The notes under the pieces: generated by a model
Told to the model about the DNA's origin: nothing
Seen by the model: only the letters and a program-made list of their open reading frames with translations
The model's database searches: none
Source of the DNA: a plasmid
DNA length: 64,000 nt
Reading direction: 5' to 3' (one strand)
Sequence record: NZ_CP118944.1
Program-made: the position numbers and the translations under genes
Shown: piece after piece, positions 1 through 64,000 of the stretch
Numbering within the stretch: the stretch's first letter is position 1
How the letters are laid out: each line of letters opens with the position of its first letter

Positions 1-1375
1 GGAACAGCACCGCGATCTCCCATAGGCGAGCGTCGCCAGCCCTCTGGGCCCGAAGGTGGCGATGCCATTTCGAGCTGGGCCGCAAGAAGCTGGTCATCGC
101 GGCATCGTTCAAACCGGTACGAAGGGCCGTCACCGCTTCCAGAAGCGGCAGTGCAACGGGCGCAGCTCGCAGATCGAGCAGGCGCAACATGCGTGGAGCG
201 TATCGGCGGAAGCGGTGATAACCGTCGAGCACATGATTGAGCGGATCGTCGGCCATGGTGGCGGTCAGCCTGGTTGCCATTGCAACAAGGGTTTTTAAGC
301 CGTCCCACCCTGACCCACTCGCGATGACATCGCCCAGCGGCTGGCCATCATCCTGTGCATCGACCAGGGCGCCCCCGATCTCGGCGAAGGATTTCAGGGT
401 GTCACGCACCACCCCCGCTTCGTCTGCGACCTTTGCATGGCAAATACGCTCCGAAGCACGGTAGAGACGGCCGACGATCCGGTCGTGGGTTTCGACCACT
501 GCGTCGGCCAACATCGTCTGCCATTCCGAGACGCAAACAGCCAAGATCGCAAGCCGCCTGTCCTCCGGGAGATCGCGCATGCCGTCGGCATAATACCGTT
601 CACCCTGCCTGCGCAGACGAGTCACCCGATGGGCAGGAACGCCGGCAAGCAGATCCTCGGGGAGATCGATGCGTTGCAGATATTCGAGCCGGTCGAGCAG
701 CCGGTTGGCCGACGAAGAGTTCGAGCCAGGCTCGAACTGGCGCAGCCACACAAAACGGGTCACCCGATCATCAGCCGTCTCCTCGAGCAATGCCAGCAAC
801 TGTTCTCGGATCGACATAGGCAGCCGACTGGCGATCCTCGTCTCGATGCGTCGCTCGGCATCGACGAGAGCCGCGGCACAAAGCCGCTCGATCGTGGATG
901 TCGCGGGAAGGACAGTGCGGGTGCGTCGGCACTCGGCTACGAAGCGACGGGCGATATCCTCGTTCGACACCGCCATCTCGGCTTCTCGGAACAACCATTC
1001 CTTCAGCTCGCTCGCACCACGTCCGGAGAAGGTGCGGAAGCCGTAGAGCCCCCGTAACTCGGCAAGATGCTCGTGCCGTGTTTCCTCGCGGGCAGCATAG
1101 TCTACGAGATCGTCGGCACCCAGGCCAAGCTGCGCTCCGATAAATTCGATGACCTCTGCAGGGATCAGTTCGCCTGGAGCCAGCACCCGGCCGGGATAGC
1201 GCAGGACACACAATTGCAGGGCGAAGCCGAACCTGTTGTGAGCGCGCCGACGCAGCCTGATATGCCCAAGGTCTTCATCACTCAGCGTATAGTGCTTGAG
1301 CAAATCCGTCTGTGAAGTCGGCAAGCGCAACAGCGCGTCTTTCTGCCGATCGGTTAGAGTGACGCGACGCGGCAT
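1..1375 (-). CDS. tnpA: Tn3-family transposase TnpA (Tn5393-type), N-terminal ~458 codons; gene continues beyond window start
   Basis: Reverse-strand translation from ATG at 1375 reads MPRRVTLTDRQKDALLRLPTSQTDLLKHYTLSDEDLGHIRLRRRAHNRFGFALQLCVLRYPG..., typical Tn3-family TnpA N-terminus. It is divergent from tnpR as in Tn5393. No stop before window edge. Confidence 0.8.
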   Translation of the reverse strand, partial: MPRRVTLTDRQKDALLRLPTSQTDLLKHYTLSDEDLGHIRLRRRAHNRFGFALQLCVLRYPGRVLAPGELIPAEVIEFIGAQLGLGADDLVDYAAREETRHEHLAELRGLYGFRTFSGRGASELKEWLFREAEMAVSNEDIARRFVAECRRTRTVLPATSTIERLCAAALVDAERRIETRIASRLPMSIREQLLALLEETADDRVTRFVWLRQFEPGSNSSSANRLLDRLEYLQRIDLPEDLLAGVPAHRVTRLRRQGERYYADGMRDLPEDRRLAILAVCVSEWQTMLADAVVETHDRIVGRLYRASERICHAKVADEAGVVRDTLKSFAEIGGALVDAQDDGQPLGDVIASGSGWDGLKTLVAMATRLTATMADDPLNHVLDGYHRFRRYAPRMLRLLDLRAAPVALPLLEAVTALRTGLNDAAMTSFLRPSSKWHRHLRAQRAGDARLWEIAVLF

Positions 1376-1500
1376 ACATGTTCCTTTTTCAAAATCTGAT
1401 AGCGTTCAAGACGCTTTGTTTATGAAGCTGGTTGAGATACATTTCCAGAGGTCAATGCAATCGTGGCCGAAGCGCCGCCTCAAACCAACGTTTGTGATAC
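1376..1500. promoter_or_regulatory. res / divergent promoter region between tnpA and tnpR of the Tn5393-type element
   Basis: Position between divergent tnpA and tnpR. Tn3-family res sites lie here by established architecture. Subsites not individually mapped. Confidence 0.45.
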
Positions 1501-2115
1501 ATGCTGATCGGATATGCCCGCGTCTCCAAAGCCGATGGCTCGCAGTCTCTCGACCTGCAGCACGACGCCTTGCGCGCCGCAGGTGTCGAACGGGACAATA
1601 TCTATGATGATCTTGCTTCCGGCGGTCGTGATGATCGCCCTGGCTTGACTGCCTGCCTCAAGTCATTGCGTGACGGCGATGTGCTGGTGGTCTGGAAGCT
1701 CGATCGCCTCGGACGATCGCTTGCCCATCTGGTCAACACGGTGAAGGAGCTGTCAGACCGCAAGATCGGCCTGCGGGTTCTGACTGGAAAGGGCGCTCAG
1801 ATCGACACCACGACTGCGTCCGGTCGCATGGTGTTCGGAATCTTCGCCACCTTGGCCGAGTTCGAGCGGGATCTGATCCGAGAGCGCACCATGGCGGGTC
1901 TCGCCTCCGCGAGAGCGCGCGGTCGCAAGGGCGGACGAAAATTCGCGCTCACCAAAGCTCAGGTGCGTCTCGCGCAAGCCGCCATGGCCCAGCGCGATAC
2001 TTCAGTTTCCGATCTCTGCAAGGAACTCGGCATCGAGCGCGTCACTCTCTACCGATATGTCGGTCCCAAAGGCGAGCTCAGAGACCATGGAAAGCATGTT
2101 CTCGGACTTACGTAG
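1501..2115 (+). CDS. tnpR: Serine resolvase TnpR (Tn5393-type)
   Basis: 204 aa. MLIGYARVSKADGSQSLDLQHDAL... is a resolvase catalytic N-terminus with active-site Ser, and there is a C-terminal HTH. Confidence 0.9.
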   Translation: MLIGYARVSKADGSQSLDLQHDALRAAGVERDNIYDDLASGGRDDRPGLTACLKSLRDGDVLVVWKLDRLGRSLAHLVNTVKELSDRKIGLRVLTGKGAQIDTTTASGRMVFGIFATLAEFERDLIRERTMAGLASARARGRKGGRKFALTKAQVRLAQAAMAQRDTSVSDLCKELGIERVTLYRYVGPKGELRDHGKHVLGLT

Positions 2116-2180
2116 CAACTCGTTTCTTTTCGCAGGTTGAGCCACCTCCGCGCTTCATCAGAAAACTGAAGGAACCTCCA

Positions 2181-2984
2181 TTGAATCGAACTAATATTTT
2201 TTTTGGTGAATCGCATTCTGACTGGTTGCCTGTCAGAGGCGGAGAATCTGGTGATTTTGTTTTTCGACGTGGTGACGGGCATGCCTTCGCGAAAATCGCA
2301 CCTGCTTCCCGCCGCGGTGAGCTCGCTGGAGAGCGTGACCGCCTCATTTGGCTCAAAGGTCGAGGTGTGGCTTGCCCCGAGGTGATCAACTGGCAGGAGG
2401 AACAGGAGGGTGCATGCTTGGTGATAACGGCAATTCCGGGAGTACCGGCGGCTGATCTGTCTGGAGCGGATTTGCTCAAAGCGTGGCCGTCAATGGGGCA
2501 GCAACTTGGCGCTGTTCACAGCCTATCGGTTGATCAATGTCCGTTTGAGCGCAGGCTGTCGCGAATGTTCGGACGCGCCGTTGATGTGGTGTCCCGCAAT
2601 GCCGTCAATCCCGACTTCTTACCGGACGAGGACAAGAGTACGCCGCAGCTCGATCTTTTGGCTCGTGTCGAACGAGAGCTACCGGTGCGGCTCGACCAAG
2701 AGCGCACCGATATGGTTGTTTGCCATGGTGATCCCTGCATGCCGAACTTCATGGTGGACCCTAAAACTCTTCAATGCACGGGTCTGATCGACCTTGGGCG
2801 GCTCGGAACAGCAGATCGCTATGCCGATTTGGCACTCATGATTGCTAACGCCGAAGAGAACTGGGCAGCGCCAGATGAAGCAGAGCGCGCCTTCGCTGTC
2901 CTATTCAATGTATTGGGGATCGAAGCCCCCGACCGCGAACGCCTTGCCTTCTATCTGCGATTGGACCCTCTGACTTGGGGTTGA
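2181..2984 (+). CDS. strA: Aminoglycoside 3''-phosphotransferase APH(3'')-Ib (streptomycin resistance)
   Basis: 267 aa. Sequence MNRTNIFFGESHSDWLPVRGGESGDFVFRRGDGHAFAKIAP... matches StrA as remembered. The 1-nt TGA/ATG overlap with strB is characteristic. Confidence 0.93.
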   Translation: MNRTNIFFGESHSDWLPVRGGESGDFVFRRGDGHAFAKIAPASRRGELAGERDRLIWLKGRGVACPEVINWQEEQEGACLVITAIPGVPAADLSGADLLKAWPSMGQQLGAVHSLSVDQCPFERRLSRMFGRAVDVVSRNAVNPDFLPDEDKSTPQLDLLARVERELPVRLDQERTDMVVCHGDPCMPNFMVDPKTLQCTGLIDLGRLGTADRYADLALMIANAEENWAAPDEAERAFAVLFNVLGIEAPDRERLAFYLRLDPLTWG

Positions 2985-3820
2985 TGTTCATGCCGCCTGT
3001 TTTTCCTGCTCATTGGCACGTTTCGCAACCTGTTCTCATTGCGGACACCTTTTCCAGCCTCGTTTGGAAAGTTTCATTGCCAGACGGGACTCCTGCAATC
3101 GTCAAGGGATTGAAACCTATAGAAGACATTGCTGATGAACTGCGCGGGGCCGACTATCTGGTATGGCGCAATGGGAGGGGAGCAGTCCGGTTGCTCGGTC
3201 GTGAGAACAATCTGATGTTGCTCGAATATGCCGGGGAGCGAATGCTCTCTCACATCGTTGCCGAGCACGGCGACTACCAGGCGACCGAAATTGCAGCGGA
3301 ACTAATGGCGAAGCTGTATGCCGCATCTGAGGAACCCCTGCCTTCTGCCCTTCTCCCGATCCGGGATCGCTTTGCAGCTTTGTTTCAGCGGGCGCGCGAT
3401 GATCAAAACGCAGGTTGTCAAACTGACTACGTCCACGCGGCGATTATAGCCGATCAAATGATGAGCAATGCCTCGGAACTGCGTGGGCTACATGGCGATC
3501 TGCATCATGAAAACATCATGTTCTCCAGTCGCGGCTGGCTGGTGATAGATCCCGTCGGTCTGGTCGGTGAAGTGGGCTTTGGCGCCGCCAATATGTTCTA
3601 CGATCCGGCTGACAGAGACGACCTTTGTCTCGATCCTAGACGCATTGCACAGATGGCGGACGCATTCTCTCGTGCGCTGGACGTCGATCCGCGTCGCCTG
3701 CTCGACCAGGCGTACGCTTATGGGTGCCTTTCCGCAGCTTGGAACGCGGATGGAGAAGAGGAGCAACGCGATCTAGCTATCGCGGCCGCGATCAAGCAGG
3801 TGCGACAGACGTCATACTAG
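2984..3820 (+). CDS. strB: Aminoglycoside 6-phosphotransferase APH(6)-Id (streptomycin resistance)
   Basis: 278 aa from ATG at 2984 (MFMPPVFPAHWHVSQPVLIADTFSSLVWKVSLPDGTPAIVKGLKPIED...). The ORF track starts 9 nt earlier at a TTG. Confidence 0.93.
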   Translation: MFMPPVFPAHWHVSQPVLIADTFSSLVWKVSLPDGTPAIVKGLKPIEDIADELRGADYLVWRNGRGAVRLLGRENNLMLLEYAGERMLSHIVAEHGDYQATEIAAELMAKLYAASEEPLPSALLPIRDRFAALFQRARDDQNAGCQTDYVHAAIIADQMMSNASELRGLHGDLHHENIMFSSRGWLVIDPVGLVGEVGFGAANMFYDPADRDDLCLDPRRIAQMADAFSRALDVDPRRLLDQAYAYGCLSAAWNADGEEEQRDLAIAAAIKQVRQTSY

Positions 3821-3845
3821 ATATCAAGCGACTTCTCCTATCCCC

Positions 3846-3926
3846 TGGGAACACATCAATCTTACCGGAGAATATCGTTGGCCAAAGCCTTAGCGTAGGA
3901 TTTCGCCCTCTCCCGCAAACGACCCC
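3846..3926. repeat. Terminal inverted repeat of the Tn5393-type transposon (outer end GGGGTCGTTTGCGGGAGAGGGCGAAATCC at 3926 reading inward)
   Basis: Reverse complement of 3898-3926 is GGGGTCGTTTGCGGGAGAGGGCGAAATCCTACGCTAAGGC... This is the GGGG-initiated Tn3-family end, located right after strB as in Tn5393. The 81-bp length is from memory. Confidence 0.6.
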
Positions 3927-3929
3927 ATC

Positions 3930-4451
3930 ATGCGCCCCCTCGATACCGTCCTAAAGTTTGGGGACGACGCGGCTTACAAGAGATTCCAGGCGGCAGCCAG
4001 CGCCAGGCTCCAGGAGGAAGCTATCCCCCTATACAAGGGATATGCGAAAGACAGCAGCCAGATAAAGCCGACCATCAGCTCTTTCTCCGTCGTATCCAAG
4101 AGCGACGCGCCAATGGTGGGCTATGTGGCCAATGCGATCATGACGCGCACGGTTAAACCCGAACTGCAGCTGCTCGCCGGCCACCTTATGCAGATTATCG
4201 CGCAGGAGAGCGGGGCGCCGCTCACCCCCCTGTCTGAACCGGTTCCCGGGGCGCTGGCCTTCTTGTTCGACCAGTATCTTGGCCTGTGGCATGGAAGCGG
4301 TGACCTCAAACTCTCCAAGGAGCAAAGCGAGATGCTGATGACGGAGTATGTTCACTGCTCAGATAACTGGGCGCCGCTCGGCCCCCTCTACGTGAACGCC
4401 CCCGCCCCAGGCCGGGTTCGTCGCATCTACCAGCAATCTCCGGGGAAGTGA
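3930..4451 (+). CDS. Hypothetical protein (173 aa); ORF begins 4 nt after the transposon IR
   Basis: Long ORF with no recognisable motifs. The start abuts the Tn5393 end, so it may be a 5'-truncated gene. Confidence 0.4.
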   Translation: MRPLDTVLKFGDDAAYKRFQAAASARLQEEAIPLYKGYAKDSSQIKPTISSFSVVSKSDAPMVGYVANAIMTRTVKPELQLLAGHLMQIIAQESGAPLTPLSEPVPGALAFLFDQYLGLWHGSGDLKLSKEQSEMLMTEYVHCSDNWAPLGPLYVNAPAPGRVRRIYQQSPGK

Positions 4452-4455
4452 CACG

Positions 4456-4740
4456 ATGAAGCGAATAGCGATTGCCCTATCCCTTTCCATCACGCTGGTT
4501 GCTTGTGGTGACGCCAAGGAGGAGAAGCAGCACCGCAAACCACCAGAGGAGCAGGTGATCAGTGAGCCAGCCCATGGGATTGGAGCCATTTTTGGGAAGC
4601 CAAACCCCGATTACACACCACCAGGGAGGATAGTTGATAGCCCGGACTTTAAAGTGACTCTCCCAGAGGACCGCTGGGAAGAGACCACTATCAGCAAGAA
4701 AGAGGGCAAGCCAAGCGCGGCGGTAGGTGTAGATAAGTGA
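4456..4740 (+). CDS. Small putative lipoprotein (94 aa)
   Basis: N-terminal signal peptide with lipobox LVACG (MKRIAIALSLSITLVACGD...). It starts 5 nt after the preceding ORF. Confidence 0.45.
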   Translation: MKRIAIALSLSITLVACGDAKEEKQHRKPPEEQVISEPAHGIGAIFGKPNPDYTPPGRIVDSPDFKVTLPEDRWEETTISKKEGKPSAAVGVDK

Positions 4741-5232
4741 GAGCTCGCGGGGCTGCCGCAACATGCCCAGGATAAGGGGTCGTAAAGCACGTTAAGAGAT
4801 TCGATACCCAGCAACGGCGCGGCTTTGCGCAAGCAGCTCCCCCTTAGACACAGCATTTTCGAGGTTCTCGAAACTCGGCTGTTTCAGCCGTGCAATACGA
4901 GAGTGGTTTTCGAGAAAGCAACATGCCATACCAGCACTGGCGCGGATCTGATTATCATTGAAGCCTCTCAAAAACGGTCGTTTATGAGACTTTTTACCAT
5001 GCCAATGGCTTACCGTACTTTAAATTCAGAATTCTGATGCGACCCCCTTAGTTAGTACAAAACCGTTCTAATGGACTTCATACCCCCTGATCACCCCCGT
5101 CACCGCCTGATCCCTTAGTTCGGCTGCAGGGTGAACATGGCCAGGGGCAGTGGCACTCCGCCCCTCGGTCGAATTGATGGACTCTATCGAGATCAACTTA
5201 ATAAGATGCTAAGATGGTAAGATGGTATGTTG

Positions 5233-5535
5233 TTATTTTAATTTTGCTTCCTTTATCAGGGCTGAAATAGCGGATTTAGATTGGTTTTTGAATGCTGTTA
5301 CAGCAGCTCTAACTACATCGGAACGATTGGCTCGCGCGCCACTTGAGATCATCTCTCCTCGAATTATGTCATCTATATCTCGAAGGTTTTTTTCTGAAAA
5401 AGAGATGCTGATAGGTTTTGCCTTATTAAGGATTTTTGAATTTTTAGGCTGTTCAGTGGATGCATCTATACCCGCAGAACCTCCATGTATAAAGGCTGTC
5501 TCATCACGAGAGGCTGAAGGTGTTCTATTTCTCAT
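5233..5535 (-). CDS. parG: ParG-like small partition/centromere-binding protein (ribbon-helix-helix type)
   Basis: 100 aa, immediately downstream of and overlapping the ParA-type ATPase gene. The C-terminal region has RHH-like charged/hydrophobic periodicity (ARANRSDVVRAAVTAFKNQSKSAISALIKEAK). Confidence 0.55.
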   Translation of the reverse strand: MRNRTPSASRDETAFIHGGSAGIDASTEQPKNSKILNKAKPISISFSEKNLRDIDDIIRGEMISSGARANRSDVVRAAVTAFKNQSKSAISALIKEAKLK

Positions 5536-6158
5536 AGGATGATTTCCTTCACAAGTAGTTCAATTTCTTCTTGAGCTTTAATATTTTGCGTTTCAAAAAT
5601 TGTCATGGATTCAGCCCATGCATCTCGGTGCGCTTTTCTATCACATACGCGTGAGGTGGCTAACTGCATTTCTGGAAATTCAACAAGCACTTCCGCTGCT
5701 TGGTTTGCTTCGTTGACGAACATATTTGTTGGCGTCATGTTCAAAACCAAATAGCCGCGAACATTTTCATTGAAATCTTTTGCTGCGGTAAAAACGGAAC
5801 AAGTATGAGGAACCACATCAAGATCCATTTGGGATGGTCGCAGTGGAGAGATAAACACATCTGCTGCCATAAGACCGCTCCGCATTTCCGCACTGTCACG
5901 GCCTGCACAATCAGCGATCACATAATCGTATGATAATTCATGCTCCTTTAGCATTGCTTTTATATTGCCAGTTGCACCCGTCACTGGCATATGAGGTAGG
6001 CTTTCCGGCCGGTTGTTGTACCATGTAAGAACGGATTTTTGATCATCTGCATCGACAATTAATACCCGTTTTCTGAGAGTCATTAAGTATGCTGCAATCG
6101 AGACGGCCAACGTACTTTTTCCTACTCCCCCTTTCTGACTACCCAAAACAATTATCAT
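5532..6158 (-). CDS. parF: ParF/ParA-family partition ATPase (small Walker-type)
   Basis: 208 aa. The deviant Walker A motif GSQKGGVGKST is at the N-terminus. The ~200-aa size is typical of type Ib ParA (ParF-like). Confidence 0.85.
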   Translation of the reverse strand: MIIVLGSQKGGVGKSTLAVSIAAYLMTLRKRVLIVDADDQKSVLTWYNNRPESLPHMPVTGATGNIKAMLKEHELSYDYVIADCAGRDSAEMRSGLMAADVFISPLRPSQMDLDVVPHTCSVFTAAKDFNENVRGYLVLNMTPTNMFVNEANQAAEVLVEFPEMQLATSRVCDRKAHRDAWAESMTIFETQNIKAQEEIELLVKEIIL

Positions 6159-6232
6159 AATCCCCCTCCCTATGTTGTTAACTTAACAAGTTAATAATAC
6201 AGGGATGCACTTGGATAGGCAATGCCTTGTTA

Positions 6233-6288
6233 TCTTATGATCTTGTCATCTTGTCATCTTGTCATCTTGTCATCTTGTCATCTTGGTT
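6233..6288. repeat. Iteron array: TCTTGTCA x5 perfect plus degenerate flanking copies, upstream of parF (centromere/operator candidate)
   Basis: Direct 8-bp repeats at 6241-6280 seen in sequence. Located 75-130 bp upstream of the parF start. Confidence 0.6.
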
Positions 6289-6420
6289 TGCCCCATCTGT
6301 GGGGTTGGGTGAGTTTTCTTATGTACACCCCAGATGAACCATCTAGACAGTGAGCTCCGGAAGTAGTAAAACCACTCAAAACATACCATTTTATGTAAAC
6401 CACTTAAAAGAGACCACTGC

Positions 6421-7059
6421 GTGTCCAATCGTGTTTTTGCCTATTTACGGGCCAGTACCAAAGAGCAAGATGCCCTGCGGGCTAAAGAGCCTCTTTTGCA
6501 CTTCGCGAATGAACGCCAGTTCCAAATTGATGGCTGGTTTCAAGAGCATGAAAGTGGGGCCATGTTCACGCGCCCTGAATTGTTTCGGTTGTTGGAACTG
6601 GCAAAGCCAGGTGACATCTTGCTCGTTGAGCAGGTGGATCGGCTTAGTCGACTGGATACCCCTGACTGGGAACGCCTGAAAATGCTGATCAAAGGCAAGG
6701 AGCTGCGGGTGGTTGCGCTTGATCTCCCCACCTCTTGGGCCATGCTCACGCCTTCGGCTGGTTTCCAGGAGCGGATGTTGGCCGCCATCAATGACATGAT
6801 GCTTGATATGTTGGCTGCCATCGCTCGTAAAGACTATGAGGATAGGCGTAGGCGGCAGGCCGAGGGCATTGCCAAGGCCAAGCAGGCAGGGCGATACAAA
6901 GGACGTCCAGTCGATACTGCGTTACATGACCGAGTGCGATTGGCGTTAAACAACGAATGGTCATGGTCTCAGATTGAGGCTAATTTCAAATGTTCCAGGG
7001 CAACCATTGCCAAGGTGGCAAAAGAGATGAGGGCGGCCCCTGATGCCATTCAACAATGA
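6421..7059 (+). CDS. Serine recombinase (plasmid resolvase / multimer resolution), divergent from par operon
   Basis: 212 aa. VFAYLRASTKEQD... has an N-terminal catalytic Ser motif, and there is a C-terminal HTH. Confidence 0.8.
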   Translation: MSNRVFAYLRASTKEQDALRAKEPLLHFANERQFQIDGWFQEHESGAMFTRPELFRLLELAKPGDILLVEQVDRLSRLDTPDWERLKMLIKGKELRVVALDLPTSWAMLTPSAGFQERMLAAINDMMLDMLAAIARKDYEDRRRRQAEGIAKAKQAGRYKGRPVDTALHDRVRLALNNEWSWSQIEANFKCSRATIAKVAKEMRAAPDAIQQ

Positions 7060-7659
7060 TGAAGATAATGCCTATCTGGATCTACAGCTTAAAATGGCGC
7101 TGGATAGTTGGGATCCGGCTAAGCCAAGGCGTTGGCTGGCGCGCTATGGTGGTTTACCTGGCTTAGGTATCGGAACTGGAGTCGTGGCCAAGGAATACAA
7201 GGCATTGCTAGTACAGGCTCAGGCGTTAACCCAACGAAAACGGCGCACAGATGGTGGCGATAGTTTACCCAATATCAATTATCCGCTTTGGTGATCATCG
7301 TCGTGCCACTGAATACACATGACCTTATTTACTGTACGCGCTCGGGTCAATGCTGCCCATTCATCCCTATACCGTGTTACATTTGCGCTATTTTATCCCC
7401 GCCGAATGTCCCCAGTGAGACTAAGCAGAACTTATGAAAAAACTTTCGATTGATTCACCAGAATTGGCTTCGACTTCTTTGATTGAGGAAAACATGGGGC
7501 AGTTAAAGCAGCTGTTCCCGGATGCGTTTAGTGAGGGAAAAATTGATTTTGATGTGTTAAAGCAATTGCTTGGTAGTGAAGTCGATGATAGAGAGGAGCG
7601 CTATGGCCTGAATTGGCACGGTAAGCGGCAAGCTCGGCAAATTGCATTAACACCATCTA

Positions 7660-8817
7660 AATAGCTGTTCCGAATAGTAGATCACCGGAGGAAGGGAACT
7701 CAGTCCAGTTTGTGCGATCTGATTAGTCGCTAAACAAAACAAGCCACACCCAAAGGACTGAGTTGATGCCTATCCTACCACCTCTGCCACGACCACAACG
7801 GCGCCGCATTCACAAAATCATCCATGCCACCCGTGATAAAGGACATGCTCGTCGCTTGATGGCCATCTTGCTGTTACATGAAGGACGCACGATCACCGAT
7901 GTTCATCACCTTACCGGCGCTGCGCGCTCGACCATCGGTCGTTGGCTTCGGTGGTATCGAGATGAAGGCATAGATGCGCTAGAAGCCTTACCGGCTGGCC
8001 GTGCCCCAGTCTTACCTATCGCCAAGATTGTCACCCTACTGGTGCTGCTCATGCAGTTTTCTCCGCAAGATTTTGGTTATCAGCGCAGCCGTTGGTGTAC
8101 TGAACTATTGGCTATAAAAATCAATCGGTTAACAGGGCTCAATGTGGCAGCCTCCACGCTCCGCCGATGGTTACCTCGTATGGGCATTGTCTGGCGCAGG
8201 CCCGTGCCGACCTTGCGGATAAAAGACCCAGCCTATCAGGAAAAAATGGCGAATATCGACGCCGCGCTGGCCCGCTGTGATGCCGATAATCCGGTGTTTT
8301 ATGAGGATGAAGTCGATATAGACCTCAATCCCAAATTAGGAGCCGACTGGATGTTCAGAGCGCAGCAAAAGCGGGTTGTCACACCGGGGCAGAATGCCAA
8401 GCATTATCTGGCAGGCGTTCTCCACGCAGGCAACGGAAGGGTACTTTACGTCAGCGGGATCAAGAAAAACTCATCGCTGTTTATTGCCATGCTGGAAAAG
8501 CTGCGCCACCACTACCGACGAGCCAAAACCATCACGTTGATCCTCGATAACTACATCATTCACAAAAGCAAACAGACCGAGCGATGGTTGAAGAAGAATC
8601 CCAAGTTCTGCCTGGTGTTCCAGCCAGTTTACAGCCCTTGGGTTAATCACATAGAACGGCTATGGCACAAGTTACATGAAACCATCACGCGCAATCATCA
8701 ATGCAGAGGGATGGCAAACCTGCTGGCCCGAGTGAAACACTTCATGGATACCGTGTCTCCTTTCCCGGGGAATGGCTATGGCACAGCGAAGGTGTAGCAC
8801 TATTGGGATCAGTTATT
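7660..8817 (+). mobile_element. IS630-family insertion sequence, copy 1 (1158 bp), TA duplication within CTAG target
   Basis: Identical to copy 2 at 30371-31528. Flanked by c-TA ... TA-g. Terminal imperfect IRs are AATAGCTGTTCC / GGATCAGTTATTT. CTAG target with TA duplication is the known IS630 behaviour. Confidence 0.85.
7763..8797 (+). CDS. IS630-family DDE transposase
   Basis: 344 aa. N-terminal HTH, C-terminal DDE region (…TLILDNYIIHKS…). Confidence 0.85.
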   Translation: MMPILPPLPRPQRRRIHKIIHATRDKGHARRLMAILLLHEGRTITDVHHLTGAARSTIGRWLRWYRDEGIDALEALPAGRAPVLPIAKIVTLLVLLMQFSPQDFGYQRSRWCTELLAIKINRLTGLNVAASTLRRWLPRMGIVWRRPVPTLRIKDPAYQEKMANIDAALARCDADNPVFYEDEVDIDLNPKLGADWMFRAQQKRVVTPGQNAKHYLAGVLHAGNGRVLYVSGIKKNSSLFIAMLEKLRHHYRRAKTITLILDNYIIHKSKQTERWLKKNPKFCLVFQPVYSPWVNHIERLWHKLHETITRNHQCRGMANLLARVKHFMDTVSPFPGNGYGTAKV

Positions 8818-10597
8818 TAGAGGTACGCTACGCCCATGTCAAGAAGATAGTGTGAATTGGGATAGCACACAGAACCTGATGATTGAAGGTGATAATTTAG
8901 AGGTGCTAAAGCTGTTGCAAAAGAGCTACAGCGGAAAAGTGAAGCTCATCTATATTGACCCACCGTACAACACAGGTAAAGATTTTGTTTATCCTGATAA
9001 TTTTCAGGATAATGTTCAGAACTATTTGGAATTGACAGGGCAAACTGATGGCAATGTTAAGTTAAGTACAAATACTGAAACCAGTGGGCGTTATCATACT
9101 GACTGGTTGAACATGATGTACCCGCGTTTAAAGTTGGCGCGTAATTTACTTTGTGATGATGGGGTCGTTTTTATTTCAATTGATGATTCTGAAATAGAAA
9201 ACCTTAAAGTAATATGCAATGATATATTCGGTGAAGATAATTTCATTTCAACAATATCACGGGTTATGAAAACTGGTGGGGCCAAGGGGAATTTCTTTAC
9301 TCCTAATGTTGAGTTTATTTTGGTTTATGCAAAAAAAATAATAAATGCAACTCATTTTAGAGCCCGGATAGGGGGGGAGCAAATAGCCACATATTATAAT
9401 AAGGTACAAGTCGGTGGAGAACGTGACGGCGAAGTCTATGGTGAGGAACGGTTATATAAAGCAAGCTTGGATGCAAGAGCAAATCAGCGCTATTGGGTTA
9501 AATGTCCTGATGGTTCTTTTGTTATTCCTCCGGGATCAACATTTCCTGAAAAAACTCAAGATGGAATACAAGTCACTCCGGAGCGTGGTGATGGTGTTTG
9601 GAAATGGACTTACGCTAGATATAAAGAGGAATTCTCTCAAGGTAATATAGTTTTTAAAGAAACAAGTACCTCTGCTCTTTTGGATGAAAATGGAGTGAAA
9701 TCAAAATACAACATATACAATAAACTTTGGTTGAAAGAACAGCAAGAAAAAGGTATGGTCCCAGGCAATCTAATTAGTAAGTGGGAAAATCGACAGAGTT
9801 CCGCAGAACTAAAGGATTTGGGGATACCGTTTGACTTTGCAAAACCTACCAATCTTATTAAGTATATTATTGAAATTGCCAGGGTTAATGAAAGTGATAT
9901 TGTTATGGATTTTTTCGCTGGTTCTGGCTCTGTAGGTCATGCAGTATACAAATACAATATTGAAAACTGTTCAAATTTACGTTGTATCCTTGTGCAATTG
10001 CCTGAACTTCTCTCTAGGGAGAATAAAGAGCAAAAGCAAGCTTATGATTTTTGTGTTAAGTATAAAAAATCATTTTCTATTGCTGAGCTTACCAAAGAAC
10101 GCCTCCGACGCGCCGGAGCTAAAGTCAGCGCTGACAATCCTGACTGGCAAGGTGATACCGGATTCCGCGTATTTAAGCTCGATACCTCAAATATTCGCCC
10201 ATGGTCGGCAGATGCCGCGTCGTTGGATGCACAGATGCAGGCCAGCTTGTCACCGCTGCTCGAAGATCGCTCACAGGATGATGTCATGACAGAATTGCTG
10301 CTCAAGCGCGGCATTGATTTGAGTGTCCGTCTTGAAGTGCGTGACTTTGATGGTTTACGCGTGACCTGCGCTGGTAATGGGATGTTGTTTACCTGTCTTG
10401 AATCACATATTCCTGCTTCTTCCATTGAAGCTCTGGCATCAGGGTTAACTACCTGGCATCGCGAGCTAGGGGGGAGTGCTGATGCGGTGTGTTATTTCAT
10501 TGATGAAGCATTTGAAAATAATGTTGCCAAGTCCAACCTCTGTGCCACGTTGGTGCAGCAGGGCCTCAACCAATTGCACAGTCTGTAAGGGGGCAAG

Positions 10598-13500
10598 ATG
10601 AAACTCCATTTTGAACCCGATCTTGATTATCAACTGGATGCTATTACTGCCGTGTGCGACCTGTTTGCTGGCATGGAACGTTGGCAAAATGAGATGACCG
10701 TACTGGCTCCAGTGCAAGGGGCATTGGCGCTAGAGGGGGCTACAGGGGCATCCCCGGTTAACCCAGAAATACATGATGAGGCGTGGTTACTGGCCAATAC
10801 CCAACAGGTGCAGTTGCGAAATAAACTGCCCCCGGCGGATGAGCTTGTCAGTCGGGATTTCACCGTTGAGATGGAAACTGGGACGGGGAAAACCTATGTA
10901 TATCTGCGCTCCCTGTTTGAGTTGAATCAGCGGTTCGGGATGAGCAAGTTCATTATCGTGGTGCCCTCTGTCGCCATTAAAGAGGGGGTATATAAAACCC
11001 TGCAAATAACACGGCAGCATTTTCAAAGCCTATATGCTGGCATTCCTTACGACTATTATCTTTACGACTCAACAAGGCCTGGAGATGTACGCAATTTTGC
11101 CACCAGTTCTGTGATGCAAATTATGGTAATGACGGTAGGGGCAATAAACAAAAAAGATGTTAACAAGCTCTACCAGTCGAGTGAAAAAACGACTGTTGAT
11201 GAGTTGGATAAACCAATTGACCTGATCCGTGCCACTCGTCCAGTAGTGATTGTCGATGAGCCGCAAAGTGTTGATGGTGGTCTGAACGGTGCAGGTAAAA
11301 CCGCGCTGGAGTCAATGAATTCACTGATTACTCTGCGTTATTCGGCGACCCATACCGATAAGCACCACATGTTGTATCGCCTGGATGCAGTTGACGCTTA
11401 TGAGCGTAAACTGGTCAAGCAAATTGAAGTTGCGGGAATGCAGGTCGAGAACGCCCATAACTTGGCCTATGTGAAGCTCATTTCTATGGAGAACAAACGC
11501 GGCACCATCAGGGCCACCCTTTTACTTGATGTTGAACGTCCACAAGGTGGCGTTCAACGTGAAGAGGTTATTGTTACCGATGGTAGTCGCCTTGATGACG
11601 ATACTGGTCGTGCAGTTTATGCCGATTATCGGATTGGTGAGATACGGCTGGGTAAGGGCGGATTTGTGACTCTCATTACACCGCAGGGCGAGCAGTTTTT
11701 GCAGCCAGGCGACACGGTTGGCGATGTGGAGCCCCTGACACTGCAACGGCATTTGATCCGACGAACTATTCGCGAGCATTTGGATAAAGAGTTGCGCTTG
11801 AACTCGCAAGGTATCAAGGTACTCTCGTTATTCTTCATCGACCGAGTAGACCTTTATCGCCAAGTAAATGAAGATGGCCGTCGTGAGCCTGGCGCATATG
11901 CTCGTGTATTTGAAGACGAGTACCAAGCATTATTGCGTCAACCGCTGTATGCCGCATTGCGTGAGAGCCACCCTGTACAGGCTAGTGAAGTACATGATGG
12001 TTATTTTTCTATCGATAAAAAAGGGGGATGGGAAGATACTTCTGAAAGTAATGCCAGCGGGCGTGATAACGCGGAGCGTGGTTATAACCTCATAATGAAG
12101 AACAAAGAGCGACTATTGAGCTTTTCAAACCCAGTACGCTTTTTGTTTTCGCATTCCGCCCTTAAAGAAGGGTGGGATAACCCCAATGTGTTCCAGATTT
12201 GCAGCTTGCGTGAGATGGGTAGTGAACGAGAGCGGCGGCAGACCTTGGGAAGGGGCTTACGCCTGTGTGTTAATCAGGATGGTGAGCGGATCCGGGATGA
12301 CAGTATCAATATATTGACAGTGGTTGCTAGCGAGGGATATGAAACCTACGCGGAGCAATTGCAGCAAGAAATTGAACAGGAAACCGGGATCAAATTTGGC
12401 ATTGTTACATCCACTGCATTTGCTCACTTACATATGACGATGGTGAATGGTGCCCATGAAGCGCTTGGGGCCGCAGGCTCTAATGCCCTCTGGGAAACGC
12501 TACAAGCGGATGATTATCTTAGCCGTACGGGTAAGGTAAATGATGCTCTTAAGGTTGCTCTACGTGATGCTCAGCTCACCTTGGCTCCTGAATATGAACC
12601 ACTGCGCTCTGAAATTGAACAGATCTTGAGGAAAAGCGCTGGGCGTTTGCGGATCAGTAATGCCGATGAGCGTGTCGTTATCTCTCCACGACAGGCTGTG
12701 TTGACGTCGGAGGCATTCAAACAGTTGTGGTCTCGCATTTCTCAAAAAACACAGTATCGACTGGACTTTGATGAAGAGATGCTGATCGCAGATTGCACTG
12801 CTTCATTACGTGCAATGCCGCTTATCACTCGTGCTCAAATACAGTTCAGTAAAGGGGCATTGTCTTATACCCGTGCAGGATTGGATATGCGATCAATGCC
12901 AGGAGCAACCAGTAGTCAAGTTGATGATATTGCACCGGTACTTCCAGATATTCTTGGGGTGCTTCAGGATAAAACAGGGCTTACTCGACGAAGCCTATAT
13001 CAGATATTGACTGACAGTGGCCGGTTGCGCGATTTTGTAAAAAACCCGCAACAATTTTTGACGGAGGCGATTGGTCGCCTCAATGGTTGTAAGCAACGAG
13101 CCGTTGTTGATGGGATCAAATACTACCGATTGCCGGGGGCGGTGTACGCACAGACACTCTTCACCGATAAAGAACTGACTGGGTATACCAAAAACTTATT
13201 CAATGCCGCAGCAGGAAAATCAGTGTACGAGCAAGTACCACTGGATTCACAAGGAATTGAGCGAGAGTTTGTTCAACATCTTGAGCAGCAAGATGAAGTG
13301 AAGCTTTACGCAAAGTTGCCTGGCTGGTTCAAAATCCCGACCCCGTTGGGGAGTTACAATCCTGACTGGGCGCTGGTTATTGAGCGGGATGGGGTTGAGC
13401 AGGTGTATTTTGTGGTAGAAACCAAAGGCACCCGTAACTTGGATGAGTTGCGTTTAACCGAGAAGGCTAAGATTACCTGCGGTGAGGCTCATTTTGCAGC

Positions 13501-13603
13501 TCTCAAAGCTGGGTATTCAGATCCTGCGCATTACTTGGAAGCAATGAGTGTAGCGCAGGTGATGGCTAGCGTAGATGATCTGATGACGGGGGGGGCTGGT
13601 TAG
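10598..13603 (+). CDS. res: Type III restriction endonuclease Res subunit (SF2 helicase + endonuclease)
   Basis: 1001 aa. Walker A TGTGKTYV, DEPQ box (VVIVDEPQSVD), and a helicase C region. Immediately downstream of mod as in Type III systems. Confidence 0.88.
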   Translation: MKLHFEPDLDYQLDAITAVCDLFAGMERWQNEMTVLAPVQGALALEGATGASPVNPEIHDEAWLLANTQQVQLRNKLPPADELVSRDFTVEMETGTGKTYVYLRSLFELNQRFGMSKFIIVVPSVAIKEGVYKTLQITRQHFQSLYAGIPYDYYLYDSTRPGDVRNFATSSVMQIMVMTVGAINKKDVNKLYQSSEKTTVDELDKPIDLIRATRPVVIVDEPQSVDGGLNGAGKTALESMNSLITLRYSATHTDKHHMLYRLDAVDAYERKLVKQIEVAGMQVENAHNLAYVKLISMENKRGTIRATLLLDVERPQGGVQREEVIVTDGSRLDDDTGRAVYADYRIGEIRLGKGGFVTLITPQGEQFLQPGDTVGDVEPLTLQRHLIRRTIREHLDKELRLNSQGIKVLSLFFIDRVDLYRQVNEDGRREPGAYARVFEDEYQALLRQPLYAALRESHPVQASEVHDGYFSIDKKGGWEDTSESNASGRDNAERGYNLIMKNKERLLSFSNPVRFLFSHSALKEGWDNPNVFQICSLREMGSERERRQTLGRGLRLCVNQDGERIRDDSINILTVVASEGYETYAEQLQQEIEQETGIKFGIVTSTAFAHLHMTMVNGAHEALGAAGSNALWETLQADDYLSRTGKVNDALKVALRDAQLTLAPEYEPLRSEIEQILRKSAGRLRISNADERVVISPRQAVLTSEAFKQLWSRISQKTQYRLDFDEEMLIADCTASLRAMPLITRAQIQFSKGALSYTRAGLDMRSMPGATSSQVDDIAPVLPDILGVLQDKTGLTRRSLYQILTDSGRLRDFVKNPQQFLTEAIGRLNGCKQRAVVDGIKYYRLPGAVYAQTLFTDKELTGYTKNLFNAAAGKSVYEQVPLDSQGIEREFVQHLEQQDEVKLYAKLPGWFKIPTPLGSYNPDWALVIERDGVEQVYFVVETKGTRNLDELRLTEKAKITCGEAHFAALKAGYSDPAHYLEAMSVAQVMASVDDLMTGGAG

Positions 13604-13616
13604 CCACCGCCTTTAT

Positions 13617-13650
13617 TGATGCGCTTCTGTTGAGAAGCGCATTGTATTTG
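13617..13650 (+). terminator. Rho-independent terminator candidate after res
   Basis: Perfect hairpin GCGCTTCTG-TTG-AGAAGCGC at 13621-13640 followed by a T-containing tail. Confidence 0.45.
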
Positions 13651-13967
13651 GATCCTTGCCAAGGGGGTTCTATGAAATTAGGGGAGGCTAGTAGTAGCAA
13701 ACCCTCGCTGGTAACGATCGAGGGCAAGGATTCCCTGGCTGCAGCGCAATAATCCTCGCAAGTAAGAGAAACTGTGGGAATCATCTATGGGACGGGTGTC
13801 ATTCAGATGTGCCGCTTGGCTGTGTGCGCCTGCCCAATCAGTCAACTGAATAGTAGTCGCCAAGCGGCGGCGCTACCCTACCCAAGCTGGTGATGGGATG
13901 CAAACCTAACAATCATCAATATCTCTTTTTGATTGTTCATTTTTTTATTTTGATTCTCTGTGGGCGG

Positions 13968-14297
13968 TCAGGTGATACTTTGATGGTGCTCTTCCTGGAC
14001 CCGTAGCCACTTTTGCTGTTCAGCGTTATTACCTTGCTGTTCCCAAAATCCACATATCATCCCTGCCAGCTCGGCAGCCAAGGCATGGTCACCATCGCGG
14101 CGGCTTACCAAATAATGGGATAGCCAGTTTTGATACTGTTTCAGGCTCATTTCTACGCTCTCAAATAGGTGGCGGATGCCAGGCAGGTATCCATTTCCCC
14201 AGGGTACACTGCTCTTCCCCCGCCATCCGCCATAAAAAGTTGGGTGCTTGCAGGCATGGCCTAAGCACCCACCACTATGATACAGCTTCTGCCCCAA
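13968..14297 (-). CDS. Hypothetical protein (109 aa), outside the Tn3-family IR
   Basis: ORF only; no motifs recognised. Confidence 0.25.
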   Translation of the reverse strand: MGQKLYHSGGCLGHACKHPTFYGGWRGKSSVPWGNGYLPGIRHLFESVEMSLKQYQNWLSHYLVSRRDGDHALAAELAGMICGFWEQQGNNAEQQKWLRVQEEHHQSIT

Positions 14298-14360
14298 CGT
14301 CCCAATACTGCCGCGACACCGAACAAGCTCACATCAATGCGTTGTTGCAGGAAGCTATTG

Positions 14361-14398
14361 GGGGTTGAAGTCCAATGGAACGAAAACGTACTAAGGTA
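14361..14398. repeat. 38-bp Tn3-family terminal inverted repeat (GGGGTTGAAGTCCAATGGAACGAAAACGTACTAAGGTA), outer end at 14361
   Basis: Close match to the Tn3 IR GGGGTCTGACGCTCAGTGGAACGAAAACTCACGTTAAG as remembered. Inside faces gajB/gajA/tnpR. Confidence 0.7.
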
Positions 14399-16325
14399 AG
14401 TAAGTAATTCCATTGTATACTTTCAAAGCACTTACTCTATTTCACTAATGAAACGGGATTTCTGCTGAAACCTAAGATCACCCCAAGGCATCATTCTCTG
14501 CTTAGGATAAGACACGTACAACCAACGCTTCGCTCTCGTCACCGCGACAAAAGCGTTATTCCGTTCCTCGTCAAGCTCTTTGACCGTCCTAGCCCTGTAA
14601 TCAGGAAAAACCCCTTCGCACATCCCTATCAAAAATACAATATCCTTTTCTAAACCTTTCATCGTATGCACAGTACTTAGGGTTAGGCCTTCATCTATAC
14701 TACTTTCAGAAAGTTGGCCTAATGCCAATGCATTTCTAAATGCAACCAATGAATCACCTAAGCCTTTACGCTTGAATCGGGTCCACGTACTACTAAACTC
14801 TTTAAGCTCTTCAATACTCAGTTTAACGTCTTCTATTTTATCATCCGAAACACCGTTATGGTTTTCAACCAACGATGTAAGAAGTTCATTAAAATCCTTT
14901 ACTAGTTTGGGGATTTTAGGGTTTTCAATATCTAAGTTGTCAATAGCAACAAGAAGTTTTTCGAATATCGTAGAGTACTCATCTAATGCTGATGAAATTT
15001 GAGATGCCATTTCCCGCAATACATTCGTTGTCCAGTTGGCTGGCTCAGAGATACTCAGTACTTGGCATAACTTTTTCCCATCTACCCAATCTTTAGAATT
15101 CAACTTCACCCTAATGGCATAGTCTAAGACCTTTCCGAATCTAGTTGACGGCTCAAGCTGCCTTTCTCCTTTTCTCAAAGAGTAAGGTATCGAATTATCT
15201 TCAAGGCATTTTTCAAGCTTGCCAAAAACAAATCGATTGCGGCCAATCACTACCATATTACCTAATGATATTTTTCCTTCAATATCATCGTGAATTTTTA
15301 ATGCCAAAAGATTCTTTATCGTGGCAACAACCGCAGTAGCTTCATCCTCTTCAGAATTATATTCTGAAATGCTAACTCCACCCTCTAAGGCATAATCAAT
15401 CTCTGCTTGTGAGCCTGGCCGCAACTTGTTTGCCGCACGAATAACCGACTTAGTACTGCGATAGTTTTCCTTCAGCTCAAACTTTTGAGGCATAAAATCG
15501 TTAATGAAACTTGAGCAGAAGTAGTCTTTTGATGACCCATTAAACCCATAAATCATTTGATTAGGGTCTCCTACCATCAGAATGCTTTTTATCACATCAC
15601 CGCAAAGCACCTTGATAAACTCATACTGTGCTTTATTAAGATCTTGGGCTTCATCAACACAAACATGTTTATACTGTGAGCGGTATATTTTTGCGATCCA
15701 GTCGTACGTGAGCAGTATTCGATGGGCGTACACTAAAATATCGTCATAATCGATACCCCCACTATTTAGTAGTGCAGCTTGATAGTCCTGATATATTTTC
15801 CAAATATTATTATTTTGATATAGCTCAATGACTTCCAACTCTGTAAGCAGCTCCCTTTTTATTTTCGAAAATATATCCATATAGGATTGAAGATTTCTTT
15901 CCCTGTTTTTTAGTTCCTTTGAATCGGTAATTGCTAGATATTCATCTATATTAGTGCCATCTTCACGTAAAGATTGTATAAAGACTTCCATTCGGTCTTT
16001 ATCTCTATCATATATATGCAACTCCGATGGCAAACCAACGGTATGGCCATATTTCTCCAAAACACGCTGTGCGACCGAATGAATTGTGGCGATCCAAGTT
16101 CTGTTTTCTACTTGTTCGAAGTCGATTAAACGCTCACTCATTTCTTCTGCAGCTTTATTCGTGAAGGTGAGTGCGATAACACCGTCTTTTTTTGTTTTCT
16201 CCAAAATATATCGAACACGCTCTGTTAACACTCGCGTTTTACCAGAACCTGCTGATGCAAGTACTTGAATGGCTGTATCCATAGGAGCCTCAACGATCTG
16301 GCGCTGAGCATTTGATAGATTCATA

Positions 16326-18873
<2,548 letters not shown>

Positions 18874-19416
18874 ATGCCCGTCGATTTTCTAACCTCGGAA
18901 CAGAAAGCCTGCGATAGACAATTCTCTGCCGAACCGAATGAAGTGCAATTGGCCCGTTACTTTCATCTGGATGAAGCCGACCAGGCTTTTATCAATCATC
19001 GGCACGGCAATCAGAACTGTTTTGGTGTTGCTTTGCAGTTAGGCTGCGTGCGATTTCTAGGGACCGTCATATCCAACCTGCAACATGTTCCGGTCATACA
19101 GTGCAGGCTTCCGAGCTGATCCGCTCGCTACTGAAAAGTGACCGGCCTTCCAGCCTGGCACAAGCCATCATTGAAGTGGACCGTATCAATAAGACACTTT
19201 ACTTGCTGAACTACGTAGATATATATAGGGCGTTACTACGACAAGCAAAGACGCTGGTCGGACTACGGCCCCGATAACGGGTTGCGGTTCGGGATACTGT
19301 AGCTGAGCGACAAGTCATCTACACTGAGCCCTGCGGTTTGTCCCCAGAACCGTCCGAGAACTGATTGAGGACGATGATTGCCAACGCCGTGCGGGGCTTT
19401 TTCCTTGGTTATCGGC
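18874..19416 (+). pseudogene. tnpA: Tn3-family transposase tnpA remnant (N-terminal ~80 codons fused to out-of-frame C-terminal fragments)
   Basis: MPVDFLTSEQKACDRQFSAEPNEVQLARYFHLDEADQAFINHRHGNQNCFGVALQLGCVRFLG is the canonical TnpA N-terminus. Downstream frames read …LLKSDRPSSLAQAIIEVDRINKTLYLLNYVD… and …QLNRGEGRH-like C-terminal TnpA segments, with stops and frameshifts. Confidence 0.7.
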
Positions 19417-19917
19417 CTACGGCCAGAAGGGGGATGTAAACCAAGCTGTGATAGCAGTCTTCTGCTCGTGATCCAGAACCCCCGCAGCGTCGATCATGTC
19501 GAACTGGTAATCGTTGCTTCCCAGCCAAACACCCGCTGCGAACCGGCACATAATCGCCTGTCCGTGAGATGCTGTGGCGAGATAACTATCGACCATGGGT
19601 AGGCTCAACTCGTGCTTTTCAAAGTCCCAAAGGAGTGAGAGATATGGGGCATTCTTCATCAGCCAGCTTTCAAAGCGATCTTGAGCTGGGGCACGAGACA
19701 GGATGTTTCTCTCTTCCATCTCCCGCCGAATGGCTAAGGCGGCCTCTTTGGCGGCTGGGCAGTCAGACAAAACAGTCTGAACCCAGTCCCAGTTCTTTCC
19801 TTGGGCGCACTCCAGATCTTCCAACGCGAGGCAGGCAGCAGCACAGGCAATGTCACTTCCGCCAAACCCATCCATAACAAGGCGGATCTCTTCTTTCAGA
19901 GCTTCCATATCCATCAT
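19417..19917 (-). CDS. Hypothetical protein (166 aa), downstream partner of a small HTH protein
   Basis: ORF; no family recognised. Tightly linked (15-bp gap) to the upstream 121-aa HTH gene. Confidence 0.45.
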   Translation of the reverse strand: MMDMEALKEEIRLVMDGFGGSDIACAAACLALEDLECAQGKNWDWVQTVLSDCPAAKEAALAIRREMEERNILSRAPAQDRFESWLMKNAPYLSLLWDFEKHELSLPMVDSYLATASHGQAIMCRFAAGVWLGSNDYQFDMIDAAGVLDHEQKTAITAWFTSPFWP

Positions 19918-19932
19918 TTTTCCTTAACTAAC

Positions 19933-20298
19933 TCAGTCTGCCTTCATGCGCTCTTGCACGATAGCCAGTTCATAACCGCTAATTTTCCCTGCCCCTCTAC
20001 GGTTGTCTGGGCGGGGGGGAGTTATCTCCTGACCCCGCAATACACCGCGCAGAAGCCATTCATTCAGCTCACCTACGTGGATGCCCAACACCTGGGCGGC
20101 CAGCTCTCGACTGTAACTCTGCTTGAGCAGGGCGCTATCCCTCAACTCGTCGTATGTACCGGCCTGCATCGCCAGCAGGACACGGCGGGCAAGTAACTCG
20201 GCAGCATCGCCGAAGCGCTGTTCGGTGAAGGTTACGCGCTGGCCCATGTGGGTGGCTACCCAATGCCCTTTTGCATTTCGGGCTAACCCGTTCATCAT
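19933..20298 (-). CDS. Small HTH DNA-binding protein (121 aa)
   Basis: The C-terminal half contains an HTH-like segment SRELAAQVLGIHVGELNEWLLRG (AlpA/MerR-like flavour). Confidence 0.45.
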   Translation of the reverse strand: MMNGLARNAKGHWVATHMGQRVTFTEQRFGDAAELLARRVLLAMQAGTYDELRDSALLKQSYSRELAAQVLGIHVGELNEWLLRGVLRGQEITPPRPDNRRGAGKISGYELAIVQERMKAD

Positions 20299-20343
20299 TT
20301 TTCCTCGATCAGTTGGTGAAGTACCGCTAGCACTCGCGCACCA

Positions 20344-21309
20344 CTAAATAAGTTCGTGTTGCTCAATGTGATCTAGAGCCTGGCGCGCAACAGCCTCGAA
20401 CACGCGAAATGCCTCATCCCAAGTCAACGCATCCCCATACACCATCGGCTTCACGAACGCCTCATAACGATCTTTGTATAGGGGGTCACCAGCAATCACA
20501 TCCAGGCCAAACCGCATCACACCGATAGGATCTGCTGCAAACTCGGGGTGTTGGGGACCATAGCGATCACGATCCATCTTCATCCCTTCAGCTATCAGCC
20601 CTGCCAGTTCGGCCAAATCAAAGGTGGTACTTTGTTGCAGGCGATAAGTGTCATAAATGTGGCGAACCAACGACTCATCATCCAATCGTTCTGGGTCATG
20701 CTTGACGCTGGCTGTTCTGCGCAGCATCGACAACACTTTCTCGGCTTGGGTGGAGATCAGGGGAACCGTGTTGAAGGCTGGCACTTCAGGTCCTTGCTGC
20801 ATCGCTTCATTGTGCAGCGAACAAATGGGCATGGGGTTATGGCCTGCGAGCAGATCAGTCTCAATGAGTTCGAGCTTGATGAAAGGCCGAAGGCAGGGGG
20901 CCTTGCTGAAGGCCTGTGGGTATCTCACCGGCATTTCAATGTACCTGTGCTCATCCCGACAAGTGACCTCAGCCTTCTCTACTTGGAAAACGCCAGTCGC
21001 ATTGAGCTCTTCAATCAAACCATCTCTGATGGCTTTGCGATGGCGCTTCATCGCGCTTCGAGATTCATCTTTAGCACTATCGTTAACAGATAACTTGATG
21101 TCGACATCTTCAGACATGCGCTGAAGCTTGACGTCAGCTTTGGCTAATGCGGTCCCGCCTGCAAACACCATGGTGTGGTGCTGGCAAGAATGACTTGCAA
21201 GCAGTTTGAGCAGCTGGACGACGTAGTAGTCCTTTTCTGCTATCGCAGGGTTATCGATCCCGAAATAGTCAGAAACGTCGGCGAAAATCGAAGCGTCTTT
21301 AGGCTGCAT
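20344..21309 (-). CDS. abiEii: Nucleotidyltransferase, AbiEii/AbiGii toxin family (DUF1814-like)
   Basis: 321 aa. A Pol-beta NTase motif FAGGTALAKADVKLQRMSEDVDIKL (hG[GS]…DhD) lies near the N-terminus. Confidence 0.75.
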   Translation of the reverse strand: MQPKDASIFADVSDYFGIDNPAIAEKDYYVVQLLKLLASHSCQHHTMVFAGGTALAKADVKLQRMSEDVDIKLSVNDSAKDESRSAMKRHRKAIRDGLIEELNATGVFQVEKAEVTCRDEHRYIEMPVRYPQAFSKAPCLRPFIKLELIETDLLAGHNPMPICSLHNEAMQQGPEVPAFNTVPLISTQAEKVLSMLRRTASVKHDPERLDDESLVRHIYDTYRLQQSTTFDLAELAGLIAEGMKMDRDRYGPQHPEFAADPIGVMRFGLDVIAGDPLYKDRYEAFVKPMVYGDALTWDEAFRVFEAVARQALDHIEQHELI

Positions 21310-21700
21310 TGAACACTCGGCTTCCTATTTTCAGCTTTCTGGAAAAACGCTTTTTAGGCTTAACTTCCATAAAGGCGGGAATCTGAGTGGATTTCCCCGC
21401 GGCATAAGCTGCGGTCAGGCCCTTCAGTTCGTAAGGCACCTTCAGGCGGTCAAGCGTAGCAATGAGTACGGCGTCTGGACCACCAGGGGAGGCGATCATC
21501 AAGCGACTATTGATCCGGTTACGCCGTGCCTTTGCATACACGCCGTAGCCGACCTTCAGAAGCAGACCCTTTTCACACATTTGGCGTAAGGCTCTGCCTA
21601 TTTGGTCATAACCGCCCAAGTCATCGAAATCCTCACGGAGAAACACATCTCGCTTAGATCGTTTGATTCGTGCTTCAACACGGTCTGCAATGGTCATCAT
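21299..21700 (-). CDS. abiEi: AbiEi-like antitoxin / transcriptional regulator (short form), overlapping toxin start by 11 nt
   Basis: 133 aa with a winged-helix-like N-terminus. Gene pairing and overlap with the NTase gene are typical of type IV AbiE modules. The short length makes family assignment tentative. Confidence 0.5.
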   Translation of the reverse strand: MMTIADRVEARIKRSKRDVFLREDFDDLGGYDQIGRALRQMCEKGLLLKVGYGVYAKARRNRINSRLMIASPGGPDAVLIATLDRLKVPYELKGLTAAYAAGKSTQIPAFMEVKPKKRFSRKLKIGSRVFNAA

Positions 21701-21734
21701 GAGTCCTCCTTTCTACATCTACCCCAATTATACA

Positions 21735-21798
21735 AAAATACGACACTTTTGCATGCAAAAACACGACGTCATTACCACGGCGGCATGTCGTATTTTTG
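21735..21798. promoter_or_regulatory. Operator candidate: 12-bp inverted repeat AAAAATACGACA … TGTCGTATTTTT (plus a third half-site AAAAACACGACG) upstream of abiEi
   Basis: Seen in sequence at 21735-21746, 21756-21767 and 21787-21798, 35-100 bp upstream of the abiEi start. Confidence 0.45.
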
Positions 21799-22087
21799 TC
21801 TCATCTCCCTCTTTTATCCACTGGGTCAAATACTAGCCCTAGCACAACGTCTATATCCCAGACTCCGTGCATTAAAGCCCACATCGCTCATGTCGGCGCT
21901 CGTCAACGTGTGGGCAGTTTTGGCACTGATGCCGGGGCTGTGCTGATGGAGAGAATAAAGCGCGGGGCGAAAGCCCCACTGAACACTCACGGAAAACTTA
22001 GATGGTGTAGGGGAGGGAGAGTTATCCACAAATTCGGTGCAAAAGTGACCCCATTAGCTGTGCATGAATTCGGCACGGGGGAGGCAA

Positions 22088-22156
22088 CTGCCGCGCTATC
22101 GCTTGCCTGCTGGCTTGTTCGTCGCAGCGAAACGATGCCGCGCCTCAAAGCCCAGC
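22088..22156 (+). repeat. Short repeated element (~70 bp, REP/MITE-like), copy 1 of 3
   Basis: CTGCCGCGCTATCGCTTGCCTGCTGGCTTGTTCGTCGCAGCG…CCTCAAAGCCCAGC. Near-identical copies at 25197-25264 (inverted) and 50210-50277. Confidence 0.6.
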
Positions 22157-22588
22157 CGCTACTTGCCGCTATCTGCTCAGAATTGTGATCTCAATCAATT
22201 TAACCATACCACTGGTACGGTATGGTGTTTGTACACGGAGATACCTAGCTCGTAATAACAGGCATACCCGTTGTGCAAAAAGAAAACCCCCTGCGCTAAC
22301 AGGGGGCAGCACGTAAACCCGTTCCAGGAGTAAACATGACCACTCACAGTAACAAAAAGCGGGGGATACGTCTAATGGACGTTCCTCACATGCCCGCCGA
22401 ACAGGCCATCATATTGCTCATGCAAAAAGCGGCCTGGGTCAGGGAGGCAATGGCAAAACATTGTTATCGCCAGATATCACAGCACAGATAACGTGAAATA
22501 CAAAATAGGCGGGATACCCGCCTATTACATTTATTTTCTTATTAAGGTGAAAATACTTTAACCGTCCCAGTGGTATGGTATAATTGTT

Positions 22589-23080
22589 TTGTGGTACGGG
22601 ATTGGCCTGGACCCAAAAAACAGGATTGCCTGTATGTTCACTGAAAGAGAAAAACGGATTATCGCGCTGGCGCACAGCATTATTGCTCGCCGCTTCACTC
22701 GACTGGACTCACTGAACAGCCCCGAGATGGTGGTCGAGTATTTGAAAACCCGCTTCGCCACACTGGAACATGAAACCTTTGCCATGATCCTGTTGGACAA
22801 TCAGCACCGCGTTATCAACGCCGTTGACCTTAGCCACGGCACGATTGATTCCGCCGCCGTGTATCCGCGTGAAGTCGTCAAAACCGCACTGAAACATAAC
22901 GCCGCTGCCGTGATACTGGCTCACAATCATCCGTCCGGTGTCGCAGAGCCAAGCCGTGCAGATCGCCAAATCACCGAGCGACTGCAAGCCGCGCTGGATC
23001 TCGTTGATATTCGAGTGCTGGATCATATTGTGGTCGCCGGTGAAAACAGCCTGTCATTTGCAGAGCGGGGATTAATTTAA
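22589..23080 (+). CDS. radC: RadC-like JAB/MPN domain protein
   Basis: 163 aa. HNHPSG motif (ILAHNHPSGVAEPSRADRQIT) diagnostic of the RadC/JAB fold. The true start may be M at ~22634. Confidence 0.8.
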   Translation: MWYGIGLDPKNRIACMFTEREKRIIALAHSIIARRFTRLDSLNSPEMVVEYLKTRFATLEHETFAMILLDNQHRVINAVDLSHGTIDSAAVYPREVVKTALKHNAAAVILAHNHPSGVAEPSRADRQITERLQAALDLVDIRVLDHIVVAGENSLSFAERGLI

Positions 23081-23119
23081 ACACTGCGCCGCCCCTGACG
23101 GGGCGGCTGGAGCCTTATC

Positions 23120-23482
23120 ATGTCTGAACATAAAGCTATCTACGATGTCACTGGCCTGGATTGTTCTATCGAGGAATTCAAAATGCGGCCTTGTGTCCGA
23201 CACCGCTATTCGCCTGAATTTGTGCTGCCTACGCCGGATGAAATCAAGTTTGTCCGTACTGCCTTGTTAGGCTGGCCACAAACCAAGCTAGGGGCGTTTT
23301 TGGGCTATCCCATCGATCCAAAAGGTTGCCCGACAGTCAGGCGCTGGGAGCGCCCTGTTGATACAAACAATCATCGCGCTATTGAATACAACGCCTGGCG
23401 GCGCATCTTGCTGGCGGCGGGCGTGATTGAGGGGGTGGAGGATCTACAGATCGCCGACCGATATCTCGAGTTTATTGGGTAA
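23120..23482 (+). CDS. Hypothetical protein (120 aa)
   Basis: ORF 40 nt downstream of radC-like gene; no family recognised. Confidence 0.35.
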   Translation: MSEHKAIYDVTGLDCSIEEFKMRPCVRHRYSPEFVLPTPDEIKFVRTALLGWPQTKLGAFLGYPIDPKGCPTVRRWERPVDTNNHRAIEYNAWRRILLAAGVIEGVEDLQIADRYLEFIG

Positions 23483-23488
23483 ACGACC

Positions 23489-23689
23489 ATGGTGACATTC
23501 GACTATCGGAGCGGCATTTTGGAAGCTGCTGATACCAAGACTGGCTATGAATGGTGTTGGTTTAAAGGGGACTCGGAGATAACGAGAAGTATTGAGGGGG
23601 AACTGGCCGGTTCGCTCAGTGTGCCCCCCGGTGCGTCGGTTGTGGCCGTTAAAACGATCATTCGTGGTGACGCCAGGGTGAGAGCGTGA
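23489..23689 (+). CDS. Hypothetical small protein (66 aa)
   Basis: Short ORF, its 3' end overlaps the IS transposase gene end. Weak. Confidence 0.2.
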   Translation: MVTFDYRSGILEAADTKTGYEWCWFKGDSEITRSIEGELAGSLSVPPGASVVAVKTIIRGDARVRA

Positions 23690-24857
23690 ACATTTTGTTA
23701 AATTTCACCCAGTTTTTTGAGACCGCATTGAGTACCGTTTCCAGATATTCACTGCTCATTCCTGCGATTTTTTGCTTCCGTCTTACGCTCGCCTTGCGTG
23801 AAGTCTCGGCCCTGAGCATGTTCAGCCCCATGTGCCGGATGCACGCCAAAATCTCTGCGGCATCACCGCGATAAATCGGGCAATCATCCTCGCCCATCGT
23901 GACGTCCAGCACCCAGTGCAGGCTATTTTCGATGGCCCAGTGCCCACGCACCGCTCGCGCAAACTCATCCTGCACCAACGCTTTGGAACTGATGAAATAA
24001 CGCTGCTCTATGGTAATTTTTTGCATATTTTCAACGCGATAGGAGATGGCCACGCCAATGCTGTGCAACTGTTTCCAATGAGGAAACTGGGCGGCCAACT
24101 CGCCCGCCGCCATGACATGGTACTCACGACCATCGATGCGGCCATGAGCCTTCTCAAGCGTCATCGTCTCTGCGCATAACGGGGTGGCCGCCAGCGGGGC
24201 GAGGGCCTGTCGAACCGCCTCGAACAACTTGGGTTGGTTGCCTTTGACGGCCAATAAGTAATCGCCACCTTGCTGAAGGATGGTCTCGGCGATCTCGGTC
24301 TGGCACCCCATCGCATCGATGGATACCAGGCAGCCTTTGATGTCGAGCAGCGCCAGCAACTCGGGAATAGCGGTAATTTCATTGGACTTGGCGTCGGTTT
24401 TTATCTGTCCGAGCACCAGCTTATTGGCGGCGGCATAGGCACTGACCATGTGAATGGTCGACGTTCGATCCTCACGGTCATAGGAACTGCGCAGGGTTTT
24501 GCCATCGATAGCGACCAGGGCGCCATCGGTGTGCTGGTTAATGGCTTGAGTCCACCGCACAAAGGCGGCCTGAAACGGCTCTGGTTTGATGCCGGAGATG
24601 ATCCTGGCAATGGTGTCATGGACAGGAATGCCGTTTTTAAACAGTCCCTTGGATTGAAACCAGGGAAGATGAACCTCGCCGAAATCCTCAATATCTTCCC
24701 AGCCCTCAGCCCCGCCGATCACGGCACAGACGGTGAGAAACAGGACATCGTAGAAGGGATAATAAATCTTGGCATGCTGGCGAGGGTCGTGAATATTGTC
24801 GAAGAACTGAGCGAAAACGGCATCAATAGACATGAGAGCACTCCTGAAAAGGAGCAT
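23658..24857 (-). CDS. ISAs1-family transposase (H-repeat-associated protein type)
   Basis: 399-aa ORF; the likely start is MSIDAVFAQFFDNIHDPRQ…. This N-terminus and …GHWAIENSLHWVLDVTMGEDDCPIYRGDAAEILACIRHMGLNMLR are characteristic of the ISAs1 family. Confidence 0.8.
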   Translation of the reverse strand: MLLFRSALMSIDAVFAQFFDNIHDPRQHAKIYYPFYDVLFLTVCAVIGGAEGWEDIEDFGEVHLPWFQSKGLFKNGIPVHDTIARIISGIKPEPFQAAFVRWTQAINQHTDGALVAIDGKTLRSSYDREDRTSTIHMVSAYAAANKLVLGQIKTDAKSNEITAIPELLALLDIKGCLVSIDAMGCQTEIAETILQQGGDYLLAVKGNQPKLFEAVRQALAPLAATPLCAETMTLEKAHGRIDGREYHVMAAGELAAQFPHWKQLHSIGVAISYRVENMQKITIEQRYFISSKALVQDEFARAVRGHWAIENSLHWVLDVTMGEDDCPIYRGDAAEILACIRHMGLNMLRAETSRKASVRRKQKIAGMSSEYLETVLNAVSKNWVKFNKMFTLSPWRHHE

Positions 24858-25196
24858 GAGATCACAGCCGGATCACCAGGTCAAATTTCAGGGTGAGGAT
24901 GTGAGCAAATTGTTAACTATGGAAATCATGGAAATTATCATTTTTTGGATTTCATGCGCATTTTTTGAGCTGAAATGACGTGCAGTGACGATTAAAAAGT
25001 GTGAAGGCGATCCTGACTATAAAGTTAACTGCATATCACAGGCCTATAAGTATTTGTTTTGTAGGCAAAAAACTATTTTTAATTTTTAACAAAATGTTCA
25101 CGATCTCGCCCTGGTGGTGACGCCAAGCGTTAGCATTACCTGGAAGGGTCAATACAGGCATCTGACCTGCCACTTGGCAGGCCAGAGAGAGTAAAG

Positions 25197-25264
25197 ACTG
25201 GGCTTTGAGGCGGGGCATCTTTGCGCTGCGACGAACAAGCCAGCAGGCAAGCGCAGCGCGGCAG
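25197..25264 (-). repeat. REP/MITE-like short repeat, copy 2 of 3 (inverted)
   Basis: Reverse complement matches 22088-22156. Confidence 0.6.
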
Positions 25265-25277
25265 AAACCGGTTGTGG

Positions 25278-25730
25278 TTAACATTGGCTTCTAACATGTG
25301 CGCATGTTCTCTTGATGCGTACCTTATTGTATTCAGATACGAGACGCCTGGCGCGGTCTCTTTGATTCAGGTAAATGAGCTCAATAATCACTAAAGGGAT
25401 CAAATAGATGAAAAAGGCCGCTGTGCTCTGTTCTTTAACTTGTGTCAAGGGACCTGTGATAACCAAGAATAAATATAGTGCGCAGGTAAAGAAGAACGTT
25501 ATAAAGCAACATAATGATATCATCATTTGATAATTCACTGCCGCGAGGTTGTGCCTATTTGCCTTGATATATTTAGCAAGTTTCAATTTATTATATCTGA
25601 AGGCTTTTTTCATCTTGTGTTTGAAAAACAAGAATACGCGAGAAACAATCCAGGCAAAGAATAATGGGAAGCCCATGTTAAACCACCAGGCAGGGCTACT
25701 GAAATTTATAGCTATTTCATTCATGCATAA
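25278..25730 (-). CDS. AT-rich small integral membrane protein (~150 aa; ORF track extends to 25952 through the GC-rich repeat)
   Basis: Multiple hydrophobic segments (FPLFFAWIVSRVFLFF; ISLCCFITFFFTCALYLFLVITG; FFIYLIPLVIIELIY). The N-terminal extension in the ORF track is GC-rich repeat sequence and is probably not coding. Confidence 0.4.
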   Translation of the reverse strand, partial: LCMNEIAINFSSPAWWFNMGFPLFFAWIVSRVFLFFKHKMKKAFRYNKLKLAKYIKANRHNLAAVNYQMMISLCCFITFFFTCALYLFLVITGPLTQVKEQSTAAFFIYLIPLVIIELIYLNQRDRARRLVSEYNKVRIKRTCAHVRSQC

Positions 25731-25824
25731 TATCTCCATGTCGGTGCAATACTGCGCTTTTTGAATCGCTAGATTAGCAGGATCGACATTGCAACTCGAA
25801 TAGTCAAAAACGAACAAGGGGATG

Positions 25825-26248
25825 GGCATGACCGCAAGCGGTCGCGCTGTCATGCTGCGCATCGAGTCGGCGAACTGATGCCGTCTCGACCCTTCGGGTT
25901 TCCATCGCTCATGCCTACGCCTCTGCGAGGCTGCGCGCTCCGCTTGCCGCACCCGTGGCCAGCTCCATCGCGATGTCTTGCCCCTCTAAGCCCTTCACCG
26001 CCAGTCAATCTACACGCCCGGTCGTTGTGACCAGTGTTCGCGCTGCCGCCCTCCTCACCCGTTCGCACTCTCTTCGTTCGCTTGCGCTGCGGCTTGCGGG
26101 GGCGCACTGGTCTCGCCTCCCTTGGTGCGTGTTGATTTCCCTCTTCGCGGCGAAGAACTCAGAGAGGCAAATCAAATCAAGCAACGCAGTAAAGAGCCAC
26201 GGGCGCTGAACACCTAGAGCGCAGCTCAGAATCTAGAGACGCAAATGG
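25825..26248 (+). repeat. ~424-bp GC-rich structured repeat element, copy 1 (intact), directly upstream of a leading-region operon
   Basis: Near-identical to 29979-30368 plus 31531-31562. It contains a near-perfect palindrome GACCGCaaGCGGTC and many internal inverted repeats (CCGCAAGCGG / CGGCTTGCGG, GCGCGCTCCGCTTGCCGC). Confidence 0.75.
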
Positions 26249-26283
26249 GCTCAACCCCCAACACACCATCAGGAGAGGCAATC

Positions 26284-28341
26284 ATGAGTGCAACCATCAT
26301 CACCATGGAAGAGTTCAAAACAGCAGCACAACAAGCCGAGCTGGCCGCCCGGTTTGTCCGCCGCCCGGTGTCTGTGCAGGTGCTCTGGTCCGAGTCTGAC
26401 GCATGGGAGGCAGATCAGCTCCTCAGTTTTGGCGAGTTTGAAGCCCAGGCGCTGGCCGTGGCCATGGCTCACGCCGCTGGCGGGTATCTCAAAACCAAAA
26501 TCACGGTCACCTTTGATGATGGTAAAACCTACACGGCCCGCATTGACCTGGCTGCAGGCGATGAGCTCTGCTTTGCCCATCACTGCGCGGCCATGCTGCG
26601 CCATTACGAGACCGCCGAGGGCCGCGAATATTACGGCAGCATGGGGCCGGATGCGCTCGCATTGATCGAGTTTGTCCAGGGCGTGGATTTTGGCCGCGCC
26701 GGTCAGCTTATCGATGAGATGGAACAAACCGCCGCACTCGCCGTTACGCTGGCCAAAGAACAAGCCGCCGCACAGGCTGCCGCCAATGAGCAAGCCGCGA
26801 AGCAGGCGTTTAACGCTGACATTGAGCGTCTCGCCAGTGCCCAGGAATACGCCCATTTGACCCGGATTGGTCGGGCTGGCGCGAAAGAGGTGGCCAAAAA
26901 CATTCGCGCCGACCTGAAAAAGGCATGGCCTGCCGTGAAATTTTCCGTGCGCTGCGAGCGTGGCGGCTGGTCTTCGAGTGTGCGCGTGAGTTGGACGGAT
27001 GGCCCCACCGTGGCAGAGGTTGACGCTCTGGTTAACCGTTACGAGGGCGGGCGTTTCAATGGCATGACCGATTGTTACGAGCACAATGCCAGCCCGTTTA
27101 ACGAGGTGTTTGGTTACGTTGATTACCTTTTTACCTCCCGTGACCGCTCTCCCGCACTGGATACCCTGGCTAAGGCCGTGATCTTGCAGGAAACCGGTGT
27201 GGCGGTCACCAGAGATGAAAACCAGCTCATCGAGGGGGAATTTGCCCTGACCCTGATGCACCGCGCTTGCTATCGCATTGGCATCACTCACACCGGGTAC
27301 CAGCTGGATGGTCAGCCATGGACACCTGCCAGCGAGTCGGAACAGCCAGACATGGCCCCCGTTACCCAGCTGCAGCCCGCCAGCATTGAGCCCAAGCCCA
27401 CATTTCGTGCCCATCGCGTGGCCGATGGCTGGACGGTGTCGATCTCGCAGGGCGACCAGCTTCACCGCTTTGAGGGGCTCCAGGCGCACAGCTTTGCCGA
27501 GGCTTGCCGCGTGGCCTGGGCATTGCTGATGCAGACCACCCCACCGGATGATGATCCCGACGGTGGTCAACCGCTGCCGGTGGCGCCGGTCGCCGAGCCG
27601 GTCAATCAGACCATGCAGGGGGGCGAGGCCCCCACTCCTACCCGTGCCGCGCTGCTGGGTGACTATCAGGGCCGTGTCGAAGCAAAGCGCGAGCGCCTCG
27701 AGGGGCGAGCAGGAAAGGCCCAAGACGAAAGCGCTGGCCGTCATGCCGCCGTGCGTTCCATCCTCAGCTGGATTGTGCCGGGTCAGCCGATCCTGGTGGG
27801 CCACCATAGTGAATGGCGACACCGTCGCGATCTGGCCCGGGTCGATCACCACATGGGGCAGGCGGTTGCATTGGCCAGGAAAGCCGAGCACCTGGCGCAA
27901 CGCGCCGAAGCGGTCGGCCAGGGCGGGATCGCCAGCGATGATCCCGACGCGCTGGCGCAGCTGCAAGGCAAGTTGGCCAAGCAGGAAGCCAGGCAACAAG
28001 CTATGAAGGACGCCAACAGGGCAAAGCGCAGCACTTACCAGGCATGGCAGCTCAGTAACAACGGGGCGGAGATCCGCCGCTTGCGCCAACGTATCGAGCA
28101 GCTAAGGGCGTTGCACAGCGCTGCACCGATCGAGCAGGCAGGGCAGGGCTGGCGCATGTTCGAGGATGATGGGCGCATTCAGATCCATTTTGACGGCAAG
28201 CCCGCCGCAGCGTTGCGCCAGCTGTGCAAGGGGGCCGGGTTCGTCTGGTCGCCCAGCCGCTGCGCCTGGGTGCGCAAAGTGACCGCCCGAGCCGTCCGGG
28301 AGGCCCGTCGATTGGCTGGCGCATTGCCTGCAGAGGATTAA
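26284..28341 (+). CDS. Large hypothetical protein (685 aa from ATG 26284; ORF track start 26245); coiled-coil Ala/Gln-rich centre; C-terminal region with GHHSE motif (DUF3560-like, tentative)
   Basis: RBS GGAGAGG 6 nt before ATG 26284. The C-terminal segment DYQGRVEAKRERLEGRAGKAQDESAGRHAAVRSILSWIVPGQPILVGHHSEWRHRRD resembles DUF3560 proteins as remembered. Followed by an orphan MTase, as often seen in plasmid leading regions. Confidence 0.6.
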   Translation: MSATIITMEEFKTAAQQAELAARFVRRPVSVQVLWSESDAWEADQLLSFGEFEAQALAVAMAHAAGGYLKTKITVTFDDGKTYTARIDLAAGDELCFAHHCAAMLRHYETAEGREYYGSMGPDALALIEFVQGVDFGRAGQLIDEMEQTAALAVTLAKEQAAAQAAANEQAAKQAFNADIERLASAQEYAHLTRIGRAGAKEVAKNIRADLKKAWPAVKFSVRCERGGWSSSVRVSWTDGPTVAEVDALVNRYEGGRFNGMTDCYEHNASPFNEVFGYVDYLFTSRDRSPALDTLAKAVILQETGVAVTRDENQLIEGEFALTLMHRACYRIGITHTGYQLDGQPWTPASESEQPDMAPVTQLQPASIEPKPTFRAHRVADGWTVSISQGDQLHRFEGLQAHSFAEACRVAWALLMQTTPPDDDPDGGQPLPVAPVAEPVNQTMQGGEAPTPTRAALLGDYQGRVEAKRERLEGRAGKAQDESAGRHAAVRSILSWIVPGQPILVGHHSEWRHRRDLARVDHHMGQAVALARKAEHLAQRAEAVGQGGIASDDPDALAQLQGKLAKQEARQQAMKDANRAKRSTYQAWQLSNNGAEIRRLRQRIEQLRALHSAAPIEQAGQGWRMFEDDGRIQIHFDGKPAAALRQLCKGAGFVWSPSRCAWVRKVTARAVREARRLAGALPAED

Positions 28342-28738
28342 CCCCTGTGCCTTCTCATCAGCCCCGGCTTGCTGGGGCTTTCCCCTATAGACAAGGCTGG
28401 GCGCTCGCGCCCGCTCTTTGTTGCTGCCGGGTGACTACCGTTGGTTCTGCCCCCTGGTGCCTCCTGGCACGTTGTGGGGATAACCGTTTCTGAATAGAAG
28501 TGCAAAGCCCTGCCCCGAAAACCCTGCTGCCCTCTGCCATCGTGCAATGCCCCGCATTGCGGGACGCAAACAGCCTTCAAGCGGCTTTCGCGGCATATCC
28601 TCGCCGCGAAAAGCATACGGCTGCGGTATTCCACGTCCGCTTGACCCGCTGCGATGCATTGCGTGTTGGCCTCGGGCAGCAGGGAATGGCAACCATCCCG
28701 GAGACCTCCTGCCGCCCTTCTATGACGAGGCCAATACC

Positions 28739-29383
28739 ATGTCACGATTCATGTTGGGTGATAGCGTTCAGATCATGTCTACGTTTCCAGATGCTGCAGT
28801 GGACTTCATTTTGACCGATCCGCCGTACCTGGTCGGATTTAAAGACCGCTCCGGGCGATCGATTGCCAATGACGTTAATGATGAATGGGTGCTGCCTGCC
28901 TTTACGCAGATGTATCGGGTGTTAAAGCCCCACTCGCTGGCGGTGAGTTTCTACGGCTGGAACCGGGTCGATACCTTTATGGCCGCCTGGAAGCAGGCCG
29001 GGTTTCGGGTTGTCGGTCATCTGGTGTTCACCAAGTCCTATGCGTCCAAAGCGGCCTTTGTCGGCTATCGCCATGAATGCGCTTACCTGCTCGCCAAAGG
29101 CCGTCCCCAGGTGCCCGCGCAGCCGTTGCCGGATGTGATGCCCTGGGCCTACTCAGGTAATCGACACCATCCCACCGAGAAGCCGGTGAGCGCGTTGCAG
29201 CCCCTGATAGAGTCATTTACCCGTCCGGGTGACATTGTGCTCGACCCGTTCGCAGGCTCCGGCTCTACGTGTGTGGCGGCGGCCAAGTGTGGGCGGCGCT
29301 ATATAGGGATCGAGTTGCTGCCGCATTATCACCAGGCAGGGTTAAACCGACTGAATCTGGCCAATGGACTGCGGGCCGCATAG
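28739..29383 (+). CDS. Orphan DNA methyltransferase (N6-adenine/N4-cytosine, beta-class motif order)
   Basis: 214 aa from ATG 28739 (MSRFMLGDSVQIMSTFPDAAVDFILTDPPYLVGF…). DPPY motif IV precedes motif I DPFAGSGSTCVAAAKCGRRYIGIE. No adjacent restriction gene. Confidence 0.8.
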   Translation: MSRFMLGDSVQIMSTFPDAAVDFILTDPPYLVGFKDRSGRSIANDVNDEWVLPAFTQMYRVLKPHSLAVSFYGWNRVDTFMAAWKQAGFRVVGHLVFTKSYASKAAFVGYRHECAYLLAKGRPQVPAQPLPDVMPWAYSGNRHHPTEKPVSALQPLIESFTRPGDIVLDPFAGSGSTCVAAAKCGRRYIGIELLPHYHQAGLNRLNLANGLRAA

Positions 29384-29397
29384 GGGAGGGGAAGAAG

Positions 29398-29637
29398 ATG
29401 CGAGAACTTGAAACACGGTTAGGCGACATGGCAAAGCAAGCCCTTGAACTGCTCAAGACCATGGAGGCGGTCAGAATGGAGGCCAACGAGGCAAGGTTGG
29501 CAGGGACAGGCGTCGAGCCCGTTGAGCGGTTGTTGCTCCACCTGATCATCGAGGAAGAGGGGGCCGTGCGGTCGGTAGCGAGAAATCTGGCAACCTGGCA
29601 GCACTTGACCTGTCATCAACCCGAGTCAGTCGAATGA
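29398..29637 (+). CDS. Small hypothetical protein (79 aa, MRELETRLGDMAKQALELLKTMEAV…)
   Basis: ATG preceded by GGGGAGGGGAAGAAG RBS-like sequence. Predicted helical/coiled-coil. Confidence 0.35.
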   Translation: MRELETRLGDMAKQALELLKTMEAVRMEANEARLAGTGVEPVERLLLHLIIEEEGAVRSVARNLATWQHLTCHQPESVE

Positions 29638-29770
29638 CATCGATTTACCCAAGCCTCAGCCTTCGGCTGCGGCTTGGCCGCCTTACAGGCGGTTAGGCTC
29701 CGGGGGCTGTTCCTTCAATATCACTTTTTAAGCCTGGTGCTTGCTCGATGGTGTGACCGGGTGAATCATC

Positions 29771-29924
29771 CTGGTCTGCTGGGTCTGCTGGGTCTGCTGG
29801 GTCTGCTGGGTCTGCTGGGTCTGCTGGGTCTGCTGGGTCTGCTGGGTCTGCTGGGTCTGCTGGGTCTGCTGGGTCTGCTGGGTCTGCTGGGTCTGCTGGG
29901 TCTGCTGGGTCTGCTGGGTCTGCT
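29771..29924. repeat. Tandem array of a 9-bp unit (GGGTCTGCT) x ~17
   Basis: Perfect period-9 repetition seen directly. Translates as (LLG)n / (QTQ)n / (ADP)n in all frames with no convincing start/RBS, so it is treated as non-coding. Confidence 0.9.
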
Positions 29925-30370
29925 CTCCCCTTATCAATCAAATGCCGTTTTTGATGGTTCAATTTTACAAAATGACTTGGGCATGACCGCGAGCGGTCGC
30001 GCTGTCATGCTTCGCATCGAGTCAGCGAAAAGATGCTGTCTCGCCCCTTCGGGTTTCCATCGCTCATGCCTACGCCTCTGCGAGGCTGCGCGCTCCGCTT
30101 GCCGCACCCATGGCCAGCTTCATCGCTCTGCCTTGCCCCTCTAAGCCCTTCACCGCCAGGCAAATTAACACGCCGGTCGCCGCTGCCAGTGTTCGCTTCG
30201 CCATCTCCTCACCCGTTCGCACTCTCTTCGTTCGCTTGCGCTGCGGCTTGCGGGGATGCACAGGCATCGTCTCCCTTGTCGCGTGTTGTTTCCCTTTCTT
30301 GCGGCGAAGAACTCAGAGAGGCAAATCAAATCAAGCAACGCAGTAAAGAGCCACGGGCGCTGAAAACCTA

Positions 30371-31528
30371 AATAGCTGTTCCGAATAGTAGATCACCGGA
30401 GGAAGGGAACTCAGTCCAGTTTGTGCGATCTGATTAGTCGCTAAACAAAACAAGCCACACCCAAAGGACTGAGTTGATGCCTATCCTACCACCTCTGCCA
30501 CGACCACAACGGCGCCGCATTCACAAAATCATCCATGCCACCCGTGATAAAGGACATGCTCGTCGCTTGATGGCCATCTTGCTGTTACATGAAGGACGCA
30601 CGATCACCGATGTTCATCACCTTACCGGCGCTGCGCGCTCGACCATCGGTCGTTGGCTTCGGTGGTATCGAGATGAAGGCATAGATGCGCTAGAAGCCTT
30701 ACCGGCTGGCCGTGCCCCAGTCTTACCTATCGCCAAGATTGTCACCCTACTGGTGCTGCTCATGCAGTTTTCTCCGCAAGATTTTGGTTATCAGCGCAGC
30801 CGTTGGTGTACTGAACTATTGGCTATAAAAATCAATCGGTTAACAGGGCTCAATGTGGCAGCCTCCACGCTCCGCCGATGGTTACCTCGTATGGGCATTG
30901 TCTGGCGCAGGCCCGTGCCGACCTTGCGGATAAAAGACCCAGCCTATCAGGAAAAAATGGCGAATATCGACGCCGCGCTGGCCCGCTGTGATGCCGATAA
31001 TCCGGTGTTTTATGAGGATGAAGTCGATATAGACCTCAATCCCAAATTAGGAGCCGACTGGATGTTCAGAGCGCAGCAAAAGCGGGTTGTCACACCGGGG
31101 CAGAATGCCAAGCATTATCTGGCAGGCGTTCTCCACGCAGGCAACGGAAGGGTACTTTACGTCAGCGGGATCAAGAAAAACTCATCGCTGTTTATTGCCA
31201 TGCTGGAAAAGCTGCGCCACCACTACCGACGAGCCAAAACCATCACGTTGATCCTCGATAACTACATCATTCACAAAAGCAAACAGACCGAGCGATGGTT
31301 GAAGAAGAATCCCAAGTTCTGCCTGGTGTTCCAGCCAGTTTACAGCCCTTGGGTTAATCACATAGAACGGCTATGGCACAAGTTACATGAAACCATCACG
31401 CGCAATCATCAATGCAGAGGGATGGCAAACCTGCTGGCCCGAGTGAAACACTTCATGGATACCGTGTCTCCTTTCCCGGGGAATGGCTATGGCACAGCGA
31501 AGGTGTAGCACTATTGGGATCAGTTATT
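30371..31528 (+). mobile_element. IS630-family insertion sequence, copy 2 (identical to copy 1, same orientation), TA duplication in CTAG
   Basis: 1158 bp, flanked by TA at 30369-30370 and 31529-31530 within a CTAG that is intact in the uninterrupted repeat copy. Confidence 0.88.
30474..31508 (+). CDS. IS630-family DDE transposase (copy 2)
   Basis: Identical 344-aa product to 7763-8797. Confidence 0.85.
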   Translation: MMPILPPLPRPQRRRIHKIIHATRDKGHARRLMAILLLHEGRTITDVHHLTGAARSTIGRWLRWYRDEGIDALEALPAGRAPVLPIAKIVTLLVLLMQFSPQDFGYQRSRWCTELLAIKINRLTGLNVAASTLRRWLPRMGIVWRRPVPTLRIKDPAYQEKMANIDAALARCDADNPVFYEDEVDIDLNPKLGADWMFRAQQKRVVTPGQNAKHYLAGVLHAGNGRVLYVSGIKKNSSLFIAMLEKLRHHYRRAKTITLILDNYIIHKSKQTERWLKKNPKFCLVFQPVYSPWVNHIERLWHKLHETITRNHQCRGMANLLARVKHFMDTVSPFPGNGYGTAKV

Positions 31529-31580
31529 TAGAGCGCAGCTCAGAATCTAGAAAGGCAAATGGCAAAAACAAGGGGCAAAT

Positions 31581-31863
31581 AATGGGCACAAGAAATATTC
31601 AGACCGGTTTTTATGCTTTGCAGTTTGGCAGTTGGCAAAGTTTTGAGGAAGCCGTTAGATGTGGGGCTGACTATTTGATTATGGATGGTATATCAATCAA
31701 TGACAGTTCATCTATTAGCATGGTAATTGATTCGTTATGGATGGCAGAGGCATTAATAAAAGCAATTGGTGCTAAAGATGATTGGAAAATCATTTATTGG
31801 GATGGTTCACGCGTTTTTGAGAGCGACGAAATTGTAAATATATACAACGAGCTAATGGCATAA
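31581..31863 (+). CDS. Hypothetical small protein (94 aa from ATG 31581), low-GC
   Basis: ORF starts ~19 nt after the end of the structured repeat. No family recognised. Confidence 0.4.
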
Positions 31864-31886
31864 ATCCAGCGCTGGGGTAATCAATT

Positions 31887-32249
31887 ATGAATGAATATGA
31901 TATTCAGTCTCTCATTTACATCTGCATCAGTATTGATAATAACGTGCGCATGTTACGCGGTAAGCAAATCGCGGGAATTATTCACAGCGGCGGATATGAA
32001 ATGTGTGAAGGTTGCCCCGGTGGCATGGTTGAAACAACCTATTGGGCAATGAATGATGCGTTTCCCATCCTCAAGGAATTAGCAGAAAAGACCCATATCG
32101 AAATGGTTGGCACACCGTGGCTTTATGAGGTGTGCGAGGAGTATGGAACCGCCATTATTGATTATGTCAAAGAGTCTGGCAGATGGCCGACAAATGAAGA
32201 ATTAATTGTGCTCGCAGGTAAGGCGATTGCGGCGGCGCAGTGGCATTAA
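31887..32249 (+). CDS. Hypothetical protein (120 aa), Cys-containing (CEGCPGG)
   Basis: ORF in an operon-like arrangement with klcA. No family recognised. Confidence 0.4.
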   Translation: MNEYDIQSLIYICISIDNNVRMLRGKQIAGIIHSGGYEMCEGCPGGMVETTYWAMNDAFPILKELAEKTHIEMVGTPWLYEVCEEYGTAIIDYVKESGRWPTNEELIVLAGKAIAAAQWH

Positions 32250-32318
32250 AATTCAGGCAACAAAAACCATCAATGTATAACGGTCTGGGAGTGGCCCAGA
32301 CCTAACAAGGGGTGATGT

Positions 32319-32723
32319 ATGGATACTTTAATTGCTGGTCTGGTTATTGATTCTAAACGTATGGACATGATGCCTAAATACTTCGGACGCTGGATGATGA
32401 AAACTGAAGGTAACATTTATGGCTGGATGAAAGAAATCTGCGCATCGTACAGCGGCGGTTATTGGGATATGTGGGAGGTATCGAATGGTGCGTTCTTTAT
32501 GGTCCCCCCTTTGAAAAAAGAAGGTTACACGCTATCAATTAATGGTAATGGTTTTGAGGGGGTGTTGACTGCCCACGCTACCGGTGTTGTGGCTTGTCTT
32601 TTTGCATACTATTACATGTGGGAAATGACAGACGATGATCTCTTTGTAAGACTCTATCACGCACTTCGTGAATATGCATTGACGTTAGAAGAGCATAGTT
32701 TGATTTTTAGCGCATTAGATTAA
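32319..32723 (+). CDS. klcA: KlcA/ArdB-family antirestriction protein
   Basis: 134 aa. MMPKYFGRWMMKTEGNIYGWMKEICASYSGGYWDMWEVSNGAFFMVPP…INGNGFEGVLTAHATGVVACLFAY aligns motif-for-motif with RK2 KlcA (…PTYFGPRLMM…YAWMRRLCERYNGAYWHYY…GGFYMAP…VNGNGFRGELSADAAGIVATLFAL) as remembered. Confidence 0.8.
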   Translation: MDTLIAGLVIDSKRMDMMPKYFGRWMMKTEGNIYGWMKEICASYSGGYWDMWEVSNGAFFMVPPLKKEGYTLSINGNGFEGVLTAHATGVVACLFAYYYMWEMTDDDLFVRLYHALREYALTLEEHSLIFSALD

Positions 32724-33205
32724 TCAGGTTTGCTTCCCTTGCTGTTATTTGGCCCCTGATGTTTGGGGCCTTTTTTGATCTCGTCATACGTGAGCTTGAC
32801 CCGTTCGGCGTACCATTTACGTTTTTCTGCCTGCTTGGCTGATGTGGAAAATCCAGCATAGTAAGCCCCTACCGCGTCCCAATTATACCCCATCCGTTTA
32901 ATGGCGTGTGCCATGTAATAGGCTCCCGTGTAAATATTCAAACAAGGATCATTGTATAGGCCCATTGGCGTGATCCCGAATTGTGCCAATTTGGCGAAGT
33001 GCTGGGAATGAATTTGCATTAATCCAACGGCATATTTTGTATCGGAGACGACATTCAAGGCGCGGGGGTTAAAGCTGGATTCACGAAAGGCCGTTGCGCG
33101 TAGCAAATCAGGGTCAATACGGTAAGCCTGCCCCGCCATATCGAAACAATCGGCAGCCATGACGGCGGGACTTAGCAACATGACCAGCGGCAACCATCTA
33201 TTCAT
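32720..33205 (-). CDS. Lytic transglycosylase (SLT domain; F orf169/P19-like conjugation-associated muramidase)
   Basis: 161 aa from ATG 33205 (MNRWLPLVMLLSPAVMAADCFDMAGQAYRIDPDLLRATAFRESSFNPRALNV…GLMQI…). Signal peptide plus SLT catalytic region. The ORF track extends it upstream to 33529, probably spuriously. Confidence 0.8.
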   Translation of the reverse strand: MNRWLPLVMLLSPAVMAADCFDMAGQAYRIDPDLLRATAFRESSFNPRALNVVSDTKYAVGLMQIHSQHFAKLAQFGITPMGLYNDPCLNIYTGAYYMAHAIKRMGYNWDAVGAYYAGFSTSAKQAEKRKWYAERVKLTYDEIKKGPKHQGPNNSKGSKPD

Positions 33206-33313
33206 CGCATCCCCCTTAAACAAGGCAACCAGTTTGCCAGTAAATGAGATGGCGAGCAAATGAACAATAGGCATTTTCCCCTTTATCACCGGAAAGGGTA
33301 ACGAGCAAATTGC

Positions 33314-33462
33314 ACGGCGAACTGATGCCGTACAATTCCCCCGTCCCCCTTTCCTGACATCTCGCCACGCAATAGGAAAAGACAACCTTGTTTCCTCTGG
33401 AAAAACAACCCGCAAAGGATAACTCGCCAATTTTACGGCGAACTGATGCCGAAAAATTCCCT
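33314..33462. promoter_or_regulatory. Two 28-bp direct repeats (ACGGCGAACTGATGCCG-nAnAATTCCC) at 33314-33341 and 33435-33462, upstream of the lytic transglycosylase gene
   Basis: Seen in sequence. A third copy of the 16-nt core is at 25868-25883 inside structured repeat copy 1. Confidence 0.5.
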
Positions 33463-33529
33463 CGTCACCCTCTGCGGTCATATACCGAGTCAACCAAAGC
33501 ACGATATTTATAGATAGCCTACTCATCAA

Positions 33530-33881
33530 CCATAAGACTCCACACCCGTAGCAAATCTGCGATTTGCAGATAAATCATTTAAAATCATCAGATTAAGCTA
33601 ACTCTTACGGTGTTATTTAGCGTTTTGGACACAAAACAACAGTGCAAGCACCGTGCTAGCACCGACAAAGCACGGCGCTGCTAGCGGTGCAAAAGCATAT
33701 ATCAATAATATCAATGAATTATGAGCTGCACGGTGGATGCGCTGCCAACGTAAATGCTTGGGCTCCAAGAAAGCTGCGCAGCTACATGGCGGCGTATGCA
33801 CGGCTATCCTTTAGAGTCCCTAGCGGTGCATGCACGGTCATGGTACATTGTGATGTTGCTATTTTAAATAGAGGTTAGCAA
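33530..33881. promoter_or_regulatory. oriT: Candidate oriT / traM control region (TGCACGG direct repeats x4, inverted repeats GCACCG-CTAGC / GCTAGCGGTGC, AT-rich tract)
   Basis: Location between the transglycosylase gene and traM, as for F-like oriT. The sequence ACGGTGTTATTTAGCGTTTTGG loosely resembles the F nic region GGTGTGGTGCTTTTGG. Nick site not determinable. Confidence 0.35.
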
Positions 33882-34250
33882 ATGGCAAAAGTAACGGTTT
33901 ACTTGAAGAATGCTGTTATCGATGAAATAAAGGGATTGGTCGAAGAAGATATTCAAGCTGGCGCGCATCCAGACGAGGTTAGCTTTTCAAGCAAGACCAG
34001 TATGTTATTGGAGTTGGGCTTGCGCGTTTACAATCTTCGCCGCTCTGAACATGCAGGAAGTGGTCACGATGAGTTTGACCGGATGCTGCTATCCGGAGTT
34101 CTTGAGGCAAAGTACCTGACCCAGTTTTTAACCAAAACGTTGGGGGAGGCAAATGGTATCGACGTGGCGGCAATAAAGGAAAAGGTGAAGGGAACCATCA
34201 AGAACGATATGGAGCAATTTTTCCCTTCCACTGATGATCAAGAAAGTTAA
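33882..34250 (+). CDS. traM: Relaxosome accessory protein TraM
   Basis: 122 aa. MAKVTVYLKNAVIDEIKGLVEEDIQAGAHPDEVSFSSKTSMLLELGLRVY… versus F TraM MAKVNLYISNDAYEKINAIIEKRRQEGAREKDVSFSATASMLLELGLRVH…; C-terminal …ERFFP… is also conserved. Confidence 0.8.
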   Translation: MAKVTVYLKNAVIDEIKGLVEEDIQAGAHPDEVSFSSKTSMLLELGLRVYNLRRSEHAGSGHDEFDRMLLSGVLEAKYLTQFLTKTLGEANGIDVAAIKEKVKGTIKNDMEQFFPSTDDQES

Positions 34251-34273
34251 CTGCAAGTAGCAGTCGCTGATGT

Positions 34274-34304
34274 AAAAAACCGGCCCATGGCCGGTTTCTT
34301 TTTT
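34274..34304. terminator. Bidirectional rho-independent terminator between convergent traM and traI
   Basis: AAAAAACCGGCC-CATG-GCCGGTTTCTTTTTT: GC stem flanked by A-run and T-run. Confidence 0.6.
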
Positions 34305-37300
34305 ACTCCCCTTTGGTCAATTCCTTGATTATCTCCCTTTCCAGCTTATCCAGTTTGTCGTGGAGTTCATGGGTAAATTTGGCTTTGGCCACTTCTCCGA
34401 TTTCTGCCAACTTACGCAATTGTCGCTCACTTAACTCTGCGTCTTTATTGAGTTGATGGATATCGTTGTGGAGTCGCTTGTCGTCGCGATTGACCGCATG
34501 CTGTTTATCATCAGGCAGTTTGATATCCGGGTGTTCTTTCTCCCTGGCAACGGCTTTTATCAGTTCATCCTGACGTTTGGCATCCTTGGTCGCCATATCT
34601 TGTGGTAGCGGTAACTCCCGTTCGCTATCTTTGTTTAGATGCTGAATATCCGTATCAGAGACCACTAACTTCCCCCCAGTCATGCGATTAACGTTAAAGG
34701 GGGCGGGAGCGCCATGTATGCTAACTAATATTCCACTTTGTGGATGCTTGGTCGCCATGGCAATGCCATCCTCTAAACTGGTGGCGATACGGGTTTCGCC
34801 ATTACTGGCACGCTGGAGCCCGATAAACTCGGCGCGTTCATTTGCCACCAGTCGATATTCACTGTCCAGGGTAGGGCCTTTATTTTGGTGATGGCTTTGC
34901 AGCTCCACCATGGCAGCCCCTGCCGGTTTACCATTATTATCCCACACCGGAAAGGCAGCGTGCGGGGTCGGGTATTTTTTGCCTGGTGCAATGTATTTTC
35001 CCATATGCTGCTGCTCATCGAGTTGATGGGTCTTTAGCACATGTCGCCCCAATGCTGTGGAGCGCATCGGCGAGGCGGTACCCAATAACATATCGGCGAC
35101 CTTTTGCCCTTTAATCTGGTCGCCTTCGAGCGCATCGTGGGCGGTACTAACCTGGCTCTTGAGGTTTTTATTGAGCAAGTTAATCCAGCCTTCCTTATCA
35201 TCGGTATAGGTCTGCATATGTTCTTTGGCACGTGAGGCGGGGACATACGCAGACGACAGGGTAATCAAGTTTCTATTTACGCCTTTGATCGCCTGTAATT
35301 CGATGGCGTAGGTACTGCTCGCCCCTTGCGCACCATAGGCAGTAATGGCATATCCCAAATCAATGTGCTGGTCTTCTTTAAATTGGTCGGGGCGAACAGT
35401 TTTCTCGTTATTGCCATCGTGCAGCACTATCGCACCATTATCCTCGATGCGTTTTACCTGCCACTGGCTATTGGCTACATGGCCGTGTTCATTGACGGTG
35501 CGGGTGAAGCGGATCTTATCGCCTTCACTGACCTTTATTTCCCTCGGTTGATAGATAGCGAGATCATGGGCGGTGTTTTCGATATTGGAGATGAGTCGCA
35601 CCTTGCCCTCATTATCCTTGATGGTCATTGTCCCGGCCTGGGGGTCGATACCACTGATGGTGTAATAGTGCTGGTCAAGCACGGCCACTTTACCAAGGAG
35701 CGCATTTTTCTGTACCTGCTCACTGCTACGCAGGCTATTTTCTTCAATGCGCACCGGATCAAGAATGGTCAGGCTGGTCTGGCGTGAACCTAATTCCCCT
35801 TTATCAAACAGTGCCTGGTGTATTGCGGCGTTAATACCGTGGCGCACCTCATTGAGATGCACGATCACCATGGTGTTATCCCGTGTCAGACGGGTGCGGC
35901 TGACATAATCTTTGACCACCAGTTCGGCGGGGTTCTTTGCCTCAATCACCGAGCGATCCGGTGTCCAGGCATCCGGTTTGTTTGCCGGGTCTCGGGGTAC
36001 CACAGCCGGTTGCACCGCTTCGCGCTGTGCCAGTGACTGGGTGAGGTTGCCATCTATCAAGCTGTAGATCGCCGGTTTGAGCTCCGGGCGCTGGCGGACA
36101 ATCTCTTTCATGACGGCCACATCGACCGCGCTGCGCTCTTGCATCAGTTGGAACGGGGCACCTGACGAGATGGCTTTGAGCTGCGCGGTATCACCGCTGC
36201 TGACCACCCTTGCGCCACTGGCGGCCACCCGCTGGTAAAACTCAGCCATGTCGCGGTTGCCAATCATCGAGCTTTCATCCACCAGGAACAGGGTGCGGCT
36301 GTGGTCCTGCTGCTCCCCTGCCATGGCCTGCAGGCGACTCTCCGAGAGAAACGAGGCCAGCGTCTGTGCCTTGACCCCGGTGGACTGCATTTCATGGACG
36401 GCCCGGTGGGTGGGGCCAATCCCGACCACGGTCGGGCGCTGTTCCGGGGGCAGGGTGTCGAGTGCACTCAGCACAGCCTTGAACTGGGTGGTTTTACCCA
36501 CACCGGCATAGCCCTGGATGGCGATGAACTGGTCGTTGCTCTCTAGGATCAGGCGAGTGGATTGTGCCTGGCCGGGGGTTAGCCCTGCCAGTTGGGGGTC
36601 GGGTACCTGCTGCAGGTAGGGGGTCGCTGTTCCCTTGCCTTGGGCAATGGTGGCGATAATGAATTTTTCCATGTCAAAGCTGGCTCGAGAGACCACGTCG
36701 CCGCGCTTGCCGGGCACCGGCAGCAGGTCACCCTTGGCGAGTTTGTCATCGAGCACGGCGCTGATTGAGTCAATCGGGGTTGCCGGGGCAAAATCCAGGG
36801 CGGCGGCCAGCAAGCTTGAGGTGGAAAAGACGATGCCTTTGGCTTCCACCTGGGCCAGCCCCAAATGCAGGGCTTGCTCAGCCGCTGTGTGCAGGCTGGC
36901 GGTGGCCTGCTTGAGCGCAGTATCGAGCTGGTCGCTGTCGCCGTGGGCTTTGAGCTTTTCACTGGCCAGCTGGAACTGGGGATGACTGGCTAGCTTGCTC
37001 TGTGCCCGCATCTGATCAAGCGGGGTGTAGATGTGAATATGCTGGCCACTTCTGGCCAGCTGGTTAAGCCCTGTGCCACTCATCTGGCGGGCACTCATGG
37101 CGGCCAGTACGGTGGCGTCCTGGCTGGCGGTGACGCCCACGCCGGTGACATAGTTGTGGTCGAGCTTGAGTGCCCTGTCTGTTGGCAGTTGCAGCTCACC
37201 GGTCGGGGTCTTGAGGTGCAGGTGGCCAGGGGCCGCGTCCAGTACCTGCAGGGTCTGTTGCGCCTTGAGGGTGCCCTCGGCCTCTCGCCCGAGCACCCGG

Positions 37301-39432
37301 AGTGTGTCGCCCGCCGCGACCTCGATGCGCTTGCTTTCAAACAGCGACCAGTTGCTGTCCAGGGCGCGGATCTTGATGGTGTGTTTCTCCCCCTGCTCGT
37401 TGGTCAGCACCAGCGAGTGGGTCTTGTCTGCGACGAGATCAATGCGATAGCGATCCATGGTTTTACCCTTGTCGTCCCACCGATCCATGACCATCCCCTC
37501 GCGATAGGTGTCACGCTGATGGCGGGTCTTGCTATCGAGCCATACCGGGGCAAGGACGTTGAGGGTGTGATCCTGCCCGTGCAGTTGGCCGCTATCCCGC
37601 AAGGCGCTGCGGATATGGCTGGTTAGCTGCTGCTGATCCCGTGTCCCGGAGACCTGGGCAACCACCTGCTCGCCTTGCTGCAGACGATGCGCGTAGTCCT
37701 GTGCCAGGGCGTCAAAGCGCGCTGGCTTGTCAGGCACGCTCTGGACGGTGGCCTCGATGTTGGGCGCATCATAGAAACGGTACTGCGGCACGCTGGCTTG
37801 CTTGAGGACGGAGAGCGCATTGCCGACGCCACGCTGGCGCTCACTGTCGAGCATCAGCACCTGGACATCGCTGGCCCGTGCCTTTTCCAGGATGAGCAGC
37901 GTCTCTTTGAGGGTCAGGGATTCAGCCTGCTCGACAATAAGGGTGCTATGAGGGGCAAAGACCGTGGCGGCATTGAGGGTGTGACGCGGAGCGATATTGC
38001 CTGCCAGAGGCTGGCTTTGTGCCAGCAGGCGAGCCGAGCGATTGTCGCTGGCCAGGATGGTGACCTCACGCCCCTGTTCGCTGGCCATGAGCACGGCATC
38101 TTCCATGCGCTCGATGGTTTGGGCCATGCCACCCCGTCCGGACAGGATAGCCAGCGGGGCCTTGTCCTGGGCCAACACGGAGTAGGCGTCGGCATAGGGG
38201 CGATCACGCGGGGTTGCCCGCTCGGCAAAGGTGGCTATCGGGGGGCGCTGGTTGAACTCGTTGGCCAGCTGGGCGATGGACAATTCGTTGAGCAGGTGGA
38301 TATCGGAGGTGAAGATCCCTTTTTCCTTGTCGAGCGGGATGAGGCGCTCGCGCCCAATCGCCTGCTCGATACCCTCGCGGGCCTGGGTGATCAACCCCTG
38401 TTCGGCAGGGAGCTGGCTCACCGTGGCGGCCAGTAATTCGGAGTAGGAGAACTGTACCTTTTTATCCGAAAGTATGGATATCGCCTGGCTCACGGCCTGG
38501 GTGATATCCGTGCCAGCGGGCGTGGGGACGGTGTATCCCTGGGCGCGTTCGTCGGCCTTGGCGAGATAGAGGGGCAGTTCAAAGCCTGCTTTGCCCAGGC
38601 GATCACGCCAATCGGCGATCAGTAGGTCGGGGTCGGCAACCGCCTTGTCCTTGCGGGTATCGAGCGCGGCGGCATCGCGGGACTGGGGTGAGGCATCGGG
38701 GCCGACCGCGTCGTTTATCTGCTGGCTGCGCTGGCTGAATGGTTCGGTCGGCACCCCCTTGAGCTCCCACAGGCCATGCTTGCCGGTGACCTCAGTTTCA
38801 AAACCCATCGCCTCGACGTCCTGGCGCAGGGCGTGGCGGTATATCTGCCCGAGCGCCAGTTTGTTGTTAAAGATGTCTTTGCCAAAGCCGCTGTTCATGT
38901 GGGCGGCATCACTGCTCAGCGCCCGCCATTTGCCTTCTGCATAGGTGGCATTGAGCACCAGTGAGTGCGTGTGCAGCTGCGGATCAAGTTCGCGGGAGGT
39001 GTCGTGGGTGTAGAGGGCCGCCACGATATTGCCGGTGGTCTCGGTGCGGGTGACGCCATCGGTCATAATGCGGGTGCTGGCCAGCGCCTCGACCTCCTTC
39101 ATGGCGATGGCCACGGCGCGGTGGTGGGCATCGAGAAAGCGTTCGTCACCGGCCACAAGCGCCATCACTGACACGCTTTTGGGGGCAGAAAAGGTCAAGT
39201 CATAGCCAGTACGGTGGGTCTGCTTGCCATCCACGATGCGCGAGAGTTCAGTGCCATCGGGGAGTTTACCCTGGGCGATGGCATCGAGGGTGGCCCCGTC
39301 AATGGGGCCACTCAGTCCAAGGCGGTCGGCCCCTTCCCCCATCCAGACCGACTCGAGATCGCCCATGGCGTAGTAGTTTTCCTCGGCAGCGTAGTAGGCC
39401 GCGCTGCCCTTGATGGTGGAGAGTGACAGCAT
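34303..39432 (-). CDS. traI: Relaxase/helicase TraI (MobF relaxase + SF1 helicase)
   Basis: 1709 aa, size and position as F TraI. Helicase Walker A GYAGVGKTT. Gene order traD-traI. Confidence 0.93.
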   Translation of the reverse strand: MLSLSTIKGSAAYYAAEENYYAMGDLESVWMGEGADRLGLSGPIDGATLDAIAQGKLPDGTELSRIVDGKQTHRTGYDLTFSAPKSVSVMALVAGDERFLDAHHRAVAIAMKEVEALASTRIMTDGVTRTETTGNIVAALYTHDTSRELDPQLHTHSLVLNATYAEGKWRALSSDAAHMNSGFGKDIFNNKLALGQIYRHALRQDVEAMGFETEVTGKHGLWELKGVPTEPFSQRSQQINDAVGPDASPQSRDAAALDTRKDKAVADPDLLIADWRDRLGKAGFELPLYLAKADERAQGYTVPTPAGTDITQAVSQAISILSDKKVQFSYSELLAATVSQLPAEQGLITQAREGIEQAIGRERLIPLDKEKGIFTSDIHLLNELSIAQLANEFNQRPPIATFAERATPRDRPYADAYSVLAQDKAPLAILSGRGGMAQTIERMEDAVLMASEQGREVTILASDNRSARLLAQSQPLAGNIAPRHTLNAATVFAPHSTLIVEQAESLTLKETLLILEKARASDVQVLMLDSERQRGVGNALSVLKQASVPQYRFYDAPNIEATVQSVPDKPARFDALAQDYAHRLQQGEQVVAQVSGTRDQQQLTSHIRSALRDSGQLHGQDHTLNVLAPVWLDSKTRHQRDTYREGMVMDRWDDKGKTMDRYRIDLVADKTHSLVLTNEQGEKHTIKIRALDSNWSLFESKRIEVAAGDTLRVLGREAEGTLKAQQTLQVLDAAPGHLHLKTPTGELQLPTDRALKLDHNYVTGVGVTASQDATVLAAMSARQMSGTGLNQLARSGQHIHIYTPLDQMRAQSKLASHPQFQLASEKLKAHGDSDQLDTALKQATASLHTAAEQALHLGLAQVEAKGIVFSTSSLLAAALDFAPATPIDSISAVLDDKLAKGDLLPVPGKRGDVVSRASFDMEKFIIATIAQGKGTATPYLQQVPDPQLAGLTPGQAQSTRLILESNDQFIAIQGYAGVGKTTQFKAVLSALDTLPPEQRPTVVGIGPTHRAVHEMQSTGVKAQTLASFLSESRLQAMAGEQQDHSRTLFLVDESSMIGNRDMAEFYQRVAASGARVVSSGDTAQLKAISSGAPFQLMQERSAVDVAVMKEIVRQRPELKPAIYSLIDGNLTQSLAQREAVQPAVVPRDPANKPDAWTPDRSVIEAKNPAELVVKDYVSRTRLTRDNTMVIVHLNEVRHGINAAIHQALFDKGELGSRQTSLTILDPVRIEENSLRSSEQVQKNALLGKVAVLDQHYYTISGIDPQAGTMTIKDNEGKVRLISNIENTAHDLAIYQPREIKVSEGDKIRFTRTVNEHGHVANSQWQVKRIEDNGAIVLHDGNNEKTVRPDQFKEDQHIDLGYAITAYGAQGASSTYAIELQAIKGVNRNLITLSSAYVPASRAKEHMQTYTDDKEGWINLLNKNLKSQVSTAHDALEGDQIKGQKVADMLLGTASPMRSTALGRHVLKTHQLDEQQHMGKYIAPGKKYPTPHAAFPVWDNNGKPAGAAMVELQSHHQNKGPTLDSEYRLVANERAEFIGLQRASNGETRIATSLEDGIAMATKHPQSGILVSIHGAPAPFNVNRMTGGKLVVSDTDIQHLNKDSERELPLPQDMATKDAKRQDELIKAVAREKEHPDIKLPDDKQHAVNRDDKRLHNDIHQLNKDAELSERQLRKLAEIGEVAKAKFTHELHDKLDKLEREIIKELTKGE

Positions 39433-41600
39433 CAGTAATACTCCGGCTCGTCACCACCCGGCTCTTGGTGGTGATGGTTAATGTTGACCTCTTCGCGCCG
39501 CGCAGCTTCTTGCTGTGTCCGTTCGGATTTTTGGTAATTGGCGTAAAGCTCCTCGTCGTAAAGCACCCCATTCTCATCGACCCCCGCAGGGCGAGGGGGG
39601 CGCATGGTGATCTCCTGGTCTCGACCGGCAGGCTGCACTTGCGTCGCGGCACTCTGGGCGCTGGTGTCCGTGGCTTGAGCCGCTTGAGCGGGGATGGTTG
39701 CAGGCGCAGGGCTAGGTGGTGTTGGCGGTGCAGACATGGGGGGGCTGCCCTCTGCTGCCAGGGCGACAACCGCAGGGAGCACGCCGGGGGTGACGTTGTC
39801 GAAGATCTTGCCAGTCTCGTTGAGACGCTGGGTGATCTCGTCGTCCACTTCGGGATCCAGGCTGGACTGGATATCCCGCTCTGGCAGGGACTCGGCAATT
39901 TTCTCCTTCTTCACGAATTTGAGTGTCATGCGCACCACCGGGAAGTTGCCAGGTAATGTCACGAAACAGTCCAGGTTGTCGAGCATCTGGATGTCGGTGT
40001 AGCTGACAATATTGACGCGCTCCTCATCCTTGCCAAACGAGATACCGTCACGCACCTGATCGGCACCGAAACTGGTCTGCTCGGAGAACTTCTTGCGCAC
40101 GGTTTCACCGATATCCTCCTCGACAAATTTGGCGACGGAGGCAGAGGGGGAGCGAAAGAAATACTTGGTGTTGAGCAGGTCATACATGGCCTCGGCAAAT
40201 TTATTGCCGTAAATCTCCTCGAGCTGCGAGTAGGACTGGAAGCCCAACGCAAAACAGCCGCCGAACTTGCGGGCCTCGGCGATGATGAACGGCAGGCTCG
40301 GCAGCTTGTGCAGGGAGGGCAGCTCGTCATAGAAGAACCACACGCGCCGGTAGCGGTTTTCGCCCATTGATAGCAGGCTGTTGGCGGCAATGCTGAGCCA
40401 CATCGAGATCAAGGGTTTGAGGGATTCGTGGTGTTTTTGGTTGGAGGTGATGAACAACCAGCCATTTTCACCACCGTCACGGACACCCTGCATCCACTGG
40501 CGAATGGTAAAGGGTTTACCTTTGCGCTCAATGCCCTGCAGATAGCGCATCGCCTTAACGTAGTTGGTCAACACGCTTCGAATAGAGATGGCGGTTTTTT
40601 CTATCTTGCCGTCAACCAGGTTGGCTGCGGGCGTCCCTGCCAGAAACTCGCGCAGTTTATCGAGGGTGATGGCCAGGAGGGTGCGCAGGAACAAGTTATA
40701 GCTGCGCCCTTTTTCAGTGCGCAGGCGGTGGGCACCTTCGGCAAAGATAGTGCGGGCCGAGCCCTGCCAGAAGGGGTCTTCCGAGGAGCCCATCGGAATA
40801 AGGGTGGTGGCTGCCGATTCGAGATCGGGCAAGGTCTGGCACTCTTCCCACATATCCCAGTTGGCGCAGCGTTGATCCAGGGGGTTAAGGATGATGTCGC
40901 GGCATTCTTGATAATACTCTTCGACAAAGGTGCAGCCCTTGTCATAAATAATGACCATATCCCCGCGCTGACGGCACTGGTCGAGAAATTTGCGCATGAG
41001 CGTCGATTTACCCGAACCCACGGTACCATGCATGGCGAAGTTCTGAATTTCGCTGTCTTTGATAATGGGGAGATCATCCACGATGATATCGGAGGCTACT
41101 TTTTGGCGACGCATCATGCGGGCGACTTTTTTCGGGTTGTCACTCAGGGTGCGCCCGCCGGTTATCTCGTCTTCACTCTGCTTTTTGCCCAATATACCAA
41201 TATACAAATAGAACAGCAGGCCAGCGACAAACACGATGACCATCGAGGATAAAGCGGCAATAATGAGTTCGTTCTTGAATAGCTGTCCGCAATAGACCGT
41301 GTAGGCATCACTCAATATCTGCTTGGTGTTGTAGTGCAGGACACGCTCATAATATTGGATCTTGTAGGTCGGCGGATTGGTCATGAATTTATGCAACGGT
41401 TCAATGGTGGTTGCATACCAGTACATGAGACCGTTGATCAGGTTTTGGGTGCTGACGCGATAAAACAAAATCGACCCGGTCAGGACAATAAAGGACAAAA
41501 TAAGCCAATAGGATAGAATGTTGTTTATTTGCAGGAACATGCGCAGACGCATAAACGCGACTTGCCCGCCCTGCGTCACATCGCGGGTGTTTAAGCTCAT
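39432..41600 (-). CDS. traD: Type IV coupling protein TraD
   Basis: 722 aa. N-terminal TM segments, Walker A MHGTVGSGKST, C-terminal Pro/Gln-rich tail (…PPTPPSPAPATIPAQAAQ…) as in F TraD. Confidence 0.93.
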   Translation of the reverse strand: MSLNTRDVTQGGQVAFMRLRMFLQINNILSYWLILSFIVLTGSILFYRVSTQNLINGLMYWYATTIEPLHKFMTNPPTYKIQYYERVLHYNTKQILSDAYTVYCGQLFKNELIIAALSSMVIVFVAGLLFYLYIGILGKKQSEDEITGGRTLSDNPKKVARMMRRQKVASDIIVDDLPIIKDSEIQNFAMHGTVGSGKSTLMRKFLDQCRQRGDMVIIYDKGCTFVEEYYQECRDIILNPLDQRCANWDMWEECQTLPDLESAATTLIPMGSSEDPFWQGSARTIFAEGAHRLRTEKGRSYNLFLRTLLAITLDKLREFLAGTPAANLVDGKIEKTAISIRSVLTNYVKAMRYLQGIERKGKPFTIRQWMQGVRDGGENGWLFITSNQKHHESLKPLISMWLSIAANSLLSMGENRYRRVWFFYDELPSLHKLPSLPFIIAEARKFGGCFALGFQSYSQLEEIYGNKFAEAMYDLLNTKYFFRSPSASVAKFVEEDIGETVRKKFSEQTSFGADQVRDGISFGKDEERVNIVSYTDIQMLDNLDCFVTLPGNFPVVRMTLKFVKKEKIAESLPERDIQSSLDPEVDDEITQRLNETGKIFDNVTPGVLPAVVALAAEGSPPMSAPPTPPSPAPATIPAQAAQATDTSAQSAATQVQPAGRDQEITMRPPRPAGVDENGVLYDEELYANYQKSERTQQEAARREEVNINHHHQEPGGDEPEYY

Positions 41601-41658
41601 GATATTGCCTCAAGGATAGGGGGGGTGAGCTCCCCCTGATATTAACTGTCAACAGGTC

Positions 41659-42393
41659 TTAGAATATGCCCGCGACCGATTTTGAAAGTTGGTCTTCCAG
41701 TGCCGTTTTGGCGTCTTTAAATTCCAGATTCATCTGGTTGGCATTGCTCACTACGCGGGTTTGATATTTATGGCGATCACCCTGGGCGGTGCTGGTTTGC
41801 ACTTTACCGCCAGACGTTCCCTGTTTGAGCATGGCAATGTTATCGGTGGTCACGGTGACCCCCTTGGGGGCTTTCTCAGCAATTTGCAGGTCGGTGACCA
41901 TGGTGTAATTGGTATCTTCCACCATGGCATCGGCGGCAACCCCGACGAGCGCCCCGACCAGGCCCGCGCCCAAAGCAGCCCCGCCAGAGGAGCTATTATA
42001 GCCGACCACCCCCGCAGCAGCCGCAGCGCCAAAGGCCCCGGCACCATATCCGGATATGAGGGTGTTTTCGGCATCCCGCAAATTCATTTTACCCACCGAG
42101 AGGACGTTTGCCTGGATCCAGTATTGCGCCGTGTCCGGGTTGGTGGAGATGGACATGCCCTTGTTCTGCAAGGCCTGGCGCAACTTGGGCTCAAGGCTCA
42201 GATCTTGCTCGGTACTGGTGTTGCGGATCTGCAGATATACGGTGCGCTCTGCGGCGGGCTCAAGGAAGATGGTTTCGCTCATCTTGGTTTGCACATCGAG
42301 ATTGCGTTTGGCTACTGCGGTGTGTACGGCTGAGCATCCTGCCAGACCGAGCATGGAGACCGTCACCACGGCCAGAACTGTTTTTTTCATCAT
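41659..42393 (-). CDS. traT: Surface exclusion / serum resistance lipoprotein TraT
   Basis: 244 aa. The lipobox LAGC sits in the signal peptide. …VAKRNLDVQTKMSETIFLEPAAERTVYLQIRNTS…YWIQANVL…YKTRVVSNAN… closely parallels F TraT. Confidence 0.9.
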   Translation of the reverse strand: MMKKTVLAVVTVSMLGLAGCSAVHTAVAKRNLDVQTKMSETIFLEPAAERTVYLQIRNTSTEQDLSLEPKLRQALQNKGMSISTNPDTAQYWIQANVLSVGKMNLRDAENTLISGYGAGAFGAAAAAGVVGYNSSSGGAALGAGLVGALVGVAADAMVEDTNYTMVTDLQIAEKAPKGVTVTTDNIAMLKQGTSGGKVQTSTAQGDRHKYQTRVVSNANQMNLEFKDAKTALEDQLSKSVAGIF

Positions 42394-42414
42394 TGTTGTA
42401 CTCTCTTTTTGTTG

Positions 42415-43005
42415 TTAAATATCTAACCTTTCCAATTGCTCAGGATCCAGCTTATCCCCGTCTCGCCATGCTTTGATGACAGCACTGAATACGGCAAGAT
42501 CGTAACGGCCTAAATCGGCCAGCGCGATAAACCAAAGGATCAGCAATGATGCGAATTGCGTAGTGTAAGATAACATGAGTGACAGCGTTAAAAATTTAAC
42601 GGCGATACTTGTCAAAATGTTCAAACCCAACCACACACCTGAATAATACATGGTCTTACGTCTGATAAGATTAACAATCAGACTCTGCTCCCTAATTTCG
42701 ACAGGCAAGGATAGGTATTTGCTTCTCATGCTGGTAATGCCGATAAAAATGAAAAATCCAAATATAAAAAACATTAGTAGTGGAATCAGATCATCCAGCC
42801 TAGCCATTAGGTCTAAATCATATTTTTGAAAGTACGCTAGATTTGAAAAAAGATTCCATAATGGCATGATGAGCATGCAGAGCATTACAGCGAGACCAGG
42901 CATGGCACATGATAGAAAAGGCGGGATCGCCACATCTTGTTGCTTCAAGGTGCTAGAGATAAACGCGATATCATCAGTTATTGCCTTTTTTGTTATGTTC
43001 ATCAC
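42415..43005 (-). CDS. traS: Putative entry-exclusion inner-membrane protein (TraS-position)
   Basis: 196 aa, 4-5 hydrophobic segments, AT-rich. Lies between traG and traT as traS does in F. Sequence not conserved (expected for TraS). Confidence 0.4.
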   Translation of the reverse strand: MMNITKKAITDDIAFISSTLKQQDVAIPPFLSCAMPGLAVMLCMLIMPLWNLFSNLAYFQKYDLDLMARLDDLIPLLMFFIFGFFIFIGITSMRSKYLSLPVEIREQSLIVNLIRRKTMYYSGVWLGLNILTSIAVKFLTLSLMLSYTTQFASLLILWFIALADLGRYDLAVFSAVIKAWRDGDKLDPEQLERLDI

Positions 43006-43270
43006 TTGTTCTCCCTGTTAAGTAACTCATTTGCTTGCTTTTCAATTTCAGCTATTCGTGGGTCTTTTTTACCCTGGTGTATCACGGCCTCTGCGTGCTT
43101 ATCTTCAAACTGACCGGCTGCCTGTGATTGCTCAGATTGAATATGTTGGCGATCCCTTAATATATCATCCTGCGCATGGCTAATCGAATCATTATTTCGT
43201 GAAATAACCTGACCGTTATCACCTATTTGACTATCAACCCGTTGCTGTGTGTCATCGGCTATTCCCGCCA
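43002..43270 (-). pseudogene. traG: Detached 3' fragment of traG (last ~85 codons) separated from the gene by the IS4-family insertion
   Basis: After removal of IS plus one TSD copy, the reading frame joins …KFNKLANMAGI|ADDTQQRVDSQIG… continuously (see finding). Confidence 0.7.
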
Positions 43271-44659
43271 CATGTACAGAACCTTAAGCGGCAAGCGAAT
43301 TAATAATACCGTCTAACGTGTTGTTTTGCTTGGATTTTCTCTGCCTACTCTTTTTGCCGTTTTTGGATAAATACACCATTGCCCACTCCAACTTCTCTGT
43401 TATTTCCTGCCACGCACCATGGATGATGCTCGCCAATATCGGCATTAACCAAAGCGCGCTGTTTTTGGCAATCTTCAGCATCGATAACTCCGCGCTGCCA
43501 ATCAGCGTCAGCGCCAGCCGACGTTTGACCAGCAAGGCCAGCAAACTAGCCCAGATCAAGCCTTCCGCTATCGCTTTTTGTCGTGTCGCGAACGCCTTCA
43601 ACCGGTTATGTGATTTCAGCTCTTTGAACAACAGTTCGATCTGCCAACGGCAACGATACAATGCCATCACCTTCTCGGCTGGCCATCGCTCACGCGGAAG
43701 ATTGGTCATCCATATACAGAACCGTTTTTCCTCTGCAAACCAACGTCTTATGAGTCGATATTTATACTTTCCCGAACTCACATCCAGATCCAGAACCTCG
43801 GCTCTGCAGCTTCTCCGATCGATATCCTTGAGCTTTTTTCCGAGTAACTTGGGCATTTCCCTGCCGTCCTGTCGGTAAGCTGCCTGTACTTTGGGATTGA
43901 GATTTTGACTCCCTCTGACCAGATAGCTTCCTTTGGCTTTGGTCACATCAGCAAAGTACTCGCGGCTGATGTAACCGGCATCCGCCAATAACAGTTTGTT
44001 ATTTAACGAATTTGCGGCCGGAAGATGCTTGCGCTCCGATTCGGTATCCGCCGTGATACTCATCGATATCGGCGACTGGTCCAGCAAGGACATGGTCATA
44101 TGACACTCTACCGCAGCGGGGCTGTGCTTATTGAATCGGCCCGGGAAATGTTCTGCCAATTGCGGATGTAACGCGAATGACGACCCGTCCTGCAGCAGTA
44201 CCTGCTCAAAGCCTGCCAGTCCGTGGGCGTCCGGTAGACACTCCTTGAGGCGTAAGGCGATGGCTCGTTCAACCAGTGCGCGCATGAACAAGGGAAAACC
44301 CTGCTTGCGTAACTGGTTGTGAAAGGGTTTATACGCTATTTGGTCAGTATCATGGAGCTGCAACGCATTGAAATGGCGATGCAAACCAGCAATACCATCC
44401 ACCTTGTCGCAACCAAGCCCTGAGAGCAGAGCCGGGAGTAGTCTCGCAGGCTGGATATCCCGGAGTCGCTGACAAAAACCGGTAAATTTACCGATCCGGT
44501 TGAGTTCAGAAGAGCTAAGAAGTTGCTTGAGGTACTGGGTTGCATTGATAATAGTCATGGCTTCGGGCGTGTCGGTTTTTTTTTGCGATTAAATCAGATC
44601 ACAAACGAAGCCTTTTTTCTATCTATTTCAATTGGTTGTAGCTAAAGATCCTGTACATG
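43271..44659 (-). mobile_element. IS4-family insertion sequence (1389 bp) with terminal IRs CATGTACAG…CTGTACATG and 10-bp target-site duplication ATTCCCGCCA (43261-43270 and 44660-44669)
   Basis: TSD and IRs read directly from sequence. A 10-13-bp TSD is typical of the IS4 family. Confidence 0.85.
43284..44558 (-). CDS. IS4-family DDE transposase
   Basis: 424 aa. C-terminal YRCRWQIELLFKELK matches the Y-(2)-R-(3)-E-(6)-K signature of IS4-family transposases. Confidence 0.8.
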   Translation of the reverse strand: MTIINATQYLKQLLSSSELNRIGKFTGFCQRLRDIQPARLLPALLSGLGCDKVDGIAGLHRHFNALQLHDTDQIAYKPFHNQLRKQGFPLFMRALVERAIALRLKECLPDAHGLAGFEQVLLQDGSSFALHPQLAEHFPGRFNKHSPAAVECHMTMSLLDQSPISMSITADTESERKHLPAANSLNNKLLLADAGYISREYFADVTKAKGSYLVRGSQNLNPKVQAAYRQDGREMPKLLGKKLKDIDRRSCRAEVLDLDVSSGKYKYRLIRRWFAEEKRFCIWMTNLPRERWPAEKVMALYRCRWQIELLFKELKSHNRLKAFATRQKAIAEGLIWASLLALLVKRRLALTLIGSAELSMLKIAKNSALWLMPILASIIHGAWQEITEKLEWAMVYLSKNGKKSRQRKSKQNNTLDGIINSLAA

Positions 44660-47241
44660 ATTCCCGCCATATTGGCCAGTTTATTAAATTTATCCGTGTG
44701 ACTGGCCATCGTATTGTTGCCTGACGGTCCTTGTGGCTGAACGGTTTCCATGCCGTCAGTGAGCGATGAGCGGTGTTGTTGATAGTCTCCTTCTACCCGC
44801 GAGCGCAGTGTGTCTTCCATAAACTGGCCTGCCAGCTGCTCGCGCTCAGCGCGGACTTCCGAGCTGGCGGTATTGGTGAGCAGTTCGTCCGCCTTGGCCG
44901 GGGCGTGTTGCTGCACGTAGCCGACAAACTCCTGGGCGTAGTTGCTCTGCATGTTGGCACTGGTGGTGTCGCTACTTGACGCCATCTGGCTGTATTCGTG
45001 GCTGCGATTCAGACTCGAGGTGTATTGGCTGTATTGACTGTCGGCCACGCTCAGGGTTGCGCCCAGCTGGTCAAGCTGAGTATTGGCGGTGTTGTCGGTA
45101 TGGCTGCCAGAGTGCGATACACGATAGCTTTGCACCATGTCCTTGCCCTGGCGGAAGTCTTTGAGCTCCTGACTGGACTGGTCGGCAGAGTGATCCCGGG
45201 TTTGCTGTCCGCCATGGGTGGTGCTGTCCGTTGAACCTGAACTGGCTGAACCACTCCCACCGGCATAGAACTCTCCGCCTGCAGAGCCTCCGAAGGCCAG
45301 ACTGGCTATTTTTCCGAGCGCGGCCTTGTCCGAATCAACGCGGCCATAAGCCTTCGCCCCAGCATGGACCTCACCTCGGGTTGACTTGTCCATCAGCTCG
45401 TTAAACGCCTGGTTTTCACTGATGTTGTTGCGAGCCGCATAGGATTGGGCCGCCGAGACCATCATGCTGGCCCCTTTTGTTTGTGAGGTGGACTGGCTAC
45501 TGTCGGCGCCGGTGGTCATGCTGCTGCTGTTGCCTGACTGCGTCGAGAACTGCTTGGCCTGGTTAAAGGCACTGTTGACCGCATGGTTGTACCCGGCGAG
45601 TGAACTTTCGGCCTGGGTTTCACTCTCTCTGGCGAGGCGCTGCGCCGTACTGCTCATCGCCTTGCCAAAGTTGATATCAACCGGCAGTTTCGACATGGCC
45701 GGGGATGAGTTATAGACACTGCCACCGCCCGCTGTTTGCGTCACCAGTGCGCCGTTATTGGTCTGGGCGGTCATCTGGCCATTGGCAAAGGAGGAGTTGG
45801 TGTCCCACTTGCCGCCAGTCACGTTGTCGGTCTGCATGTTGTTAAACGACCAGTTACCATCGACCGCTTGCGACGCCGATTGTGTCGATGCGCTTTGCAT
45901 GGCATTGCCCAGATAGCTACCGGCTTGCGAGACCGCACTGCCCATGCCCTTCACAATGCCGTAGGCCAGGAACGGAATGGACAATGCCAGCCAGCCTGCG
46001 GTGGTGCCAATATCAGAATATTGCTGTTGCACCTGGGAAAGATTGGAGAGCGTGACGTTGATGCCGCCCGAGGATGATTTCAGGTAGAAGTTCATGGCGT
46101 TGTTCAAAATGGCGAACAATATTGGCCAGGTCTGCAGGTACGCGAGGGTGAAGACATACCCCTTGAGCACTTCCAGGGTGAGCACACTCATGATGGCCAG
46201 CAACATGACGATGGGGAACAACCCAATCATCATGCCAAACAGCACGGTTTGCATGATGGGCAAGGTGTGGGTCGCCATGTTGGCCCCGGTGGCTTGCGAC
46301 ATGCGCAGCTTGGCAAAACTGGACTCGGTAGAGAGGTTGACCAGGCTGGCGGTATCGCCGTTACGAGCACCGTAACTGGTAATACCCTTGCGCAGCGCAC
46401 TCATCGTCACGTTCTTTTTCATGATCTCGCTGGCGCTCTGACCGCCACCATAAAAGAAGCTGTAACTGTCGCCCATCATGGTGCCAAAGAGGGTGGTGGC
46501 ATTGGGTTTGCCGCCAAAGAGCTTGTGCACATAGTAAGACCACGTCTCTCCACCGGGGGCGCTGTCGAGGTTCATTGCATTTTGTAACTGGCCCGCTGCC
46601 CACTGGCAGGTCTGGAAATTGCCGTTTTGGTCATAGACCCCGCGCAGGGGACTCGGGCGTGAGAAAATGAGGCTGTATGGGTCTGGACTTCGCATCAGAT
46701 CGTCAAGGCTGTATTTGTGATTGAGCATGATGTCGCCGACCACGCAATTTTGCACATAATCGGAGAACAGACCGGCAATGGCCGGATTGGTCGACATAAA
46801 ATCGGTGCTGCTGCCGACCAGATTGGCCCCAAACAGCATGCCGGTTTTGCTGTAGGTCATGGCGTCAGGTTGGTGAAAGACCGTCTCGTAAGCGACGGTG
46901 ATGGCGTGACCCACTGAACTTATCAGGCTGGCGGGCAACACCAGCCCCACCGGCACGTTATCGACCTGATAGACGGCGGTGGCGTCGGATATGTCAATGA
47001 CCTGCACAGACCGTTTGCTCCCGAGCAATACGCCGGTGACCAGCACGAAGGCGGCGACCCACTTGAGCGTGGTCATCAGATCGTGGGTGCGCACATAGGT
47101 GATGGCGGCGATGATCACCGACAAGATGGTGGCCATCTTGATGAGGTAAACCCAGTCTCCGCTGGACTGGGTAAACGCCGCAACGGCATTGAGCGAGTCT
47201 CGAAACCATGCCCCGCCGCTGATGGTGTAGATAGTGTCCAT
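44623..47241 (-). CDS. traG: Mating-pair stabilisation / pilus assembly protein TraG (3'-truncated; last 11 codons read into IS terminal sequence)
   Basis: 872 aa. N-terminal polytopic membrane region, long periplasmic C-terminal region, position traH-traG as in F. Confidence 0.88.
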   Translation of the reverse strand: MDTIYTISGGAWFRDSLNAVAAFTQSSGDWVYLIKMATILSVIIAAITYVRTHDLMTTLKWVAAFVLVTGVLLGSKRSVQVIDISDATAVYQVDNVPVGLVLPASLISSVGHAITVAYETVFHQPDAMTYSKTGMLFGANLVGSSTDFMSTNPAIAGLFSDYVQNCVVGDIMLNHKYSLDDLMRSPDPYSLIFSRPSPLRGVYDQNGNFQTCQWAAGQLQNAMNLDSAPGGETWSYYVHKLFGGKPNATTLFGTMMGDSYSFFYGGGQSASEIMKKNVTMSALRKGITSYGARNGDTASLVNLSTESSFAKLRMSQATGANMATHTLPIMQTVLFGMMIGLFPIVMLLAIMSVLTLEVLKGYVFTLAYLQTWPILFAILNNAMNFYLKSSSGGINVTLSNLSQVQQQYSDIGTTAGWLALSIPFLAYGIVKGMGSAVSQAGSYLGNAMQSASTQSASQAVDGNWSFNNMQTDNVTGGKWDTNSSFANGQMTAQTNNGALVTQTAGGGSVYNSSPAMSKLPVDINFGKAMSSTAQRLARESETQAESSLAGYNHAVNSAFNQAKQFSTQSGNSSSMTTGADSSQSTSQTKGASMMVSAAQSYAARNNISENQAFNELMDKSTRGEVHAGAKAYGRVDSDKAALGKIASLAFGGSAGGEFYAGGSGSASSGSTDSTTHGGQQTRDHSADQSSQELKDFRQGKDMVQSYRVSHSGSHTDNTANTQLDQLGATLSVADSQYSQYTSSLNRSHEYSQMASSSDTTSANMQSNYAQEFVGYVQQHAPAKADELLTNTASSEVRAEREQLAGQFMEDTLRSRVEGDYQQHRSSLTDGMETVQPQGPSGNNTMASHTDKFNKLANMAGIMYRIFSYNQLK

Positions 47242-48605
47242 TATGATCCTGCGCCCCCGAATCGGTAGTTGGATTGATAGCGTTCCAGCAAGCGGCTGGA
47301 GAGCTGCTGGCGCATGTAGCTCATCTGTCTGTCCACGACCATCAGCGCACTTTGATTGATCTGGACACGCGATTGCAGCACGGCGATGTTCTGGCTGGAC
47401 TGATTAAGACTTTGATGGAGTTGTTCGATGGCAGGCTCAGGGTAGTTGCTGCTGCCCAGCATGATCCTGGCTTGCTGGATCAACTCCTGCAGGTACTGCA
47501 TGAGAATGTCGTAACTGATGTAATCGGAGAGCTGGTAGAGCAGGCTGTTGGCCACCCCGAGTGATTGCGGATCGATGAGGTATTTCAGCACTGGCACGGA
47601 GGTCGAGCTGATAAAGCCCTTCTCCTTTTCGGTCAGGGGCGAGTCGGAGATCGCCTTGTTCTGGATGCTGGTCAACATGGCTTTCACTTGGCCGCTCAGG
47701 GCGTTGGTCTCACTGATAGAGACTGGCCGGATGGACGGGTTAAGGCACAGCGAAGTGGTATCGCAGGCGTAGATCTTGGCGCTGCCACCATTCATCATCG
47801 CCTTGATGATGTCCTCATTGGTGGTGAGCGCGACAAGCGGTTTGATCTCGCCTTTGTCATCGAAGATCAAGGTGCCGGTCAAACTCATGGCAAACTCTTT
47901 GAGCTCGCGGTTACTGCTGAACAGGCCATTTTTCCCCAGGGACTCCCACATCAGGTTTTTGTTTTTCAGCACCTGATCCTTGTTTTTGGCGTCTGCCTTG
48001 TCGGTCACGCTGCCATATTGGCCACCGAGGGTGCAGCCCTGGCGGGAGGCGGCCCAGTCGCTGAACAGGTTTTGCTCCCCAGAGATGTCCTGGCAGATCT
48101 TCTGCTGGCTGACTGCAGTTTTTGGCCATAGCCCGCCAACGATGCCTTGTGCCGCCTGGCAACTGCTCATGTTCATGGAGTTCACATCCGAGGCGAGCTT
48201 TTGCAGAAAGTCTTTAGCCTGCTTCATTTCCGGCACGGTGGTTTGCAGGGCCAGATCGAAAAAGTACCCGGCAGCGTTGCCCATGATCTGTTTGACGAAA
48301 CGTTGGAGCTGGTCGCCGGTGATATGGGAAAACGAGCCCAGGTAGGCATCGATGCCGCCGCACCCGGCATTGAGGCTGGGCACCTGCATCGAGAACAGCT
48401 GCACCTGCTTGACGGCAGTACGCATATAAATAGAGCCGCCGCTGGCATAGCCCGCGGCCTGGCCTTGCCAGGCATGGGGCATGGTGGTGTTGGTTTCAAA
48501 GCCCAGCTTGCCGAAAAAATCGTTCAGGTCGCTGTTCACATCCGCATTGACGGCGGTGCTCAGCAGCATCAGGGCGGCATAGCCGAATTGTTTAACGGGT
48601 CGCAT
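47241..48605 (-). CDS. traH: TraH (F-type T4SS pilus assembly protein)
   Basis: 454 aa, signal peptide, size and position as F TraH (458 aa). Confidence 0.85.
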   Translation of the reverse strand: MRPVKQFGYAALMLLSTAVNADVNSDLNDFFGKLGFETNTTMPHAWQGQAAGYASGGSIYMRTAVKQVQLFSMQVPSLNAGCGGIDAYLGSFSHITGDQLQRFVKQIMGNAAGYFFDLALQTTVPEMKQAKDFLQKLASDVNSMNMSSCQAAQGIVGGLWPKTAVSQQKICQDISGEQNLFSDWAASRQGCTLGGQYGSVTDKADAKNKDQVLKNKNLMWESLGKNGLFSSNRELKEFAMSLTGTLIFDDKGEIKPLVALTTNEDIIKAMMNGGSAKIYACDTTSLCLNPSIRPVSISETNALSGQVKAMLTSIQNKAISDSPLTEKEKGFISSTSVPVLKYLIDPQSLGVANSLLYQLSDYISYDILMQYLQELIQQARIMLGSSNYPEPAIEQLHQSLNQSSQNIAVLQSRVQINQSALMVVDRQMSYMRQQLSSRLLERYQSNYRFGGAGS

Positions 48606-49182
48606 GGCGGCCTCCTGCGCTCAGGGCTACCTGAAACACCTCATCGAGGCGCGTCATAAACACATCAGCGGCTACCGCGCCCTGAAACATCGGGAAGGTC
48701 ATCATGGTGTTGACGTTGACCAGGAACACCGTGGGGGTAGCGATGGGCAGGCCGTTGTTAAAAAACTCGACCATCACATCTGGCCCAGCCGGTAGCGCAG
48801 CAGGAAAGGCGGCGTCGCCCCGACCGTCCAGCGAGTAGGGGAATACGGCGATCCCGGTTTGCTCGCTTATCTGTTTAAGCACCGGGTCAAACTGGTGGCA
48901 GTAGGAGCAGGTGGACTGCATGAACAGCACCAGCTTCCAGTCTTCAACCCGGACGGCGCGGCCATCGCTTAACCGAAACGGGGGATGGTCGGCAGCCCGC
49001 GTTTGGGCCGAGGTGTCCTGTCTGGCCGCTTTGGCAGCATCGAGGCGGGCGATATCATCCCAGGTTGAGGCGGTGGCGCTCAAGCACAGCAGCCATGAGG
49101 TGAGTACAACCGTGCGAAGTGTGTTCACAGGCTTTCCCCCTGCGCCAGGCGCTCGCGGTAGTGCGTGCCAAAGGTCTGGCAA
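48592..49182 (-). CDS. trbB: TrbB-like thioredoxin-fold disulfide isomerase (start probably internal, ~49128)
   Basis: A CxxC motif (QSTCSYCHQF) lies in a thioredoxin-like context. Signal-peptide-like VNTLRTVVLTSWLLCLSATA. Confidence 0.65.
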   Translation of the reverse strand: MPDLWHALPRAPGAGGKPVNTLRTVVLTSWLLCLSATASTWDDIARLDAAKAARQDTSAQTRAADHPPFRLSDGRAVRVEDWKLVLFMQSTCSYCHQFDPVLKQISEQTGIAVFPYSLDGRGDAAFPAALPAGPDVMVEFFNNGLPIATPTVFLVNVNTMMTFPMFQGAVAADVFMTRLDEVFQVALSAGGRHATR

Positions 49183-49463
49183 AAGTCGACCTCATACCAG
49201 GCAAGGCAGACATCGGGGGGCATGTGAGAAACGGCAGACATGAATCCCGCGACCCCTCCATCGGTGACGTGGGGGTGGCCTGTGTCGGTGTGGGTATACC
49301 ACTGGGGATAGGTCTGCCGGTCGAGGATGGCCTGGTGCTGATGCGCGTCATCGGGACAGCAGATCCCCATAAAGGCGACATAGCGCCAGTGTGCCTGCTC
49401 CAGCAGCGTGAGTTGTTCGATATCCAGCAGTTGCAACTGCTCCAGTGCTTCCAGGTAGTTCAT
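49125..49463 (-). CDS. Hypothetical protein (112 aa) within tra operon
   Basis: ORF between traF and trbB. Not hydrophobic, so unlikely to be TraQ. Confidence 0.3.
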   Translation of the reverse strand: MNYLEALEQLQLLDIEQLTLLEQAHWRYVAFMGICCPDDAHQHQAILDRQTYPQWYTHTDTGHPHVTDGGVAGFMSAVSHMPPDVCLAWYEVDFCQTFGTHYRERLAQGESL

Positions 49464-50200
49464 TAAAATTCTCCTTTAAAGCCGGTGGCGACATTTAAAA
49501 ACTGGCGCGATAGATCGTCCGGGGTAATAAATCCGTAGGCGAGGGGTCGATAGGTATGCTGTTTTGGATCAACCAGAAAGATCGCAGGGAAAAACTTGAT
49601 GCCCATGCGTTGGCGTTGTCCTGAATCTAAACGGGACGTTGGCAGCGCCGGATTTAATACGCCATCCACAGAAACCGGAATAATGCTGATGTTGTTGTCT
49701 TTGGCGAAATTGGCAATGATGCTGCCCGCGAGATTGTCCAGTGGCATTTGACCTCGATAGAAAAAGAAAATGCCATATTGCGAGGCCAGCTTGGCAATGG
49801 CGGTCTGTTCTTTTTGCTTGTCCATGGCCAGCTGCTCTTTCACTGTGCCGTTGTAGTGACTGTATTTGAGGTTGTAATCAAGCTCTGGGTATTTGAGCAT
49901 GGCCGACTTGGCGCTCTGGGAAAATTGCCCCGCCCGCTCAGTCCAGAAATTTTGCCAGCGCATAAAGCGAGCAAAATTATCTGGTGAGCTATTCAAGATG
50001 GCATTATCCAGCGCTTCCTGAGTTGCTTTCTGATAGGCTTTTTTTAATTCGCTGGCCGATTTTTGTTTCGGGGCCGGTGCCTGCGGTTCGGTATTGTCCT
50101 GGGGCTCGTTATACCACTGCCAGCCCTGCGGCTCATTGCGCTCGGGGGCTGAGATGGCGGCAGAGACCGGCATGGCCAACATGAGCATGGCGGGCAACAT
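49463..50200 (-). CDS. traF: TraF (thioredoxin-like periplasmic pilus assembly protein)
   Basis: ~245 aa from M at 50200 (MLPAMLMLAMPVSAAISA… signal peptide), size as F TraF. The ORF track extends upstream through the REP-like repeat. Confidence 0.75.
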   Translation of the reverse strand: MLPAMLMLAMPVSAAISAPERNEPQGWQWYNEPQDNTEPQAPAPKQKSASELKKAYQKATQEALDNAILNSSPDNFARFMRWQNFWTERAGQFSQSAKSAMLKYPELDYNLKYSHYNGTVKEQLAMDKQKEQTAIAKLASQYGIFFFYRGQMPLDNLAGSIIANFAKDNNISIIPVSVDGVLNPALPTSRLDSGQRQRMGIKFFPAIFLVDPKQHTYRPLAYGFITPDDLSRQFLNVATGFKGEF

Positions 50201-50209
50201 CCACCCCCA

Positions 50210-50277
50210 CTGCCGCGCTACGCTTGCCTGCTGGCTCGCTCGGTGTGGCGAACGGATACCACACCTCAGAGCCCAGC
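50210..50277 (+). repeat. REP/MITE-like short repeat, copy 3 of 3, in the traN-traF intergenic gap
   Basis: CTGCCGCGCTACGCTTGCCTGCTGGCTCGCTCGGTGTGGCGAACGGATACCACACCTCAGAGCCCAGC. Confidence 0.6.
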
Positions 50278-50310
50278 CTGATATCTGTTGCATATTGCCG
50301 GTCGAGAGGC

Positions 50311-52173
50311 TCATTTTGCGCCTCCGGTCTGGTTGTTCACTTGGTCTTTGATCTGCTGCTGGACGCGCTGGAGCAGCGCATTGTCCTCGGGGACAGTGGA
50401 GCCGTTTTGCAGGTCTTCGTAGAAGTTACTGAAGTCGAGGTTGTCGAAGTTGATCGCCTGGAGTTGCTCGACGGTGATCCCGCGACAATCAGGTGAGGAT
50501 GCGCCACCAAAGCCGACCCCGAGCTGCCACTGTCGCCCTTGTTGCTGGACGATCTGCGCCAGTTTGGAATCAAAGATACAGTAGCTGCGCTTTTTCTCGA
50601 CGCAGACGCCAAGCACTTTCTTGCTGCAGAACTCGCCGATATCGATGGTGAGCTTGCGCTGGCGCGCCTCGCCAAGGGCTTTTTCCTCGCTGCTGCAGCT
50701 GGCTAATCCTATATCTTGACCCCAGCCTGAATCCTTACAGCAGTTACTGAAGCCAGCTGCAAACTTTTTACAAAATTGGGCCTTTCCTGTGAATGCACGA
50801 ACGTCTGCGCCATTGAGTTCTGCAACGTCCTTGCCCGCTGCAGCAACGGCTGCCAATTCAGAGACGGCCTTTTGAAAGGCGTTGTTTTTGCCTGCCTCCG
50901 CCTGTGCGCAGCTGCCGTCCTTACAGAAGAACGTCCCGCCGCACATAACACCGGATCCGGTAGTTTTGTGTTCGCAGGAATAGGTCAGGTTTTCATGCAG
51001 ACAGAAGCCATCGAGCTCATAAGCGCACTGTCGATTGGCAACGGTACAAGCAGGGTTATTAATATATTGACTGCATGAGCCTTCGCTTTGAGATTGAGTC
51101 AAATAAGAGTCTTTATAAGCCCAGCAATCGCTGTACATCGTGTATGGCTTGCCTTCTACATAAATAGTCCTGTTACCGCCTGGCTCGGTACATTGGGAGC
51201 CGGTTAATGCCCCCTCCGCCTTATTAAATGGGCAGTTTTCTTTCCATTCAATTCGGGGGGTGAACACTCTGTTTTCAACGTTCATAACCATATTCAACGT
51301 GAGAGATGAAAAAAAACTAAGTCCGGGGCAGCCATAGCCAACCAATGCACAAAGAATAATGTTGTTGATTGCTGTTTCATTACCATACCCAAGGTCGCCG
51401 GAGACGGCATTGCCGCCTTTCACATTTATGCCTGAAGGGTTGAGTGTGTGAGTCGAGTTTCTACCGAGCTTATCTATATACGTGTTTAAGAAGGACGACG
51501 ATGCATTTTGCATAAAGCCATTTGTGCCTCCAACAAAAAGCGTTGCGCTAATTATTTGGCCAGATTCTGGCGCAGTAAAATGGAAGCCAACGCGTGAACC
51601 ACTCATGTAGTAACTGAACTGGCTGGGCTGGATTGTTATGTATTTTTGAGCCCACCCACCACTCCAATCGCCGGTAATGGTGGCTGTTCTTGAGCAATAT
51701 TGATCGACCCTGGTGTCTCGTGAGCAAACATGGTTGGTGTATTCAGTATTTGTCACATCTTGTTCAACGCAGCCATCAAAACTGCCATCTGTCACGCTTT
51801 CGGCTTTGTCCTGAGCATCAGTACCCACAGAGATGAAAGGTGCATCCATGCTGGGTTTGTTGTCGGATGGCGTATTCAGGATGGACTCAGTAATGGCCTT
51901 GCCTGCGTCTGATTGGTTCAGGGCGGCATTACCTTGTGAAGTCAGATCGGTAGATGAATTGGTTACACCACCGTAATAACCAGATTCAGTTGGGGTACTG
52001 GTGTAGTTTGGCAGGGCCGCTGCAGGGTCAAAGCCGCTGATTGCCGACTGTTCTTGGCCTTTGATGCCTTTGGCAAACTCGCTGCCCTGGTTGTACTGCT
52101 CATTAGCGGTAACTGGGACAGAGAATGACATCGCAGCCAAAAAAAGCGTCAAGAGCGGGCGAGAAAATGTCAT
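50311..52173 (-). CDS. traN: TraN (Cys-rich outer-membrane mating-pair stabilisation protein)
   Basis: 620 aa, signal peptide, numerous conserved Cys in the C-terminal half, position before traF. Confidence 0.88.
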   Translation of the reverse strand: MTFSRPLLTLFLAAMSFSVPVTANEQYNQGSEFAKGIKGQEQSAISGFDPAAALPNYTSTPTESGYYGGVTNSSTDLTSQGNAALNQSDAGKAITESILNTPSDNKPSMDAPFISVGTDAQDKAESVTDGSFDGCVEQDVTNTEYTNHVCSRDTRVDQYCSRTATITGDWSGGWAQKYITIQPSQFSYYMSGSRVGFHFTAPESGQIISATLFVGGTNGFMQNASSSFLNTYIDKLGRNSTHTLNPSGINVKGGNAVSGDLGYGNETAINNIILCALVGYGCPGLSFFSSLTLNMVMNVENRVFTPRIEWKENCPFNKAEGALTGSQCTEPGGNRTIYVEGKPYTMYSDCWAYKDSYLTQSQSEGSCSQYINNPACTVANRQCAYELDGFCLHENLTYSCEHKTTGSGVMCGGTFFCKDGSCAQAEAGKNNAFQKAVSELAAVAAAGKDVAELNGADVRAFTGKAQFCKKFAAGFSNCCKDSGWGQDIGLASCSSEEKALGEARQRKLTIDIGEFCSKKVLGVCVEKKRSYCIFDSKLAQIVQQQGRQWQLGVGFGGASSPDCRGITVEQLQAINFDNLDFSNFYEDLQNGSTVPEDNALLQRVQQQIKDQVNNQTGGAK

Positions 52174-52190
52174 TGGATTGCTCCTTGCGA

Positions 52191-52805
52191 TTAGGGGTGT
52201 GCGGCCAAGATGGCTTTGGCTGTGTCGGCACAGTCACCAGACTCTGCCACTTTGGTCAGGGCCTGTTGCAGGGCAAGGTTGCCCGCAATGCGGTCATAGG
52301 TCTCACCACAGGTCACCACCAGGGCGGGGACGGCATTGATGCCGTAGCGACGAAACGCCTGGGGATCGATTTGCACCCCGCCGCGCTGGTCTTCATTGAC
52401 CAGCTGCAAGACCGCGTTAGCTGTCTGGCGCATGTCGTTATTGACCATGCCGCGCAACGTGGCGGGGATCCCGAACCGGTCGGCGTCCAGAATGAGGCGC
52501 TTAAGCCCGGTTTTCGGGATGGAAAAAGAGACAAAGTAGAGCGCTTGGGGCACCGGTTTGGCCCCGGCGGCAGCCTGTTGTTGGCGGGCCAGGGATTGCG
52601 CCCACTGGCTATCGGTATTGTTCATCTGTCCACTGCTCTGCTGGCCCAGTTCGCTGGCCGCTTGCTGGTGCGCGTTACCCGGTGGATTGGCAATGAGCCC
52701 GTCAATAAATTGCTGTGCGTGGGCCAGGTCAGTTTGTGCCGGATCTGCGGCGTATGCCGGACAGATCAGCATGCCGAGCAGGGTGAAGATCAAGGGACGT
52801 GTCAT
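52191..52805 (-). CDS. trbC: TrbC (periplasmic pilus assembly protein)
   Basis: 204 aa, signal peptide, position traU-trbC-traN. Confidence 0.75.
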   Translation of the reverse strand: MTRPLIFTLLGMLICPAYAADPAQTDLAHAQQFIDGLIANPPGNAHQQAASELGQQSSGQMNNTDSQWAQSLARQQQAAAGAKPVPQALYFVSFSIPKTGLKRLILDADRFGIPATLRGMVNNDMRQTANAVLQLVNEDQRGGVQIDPQAFRRYGINAVPALVVTCGETYDRIAGNLALQQALTKVAESGDCADTAKAILAAHP

Positions 52806-52814
52806 CGGTCATCC

Positions 52815-53801
52815 TTACAAAAATACGCAGTTGCGTTTGCGCCACATCAGATAGCCGAAGTTCTTTCGGTCATTGGGCATGTTGTGGCCGGTGCCCCACA
52901 GGGTGGTGGTTTTGCCAAAGGGGTGGCAGGCCGCCACGTCCGGGTGGACGTTGACCATCTGATAACGCCAGCGCTCTTTGGGCACGATGGCCGAGGGGTA
53001 TTCAAAACAGACGGCGCGATCCTTGCCGACAGAGTTCATGATCATGCCCTGGCGGTGGAGCTTGGCTGCCATCCGCTCGGAGAGCAGGATGGAGGACTGC
53101 ATAGGGCTGAATTCGTTGCTGACGTAGCCGGTGAAGGGATACATGGAGCCGTGCGCGCCGGCACACCAAAAGAGCGCGTCGATGGGCTTGCCAAAGGCAC
53201 TGGCCATGGCATCAGCAGCGCAGGCCCCCTGGGCAATCACGTTGTTAAACAGCATGGCCTCGGGGCTCAAAATGAGCGCGATAGATGAGTCATTCCAGGT
53301 GGGATCAAGCTCGGAGAGGTAACCGATATCCATGTCGCCGCCCTGCAGGCAGCCCATGGAGGTGATGATGTTGAGCCAGTAGGTCAGCGGGTATTTGTAC
53401 CAGTGAACGTGATAAAACGCGCCCGCGACATCCTTGTCACTCTGTCCAGCTGTCCCGGTGCCTACTTTGCCAATCCCCAGACTGATCCCGCCCATATTGA
53501 CCAGGCAATAGGGGGCACGGGTCACATCGGTGAGCGCCATCGGCTCCCAATACCCGATAGCGAGGCCTACGCGATACAAGATCCCCATTGGGCAGATCTG
53601 GATAGGCATGGACGGATTGCTGGTATCCGGCGCGGGGCCAGACATGAGGGCGACGCTACCAATCGAGATGGGGAACAGGCATTCCCAACAGACGTCGGTA
53701 ATAGGGTTCACAAAGTTGCCCTGGCACTCGGCATCGGCTGCACCCGCAGAGGGCGAGAGCAAGGCGGCGCACAGCATGATGGCAAGCAGGGGGTGTTTCA
53801 T
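52815..53801 (-). CDS. traU: TraU
   Basis: 328 aa, signal peptide, conserved Cys-rich N-terminal region (CQGNFVNPITDVCWECLFPISIG), size as F TraU (330 aa). Confidence 0.88.
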   Translation of the reverse strand: MKHPLLAIMLCAALLSPSAGAADAECQGNFVNPITDVCWECLFPISIGSVALMSGPAPDTSNPSMPIQICPMGILYRVGLAIGYWEPMALTDVTRAPYCLVNMGGISLGIGKVGTGTAGQSDKDVAGAFYHVHWYKYPLTYWLNIITSMGCLQGGDMDIGYLSELDPTWNDSSIALILSPEAMLFNNVIAQGACAADAMASAFGKPIDALFWCAGAHGSMYPFTGYVSNEFSPMQSSILLSERMAAKLHRQGMIMNSVGKDRAVCFEYPSAIVPKERWRYQMVNVHPDVAACHPFGKTTTLWGTGHNMPNDRKNFGYLMWRKRNCVFL

Positions 53802-54427
53802 GGCCGTGGCTCCAGGGTGAAGGTGTCGACCTGCAGACGCAGTCCGCCAGGGGCCGCGCTCACTTTGGCGGGCACTGCCGTCAGGGCAAACTTGCGGCTC
53901 AATACGCCCTCCTGGTCGAAGTAGATGCGGGTGTCGAGCGTGTTGGTGGCCTTGCGAATATCGCCGTTGACCAGGATCACCTTGTAGATGAGCGTGGCGG
54001 GACGTTGTTTGCGCATCCAGGACACCTGGCGAGGATCATCGGCATCGATAAAGTAGAGGGTTTGGGTAAAGGGCACGGTGGCCAGCGGGTTGACCTTGTC
54101 GCCCTGATGGGCAAAGACTTGCCCCTTGTCGTCGGCGATGTCCTGGCTGACGGTAAAGGTGGGATCGACAAAATGGGTACTGTCCTTGCTCGCCAGGGTG
54201 AGCCCGGTGACCGGTGTCGGGCGCAGGCTGTTCTTGATCACCCGCTGCTTGAATGCCTCCTGTTGCTCGGCAAGTTCGCCACTCTCCTGCATGGCCTGCA
54301 GGCGGTCATGGATAGTGGTCAGCATATCCGGCTCGGTGATGGGGTAGAGATCGCCCCAGGTGCCCAGATTGGCAGCATGGGCCTGACCACCGAGGGCCAG
54401 CGCGATGTACAGGCAGGCGACCCTCAT
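53798..54427 (-). CDS. traW: TraW
   Basis: 209 aa (F TraW 210 aa), signal peptide, position trbI-traW-traU. Confidence 0.8.
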   Translation of the reverse strand: MRVACLYIALALGGQAHAANLGTWGDLYPITEPDMLTTIHDRLQAMQESGELAEQQEAFKQRVIKNSLRPTPVTGLTLASKDSTHFVDPTFTVSQDIADDKGQVFAHQGDKVNPLATVPFTQTLYFIDADDPRQVSWMRKQRPATLIYKVILVNGDIRKATNTLDTRIYFDQEGVLSRKFALTAVPAKVSAAPGGLRLQVDTFTLEPRP

Positions 54428-54861
54428 TGCGCCCCCTCATGCCAGGTGGTGGCTGGCTGGGCAAGCTGCGCTCGCATCCGGGTGGCGATGTCGTGCTGGA
54501 TAGTGCGGGTAATGTCATCGGCCCCCCGTACCACCGAGGGGGAAACCAGGATGAGCGCGCGGTGCTCCTGCTGCCAGGCGGAGAGGCTGGCATCTAGCGC
54601 CTGGGTAAAGCGGGCAACCAGTTGCTTGCTTTGCGCTTCGGTCAGGGACTGGCTGGCCGATTGCTCCATGAACTGATCGATGGTGCCCTTCATATCAAAG
54701 GCCACCGGGGTTGGCGTACGGTGCAGGGCCAGCCAGCCGGTTGCAGCCAGGTTGAGGGCGGTCAGCACCGCCAGTGCCAGCATCCATCCCAGGGCAGTGC
54801 GCCGGGGGGCTCTGGTTGCGGGGGCGTTGTCCGTGGGCGGCGGGGGGATTAATGGTGCCAT
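54424..54861 (-). CDS. trbI: TrbI-like inner-membrane protein
   Basis: 145 aa, single TM (WMLALAVLTALNLAATGWLAL), position after traC. Confidence 0.55.
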   Translation of the reverse strand: MAPLIPPPPTDNAPATRAPRRTALGWMLALAVLTALNLAATGWLALHRTPTPVAFDMKGTIDQFMEQSASQSLTEAQSKQLVARFTQALDASLSAWQQEHRALILVSPSVVRGADDITRTIQHDIATRMRAQLAQPATTWHEGAQ

Positions 54862-57434
54862 GATGCAAGGGCCTCCATTTCGTCGGGAAAGCGCAGCAGT
54901 GCCAGCTCATAGACCGCGTCGTGAATGTCGACGCCTTCGGCTCGGCGCTGTTGCAGAAACTCGAAGTCCTTGCCGTTGGAGCTGAACATGGCGCGAGAGA
55001 GGGGGTCGACAAACAGCCGGTGGAACGAACTGGTGTCATTGATGCGCAGCATGAAGGAGCTGAACCACTGATCCTTGGCATCGCCAAAGCGGCTGATGGC
55101 CAGGCGCTCGAGCTCGCTGAACTGATTGGGGCGGTTCTGGTTGTAGATCTTGAACTCGCTCGCATCCTGCTTGAGGACGACCTTGAACGCCGAGTTGCCC
55201 CAGGCCGCTTTGGCGGCACTGCTGGCGTCATCGGCATCAAAGTCTTTGATGTTTTGCGAGATAGTGATGAACGAGCCGGTATGACGGCGCACGGTGCGAT
55301 AACCGGTTTCGATGAACGACCCCACCTTGTCGTTTTTGAAGTTAAGGAGCTTCCAGCCCTCATCGATGCAGCACACCTTTTTCAGGCTGCGGTCGGAGCG
55401 ATACATCTTGTCCTCGATATAGATGATGAGCGAGAACATCACGGCGACCAGCAAGGAGGGTTTGTCCTGCAGGCCACCGAGCTCGAGCACCACCATGTTG
55501 GCATCGTCCGTCAGCGAGGGGCTGTCTGAGTTGAAGAACTCCCCGTAAATACCGGTTGAGCAATATTTGCCGAGCAGCTCGATGATCTCGTCCATGCGCG
55601 AGGTGATGGAGGCCGAATTGGCATAGTGCTCATGGTCGCGTTCGGTTTTTAAAAACGCCACCACATCATCGATACGGGCTTTTTGTTGCTTGACGTTCCA
55701 GGCGTTGAGGATCCCGCGCAGCAACAGATCTTCATGCACTTCATCGAGTTTGCCGTTAGGGCTGGCCAGTACCGACAGCTGATCACGGATCCGCTCACCG
55801 GAGGCATGAATATTGGTGATGTTGGCAAAGGGGTTGAACTTGAGGTTCTGGCCGTCGAGATAGGTGCCGCCGACGTTTTCACAAAAGCTCTTGTAGCCAT
55901 CCCCCATGTCAAACACCCAGACCGAACCGCCTGAATCGAGCACACTGCGCAAGATGGGTTGCACCAGGCCGGTTTTACCGGCCCCGGAGGTCCCGCTGAC
56001 CGCCATGTTGTAGTTGGTGTTGCCAAGGCCAGTGTCGAAAATATCGAGAAAGGCCAACTGGTTACGGTAGGAGGGGGCGAGCAGGCCACTTTGGCACAGC
56101 CGGTTATCGGCGACCAGCGGCAGCAGGTTGACCGCCTGGGTGCTTTCGGCGCGGGAGGTGGCCCCGGAGGCTTTCAGATCATCCCACAATCCCTCACCGG
56201 CACAGAACGGGAACATGGCCAGGTAGTTGCGCATCTGCATGAAAACCGGGCTGTAGAGGTGCAGGCCGTTTTTCTTGAAGGTGTTGATCACCTGTTGTTC
56301 ACAGATGAGGGCCGCCTCTTCATCATCGGGACAAAATGCGGTCAGGTTGAAGAAATAGCGCACCAGACAGCTGCTATTGCTGTTGAGGTTTTCCCGCAGC
56401 GCCCCCCACTCCTGGGCCTGTTTGCCCACGCCGGGAAAGAGCTTGCCATAAGGGGAGTTGGCCTTTTTATCGAGGTCGAAGAATTTGCGAGTGGCTTCGT
56501 TTTGGGTGGACACCTGCTCCTCGGCTTCCAGGGTCATGGTCAGCACAAAGGGGCTGGCCACGCAGAGATCGGGGCTGAGCAGGTTGCTGATGTTATCCCC
56601 CCCTTGCCAGAGCATGAACAGGTCCGGGTTTTGCTCCAGCATGAAATTCATGATCCGGGCACGGGATTTTTGGCCATCACCCGCATCCAGGGTTAGCAGC
56701 AGATAATCCGGTTTCACTTCGAGACTGGTGCTGCGGTCAAGGCACTGAAAATTGAGCTCATCGTACTGTTGGAGGTTTTTGGGCGTGGCGATGATCTGCT
56801 CGGGCCGGTGGTTGGCCATCTGGTTGATGATGTTCACGAATGCCGTCTGGTCTACTTGCGCGGTGGCGATCTTGGCGGATTCCAGGGATGCGCGAACAAT
56901 TTTGAGCAGGTGGCTCAGCTCGGTAATAGCGGTCTTGTCGAGTTTTTTGGCTTTGGCGCAATAGGAGATATAGACCCGATAATCGCGCAAGGTCAGCGGC
57001 AAATTGGTGGGGCTGCCGAACCGGCCATGGGCCGCGCTGTGGTAAAAGGCCCGCGTGATGCGGTTAAAGCGCTCGGCATGTTTCCCTTGCCAACTGAATT
57101 GGGCAATGCCGTGATCAATCTGGTCACCAATAACCTTGGTCGACACCAGATGCACCGAGATAGGCACCTTGCGTGGCAGTTTGCTTTTGACCAGATCATC
57201 GAGCACCTGGACGATGTGCTCATTCGCCCCGATGAGGGGGGTGGCTTCGAGCATAAAGCCGACCGTGCTTTTGTTCACGTATAGCCCGCTATCGGCATCG
57301 TAAAAGCGATATGGCAACATACTGGATAGCTGGGGATAGTGCAGGTCGCCCAATATCTTATTGGCTTGCACCGCACCTACCGGTTTTTTGATGGCAGCCA
57401 AAAGGCGCTCAACGGTTGCAGTAATCACATCCAT
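54849..57434 (-). CDS. traC: TraC (VirB4-family T4SS ATPase)
   Basis: 861 aa, Walker A GTSGAGKTG, size as F TraC (875 aa). Confidence 0.93.
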   Translation of the reverse strand: MDVITATVERLLAAIKKPVGAVQANKILGDLHYPQLSSMLPYRFYDADSGLYVNKSTVGFMLEATPLIGANEHIVQVLDDLVKSKLPRKVPISVHLVSTKVIGDQIDHGIAQFSWQGKHAERFNRITRAFYHSAAHGRFGSPTNLPLTLRDYRVYISYCAKAKKLDKTAITELSHLLKIVRASLESAKIATAQVDQTAFVNIINQMANHRPEQIIATPKNLQQYDELNFQCLDRSTSLEVKPDYLLLTLDAGDGQKSRARIMNFMLEQNPDLFMLWQGGDNISNLLSPDLCVASPFVLTMTLEAEEQVSTQNEATRKFFDLDKKANSPYGKLFPGVGKQAQEWGALRENLNSNSSCLVRYFFNLTAFCPDDEEAALICEQQVINTFKKNGLHLYSPVFMQMRNYLAMFPFCAGEGLWDDLKASGATSRAESTQAVNLLPLVADNRLCQSGLLAPSYRNQLAFLDIFDTGLGNTNYNMAVSGTSGAGKTGLVQPILRSVLDSGGSVWVFDMGDGYKSFCENVGGTYLDGQNLKFNPFANITNIHASGERIRDQLSVLASPNGKLDEVHEDLLLRGILNAWNVKQQKARIDDVVAFLKTERDHEHYANSASITSRMDEIIELLGKYCSTGIYGEFFNSDSPSLTDDANMVVLELGGLQDKPSLLVAVMFSLIIYIEDKMYRSDRSLKKVCCIDEGWKLLNFKNDKVGSFIETGYRTVRRHTGSFITISQNIKDFDADDASSAAKAAWGNSAFKVVLKQDASEFKIYNQNRPNQFSELERLAISRFGDAKDQWFSSFMLRINDTSSFHRLFVDPLSRAMFSSNGKDFEFLQQRRAEGVDIHDAVYELALLRFPDEMEALASWHH

Positions 57435-57444
57435 AACAGACTCC

Positions 57445-57996
57445 TTACTTTAACTGCTGCGGTAACTGCCAGGTGCCTGGCGTGACCACAAAGGAGACCC
57501 GTCCGGGCTGGTGAAACACGTCCGAGGCATCAATCCAGGGGGCGATCCAGACCGAAGCCGTGGCATCTATCAGCCGCAGGGGCGTGGCTTCGCCCAGATT
57601 GTCGCAACGCGGCGGCGCACAGACTTCATTGCTCAACACGGGCAACATAGTGCGCAGCGGTGAGGACGACGGCGCACCGGTGGTGAGCGGGCGCGGCGTC
57701 GGGCTGATGCGCGCTGACGGGGGCATCGTGGTCGCAGATTGGGCGGGCACGGTGGTCATGACGGGGGTTTCGAGCGGCGAGACAGAGGGGGCTGGCAACT
57801 CAACCAGGGCGGGCAACCCGCCCGCAGCCTGCTTTCCCCTGGTGTCCCCTCCGGTCTTTTTGCGGGCCATCTCGTTCGCCTGCTCCATGGTCATGCAACG
57901 GTCACTGGTGGTGGCATTGCATTCAAACTCGCTGGCGCTACCCGCACACCCGCCCAGCAGGGCGCAGAACACGGACAGGCATAAAAATCGTTTCAT
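57445..57996 (-). CDS. traV: TraV-like outer-membrane lipoprotein
   Basis: The lipobox LLGGCAG follows MKRFLCLSVFCA, and there is a Pro/Ser/Thr-rich linker. Position traB-traV-traC. Confidence 0.65.
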   Translation of the reverse strand: MKRFLCLSVFCALLGGCAGSASEFECNATTSDRCMTMEQANEMARKKTGGDTRGKQAAGGLPALVELPAPSVSPLETPVMTTVPAQSATTMPPSARISPTPRPLTTGAPSSSPLRTMLPVLSNEVCAPPRCDNLGEATPLRLIDATASVWIAPWIDASDVFHQPGRVSFVVTPGTWQLPQQLK

Positions 57997-58007
57997 GGTG
58001 GTTATCC

Positions 58008-59336
58008 TCATTGATGGAGTGGGGGGTCAACGAGATCGCCCACTTTCATGTCTTTGAATGAACGGGCGACACTGGGATCGGCTAATACATCGTCCTGTTG
58101 TGGCACCGGCGCTTTATTGGCTTTTTTGAGTGCGGCCTCGGCGATGGTTTCGAGCTGGAACCCGTCTTGAAACACCATCGTGACTTCATTGCCCGCACCA
58201 ATCGGGATGATGGGGTGGTACTGCTCGGCGCGTTTGATGTAGTAGTCAGAGAGGGTTTTGGCCGCCTGTCCCGCGCCGCCGCCTATGCCTGCTTTGGCTA
58301 TGTCGCCGCCGTTCATGGTCGCGGTAGCCCCGATACCCACTTGCGGACTGGCTGATTTTTCGATGCCCTTACCCACGCCATCAATGAAGCCTGCCCCCCA
58401 GGCCCAGCCCAGGATCTGGCCGTTACGCATAATGACCTCGCCCTTGATGCCGTTTTTTCCCATGAACGAGACGTGACCGGCGATCTTCTGGTCGATCACG
58501 TCGTTGCTCTTTTTACAGCTGATCCCGCGTGTGCGGACGATGGCCCGCTCACTGGAGACATCCCCCCACGCTTCCAGGGTGACAAAACAGCCGGTCAGGT
58601 CGTATTCGTGATCGTTTGGCATTTGCACTTTGCCAGTCAGGCGTAGTTGCATCGGGGAGGTGTTCTGCTGCCCGGTGACGGCGGCGTTGGTATCTGCCCC
58701 CTCAATGACAACCGCCTTGGCAAATGATCCGGACGGAATGTAGGGGTACCTGGGGGCCTGGCTGGGCTGGTCATCGTCATAACTGAACGTGGTGGAATCG
58801 ATGGCATTGACCGGCTGCACCGGGGCCATTGGTTGAATGGTCATTTGCCCTGGCTGGACGTTACCCATGCCGGGATAAAAGGCGGTTGGCGGCGGGATGT
58901 CGCCGTTGGCCATTTGCGCCGGATTTACCGAGCTGGGGGCGGGTTCGCCAGTGGGGGCCTGTAGCGAGGGGCCGGAGGCGGTGGCGGCTTTGAGCTCCTT
59001 GTTTTCGGCTTCCAGTGAGGCCAGACGCTCCTGATCATTTTTGCGCTCACGGGACATCATGGCCATTTCTGTGCGCATGGTGGCCAGCTCCTGGCGCACT
59101 TCCTTGTTGATGAGCTGAAACTCGGTGACAGCCGACTGCTGTACCTTGTCATCAAATTGGGCATTGACGACCCCGGTCATGTCCGGGGCTGGTTCGCTTT
59201 GGGCCGCCTTGGCGGCGTTGCGTTGATCCATGGTGGACAGATACCACCCACCCGCACCGCCAGCGACGACGATCAGCGCGACGGATGAGGCGAGCATGAT
59301 CTGTTTGCGCTTGGTTATCGCATTAATGTTGGCCAT
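58008..59336 (-). CDS. traB: TraB (VirB10-like)
   Basis: 442 aa, N-terminal TM, coiled-coil, Pro-rich region, C-terminal beta-rich domain. Position traK-traB. Confidence 0.88.
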   Translation of the reverse strand: MANINAITKRKQIMLASSVALIVVAGGAGGWYLSTMDQRNAAKAAQSEPAPDMTGVVNAQFDDKVQQSAVTEFQLINKEVRQELATMRTEMAMMSRERKNDQERLASLEAENKELKAATASGPSLQAPTGEPAPSSVNPAQMANGDIPPPTAFYPGMGNVQPGQMTIQPMAPVQPVNAIDSTTFSYDDDQPSQAPRYPYIPSGSFAKAVVIEGADTNAAVTGQQNTSPMQLRLTGKVQMPNDHEYDLTGCFVTLEAWGDVSSERAIVRTRGISCKKSNDVIDQKIAGHVSFMGKNGIKGEVIMRNGQILGWAWGAGFIDGVGKGIEKSASPQVGIGATATMNGGDIAKAGIGGGAGQAAKTLSDYYIKRAEQYHPIIPIGAGNEVTMVFQDGFQLETIAEAALKKANKAPVPQQDDVLADPSVARSFKDMKVGDLVDPPLHQ

Positions 59337-60066
59337 CGGTGTGCTCCTGTGTGCGGATCACATAGAGCCAGGTCGATGCCCCGGCGATCAGGCGCTGATA
59401 TCTGGGGTGCACCATGATGGCGCGGGTACCCGGCGTCCAGAAATCTGGTTCGCGCAATACCACCGGCACAGAGAGCGGGTTGGTCAGGCGGTAGCGCACA
59501 ATGTGCACTGCGTTGCCATCCCATGCGGAATCGGGCGTGGCCTGTAACCCGGCGCGAGTGAAGGGGGCTTCATTGTCGATGCTGGCCTGGCCGTAACCTT
59601 CAGGCAGTACGCCGCGCAGCAGTGCGCGATTGAGCGCAACCAGCATGGATTCGTAGGGCTGGGCGGTTTCCCACACCTTGGCGACCGGGCGGGGTGTCGG
59701 GGTGGTGGGAAACAGGCGGTAACTGCGCCCCTCGGTGGCTCGCGGGGTGGCATTGATAGAAAACACCTGGCCCAGCCGGGTTTCGACATAGAGGGTGAAC
59801 GGCTTGTCGCTGGCGGTGGAGAACAGTGCCGCGCCTGCCTGGGTGTTTTTCTTGTCGGTCAACAGGCCCGCTGCGCTGCTGATGTTGGTCACGCGATCAC
59901 CGGGCACCACGATCAGGTTGGGATTGAGGTTGCTGATCGGCAAATCCAGGTGTCCACCTGGCGAAAAGGTCAGGGTAACCGCAGTGGCGGCCATGGTGGT
60001 GGGGGCGACGGTGAGCACCAGGAGAGGGAGCCATCGCCATGGATGAAACGGCTTACGGTTTGTCAT
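59323..60066 (-). CDS. traK: TraK (secretin-like / VirB9-like)
   Basis: 247 aa, signal peptide, size as F TraK. Confidence 0.8.
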   Translation of the reverse strand: MTNRKPFHPWRWLPLLVLTVAPTTMAATAVTLTFSPGGHLDLPISNLNPNLIVVPGDRVTNISSAAGLLTDKKNTQAGAALFSTASDKPFTLYVETRLGQVFSINATPRATEGRSYRLFPTTPTPRPVAKVWETAQPYESMLVALNRALLRGVLPEGYGQASIDNEAPFTRAGLQATPDSAWDGNAVHIVRYRLTNPLSVPVVLREPDFWTPGTRAIMVHPRYQRLIAGASTWLYVIRTQEHTDGQH

Positions 60067-60619
60067 TTGTCACCTCCCAGAATTTAACGATGCTGGTTAC
60101 CCCGTTTTCATAGGCGATCTGGATTGAATAGTCTTTTATTTCAGACTGGGGTTTGCCATTACCAATCCAGGTTTTAAGCACTCCCCGGACATCAATGCGA
60201 TTTTGGGCAGGGAATACATTGAGTTGGGTTTGATAAAACGCCGAGTTCACTTCGTTGCGCTTTATTTGCTGGGCGTCCTTGGCAAGGACGAGTTTAAAAT
60301 CCGGTTGCGCACTGTTTTTCACGTAGCCGAGCAAAAAATCATGCTGGGCATCGACGGTGGCGGGGGAGACATTAAGCCGCAGCGCCATAAACGAGAGCGC
60401 CATCATTTGCATGTGGGAGGCGCTACTATTGGCCTCGGATATCACGAACGGGGCGTTATATGCCATCGGTGTGACAATTTTCTCCCTGTGTGTGGAGAGA
60501 TATCTATTCTGGACGACCAGAAAAATGGTCGATATCAGGCTAAGCGTCAGCAGTAGCAATAGTGCGACGATGACGATAGCGACCATCTTGTTGGTTGAGT
60601 CACGAGCTGATAATTCCAT
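60053..60619 (-). CDS. traE: TraE (VirB5/VirB8-like inner membrane pilus assembly protein)
   Basis: 188 aa, exactly the size of F TraE, N-terminal TM. Confidence 0.88.
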   Translation of the reverse strand: MELSARDSTNKMVAIVIVALLLLLTLSLISTIFLVVQNRYLSTHREKIVTPMAYNAPFVISEANSSASHMQMMALSFMALRLNVSPATVDAQHDFLLGYVKNSAQPDFKLVLAKDAQQIKRNEVNSAFYQTQLNVFPAQNRIDVRGVLKTWIGNGKPQSEIKDYSIQIAYENGVTSIVKFWEVTNDKP

Positions 60620-60621
60620 TG

Positions 60622-60930
60622 TTATCTAATCCATTGCCGAAAACTGGAGTCAGGGATGGTTTTGAATACCACGCGAAAAAGGGTGGTCGGGAAATACCAA
60701 TAGAGCATGTTGTAGAGCCACATTGACCCTCGCCCTTTTTTTGCAGTGTTAATCGAAAACCAAATCAGCGCCGCCGCACAAATACCCAGCATTTGGCTGC
60801 CCGCATAAAGTCCCCATGCGAGTGGAATAAATGTGGGAATTGCCTCGTCATACGGTAATCCAAGGAAGCGACGCTGTTCACTCAAGGTTTTCGGAAAGCG
60901 GTATTTATTAATACTGTCTTCCGATTGCAT
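60622..60930 (-). CDS. traL: TraL (VirB3-like)
   Basis: 102 aa. …KYRFPKTLSEQRRFLGLPYDE…KKGRGSMWL…YWYFPT…PDSSFRQWIR parallels F TraL (…[21 protein letters not shown]…KKGRGSSWL…YWYMPT…PDSCFRQWIK). Confidence 0.88.
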   Translation of the reverse strand: MQSEDSINKYRFPKTLSEQRRFLGLPYDEAIPTFIPLAWGLYAGSQMLGICAAALIWFSINTAKKGRGSMWLYNMLYWYFPTTLFRVVFKTIPDSSFRQWIR

Positions 60931-60944
60931 AGTGCCACCCGATA

Positions 60945-61247
60945 TTATGCGGCCAGCTGGAAGCCAACAGTGGTGAATACAACCACGATAATGACACCAA
61001 ACAGCAGCAGCAGGTTTTTGGTTTTGATATAGGAGGCAACCCCGATAATTACTTCAGCCAAAATGATCCACTTGGCGACGGTCGAGTTGGCCCCAAAGGT
61101 ATCGTTGACGGTACCTGATTGCCCAGCCAGCATGTCGACAGCATGAGCCTGACCGAAGGTAAACAGGGTCACCAGAACCGCGACCGCCATGACCCGCAAC
61201 AGATGTTTTGGGTTGAGTCGTGTCCGTTCCTGAACAGCTATATTCAT
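60945..61247 (-). CDS. traA: F-type pilin precursor TraA
   Basis: Mature region AGQSGTVNDTFGANSTVAKWIILAEVIIGVASYIKTKNLLLLFGVIIVVVF parallels the F pilin AGSSGQDLMASGNTTVKATFGKDSSVVKWVVLAEVLVGAVMYMMTKNVKFLAGFAIISVF. Confidence 0.85.
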   Translation of the reverse strand: MNIAVQERTRLNPKHLLRVMAVAVLVTLFTFGQAHAVDMLAGQSGTVNDTFGANSTVAKWIILAEVIIGVASYIKTKNLLLLFGVIIVVVFTTVGFQLAA

Positions 61248-61336
61248 ACAAAAATTCTCCATGTGAATTGTTATGTTCGGTGCATTAATCGCACCGAGAC
61301 AAGACTCCTGATAACCAGAGTCTTGTATCTGGACGA

Positions 61337-61549
61337 CTAATTGTTTGACTCATTGTTGTTGATAGAGAATCTTTTTCCTTCAGCAGCAACGCGACATGTA
61401 TCCGCCCGCAATTCACACCAAGTACAGTCAGCCTGGGTAACCGCGAGCCCTTGGGCAATAAGCCATAGTTCACTGGCAGGCGTGAAATTTCTGAATCGTT
61501 CCAGATGGGCCGCTTGGCTTGCAATTTTTAGATATTTTTCTTTACTCAC
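61337..61549 (-). CDS. Hypothetical small protein in the traY position (70 aa)
   Basis: ORF only; no RHH signature recognised. Confidence 0.2.
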   Translation of the reverse strand: MSKEKYLKIASQAAHLERFRNFTPASELWLIAQGLAVTQADCTWCELRADTCRVAAEGKRFSINNNESNN

Positions 61550-61813
61550 AATATCACCCTATAATTTGGTGGGTAACAGCCATGATGGCACTGATTAATT
61601 CCAAGCTACGATGAAATAAAACAATGAAAAAGCCTAGGTGCATTAATGCACCTTGACTTTTTTACATGGTTAAGATAATGGAAGTTAAAAAGAACGGATT
61701 AATAAATTAATGATAAAAAAATAGATACTACTAGTCACCTATAGCAGTGGATGGTTACAAAGCTTATAGGCTGTAATGTAGAAGAGCGATTCCTCTGGCC
61801 AGCATAAAATTTG

Positions 61814-62080
61814 CTACCGAGCCAAAAAATCAAGAAGGGCAAAATAGATCCGGTTCTGCACAACAACGCGAATTGTTGGTACAGAGCTTAGTGCCATCTG
61901 TTTTGCGACCTCTTTCAGCATTCTTTCGATAGGTCTTCTGGAAGATAGCCCCAAAATTTCAGCGACTTCTGCTTGTGTGGCTCCAGTGGCATAGAGAAGA
62001 ACCACCACTGCCAGGTCTTCATCCAACTCTGGGAATAGCTTTCGAAAACGTTTAACTTGGGTAGGATTGAGAGTGTTCAT
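61814..62080 (-). CDS. Small HTH transcriptional regulator (sigma-70 region-4/LuxR-like), candidate tra operon regulator
   Basis: 88 aa. …GATQAEVAEILGLSSRRPIERMLKEV… is a typical HTH. Confidence 0.5.
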   Translation of the reverse strand: MNTLNPTQVKRFRKLFPELDEDLAVVVLLYATGATQAEVAEILGLSSRRPIERMLKEVAKQMALSSVPTIRVVVQNRIYFALLDFLAR

Positions 62081-62414
62081 TGAACGCCTCCTTTGTGTGT
62101 CAAAATGACATTATTTTGACGGATAGCAGCCTGAATCAATATCACACTCTGCCGAGTGCTTAGCGCATTAGATGGGCAAGCAAAGGCCAGTAAGGCATTC
62201 ACATGATACGGTGCTTCAAAAAGGCGCCCCCGAAGGGTATTATCTGACATAGCTCACTCCTTGGGATATCAAGGTTTGGGTTAGCTGGTTGCAGGAGGGT
62301 GCAAGCTCTTGCAGCCAGCGGCTTGAAGTAGGCAACGGGTCTTAATTGGGGATAAATCCCCAATGGCTGTGTTGATGCGACGTTAGCTTATTTTAATTTT
62401 TCGTTTGGTTAACA

Positions 62415-62765
62415 TTAATTTGATTTAAATTTTCCATTTTCAATTTTCTCCGCAATATCACGTACTGCTAACTCGACAATATTTGTTATTCTTTTTCTTT
62501 CTGAGACCATAGTTTCTTTAGATAGATAAAGAAGGACTTCCTTTGTAAACTCGTTAACTTTTATAGATGATACTGTTTTCTCTCTTTCCTTGCTATCCGG
62601 ATCGTGCATTTGCCAAGGATATTCAAACATTATGTTTGCTGATTGCTCTTTTGTCTTAACTCCTTCTTCATTTATTAGTTTTCGGCCTTCTTTTGCAGCC
62701 TCTTCAGACTTTCTTCTCGTATCCTCAACCCAGCTTGCGACACCTATTTTTTTTGCCATCATCAA
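62415..62765 (-). CDS. Small basic protein, partner of ParA-like ATPase (ParG/ParB-like candidate)
   Basis: 116 aa, 4-nt overlap with the upstream ATPase gene. The C-terminus is charged and helical. Confidence 0.35.
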   Translation of the reverse strand: MMMAKKIGVASWVEDTRRKSEEAAKEGRKLINEEGVKTKEQSANIMFEYPWQMHDPDSKEREKTVSSIKVNEFTKEVLLYLSKETMVSERKRITNIVELAVRDIAEKIENGKFKSN

Positions 62766-63412
62766 ATTACCTTCTGATTCAATACTCTAGCTAAAACCCC
62801 TTCTATTTCTGCTCTTGATTCACCTATTCTAGTTGTTTTAGCGAAATCAGAATCAAAAATTGTTTTGCTTTGATTGTGTGCATTAATAAAAACAGCTCTA
62901 TTTCTTACAACACTTGCTCCATCCTTACGCATTAAAAGGATAAAATCCCGCTCATCCTTTCTTCTCATATCTCCTCTGTTGCAAATTTCTATTACATCGC
63001 AACCGTCAAGAATGTGCCTAGCTTTTATATATGCAGCATAATCCAGTCTACATGGAACGACAGGGCATACCACAACATGGCTATCTGGTTTTTCACGATA
63101 GCCAGCGGGATAGTCGATAAGTACTAAGTCTGCATTTGGTTTTTCAGAAGGTAATGATTTGACAATAGTGAAGGGAAAATCACCTTGGCCAAACACTGAC
63201 ATATCGTCGTCTTGGACATCCCTGCTCACCACAAGAGTTATGAGCCCTAGCTTGGAGGCGGCGGCTGCTAAATTGATGGTCATTGTAGTTTTTCCTTGGC
63301 CCCCCTTGGGGTTCCAAATGGATGCTATTTTCACGTCTTCACCTTCCGAAGTTGGGCATGTTGTGGATATTCTATCGTTAACATTATCGTGTCCAAGACT
63401 TCTAGTCAACAA
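62762..63412 (-). CDS. ParA/ParF-family ATPase (second partition-type module)
   Basis: A deviant Walker A motif NPKGGQGKTT is present, and the small size is typical. The true start may be internal (GTG near VKIASIW). Confidence 0.65.
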   Translation of the reverse strand: MLTRSLGHDNVNDRISTTCPTSEGEDVKIASIWNPKGGQGKTTMTINLAAAASKLGLITLVVSRDVQDDDMSVFGQGDFPFTIVKSLPSEKPNADLVLIDYPAGYREKPDSHVVVCPVVPCRLDYAAYIKARHILDGCDVIEICNRGDMRRKDERDFILLMRKDGASVVRNRAVFINAHNQSKTIFDSDFAKTTRIGESRAEIEGVLARVLNQKVI

Positions 63413-63417
63413 TAGTT

Positions 63418-63450
63418 TGGACTAGTCTAATCTAGTCTAGATTAGACTGT
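63418..63450. promoter_or_regulatory. Perfect palindrome AGTCTAATCTAG|TCTAGATTAGACT immediately upstream of the ParA-like gene (operator/centromere candidate)
   Basis: Seen in sequence, 6 nt upstream of the ORF start. Confidence 0.45.
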
Positions 63451-64000
63451 TTGTGTGCTTTGATTTTGCTTTTTTTGGATCCTTAAAGTGTCGTTTCGTT
63501 TTGTTTTGTGTGATCTTGATCACAAAAAACTTGGTCTGACGCCGATCATTACCGTTGATCCAAAACTTGTTATGGTCAAAGATAGCAGGGTGAAATTGAT
63601 AGGCTCAAAGGATGGGCGCAGCTAGTTGACCGTGGTGCTTTTGAGCCCACTTAATTTGAAATGGCGGTTTCCAGAAATGAAGAAGGCCAGCCCTGGCAGG
63701 CTGGCCTTCTGAAAGAATTTCCCTAGATAAAGGGTAAACTCCTCAATCACAAGACAGAGTTTACTCTAGGGACTGATCTGGTTCAACCCGCCCATTATGG
63801 CGGAGATAAGCGTGTATTCGGACCATAAGTGTTACGCGCAGAACGAACTGCAGCGGGCAACGTGTATTTACCCAGTTCCTAAGCTTGGGTAAAGGGTGTT
63901 GCATTTAGATTTACAGGCATTCCATCCAAGTGGGGCGCATTCCTCTCAAGAGGACATATGCAGAGCTGCTGACACTAACTCGCCAAAAGAGACCCCATTC

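Follow-up and report, generated by a model that had tools for sequence, protein, structure and literature searches.

An insertion sequence in mod beside an intact res is not a novel configuration; the textbook precedent is phage P1 mod749::IS5. The reference genome of P1 (AF234172) is that of P1 mod749::IS5 c1.100, and its annotation records IS5 in mod and an intact EcoPI res. The P1 mod749::IS5 c1.100 strain is in use as a mod mutant (PMC10067587). Mutagenesis of EcoP1 yielded r−m− or r−m+ phenotypes only, and Mod both finds the site and positions Res as well as raising the level of Res, apparently by stabilizing it (PMC3874151). In the EcoP15I structure, the N-terminal domains (NTDs; amino acids 14 to 60) of the two Mod protomers are intertwined and form part of the Mod2 interface, and Mod must act as a dimer, since sequence reading falls to one protomer and methylation to the other (PMC4490356). 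On the side of the mobile element, IS630-family members move by cut-and-paste with staggered cuts and duplication of a TA (PMC2170065). The studied members are IS630 (Shigella sonnei) and ISY100; we found no biochemical study of ISAhy2 itself in the literature searched.

We analyzed a 64,000-nucleotide stretch of plasmid sequence NZ_CP118944.1 (here called the window, with positions counted from its first letter) in which a Type III mod gene is divided by an ISAhy2 element and the adjacent res is intact. The locus shares with P1 EcoPI an insertion sequence in a Type III mod, a short target duplication, an intact neighboring res, and residence on a plasmid-like mobile replicon. The two cases differ in the element and its duplication (IS5 and 4 bp in P1; ISAhy2 of the IS630 family and TA in the window) and in the position of the insertion in mod. 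In addition, P1 mod749::IS5 was laboratory-selected, whereas the window insertion occurs in a natural plasmid sequence. The window proteins are only distant relatives of EcoPI and EcoP15I Mod and Res.

The mod-res locus and its reconstruction

The 5′ fragment of mod (7434 to 7659, plus strand) comprises codons 1 to 75 and the first base of codon 76, and the 3′ fragment (8820 to 10588, plus strand) extends from the second base of codon 76 to codon 664 and the stop. Reading from the ATG at 7434, the 5′ open reading frame (ORF) stops inside the element at 7662 to 7664, giving a 76-aa product that consists of 75 native Mod residues and a junction-encoded Lys. Both the NTD and the conserved motif ERYxLxWxGK fall within this fragment, which shows 100% identity to the unbroken mod alleles of two public contigs, L003 and L004. 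The 3′ fragment contains DPPY (motif IV), the target-recognition domain (TRD), FAGSGS (motif I), and the C-terminal domain (CTD). Its longest in-frame restart, at GTG 8852, would give a 578-aa protein (ORF 8852 to 10588).

Excision of 7660 to 8819 (1,160 bp) produces a 664-codon ORF (1,995 nt) whose only stop is at its end, and careful retranslation agrees with the initial annotation, which had predicted that removing the insertion sequence plus one TA would restore a Mod ORF of about 664 codons. The same annotation had placed an IS630-family element in a CTAG after codon 76. The interruption by such an element in CTAG stands, and its position needs correction: the element lies one base into codon 76, with the duplicated TA supplying the third base of codon 75 and the first base of codon 76.

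The reconstructed Mod matches the PADLOC MTase_III model with 672 bits over residues 7 to 663 of 664 and Pfam N6_N4_Mtase at 7.2e-30 over residues 116 to 454. It is also homologous to the Mod chain of the EcoP15I structure (4ZCF_A; phmmer E value, 6.6e-54), and it matches the EcoP15I and Helicobacter pylori Mod (6K0W) structures in two blocks that flank the variable TRD. As in beta-class amino-methyltransferases, DPPY precedes the TRD and FxGxG follows it, and the protein has the NTD and CTD of Type III enzymes. The window Mod and EcoP15I (PDB 4ZCF) share one order of parts: NTD, methyltransferase (MTase; DPPY), TRD, MTase (FxGxG), and CTD.

The res gene (10598 to 13603, plus strand) begins 9 bp after reconstructed mod (7434 to 10588, plus strand), which is the Type III gene order and the arrangement seen on the IS-free contigs as well. 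It encodes an intact 1,001-aa protein with GTGKT at 95, DEPQ at 220, and a PD...ETK nuclease motif at 922 to 943. Res matches PADLOC REase_III over its full length (1,111 bits), EcoP15I Res (4ZCF_C; E value, 5.9e-65), and the Pfam models ResIII, DEAD, and RE_endonuc (1e-36 at 874 to 971), and it combines superfamily 2 (SF2) helicase motifs with a C-terminal PD-(D/E)XK endonuclease domain (PDW...ETKG present). It aligns end to end with NCBIfam PRK15483 at 366 bits, under the equivalog cutoff of 564, so we consider it a member of the family and not a StyLTI/EcoP equivalog. An identical Res protein is encoded on 13 public contigs, including some on which it lies beside an intact mod allele; res is thus undamaged, as first described.

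Type III enzymes methylate a single strand and, for their ATP-dependent cleavage, require two unmethylated sites in inverse orientation. EcoP15I and the window locus have in common that mod comes before res and that the SF2 helicase of Res is followed by a C-terminal PD-(D/E)XK nuclease. They differ in their low overall identity, their unrelated TRDs, and the length of Res (970 versus 1,001 aa). Judged by these domain and homology matches, the mod-res pair is a genuine but divergent Type III system, and the full-length PADLOC matches together with the EcoP15I Mod and Res homology uphold its original assignment as Type III restriction-modification.

ISAhy2, its target site, and IS-free copies

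The inserted ISAhy2 (7660 to 8817, plus strand; 1,158 bp) is 99.8 to 100% identical to annotated ISAhy2 elements. Its terminal inverted repeats (TIRs), AATAGCTGTTCCGAATAGT and AATAACTGATCCCAATAGT (7656 to 7678 and 8799 to 8821), are imperfect (87% complementary), and the duplicated TA target has its left copy, the center of CTAG, at 7658 to 7659 and its right copy at 8818 to 8819. Excision restores the empty target site C-TA-G: ACACCATCTAGAGGTACG. The transposase gene (7763 to 8797, plus strand) lies in the same orientation as mod and encodes DDE_3 and helix-turn-helix (HTH) domains; its ORF has 344 codons, with ATG 7766 as the likely start, and its stop falls 20 bp short of the right end of the element. 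The product matches NCBIfam transpos_IS630 with 261.6 bits (cutoff, 100) and Pfam DDE_3 at 2.5e-23, along with HTH_28/32/23/33. The transpos_IS630 score and the base-precise junctions bear out the earlier description of a 1,158-bp IS630-family element in a TA-duplicated CTAG. ISAhy2 resembles IS630 (S. sonnei) and ISY100 in encoding one DDE transposase that carries HTH domains at its N terminus, in having TIRs that are short and imperfect, and in duplicating TA with CTAG as the preferred target; this combination characterizes the IS630 family.

The name ISAhy2 rests on the RefSeq transposase annotation “IS630-like element ISAhy2 family” in matching records. At the DNA level, the element is 99.8 to 100% identical over ∼1,165 bp to dozens of records, and near-identical elements occur on plasmids of Aeromonas, Klebsiella, Enterobacter, Citrobacter, and Raoultella. 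ISAhy2 is thus a known, widespread element. A second copy is present in the window (30371 to 31528, plus strand), in another C-TA-G site within a noncoding or small-ORF region of the plasmid, and both targets read CTAGAG.

The best evidence on the age of the insertion comes from public contigs that carry mod without the element, the IS-free allele that the initial annotation had suggested looking for. A protein search returned a 664-aa protein (P0001) with 100% identity over 100% of the reconstructed Mod. One 11.9-kb contig (L003; Logan SRR25394057) has the gene order of the window, namely, resolvase, 83-aa ORF, mod, res, gajB, gajA, and resolvase. Its positions 160 to 1496 equal window positions 6323 to 7659 at 100% identity, and positions 1497 to 11887 equal window positions 8820 to 19210 with one mismatch, a synonymous change in gajA at window position 16329. 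Over 11.7 kb, the differences are therefore ISAhy2, one TA, and one synonymous single-nucleotide polymorphism (SNP), from which we conclude that the insertion is recent. The initial annotation had reached the same view from the identity of the two ISAhy2 copies in the window; these are indeed identical at 1,158/1,158 positions, and the comparison with the near-identical IS-free island is far stronger evidence of recency.

Four contigs (L003, L006, L008, and L009) match the 2,138-bp promoter-plus-mod reconstruction at 100% without gaps, and five others (L004, L005, L010, L012, and L014) carry an uninterrupted mod that is 99.4 to 99.95% identical. The empty site ACACCATCTAGAGGTACG is present in L001 to L005. 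Searches for the insertion itself gave no further copies: a scan of JGI metagenomes returned 0 matches to the IS-filled left junction, and exact-product look-ups of the 76-aa, 578-aa, and 569-aa Mod fragments found none on record. Among GTDB species representatives, there were 0 matches to a 24-nt sequence spanning the site in this mod allele.

Two other explanations of the divided gene were considered and rejected. An origin as two separate genes is ruled out because the exact fused 664-aa protein, P0001, is continuous on public contigs. An assembly artifact is ruled out by the base-precise junctions, the TA duplication, and the matching empty site in five independent sequences.

The divided mod lies in a defense island in which two resolvases flank the 83-aa ORF, the Type III mod-res pair, and Gabija. 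Outside the island, the window consists of an F-type transfer region that is 97 to 98.5% identical to 70- to 76-kb conjugative plasmids of Aeromonas salmonicida, and the plasmid is a conjugative, Aeromonas-type one (MOBF/MPF_F). A sister allele of the Type III system is found on two PLSDB plasmids. NZ_CP095282 (Aeromonas hydrophila Ah2111) encodes an intact 669-aa Mod and a Res that is 99.6% identical to the window Res. In NZ_CP124843 (A. salmonicida 57), res is intact and the sister mod is split at about codon 420 by ISAs21, an IS66-family element of 1,530 bp that duplicated 8 bp of its target, so that both the element and the codon differ from those in the window. The sister plasmids share with the window the resolvase, the 83-aa ORF, mod, res, Res identity of 99.5 to 99.6%, and an identical CTAG empty site; unlike the window, they have no Gabija module downstream.

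The N- and C-terminal regions of Mod are 87 to 91% identical between the window and the sister plasmids, whereas identity falls to just 26% in the variable target-recognition region (9257 to 10078, plus strand), an indication that the specificities differ. The window version of this region has 80% protein identity to Mods encoded on Klebsiella, Enterobacter, and Salmonella chromosomes, and two contigs (L011 and L013) have a third TRD beside an identical Res. A conserved Res with shuffled TRDs is the typical pattern of Type III mod genes.

Consequences for modification and restriction

Based on the architecture of the divided gene and the biochemistry of the EcoP enzymes, the insertion very probably abolished modification and restriction altogether without passing through a lethal stage. 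The initial annotation had proposed such a safe silencing of restriction through mod, and the genetics of EcoP1 and EcoP15 agree with it. ISAhy2, a cut-and-paste element of the IS630/Tc1-mariner type, has landed in the TA of a CTAG one base into codon 76 of mod. Mod is thereby truncated to 75 native residues, and a functional Mod2 dimer would be absent. Res relies on Mod both to recognize sites and to remain stable, so the cell would become m− and r−, and the lethal r+m− stage would never arise. Apart from the insertion, the island, res included, reads as it does in IS-free copies. A compatible Mod from elsewhere in the host could in principle serve as a partner for Res.

The 3′ fragment raises the question of whether the element might have rewired expression of the system instead of killing it. 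Translation restarting at GTG 8852 or ATG 8879 would give an N-truncated Mod (578 or 569 aa) that methylates and supports Res, with transcription coming from the transposase gene or reading through from Pmod. The 578-aa ORF does retain DPPY, the TRD, FAGSGS, and the Res-contacting CTD, and a Shine-Dalgarno-like AAGAAG precedes the in-frame GTG 8852, although it is weak. Read-through could transcribe the remainder of mod together with res, since the transposase gene runs in their direction, stops 20 bp before the end of the element, and is followed by no convincing terminator. A consensus promoter/terminator scan of 7200 to 10700 found 4 promoter-like sites, compared with 6.2 in shuffled sequences.

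We nevertheless consider a working restart product highly improbable. In alignment to EcoP15I, it would have neither any of the NTD nor the first ∼25 MTase residues, and the missing region is strongly conserved and contributes to the interface of the Mod2 dimer, which is obligatory. Among 82 distant Mod homologs, identity to the query is 0.66 over residues 21 to 76 and 0.75 over residues 77 to 86, comparable to the 0.75 of the N-terminal MTase core (residues 87 to 205), and the ERYxLxWxGK motif is near-invariant. P1 mod749::IS5, moreover, is treated in the literature as a mod mutant.

Chance, selection, and the defense repertoire of the plasmid

The distribution of target sites bears on how such an insertion could arise. 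CTAG is 4-fold depleted in the window (58 sites versus 239 expected from base composition), and mod and res each contain 4 of the 58. A neutral ISAhy2 insertion into the window would thus have an ∼7% chance of falling in mod and the same chance of falling in res. Given this share of sites and the presence of two ISAhy2 copies, no selective explanation is needed. The initial annotation had called the insertion a biologically sensible inactivation route; this does not mean that it was selected, since targeting of rare CTAG sites explains it by chance. The event would most simply be an accident of where the element inserts, neutral or mildly beneficial, and not a designed switch.

The alternative is that inactivation of mod in this plasmid-borne system was selected or behaves as a switch, recurrent and partly reversible, either because it eases the establishment of a conjugative plasmid in unmethylated hosts or as phase-variable contingency behavior. 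Phase variation is a classic property of Type III mod loci, and relatives whose Res is at least 99.5% identical show three independent mod lesions (ISAhy2, ISAs21, and a G7-to-G8 frameshift) and 0 res lesions. This count comes from a small and biased sample of ten contigs fetched via exact Res identity; because most relatives were obtained in this way, res lesions were excluded by construction. The frameshift, in metagenome contig L007, affects a tract at window positions 9371 to 9377 that reads G8 in 1 of ∼11 related contigs, where it may be an assembly error, and seven G residues, the only such tract present, make a short repeat for phase variation to be efficient.

Across 80 species-representative Res loci, a set too small and too biased to reveal a preference for mod lesions, mod was apparently disrupted in ∼1 (split between frames in L015) and res in ∼2 (split between frames in L072 and L073), and nearly all loci had a continuous mod. 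Nor is excision of IS630-family elements inherently precise. Because it leaves staggered breaks, exact reversion is not an intrinsic outcome for ISAhy2, and restoring mod would take a deletion running exactly from one TA to the other, which would be rare. On balance, a selected or switch-like inactivation appears very unlikely. The related proposal that recurrent mod silencing beside an invariant Res reflects selection on conjugative plasmids entering unmethylated hosts is likewise improbable, if a little less so; were it true, intact res would be kept for reactivation by loss of the insertion sequence or by recombination of mod/TRD alleles.

Seen as a targeting accident that silenced mod, the insertion is an ordinary event and opens no long-standing question. 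For annotation, it means that the two mod fragments should be recorded as one IS-disrupted pseudogene and that res should not be counted as active defense. Since the mod pseudogene leaves res outside any countable active system, the effective defense repertoire of the plasmid is probably Gabija plus AbiE, without Type III restriction. With its IS-free progenitor publicly available, the locus offers a clean, datable natural example of how IS630-family elements erode defense islands at rare CTAG sites.

Recognition-domain exchange and lesions in related Type III loci

The target-recognition domain (TRD) of the Mod methylase (window 9257-10078) shares 26% amino acid identity with the alleles of the sister Aeromonas plasmids, against 87-91% in the flanking regions, a pattern indicating that the domain has been swapped relative to those alleles. 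The window TRD is 80% identical to that of Mods encoded on Klebsiella, Enterobacter, and Salmonella chromosomes, and a third TRD was found in two related contigs, L011 and L013, beside a Res with 100% protein identity.

The sister mod allele on Aeromonas salmonicida 57 plasmid NZ_CP124843 is interrupted at about codon 420 by ISAs21 (4630-6159 in the plasmid's sequence L002), a 1,530-bp IS66 family element with an 8-bp target duplication, and this is an insertion independent of the one in the window. Another ISAs21 copy lies directly downstream of res on the same plasmid, and Res is intact. Among distant Res homologues surveyed, the beginning and end of Mod are read in different frames in Pluralibacter gergoviae ATCC 33028 (locus L015), and Res is split between frames at two further loci (L072 and L073); all three are possible frameshifted Type III genes.

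Homopolymer tracts and a conserved upstream ORF

The window mod contains a G7 homopolymer (9371-9377, within codons for R-I-G-G-E). At the same site, metagenome contig L007 (DRR477421) carries G8 (position ∼1992), which breaks mod into 268- and 373-amino-acid ORFs, with Res still identical; the extra base may be an assembly error or, alternatively, a sign of low-grade phase variation. A G8 tract is also present in the last codons of res (encoding ...MTGGAG*; 13588-13595) and is unchanged in the window and the six relatives checked (L001, L002, L003, L006, L007, and L011). Slippage at this tract would be expected to alter just a few C-terminal residues of Res.

Between the resolvase gene (6421-7059) and mod, an 83-amino-acid ORF (7043-7294) that overlaps the resolvase stop is kept in every related contig and plasmid. 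It had no Pfam match and might regulate the island.

Neighboring defense and mobile elements

The region at 26245-29383 looks like a leading-region anti-restriction set, made up of a 698-amino-acid polyvalent protein (LPD25, LPD29, and DUF3560) and a 278-amino-acid orphan N6_N4 DNA methyltransferase. A second copy of ISAhy2, the element that splits mod, was located just downstream (30371-31528). CTAG occurs 58 times in the whole window versus 239 expected from base composition, and this ∼4-fold under-representation limits the landing sites for ISAhy2. An AbiEii toxin gene (20344-21309, minus strand, within the 19417-21309 region), whose counterparts in the related contig L006 and plasmid NZ_CP095282 are adjoined by a DUF6088 partner gene, and an IS4/IS5-type DDE_Tnp_1 transposase gene (23658-24857, minus strand) constitute extra defense and mobile-element load beside the island.

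Directly downstream of res, on the minus strand at 14432-18726, we identified a complete Gabija system comprising gajB (14432-16324; PADLOC GajB, 955 bits) and gajA (16326-18149; AAA_15, DUF2813, and OLD-like TOPRIM domains), followed by a second resolvase gene (18154-18726). The module is not present in sister plasmid NZ_CP095282, and Gabija thus behaves as a separate cassette within the defense island.

Follow-up and report, generated by a model that had tools for sequence, protein, structure and literature searches.

Two copies of a hairpin-forming element in the leading region of an Aeromonas plasmid are probable class 3 single-strand DNA promoters

The Frpo/ssi elements (class 1) of F and ColIb-P9 occur as several repeats per plasmid and form hairpins in the transferred strand that rebuild a promoter upstream of leading-region operons. 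In 2025 a separate class of single-strand promoters, class 3 (ssp3), was defined by 5′ RACE in F and the IncI1 plasmid pESBL; Wen et al. (2025, PMC12672017) report that 5′ RACE on transconjugants located the class 3 start of pESBL and that the pESBL start sites obtained in this way agreed with hairpin-type predictions. Class 2 (ssp2) promoters lie upstream of klcA and ardA in the same two plasmids; in F, synthesis of the complementary strand halts where the predicted stem of this promoter ends, whereas ssp3 has promoter strength and no roadblock activity (Fraikin et al. 2026, preprint). The search of Samuel et al. (2024, PMC11541004) for known Frpo/ssi elements covered only intergenic regions of 50–350 bp, and their low-certainty Frpo* candidates (supplementary file 4) were chosen by hexamer consensus in three islands, with no family defined. 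The ~445-bp CUP repeats of IncN R46/pKM101, which end at the start codons of ccgAI, ardA, ccgD and ardB, have been described as double-strand promoter/operators under ArdK control.

We analysed a 64,000-nucleotide stretch of plasmid record NZ_CP118944.1 (the window), which holds one ~426-bp element twice (Table 1). A preliminary description had reported two self-complementary copies of ~424 bp, each ending 20–40 bp before the first gene of an operon, and had proposed that they act as single-strand promoters of the Frpo/ssi type. The repeat was confirmed at ~89% identity, with pairwise segments at 25823–26041 and 29978–30196 (89%), 26051–26232 and 30205–30386 (88%), and 26215–26248 and 31529–31562 (94%). 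Copy 1, in a divergent intergenic region with a minus-strand ORF (25278–25727) to its left, ends 35 bp before the ATG (26284) of a 685-aa LPD25/LPD29/DUF3560 protein, which shares an operon with a methylase (Pfam assignments) with 72% identity to M.EcoGIX. Copy 2 ends 19 bp before an ATG at 31582; the genes that follow are a 93-aa ORF, a 120-aa ORF and an Antirestrict/KlcA-type gene (32319–32723). On the minus strand, which is the one transferred, each copy comprises an imperfect hairpin of ~260 nt with an invariant apex (module A) and, distal to it, a string of five mini-hairpins (module B).

Copy 2 is split by an IS630-family element inserted at a TA (30369–30370, duplicated at 31529–31530), whose 344-aa transposase ORF (30474–31508, plus strand) carries DDE_3 and HTH domains as in IS630-type transposases. 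The insertion had been recognised in the preliminary description but placed between the repeat and its operon; it in fact interrupts the repeat itself, leaving the last 34 bp of the element on its far side. That it uncouples copy 2 from the operon running from 31582 to klcA, as then suggested, is possible but uncertain, because the IS is inserted in the leader, beyond the predicted start site, and reads in the same direction as the operon. The insertion lengthens the predicted copy 2 leader and may itself be transcribed.

Table 1. Positions in the window of the two repeat copies, their modules and neighbouring features.
Feature	Position	Strand	Basis or detail
Copy 1, composite element	25823–26248	− (functional, transferred)	Direct repeat with copy 2
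Copy 2, main part	29978–30370	−	Direct repeat with copy 1; folds
Copy 2, last 34 bp	31529–31562	−	Repeat; leader tail common to 26215–26248; ATG 31582 next
Module A, copy 1, long imperfect hairpin	25949–26206	−	Folds, z −4.2; CM R1 95.6 bits
Module A, copy 2, hairpin	~30105–30362	−	Folds; CM R1 101.7 bits
Module A apex core, invariant	26052–26097	−	CCGCAAGCCGCAGCGC, variable hairpin, GTGCGAACGGGTGAGGA on transferred strand
Module B, copy 1	25823–25948	−	Profile match, E 1e-27
Module B, copy 2	29977–30103	−	Profile search; folds
−35-like hexamer TGGTCA, copy 1	26028–26033	−	3′ arm, non-template strand of hairpin; aligns with family TTGnnn
−10-like hexamer TAGATT, copy 1	26007–26012	−	3′ arm, 15 nt past −35-like hexamer
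−35-like hexamer CTGGCA, copy 2	30184–30189	−	3′ arm alignment; fold
−10-like hexamer TAATTT, copy 2	30162–30167	−	Spacer of 16 nt from CTGGCA
Predicted mRNA start, copy 1	26140–26150	+	Hairpin geometry, template arm; pESBL analogy
IS630-family insertion, 1158 bp	30371–31528	+	TA target duplication; transposase ORF
Candidate F-type nick site GCTACGGGTGT/GGAG	~33540–33552	−	Comparison with F oriT, same gene layout

The F-like nick sequence adjoins the start of an SLT gene and is followed by TraM-site-like repeats and traM (33882–34250), a layout as in F. Since the candidate site is on the minus strand, this would be the strand transferred and everything to the left would be leading region. Copies 2 and 1 lie 2 kb and 7 kb, respectively, from this site, in keeping with the leading-region position claimed for them; for both, the downstream genes have the transferred strand as their template.

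The self-complementarity already remarked upon is real and strand-specific. Over 25815–26260 the folding energy is −101.5 kcal/mol for the minus strand (z −2.5; none of 100 shuffles equally stable) and −85.4 kcal/mol for the plus strand (z −0.7); folding of both strands reveals a long imperfect hairpin on one only, the transferred strand. For the hairpin alone, transferred strand and complement gave z −4.2 versus −0.9 in copy 1 and −2.3 versus +2.1 in copy 2. Of 51 non-redundant relatives, 49 likewise have the more stable fold on the transferred strand (mean difference −11.3 kcal/mol, p = 8e-10), with a mean shuffle z of −6.4 as against −3.5 for the complement. The stem covaries across ~50 relatives: arms form 68 pairs with their own partner but 23 once arms are swapped, pairing in the stem alignment extends to 83.7% of cells versus 30–40% when the partner is slid, and 125 cells show double changes versus 45–63 in the slid controls, the observed values for pairing and double change being equalled in 0 of 500 shuffles. 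The apex core has 25 invariant columns, both in 46 and in 35 sequences, and its pairs covary from A-T to G-C; a promoter model leaves this invariant motif unexplained.

The hairpin presents promoter-like hexamers that face the downstream operon, as the proposal of a single-strand promoter had foreseen. Across ~50 relatives, the 3′ arm carries TTGnnn, a 15–17-nt spacer and nAnnGT at a fixed place, and scores above the equivalent plus-strand stretch (p = 9e-6). Among 47 instances of the −10-like hexamer, 44 have A at position 2 and 43 have T at position 6, counts that are partly selected, as the instances were picked by score among three spacings; the unselected measure, the predicted probability of being unpaired, is 0.75 for position 2 and 0.1–0.3 for its neighbours. 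This A forms an A·A mismatch in the predicted hairpin of copy 1, and an internal loop comes after. By double-strand standards the hexamers are weak (TGGTCA-15-TAGATT and CTGGCA-16-TAATTT) and a 15-nt spacer is short; a search for a consensus sigma-70 promoter on the plus strand within the element found none. The change from TTG to TGG in the −35 of copy 1 is offset on the opposite arm (columns 12/111 and 15/108), and since the near-invariant TTG has become TGG together with its pairing partner in this Aeromonas/Pseudomonas subtype, pairing seems to outweigh the letters of the −35. Given the minus-strand ORF to the left of copy 1, the same hexamers could double as an ordinary promoter for that ORF when double-stranded. 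From the hairpin geometry and by analogy with pESBL, copy 1 is predicted to have a leader of ~135–145 nt up to its ATG, and the −35, −10 and start proposed here may correspond to those of Wen et al. (2025).

A covariance model (CM R1), for which 35 relatives from outside E. coli were used, matched copy 1 over 25989–26119 and copy 2 over 30145–30273. With the same model the class 3 region was found both in pESBL, in the intergenic stretch ahead of the DUF1281/M.EcoGIX operon (67.2 bits, E = 4e-16), and at its counterpart in F (60.5 bits); a profile HMM had matched the two earlier (E = 5e-6). Kinship with class 3 is visible with profiles only, a single-sequence search (nhmmer) of the window against the pESBL region giving no match. 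Nor did nhmmer match the window to Frpo/ssi of F and ColIb; the element belongs with class 3 and not with Frpo, to which it had first been likened. Class 2 promoters upstream of klcA/ardA in pESBL and F scored 29–31 bits (E ~1e-5). Relatives occur in conjugative plasmids and ICE-like regions, directly upstream of leading-region genes—ardA, ardC, parB-like, DUF932 and methylase operons pointing toward oriT—and in one orientation, with a single inverted exception (L009, 6198–6295).

The window elements and class 3 have in common an apex core (AAGCCGCAGCGC ... CGGGTGAGGA), a closing stem, a GCGNAGC-type mini-hairpin and, on the 3′ arm, a −35-like TTG/TGG with a −10-like TAnnnT 15–16 nt on, as well as a leading-region site upstream of a methylase operon for which the transferred strand is template. 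They differ in that the Aeromonas stem runs ~60 bp below the promoter, the predicted leader is ~140 nt rather than ~40 nt as in pESBL, TTG is replaced by TGG with its compensating partner, module B is attached (absent in pESBL), and the second copy stands before a KlcA-type operon, a place taken by a class 2 promoter in pESBL and F. Class 2 shares GGAAGCCGCAGC, CCGGGTGA, GCGAAGC and CCCTTGCAT-15-TAAGAT and drives KlcA/ArdB-type genes, as copy 2 is proposed to do, but has its own 78-nt insertion at the apex, a core without the GAGGA part and the reported block of complementary-strand synthesis. Frpo has an A+T-rich UP-like apex, in contrast to the G+C-rich invariant apex here. By eye, the module A core (AAGCCGCA...GAACGGGTGAG) is recognisable in Frpo*1, Frpo*3 and Frpo'4, and module B motifs (GATGGAAACCCG ... 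GCATGACAGCGCG) are recognisable at the 3′ ends of Frpo*2, 5, 6 and 7.

Module B consists of the blocks CAAGCGGAGCGCGCAG, GGAGGCGTnAGnGATGGAAG, CGAGAC and GCTCGATGC-GNA-GCAyGAnAGC, between which the transferred strand folds into five mini-hairpins; their loops are GNA or GNNA, and alignments show compensatory changes in them. It was matched in 564 plasmid records, and modules A and B also occur apart from each other. Our best guess is that this conserved transferred-strand structure serves as a priming site or as a barrier or insulator for single-strand events.

Taken together, these observations support the earlier idea of a single-strand promoter and make it probable that each copy is a class 3 (ssp3) single-strand DNA promoter with a distal accessory structured module. 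A main role in DNA processing, with the element as priming site or roadblock for complementary-strand synthesis and the hexamers only making primer RNA, would accord with the priming of DNA synthesis by Frpo transcripts, with the stalling at the F class 2 promoter (Fraikin et al. 2026) and the tie of class 2 to this family at ~30 bits, and with module B, which lacks promoter-like hexamers yet is widely conserved and, in R46 and pCT14, also stands beside stbC with no gene following. We regard this role as unlikely, given that ssp3, the closest relative, is a promoter and not a roadblock, and that the elements lie directly upstream of operons in nearly every instance; priming or roadblock and promoter roles are, in any case, compatible. 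An ordinary double-stranded regulatory repeat such as CUP, a shared promoter/operator under a plasmid repressor with the hairpin a by-product of palindromic operators, is quite unlikely. ArdK-bound repeats right before leading-region genes are indeed known from R46/pKM101, module B lies ~100 nt distal to two CUP copies in R46, and the divergent setting of copy 1 would suit such a regulator. However, palindromic operators fold alike on both strands and the complements of both copies fold no better than shuffles, the plus strand has no sigma-70 consensus, the conserved hexamers would face away from the gene in duplex form, nhmmer found no match between the window and the CUP that precedes ardA in R46, and a search of R46 with CM R1 was likewise empty.

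When closed by C-G, GNA triloops and GNNA loops are especially stable in DNA, and these are the loops of the hairpins here. They speak against a structured RNA—an antisense transcript of minus-strand sequence or an mRNA leader—even though a minus-strand RNA would give the same G-U-dependent strand asymmetry; the mRNA-sense strand folds no better than shuffles, Rfam gave no match, whether at gathering score or with E as high as 5, and the homologous pESBL locus has, in the mapping reported for it, a sense start inside the hairpin, all of which leaves this reading highly improbable. The likelihood of a MITE spread among plasmids is close to nil: the element is multi-copy, modular in that A and B are found separately, and GC-rich in AT-rich flanks, but its ends have neither terminal inverted repeats nor target duplications, its orientation to downstream gene and oriT is near-uniform, and copies within a plasmid have diverged with compensatory stem changes. 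The chromosomal scatter that the preliminary description associated with a MITE is absent: a scan of 5426 E. coli genomes gave 0 chromosomal places, and conjugative plasmids make up 455 of the 537 plasmid records with a match.

As a class 3 promoter, the element is most likely active solely in the single-stranded DNA that a recipient takes up in conjugation. The minus strand would enter the recipient 5′ end first from a nick near 33545, bringing in copy 2 after ~2 kb and copy 1 after ~7 kb, and module A would fold into its hairpin prior to complementary-strand synthesis. The 3′ arm would then act as non-template strand, presenting a paired −35-like hexamer and, 15–16 nt on, a −10-like hexamer with its critical A unpaired, followed by the internal loop. 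Host RNA polymerase with its main sigma factor would bind the hairpin, presumably in Aeromonas too, and transcribe along the 5′ arm. This arm runs on without a break into the template of the genes that follow, so that the LPD/DUF3560 protein, the M.EcoGIX-like methylase and the KlcA-type anti-restriction operon would be early products. Once the complement was synthesised, the hairpin would be lost and the promoter would fall silent. The promoter class to which the repeats of this plasmid are related was demonstrated by experiment in 2025, in plasmids of E. coli.

The two-copy repeat anticipated by the preliminary description is borne out by three aligned segments at 88–94% identity: in a repeat search of the window, 25823-26041 pairs with 29978-30196 at 89%, 26051-26232 with 30205-30386 at 88% and 26215-26248 with 31529-31562 at 94%. 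The repeat had been said to end 20-40 bp before the first gene of an operon, and the gaps prove to be 35 bp for copy 1 and 19 bp for copy 2. The closest public matches to the window are Aeromonas salmonicida plasmids of MOBF/MPF_F type, such as pAsa5. The gene layout (Table) has the SLT-oriT-traM order of F, in which the nick (GTGGGGTGT/GGTGC, with the slash at the cut) falls on the strand opposite traM, adjoining the SLT start. An F-like nick sequence has the same place and strand in the window, which also carries GCGCTGCTAGCGGTGC repeats resembling those upstream of F traM. Because nick sequence and layout match F, we take the minus strand to be the transferred strand, which on this sequence comparison would enter 5′ end first, toward lower coordinates, as the template of the plus-strand genes. 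The distance to the nick is ~2 kb for copy 2 and ~7 kb for copy 1.

Features of the window and of related plasmids discussed in the text (a slash marks the nick)
Feature	Sequence	Position	Strand	Remarks
685-aa protein gene	window	ATG 26284	+	LPD25, LPD29 and DUF3560 domains; follows copy 1
93-aa ORF, then 120-aa ORF	window	ATG 31582	+	first ORF follows copy 2
Antirestrict-family (KlcA-type) gene	window	32319-32723	+	third in operon opened at 31582
SLT gene	window	32720-33529	-	right of KlcA-type gene; 350-bp gap next
F-like nick sequence GCTACGGGTGT/GGAG	window	~33540-33552	-	
traM	window	33882-34250		after 350-bp gap; then traI and traD on minus strand
IS630-family element	window	30371-31528	+	1158 bp; duplicated TA flanks, inverted ends, 344-aa ORF
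Copy 1 hexamers TGGTCA-15-TAGATT	window		-	hairpin 3′ arm; A in A.A mismatch, internal loop just downstream
Copy 2 hexamers CTGGCA-16-TAATTT	window		-	hairpin 3′ arm; both As bulged
Class 2 loci matched by covariance model	pESBL	7100-7297, 14047-14244		
Class 2 locus matched by covariance model	F	8483-8681		
Module B copies	R46	22047-22166, 23759-23882, 26264-26387		IncN leading region

When its two halves were queried separately against plasmids, the repeat proved to be a composite of two parts, here called modules A and B. Module A (~25949-26206 in copy 1) matches 268 plasmid records, with its centre as the best-conserved stretch, and DNA folding of the minus strand gives a long imperfect hairpin, the apex of which holds 25 invariant positions: CCGnAAGCCGCA-GCGC, a variable hairpin, then GnGAnCGGGTGAGGA. 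Against dinucleotide shuffles, the transferred strand reaches z scores of −4.2 in copy 1 (complement −0.9) and −2.3 in copy 2 (complement +2.1), and a sliding scan of the leading region of the window found a between-strand gap of 10-21 kcal solely at the two copies. Raw sliding-window folding energy, as employed by Wen et al. (NAR 2025, PMC12672017), was discarded as a locator: it did not single out the elements because a neighbouring GC-rich gene folds equally strongly, whereas the between-strand difference does pick out both copies. The long imperfect hairpin with promoter-like hexamers that had been sought on either strand is thus present on the transferred strand, directed toward the operon.

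In Wen et al. (PMC12672017), transcripts of pESBL and F are profiled in fresh transconjugants and three classes of single-strand promoter are defined: class 1, equivalent to Frpo/ssi; class 2, upstream of klcA and ardA; and class 3, upstream of the operon of the M.EcoGIX methylase. Predicted hairpin promoters agreed there with 5′ RACE start sites, and a start inside the hairpin, early induction in transconjugants and silence as duplex are reported for pESBL and F only. A 2026 preprint names the classes ssp1, ssp2 and ssp3. A profile HMM for the core of module A, drawn from copies in Aeromonas, Serratia, Pseudomonas, Xanthomonas and PromA-type plasmids, has as its sole match in pESBL the intergenic stretch preceding the operon of DUF1281, hypothetical and M.EcoGIX genes (E 5e-6), and matches the corresponding place in F (E 3e-5). 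A covariance model (CM R1) trained on 35 relatives, with no E. coli sequence among them, gives 67.2 bits at pESBL 3274-3409 (E 4e-16) and 60.5 bits at F 4658-4793 (E 3e-14), with alignments spanning all 130 model positions; copies 1 and 2 of the window score 95.6 and 101.7 bits. These scores, together with the 72% identity to M.EcoGIX of the methylase downstream of copy 1, mark module A as a homologue of the class 3 promoter in syntenic position. Single-sequence nhmmer searches of the window with pESBL classes 1, 2 and 3, ColIb Frpo1, F ssiD and R46 CUP gave no matches, so the link to class 3 comes from the profiles and the covariance model. Rfam returned nothing relevant, either for the whole window at gathering score or for the element at E up to 5.

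CM R1 also gives ~30 bits on class 2 promoters—upstream of klcA and ardA in pESBL and of klcA in F (Table)—and the two classes have in common the motifs GGAAGCCGCAGC, CCGGGTGA, GCGAAGC and CCCTTGCAT-15-TAAGAT. This combination suggests that classes 2 and 3 form one superfamily, a point not made by Wen et al. (PMC12672017). The likeness to Frpo/ssi proposed in the preliminary description holds for the kind of structure, a promoter hairpin on the transferred strand, but not for the family, which is class 3 by CM R1 and shows no similarity to Frpo. In searches for such class 1 similarity, nhmmer with ColIb Frpo1, F ssiD and the pESBL region upstream of ssb found no match in the window at E up to 1, and the element had no match in the F leading region; class 1 comprises ~330-nt repeats with an A+T-rich, UP-like apex (F ssiD, ColIb ssi1-3). 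Several of the low-certainty ‘Frpo*’ candidates of Samuel et al. 2024 (PMC11541004) visibly contain either the core of module A or motifs of module B.

When one genome per species was scanned for the pattern, 63 loci emerged; pooled with plasmid loci, they make 76 instances of module A and 31 of module B, found mostly in Gamma-, Beta- and Alphaproteobacteria and often in several copies per plasmid (six in a Serratia IncI-like plasmid, six in Xenorhabdus). In DNA folds the inferred transferred strand is more stable than its complement in 49 of 51 non-redundant instances (mean difference −11.3 kcal/mol, p 8e-10), and dinucleotide-shuffle controls across the family give a mean z of −6.4 vs −3.5 (p 6e-4). 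RNAalifold, run on a 300-nt MAFFT alignment, recovered the apex pairs alone because the arms were misaligned, and was replaced by per-sequence arm-swap tests and by a structure of 27 pairs set by hand on a trimmed alignment. The 5′ arm of a member forms a mean of 68 pairs with its own 3′ arm but 23 when that arm is taken from a different member (p 8e-10). Under the 27-pair structure 83.7% of cells are paired, vs 30-40% with partners slid, and double-change cells number 125 vs 45-63 in slid controls; none of 500 shuffles reaches the observed values.

Like a class 3 promoter, the hairpin at 25949-26206 restores −35 and −10 boxes through a large stem-loop fold of the transferred strand, in a leading region where that strand is the template and plus-strand genes point toward oriT. 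Across the family, the 3′ arm, which would serve as the non-template strand when the downstream gene is transcribed, presents TTGnnn, 15-17 nt and nAnnGT at a constant spacing past the core, with a sigma-70 score above that of the matching plus-strand stretch and two controls (p 9e-6 to 4e-4); no consensus plus-strand promoter was found within the element. The −10-like hexamer has A as its second base in 44 of 47 instances and T as its sixth in 43, and the A has a mean predicted unpaired probability of 0.75 (neighbours 0.1-0.3). During opening by sigma-70 polymerase the non-template A at −11 and T at −7 flip out, and an A already unpaired is what a promoter designed as a hairpin would have. 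On annotated plasmids the elements stand directly upstream of ardA, ardC, parB-like, DUF932, methylase and unknown operons, all of which point toward oriT and the relaxase; nearest-ORF distances are supportive, as soft evidence from naive ORF calls in GC-rich DNA.

Several observations concern the surroundings of individual elements. To the left of copy 1, a minus-strand 149-aa ORF (25278-25727) diverges from it, and the module A minus-strand hexamers would, as duplex, point toward this ORF; divergent ORFs on that side matched no Pfam family. At 29773-29925, shortly before copy 2, the 9-bp unit GGTCTGCTG is repeated ~17 times in perfect tandem. Public annotation places a hypothetical protein CDS over copy 2 module B in pAsa5 (23934-24317) and the start of ardC inside the hairpin in the PromA-type plasmid pMHAA012 (2412-3944); these annotations probably reflect ORF or start-codon miscalls. 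In the interval from kfrA to a small ORF, pMHAA012 also has a module A-like core that is opposite in orientation to all others, is nearly free of strand asymmetry and forms few cross-arm pairs. A third strongly structured intergenic region, at 28345-28745 and directly upstream of the methylase gene, has fold z scores of −5.1 (minus strand) and −5.7 (plus strand) and a 35-nt inverted repeat (28522-28556 / 28650-28684). It matches neither module; its 3′ part (~28569-28732) has conserved counterparts ahead of the methylase in pESBL (4609-4769) and F (5993-6153).

Two other identities were considered for the repeat. The CUP repeats of the IncN plasmid R46 abut ccgAI, ardA, ccgD and ardB, and R46 does share module B with the window, yet it shares that module alone: module B lies outside the CUP repeats proper (e.g. 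23209-23653), which are unrelated to module A, the CUP upstream of ardA has no match in the window and CM R1 finds nothing in R46. A MITE or other small mobile repeat might be expected to lie scattered in chromosomes away from conjugative leading regions. A blastn search of 5426 complete E. coli genomes found no chromosomal copies of the element, just two weak plasmid matches, both to module B. The element has neither terminal inverted repeats nor a target-site duplication at its ends, and nearly every locus has it in one orientation and position, the core at 6198-6295 in pMHAA012 being the inverted exception. Neither identity fits these results.

The duplicated TA, inverted ends and an ORF with DDE_3 and HTH domains identify the insertion in copy 2 as an IS630-family element. 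Its presence agrees with the preliminary description; its site does not, being inside the repeat, 34 bp from the end, and not between element and operon. The IS falls beyond the base of the copy 2 hairpin, on the downstream side of the predicted start, and its transposase reads in the same direction as the operon. The copy 2 promoter is intact despite the IS; its transcripts would enter the IS, and uncoupling of the 31582 operon from copy 2 is possible. Because of this orientation and position, the transposase could be transcribed at entry into each new host, which would couple IS630 transposase expression to conjugation.

Module B (25823-25948; 29977-30103) occurs at 1145 places in 564 plasmid records, 504 of them conjugative, as conserved purine-rich blocks with five small hairpins between. 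The stems vary by compensatory changes, as exemplified by one stem (GCCTC/GAGGC, GCGCC/GGCGC, GGCCCTGC/GCAGGGCC) and another (TGC/GCA, CGC/GCG, GGC/GCC); long-range pairing between the conserved blocks showed no covariation by eye and was rejected. Minus-strand loops are GCA, GAA, GTA or GNNA. C-GNA-G loops are unusually stable in DNA, a property not known for the complementary TNC loops. Module B is devoid of promoter-like hexamers and lies distal to the hairpin in the window and in Pseudomonas and Mesorhizobium copies. One R46 copy adjoins stbC and two lie ~100 nt beyond distal CUP repeat ends; in both R46 and pCT14 a module B adjoins the stbC end, with no gene after it. Truncated module B-like sequences (GCGTCAGGGATGGAAGCCCGCCAGGGCGGAGAC...CACGACAGC) occur in F at 10104-10173 and 15503-15561, ~95 nt distal to each Frpo copy (10267-10613; 15657-16003), and large IncHI plasmids also carry module B, within an ICE-like region.

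With occurrences in at least 564 sequenced plasmids, module B may represent a transferred-strand element not described before, one that may accompany single-strand promoters of several classes: class 3 in the window, Frpo in F and CUP in R46. A putative role as a site for priming the complementary strand, or as a barrier or insulator between single-strand transcription units, would fit the observed positions; as a barrier or insulator it would set how long each promoter stays single-stranded. Primosome assembly sites (ssi), which support PriA- or primase-dependent priming on single-stranded DNA, have hairpins with an AAGCGG box. Module B, itself made up of hairpins, opens with an invariant CAAGCGG, a likeness in sequence that we treat as a lead only; searching the literature for this box returned unrelated oligonucleotide listings alone.

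Hairpin, strand specificity, conservation, location and homology all support the promoter interpretation put forward in the preliminary description: the element is a member of the class 3 single-strand promoter family in Aeromonas, with a conserved module B attached. By extension from the pESBL and F experiments, RNA polymerase would start near 26140-26150 at copy 1, giving a leader of ~140 nt; transcription would take place on the entering single strand and would cease after complementary-strand synthesis. The hexamers of both copies are poor by duplex standards. In the Aeromonas/Pseudomonas subtype, TGG replaces the near-invariant TTG with a compensating change in the opposite arm, so the letters of the −35 may matter less than pairing.

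Sigma-70 hexamers give no account of the invariant apex. The G+C-rich CCGnAAGCCGCAGCGC ... CGGGTGAGGA, common to class 2 and 3 promoters and spanning Gamma-, Beta- and Alphaproteobacterial plasmids and ICEs, may be a candidate binding site for a host or co-transferred factor, an idea tied in module A to the invariant stretch GGGTGAGGA; class 2 and 3 promoters would then be factor-dependent. We hold it rather doubtful that the linked pair applies in full, with the apex as factor-binding site and module B as an undescribed transferred-strand priming site or insulator/barrier.

Single-strand promoters set which plasmid genes act in the first minutes after entry, under restriction and other defences. 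Frpo was the sole known type until late 2025, and classes 2 and 3 were reported for E. coli IncI1 and F plasmids only. A plasmid of a fish pathogen (Aeromonas) is now placed in class 3, which emerges as a large, structurally conserved family on plasmids and ICE-like elements of many Proteobacteria, and which now has a usable signature in its covariance model, its invariant apex and the bulged A of its −10. This signature and the link between classes 2 and 3 extend somewhat past the searchable literature. For plasmids that yield nothing in Frpo searches, they offer a direct route to annotating anti-defence operons with early expression, and the companion module B is now open to testing.
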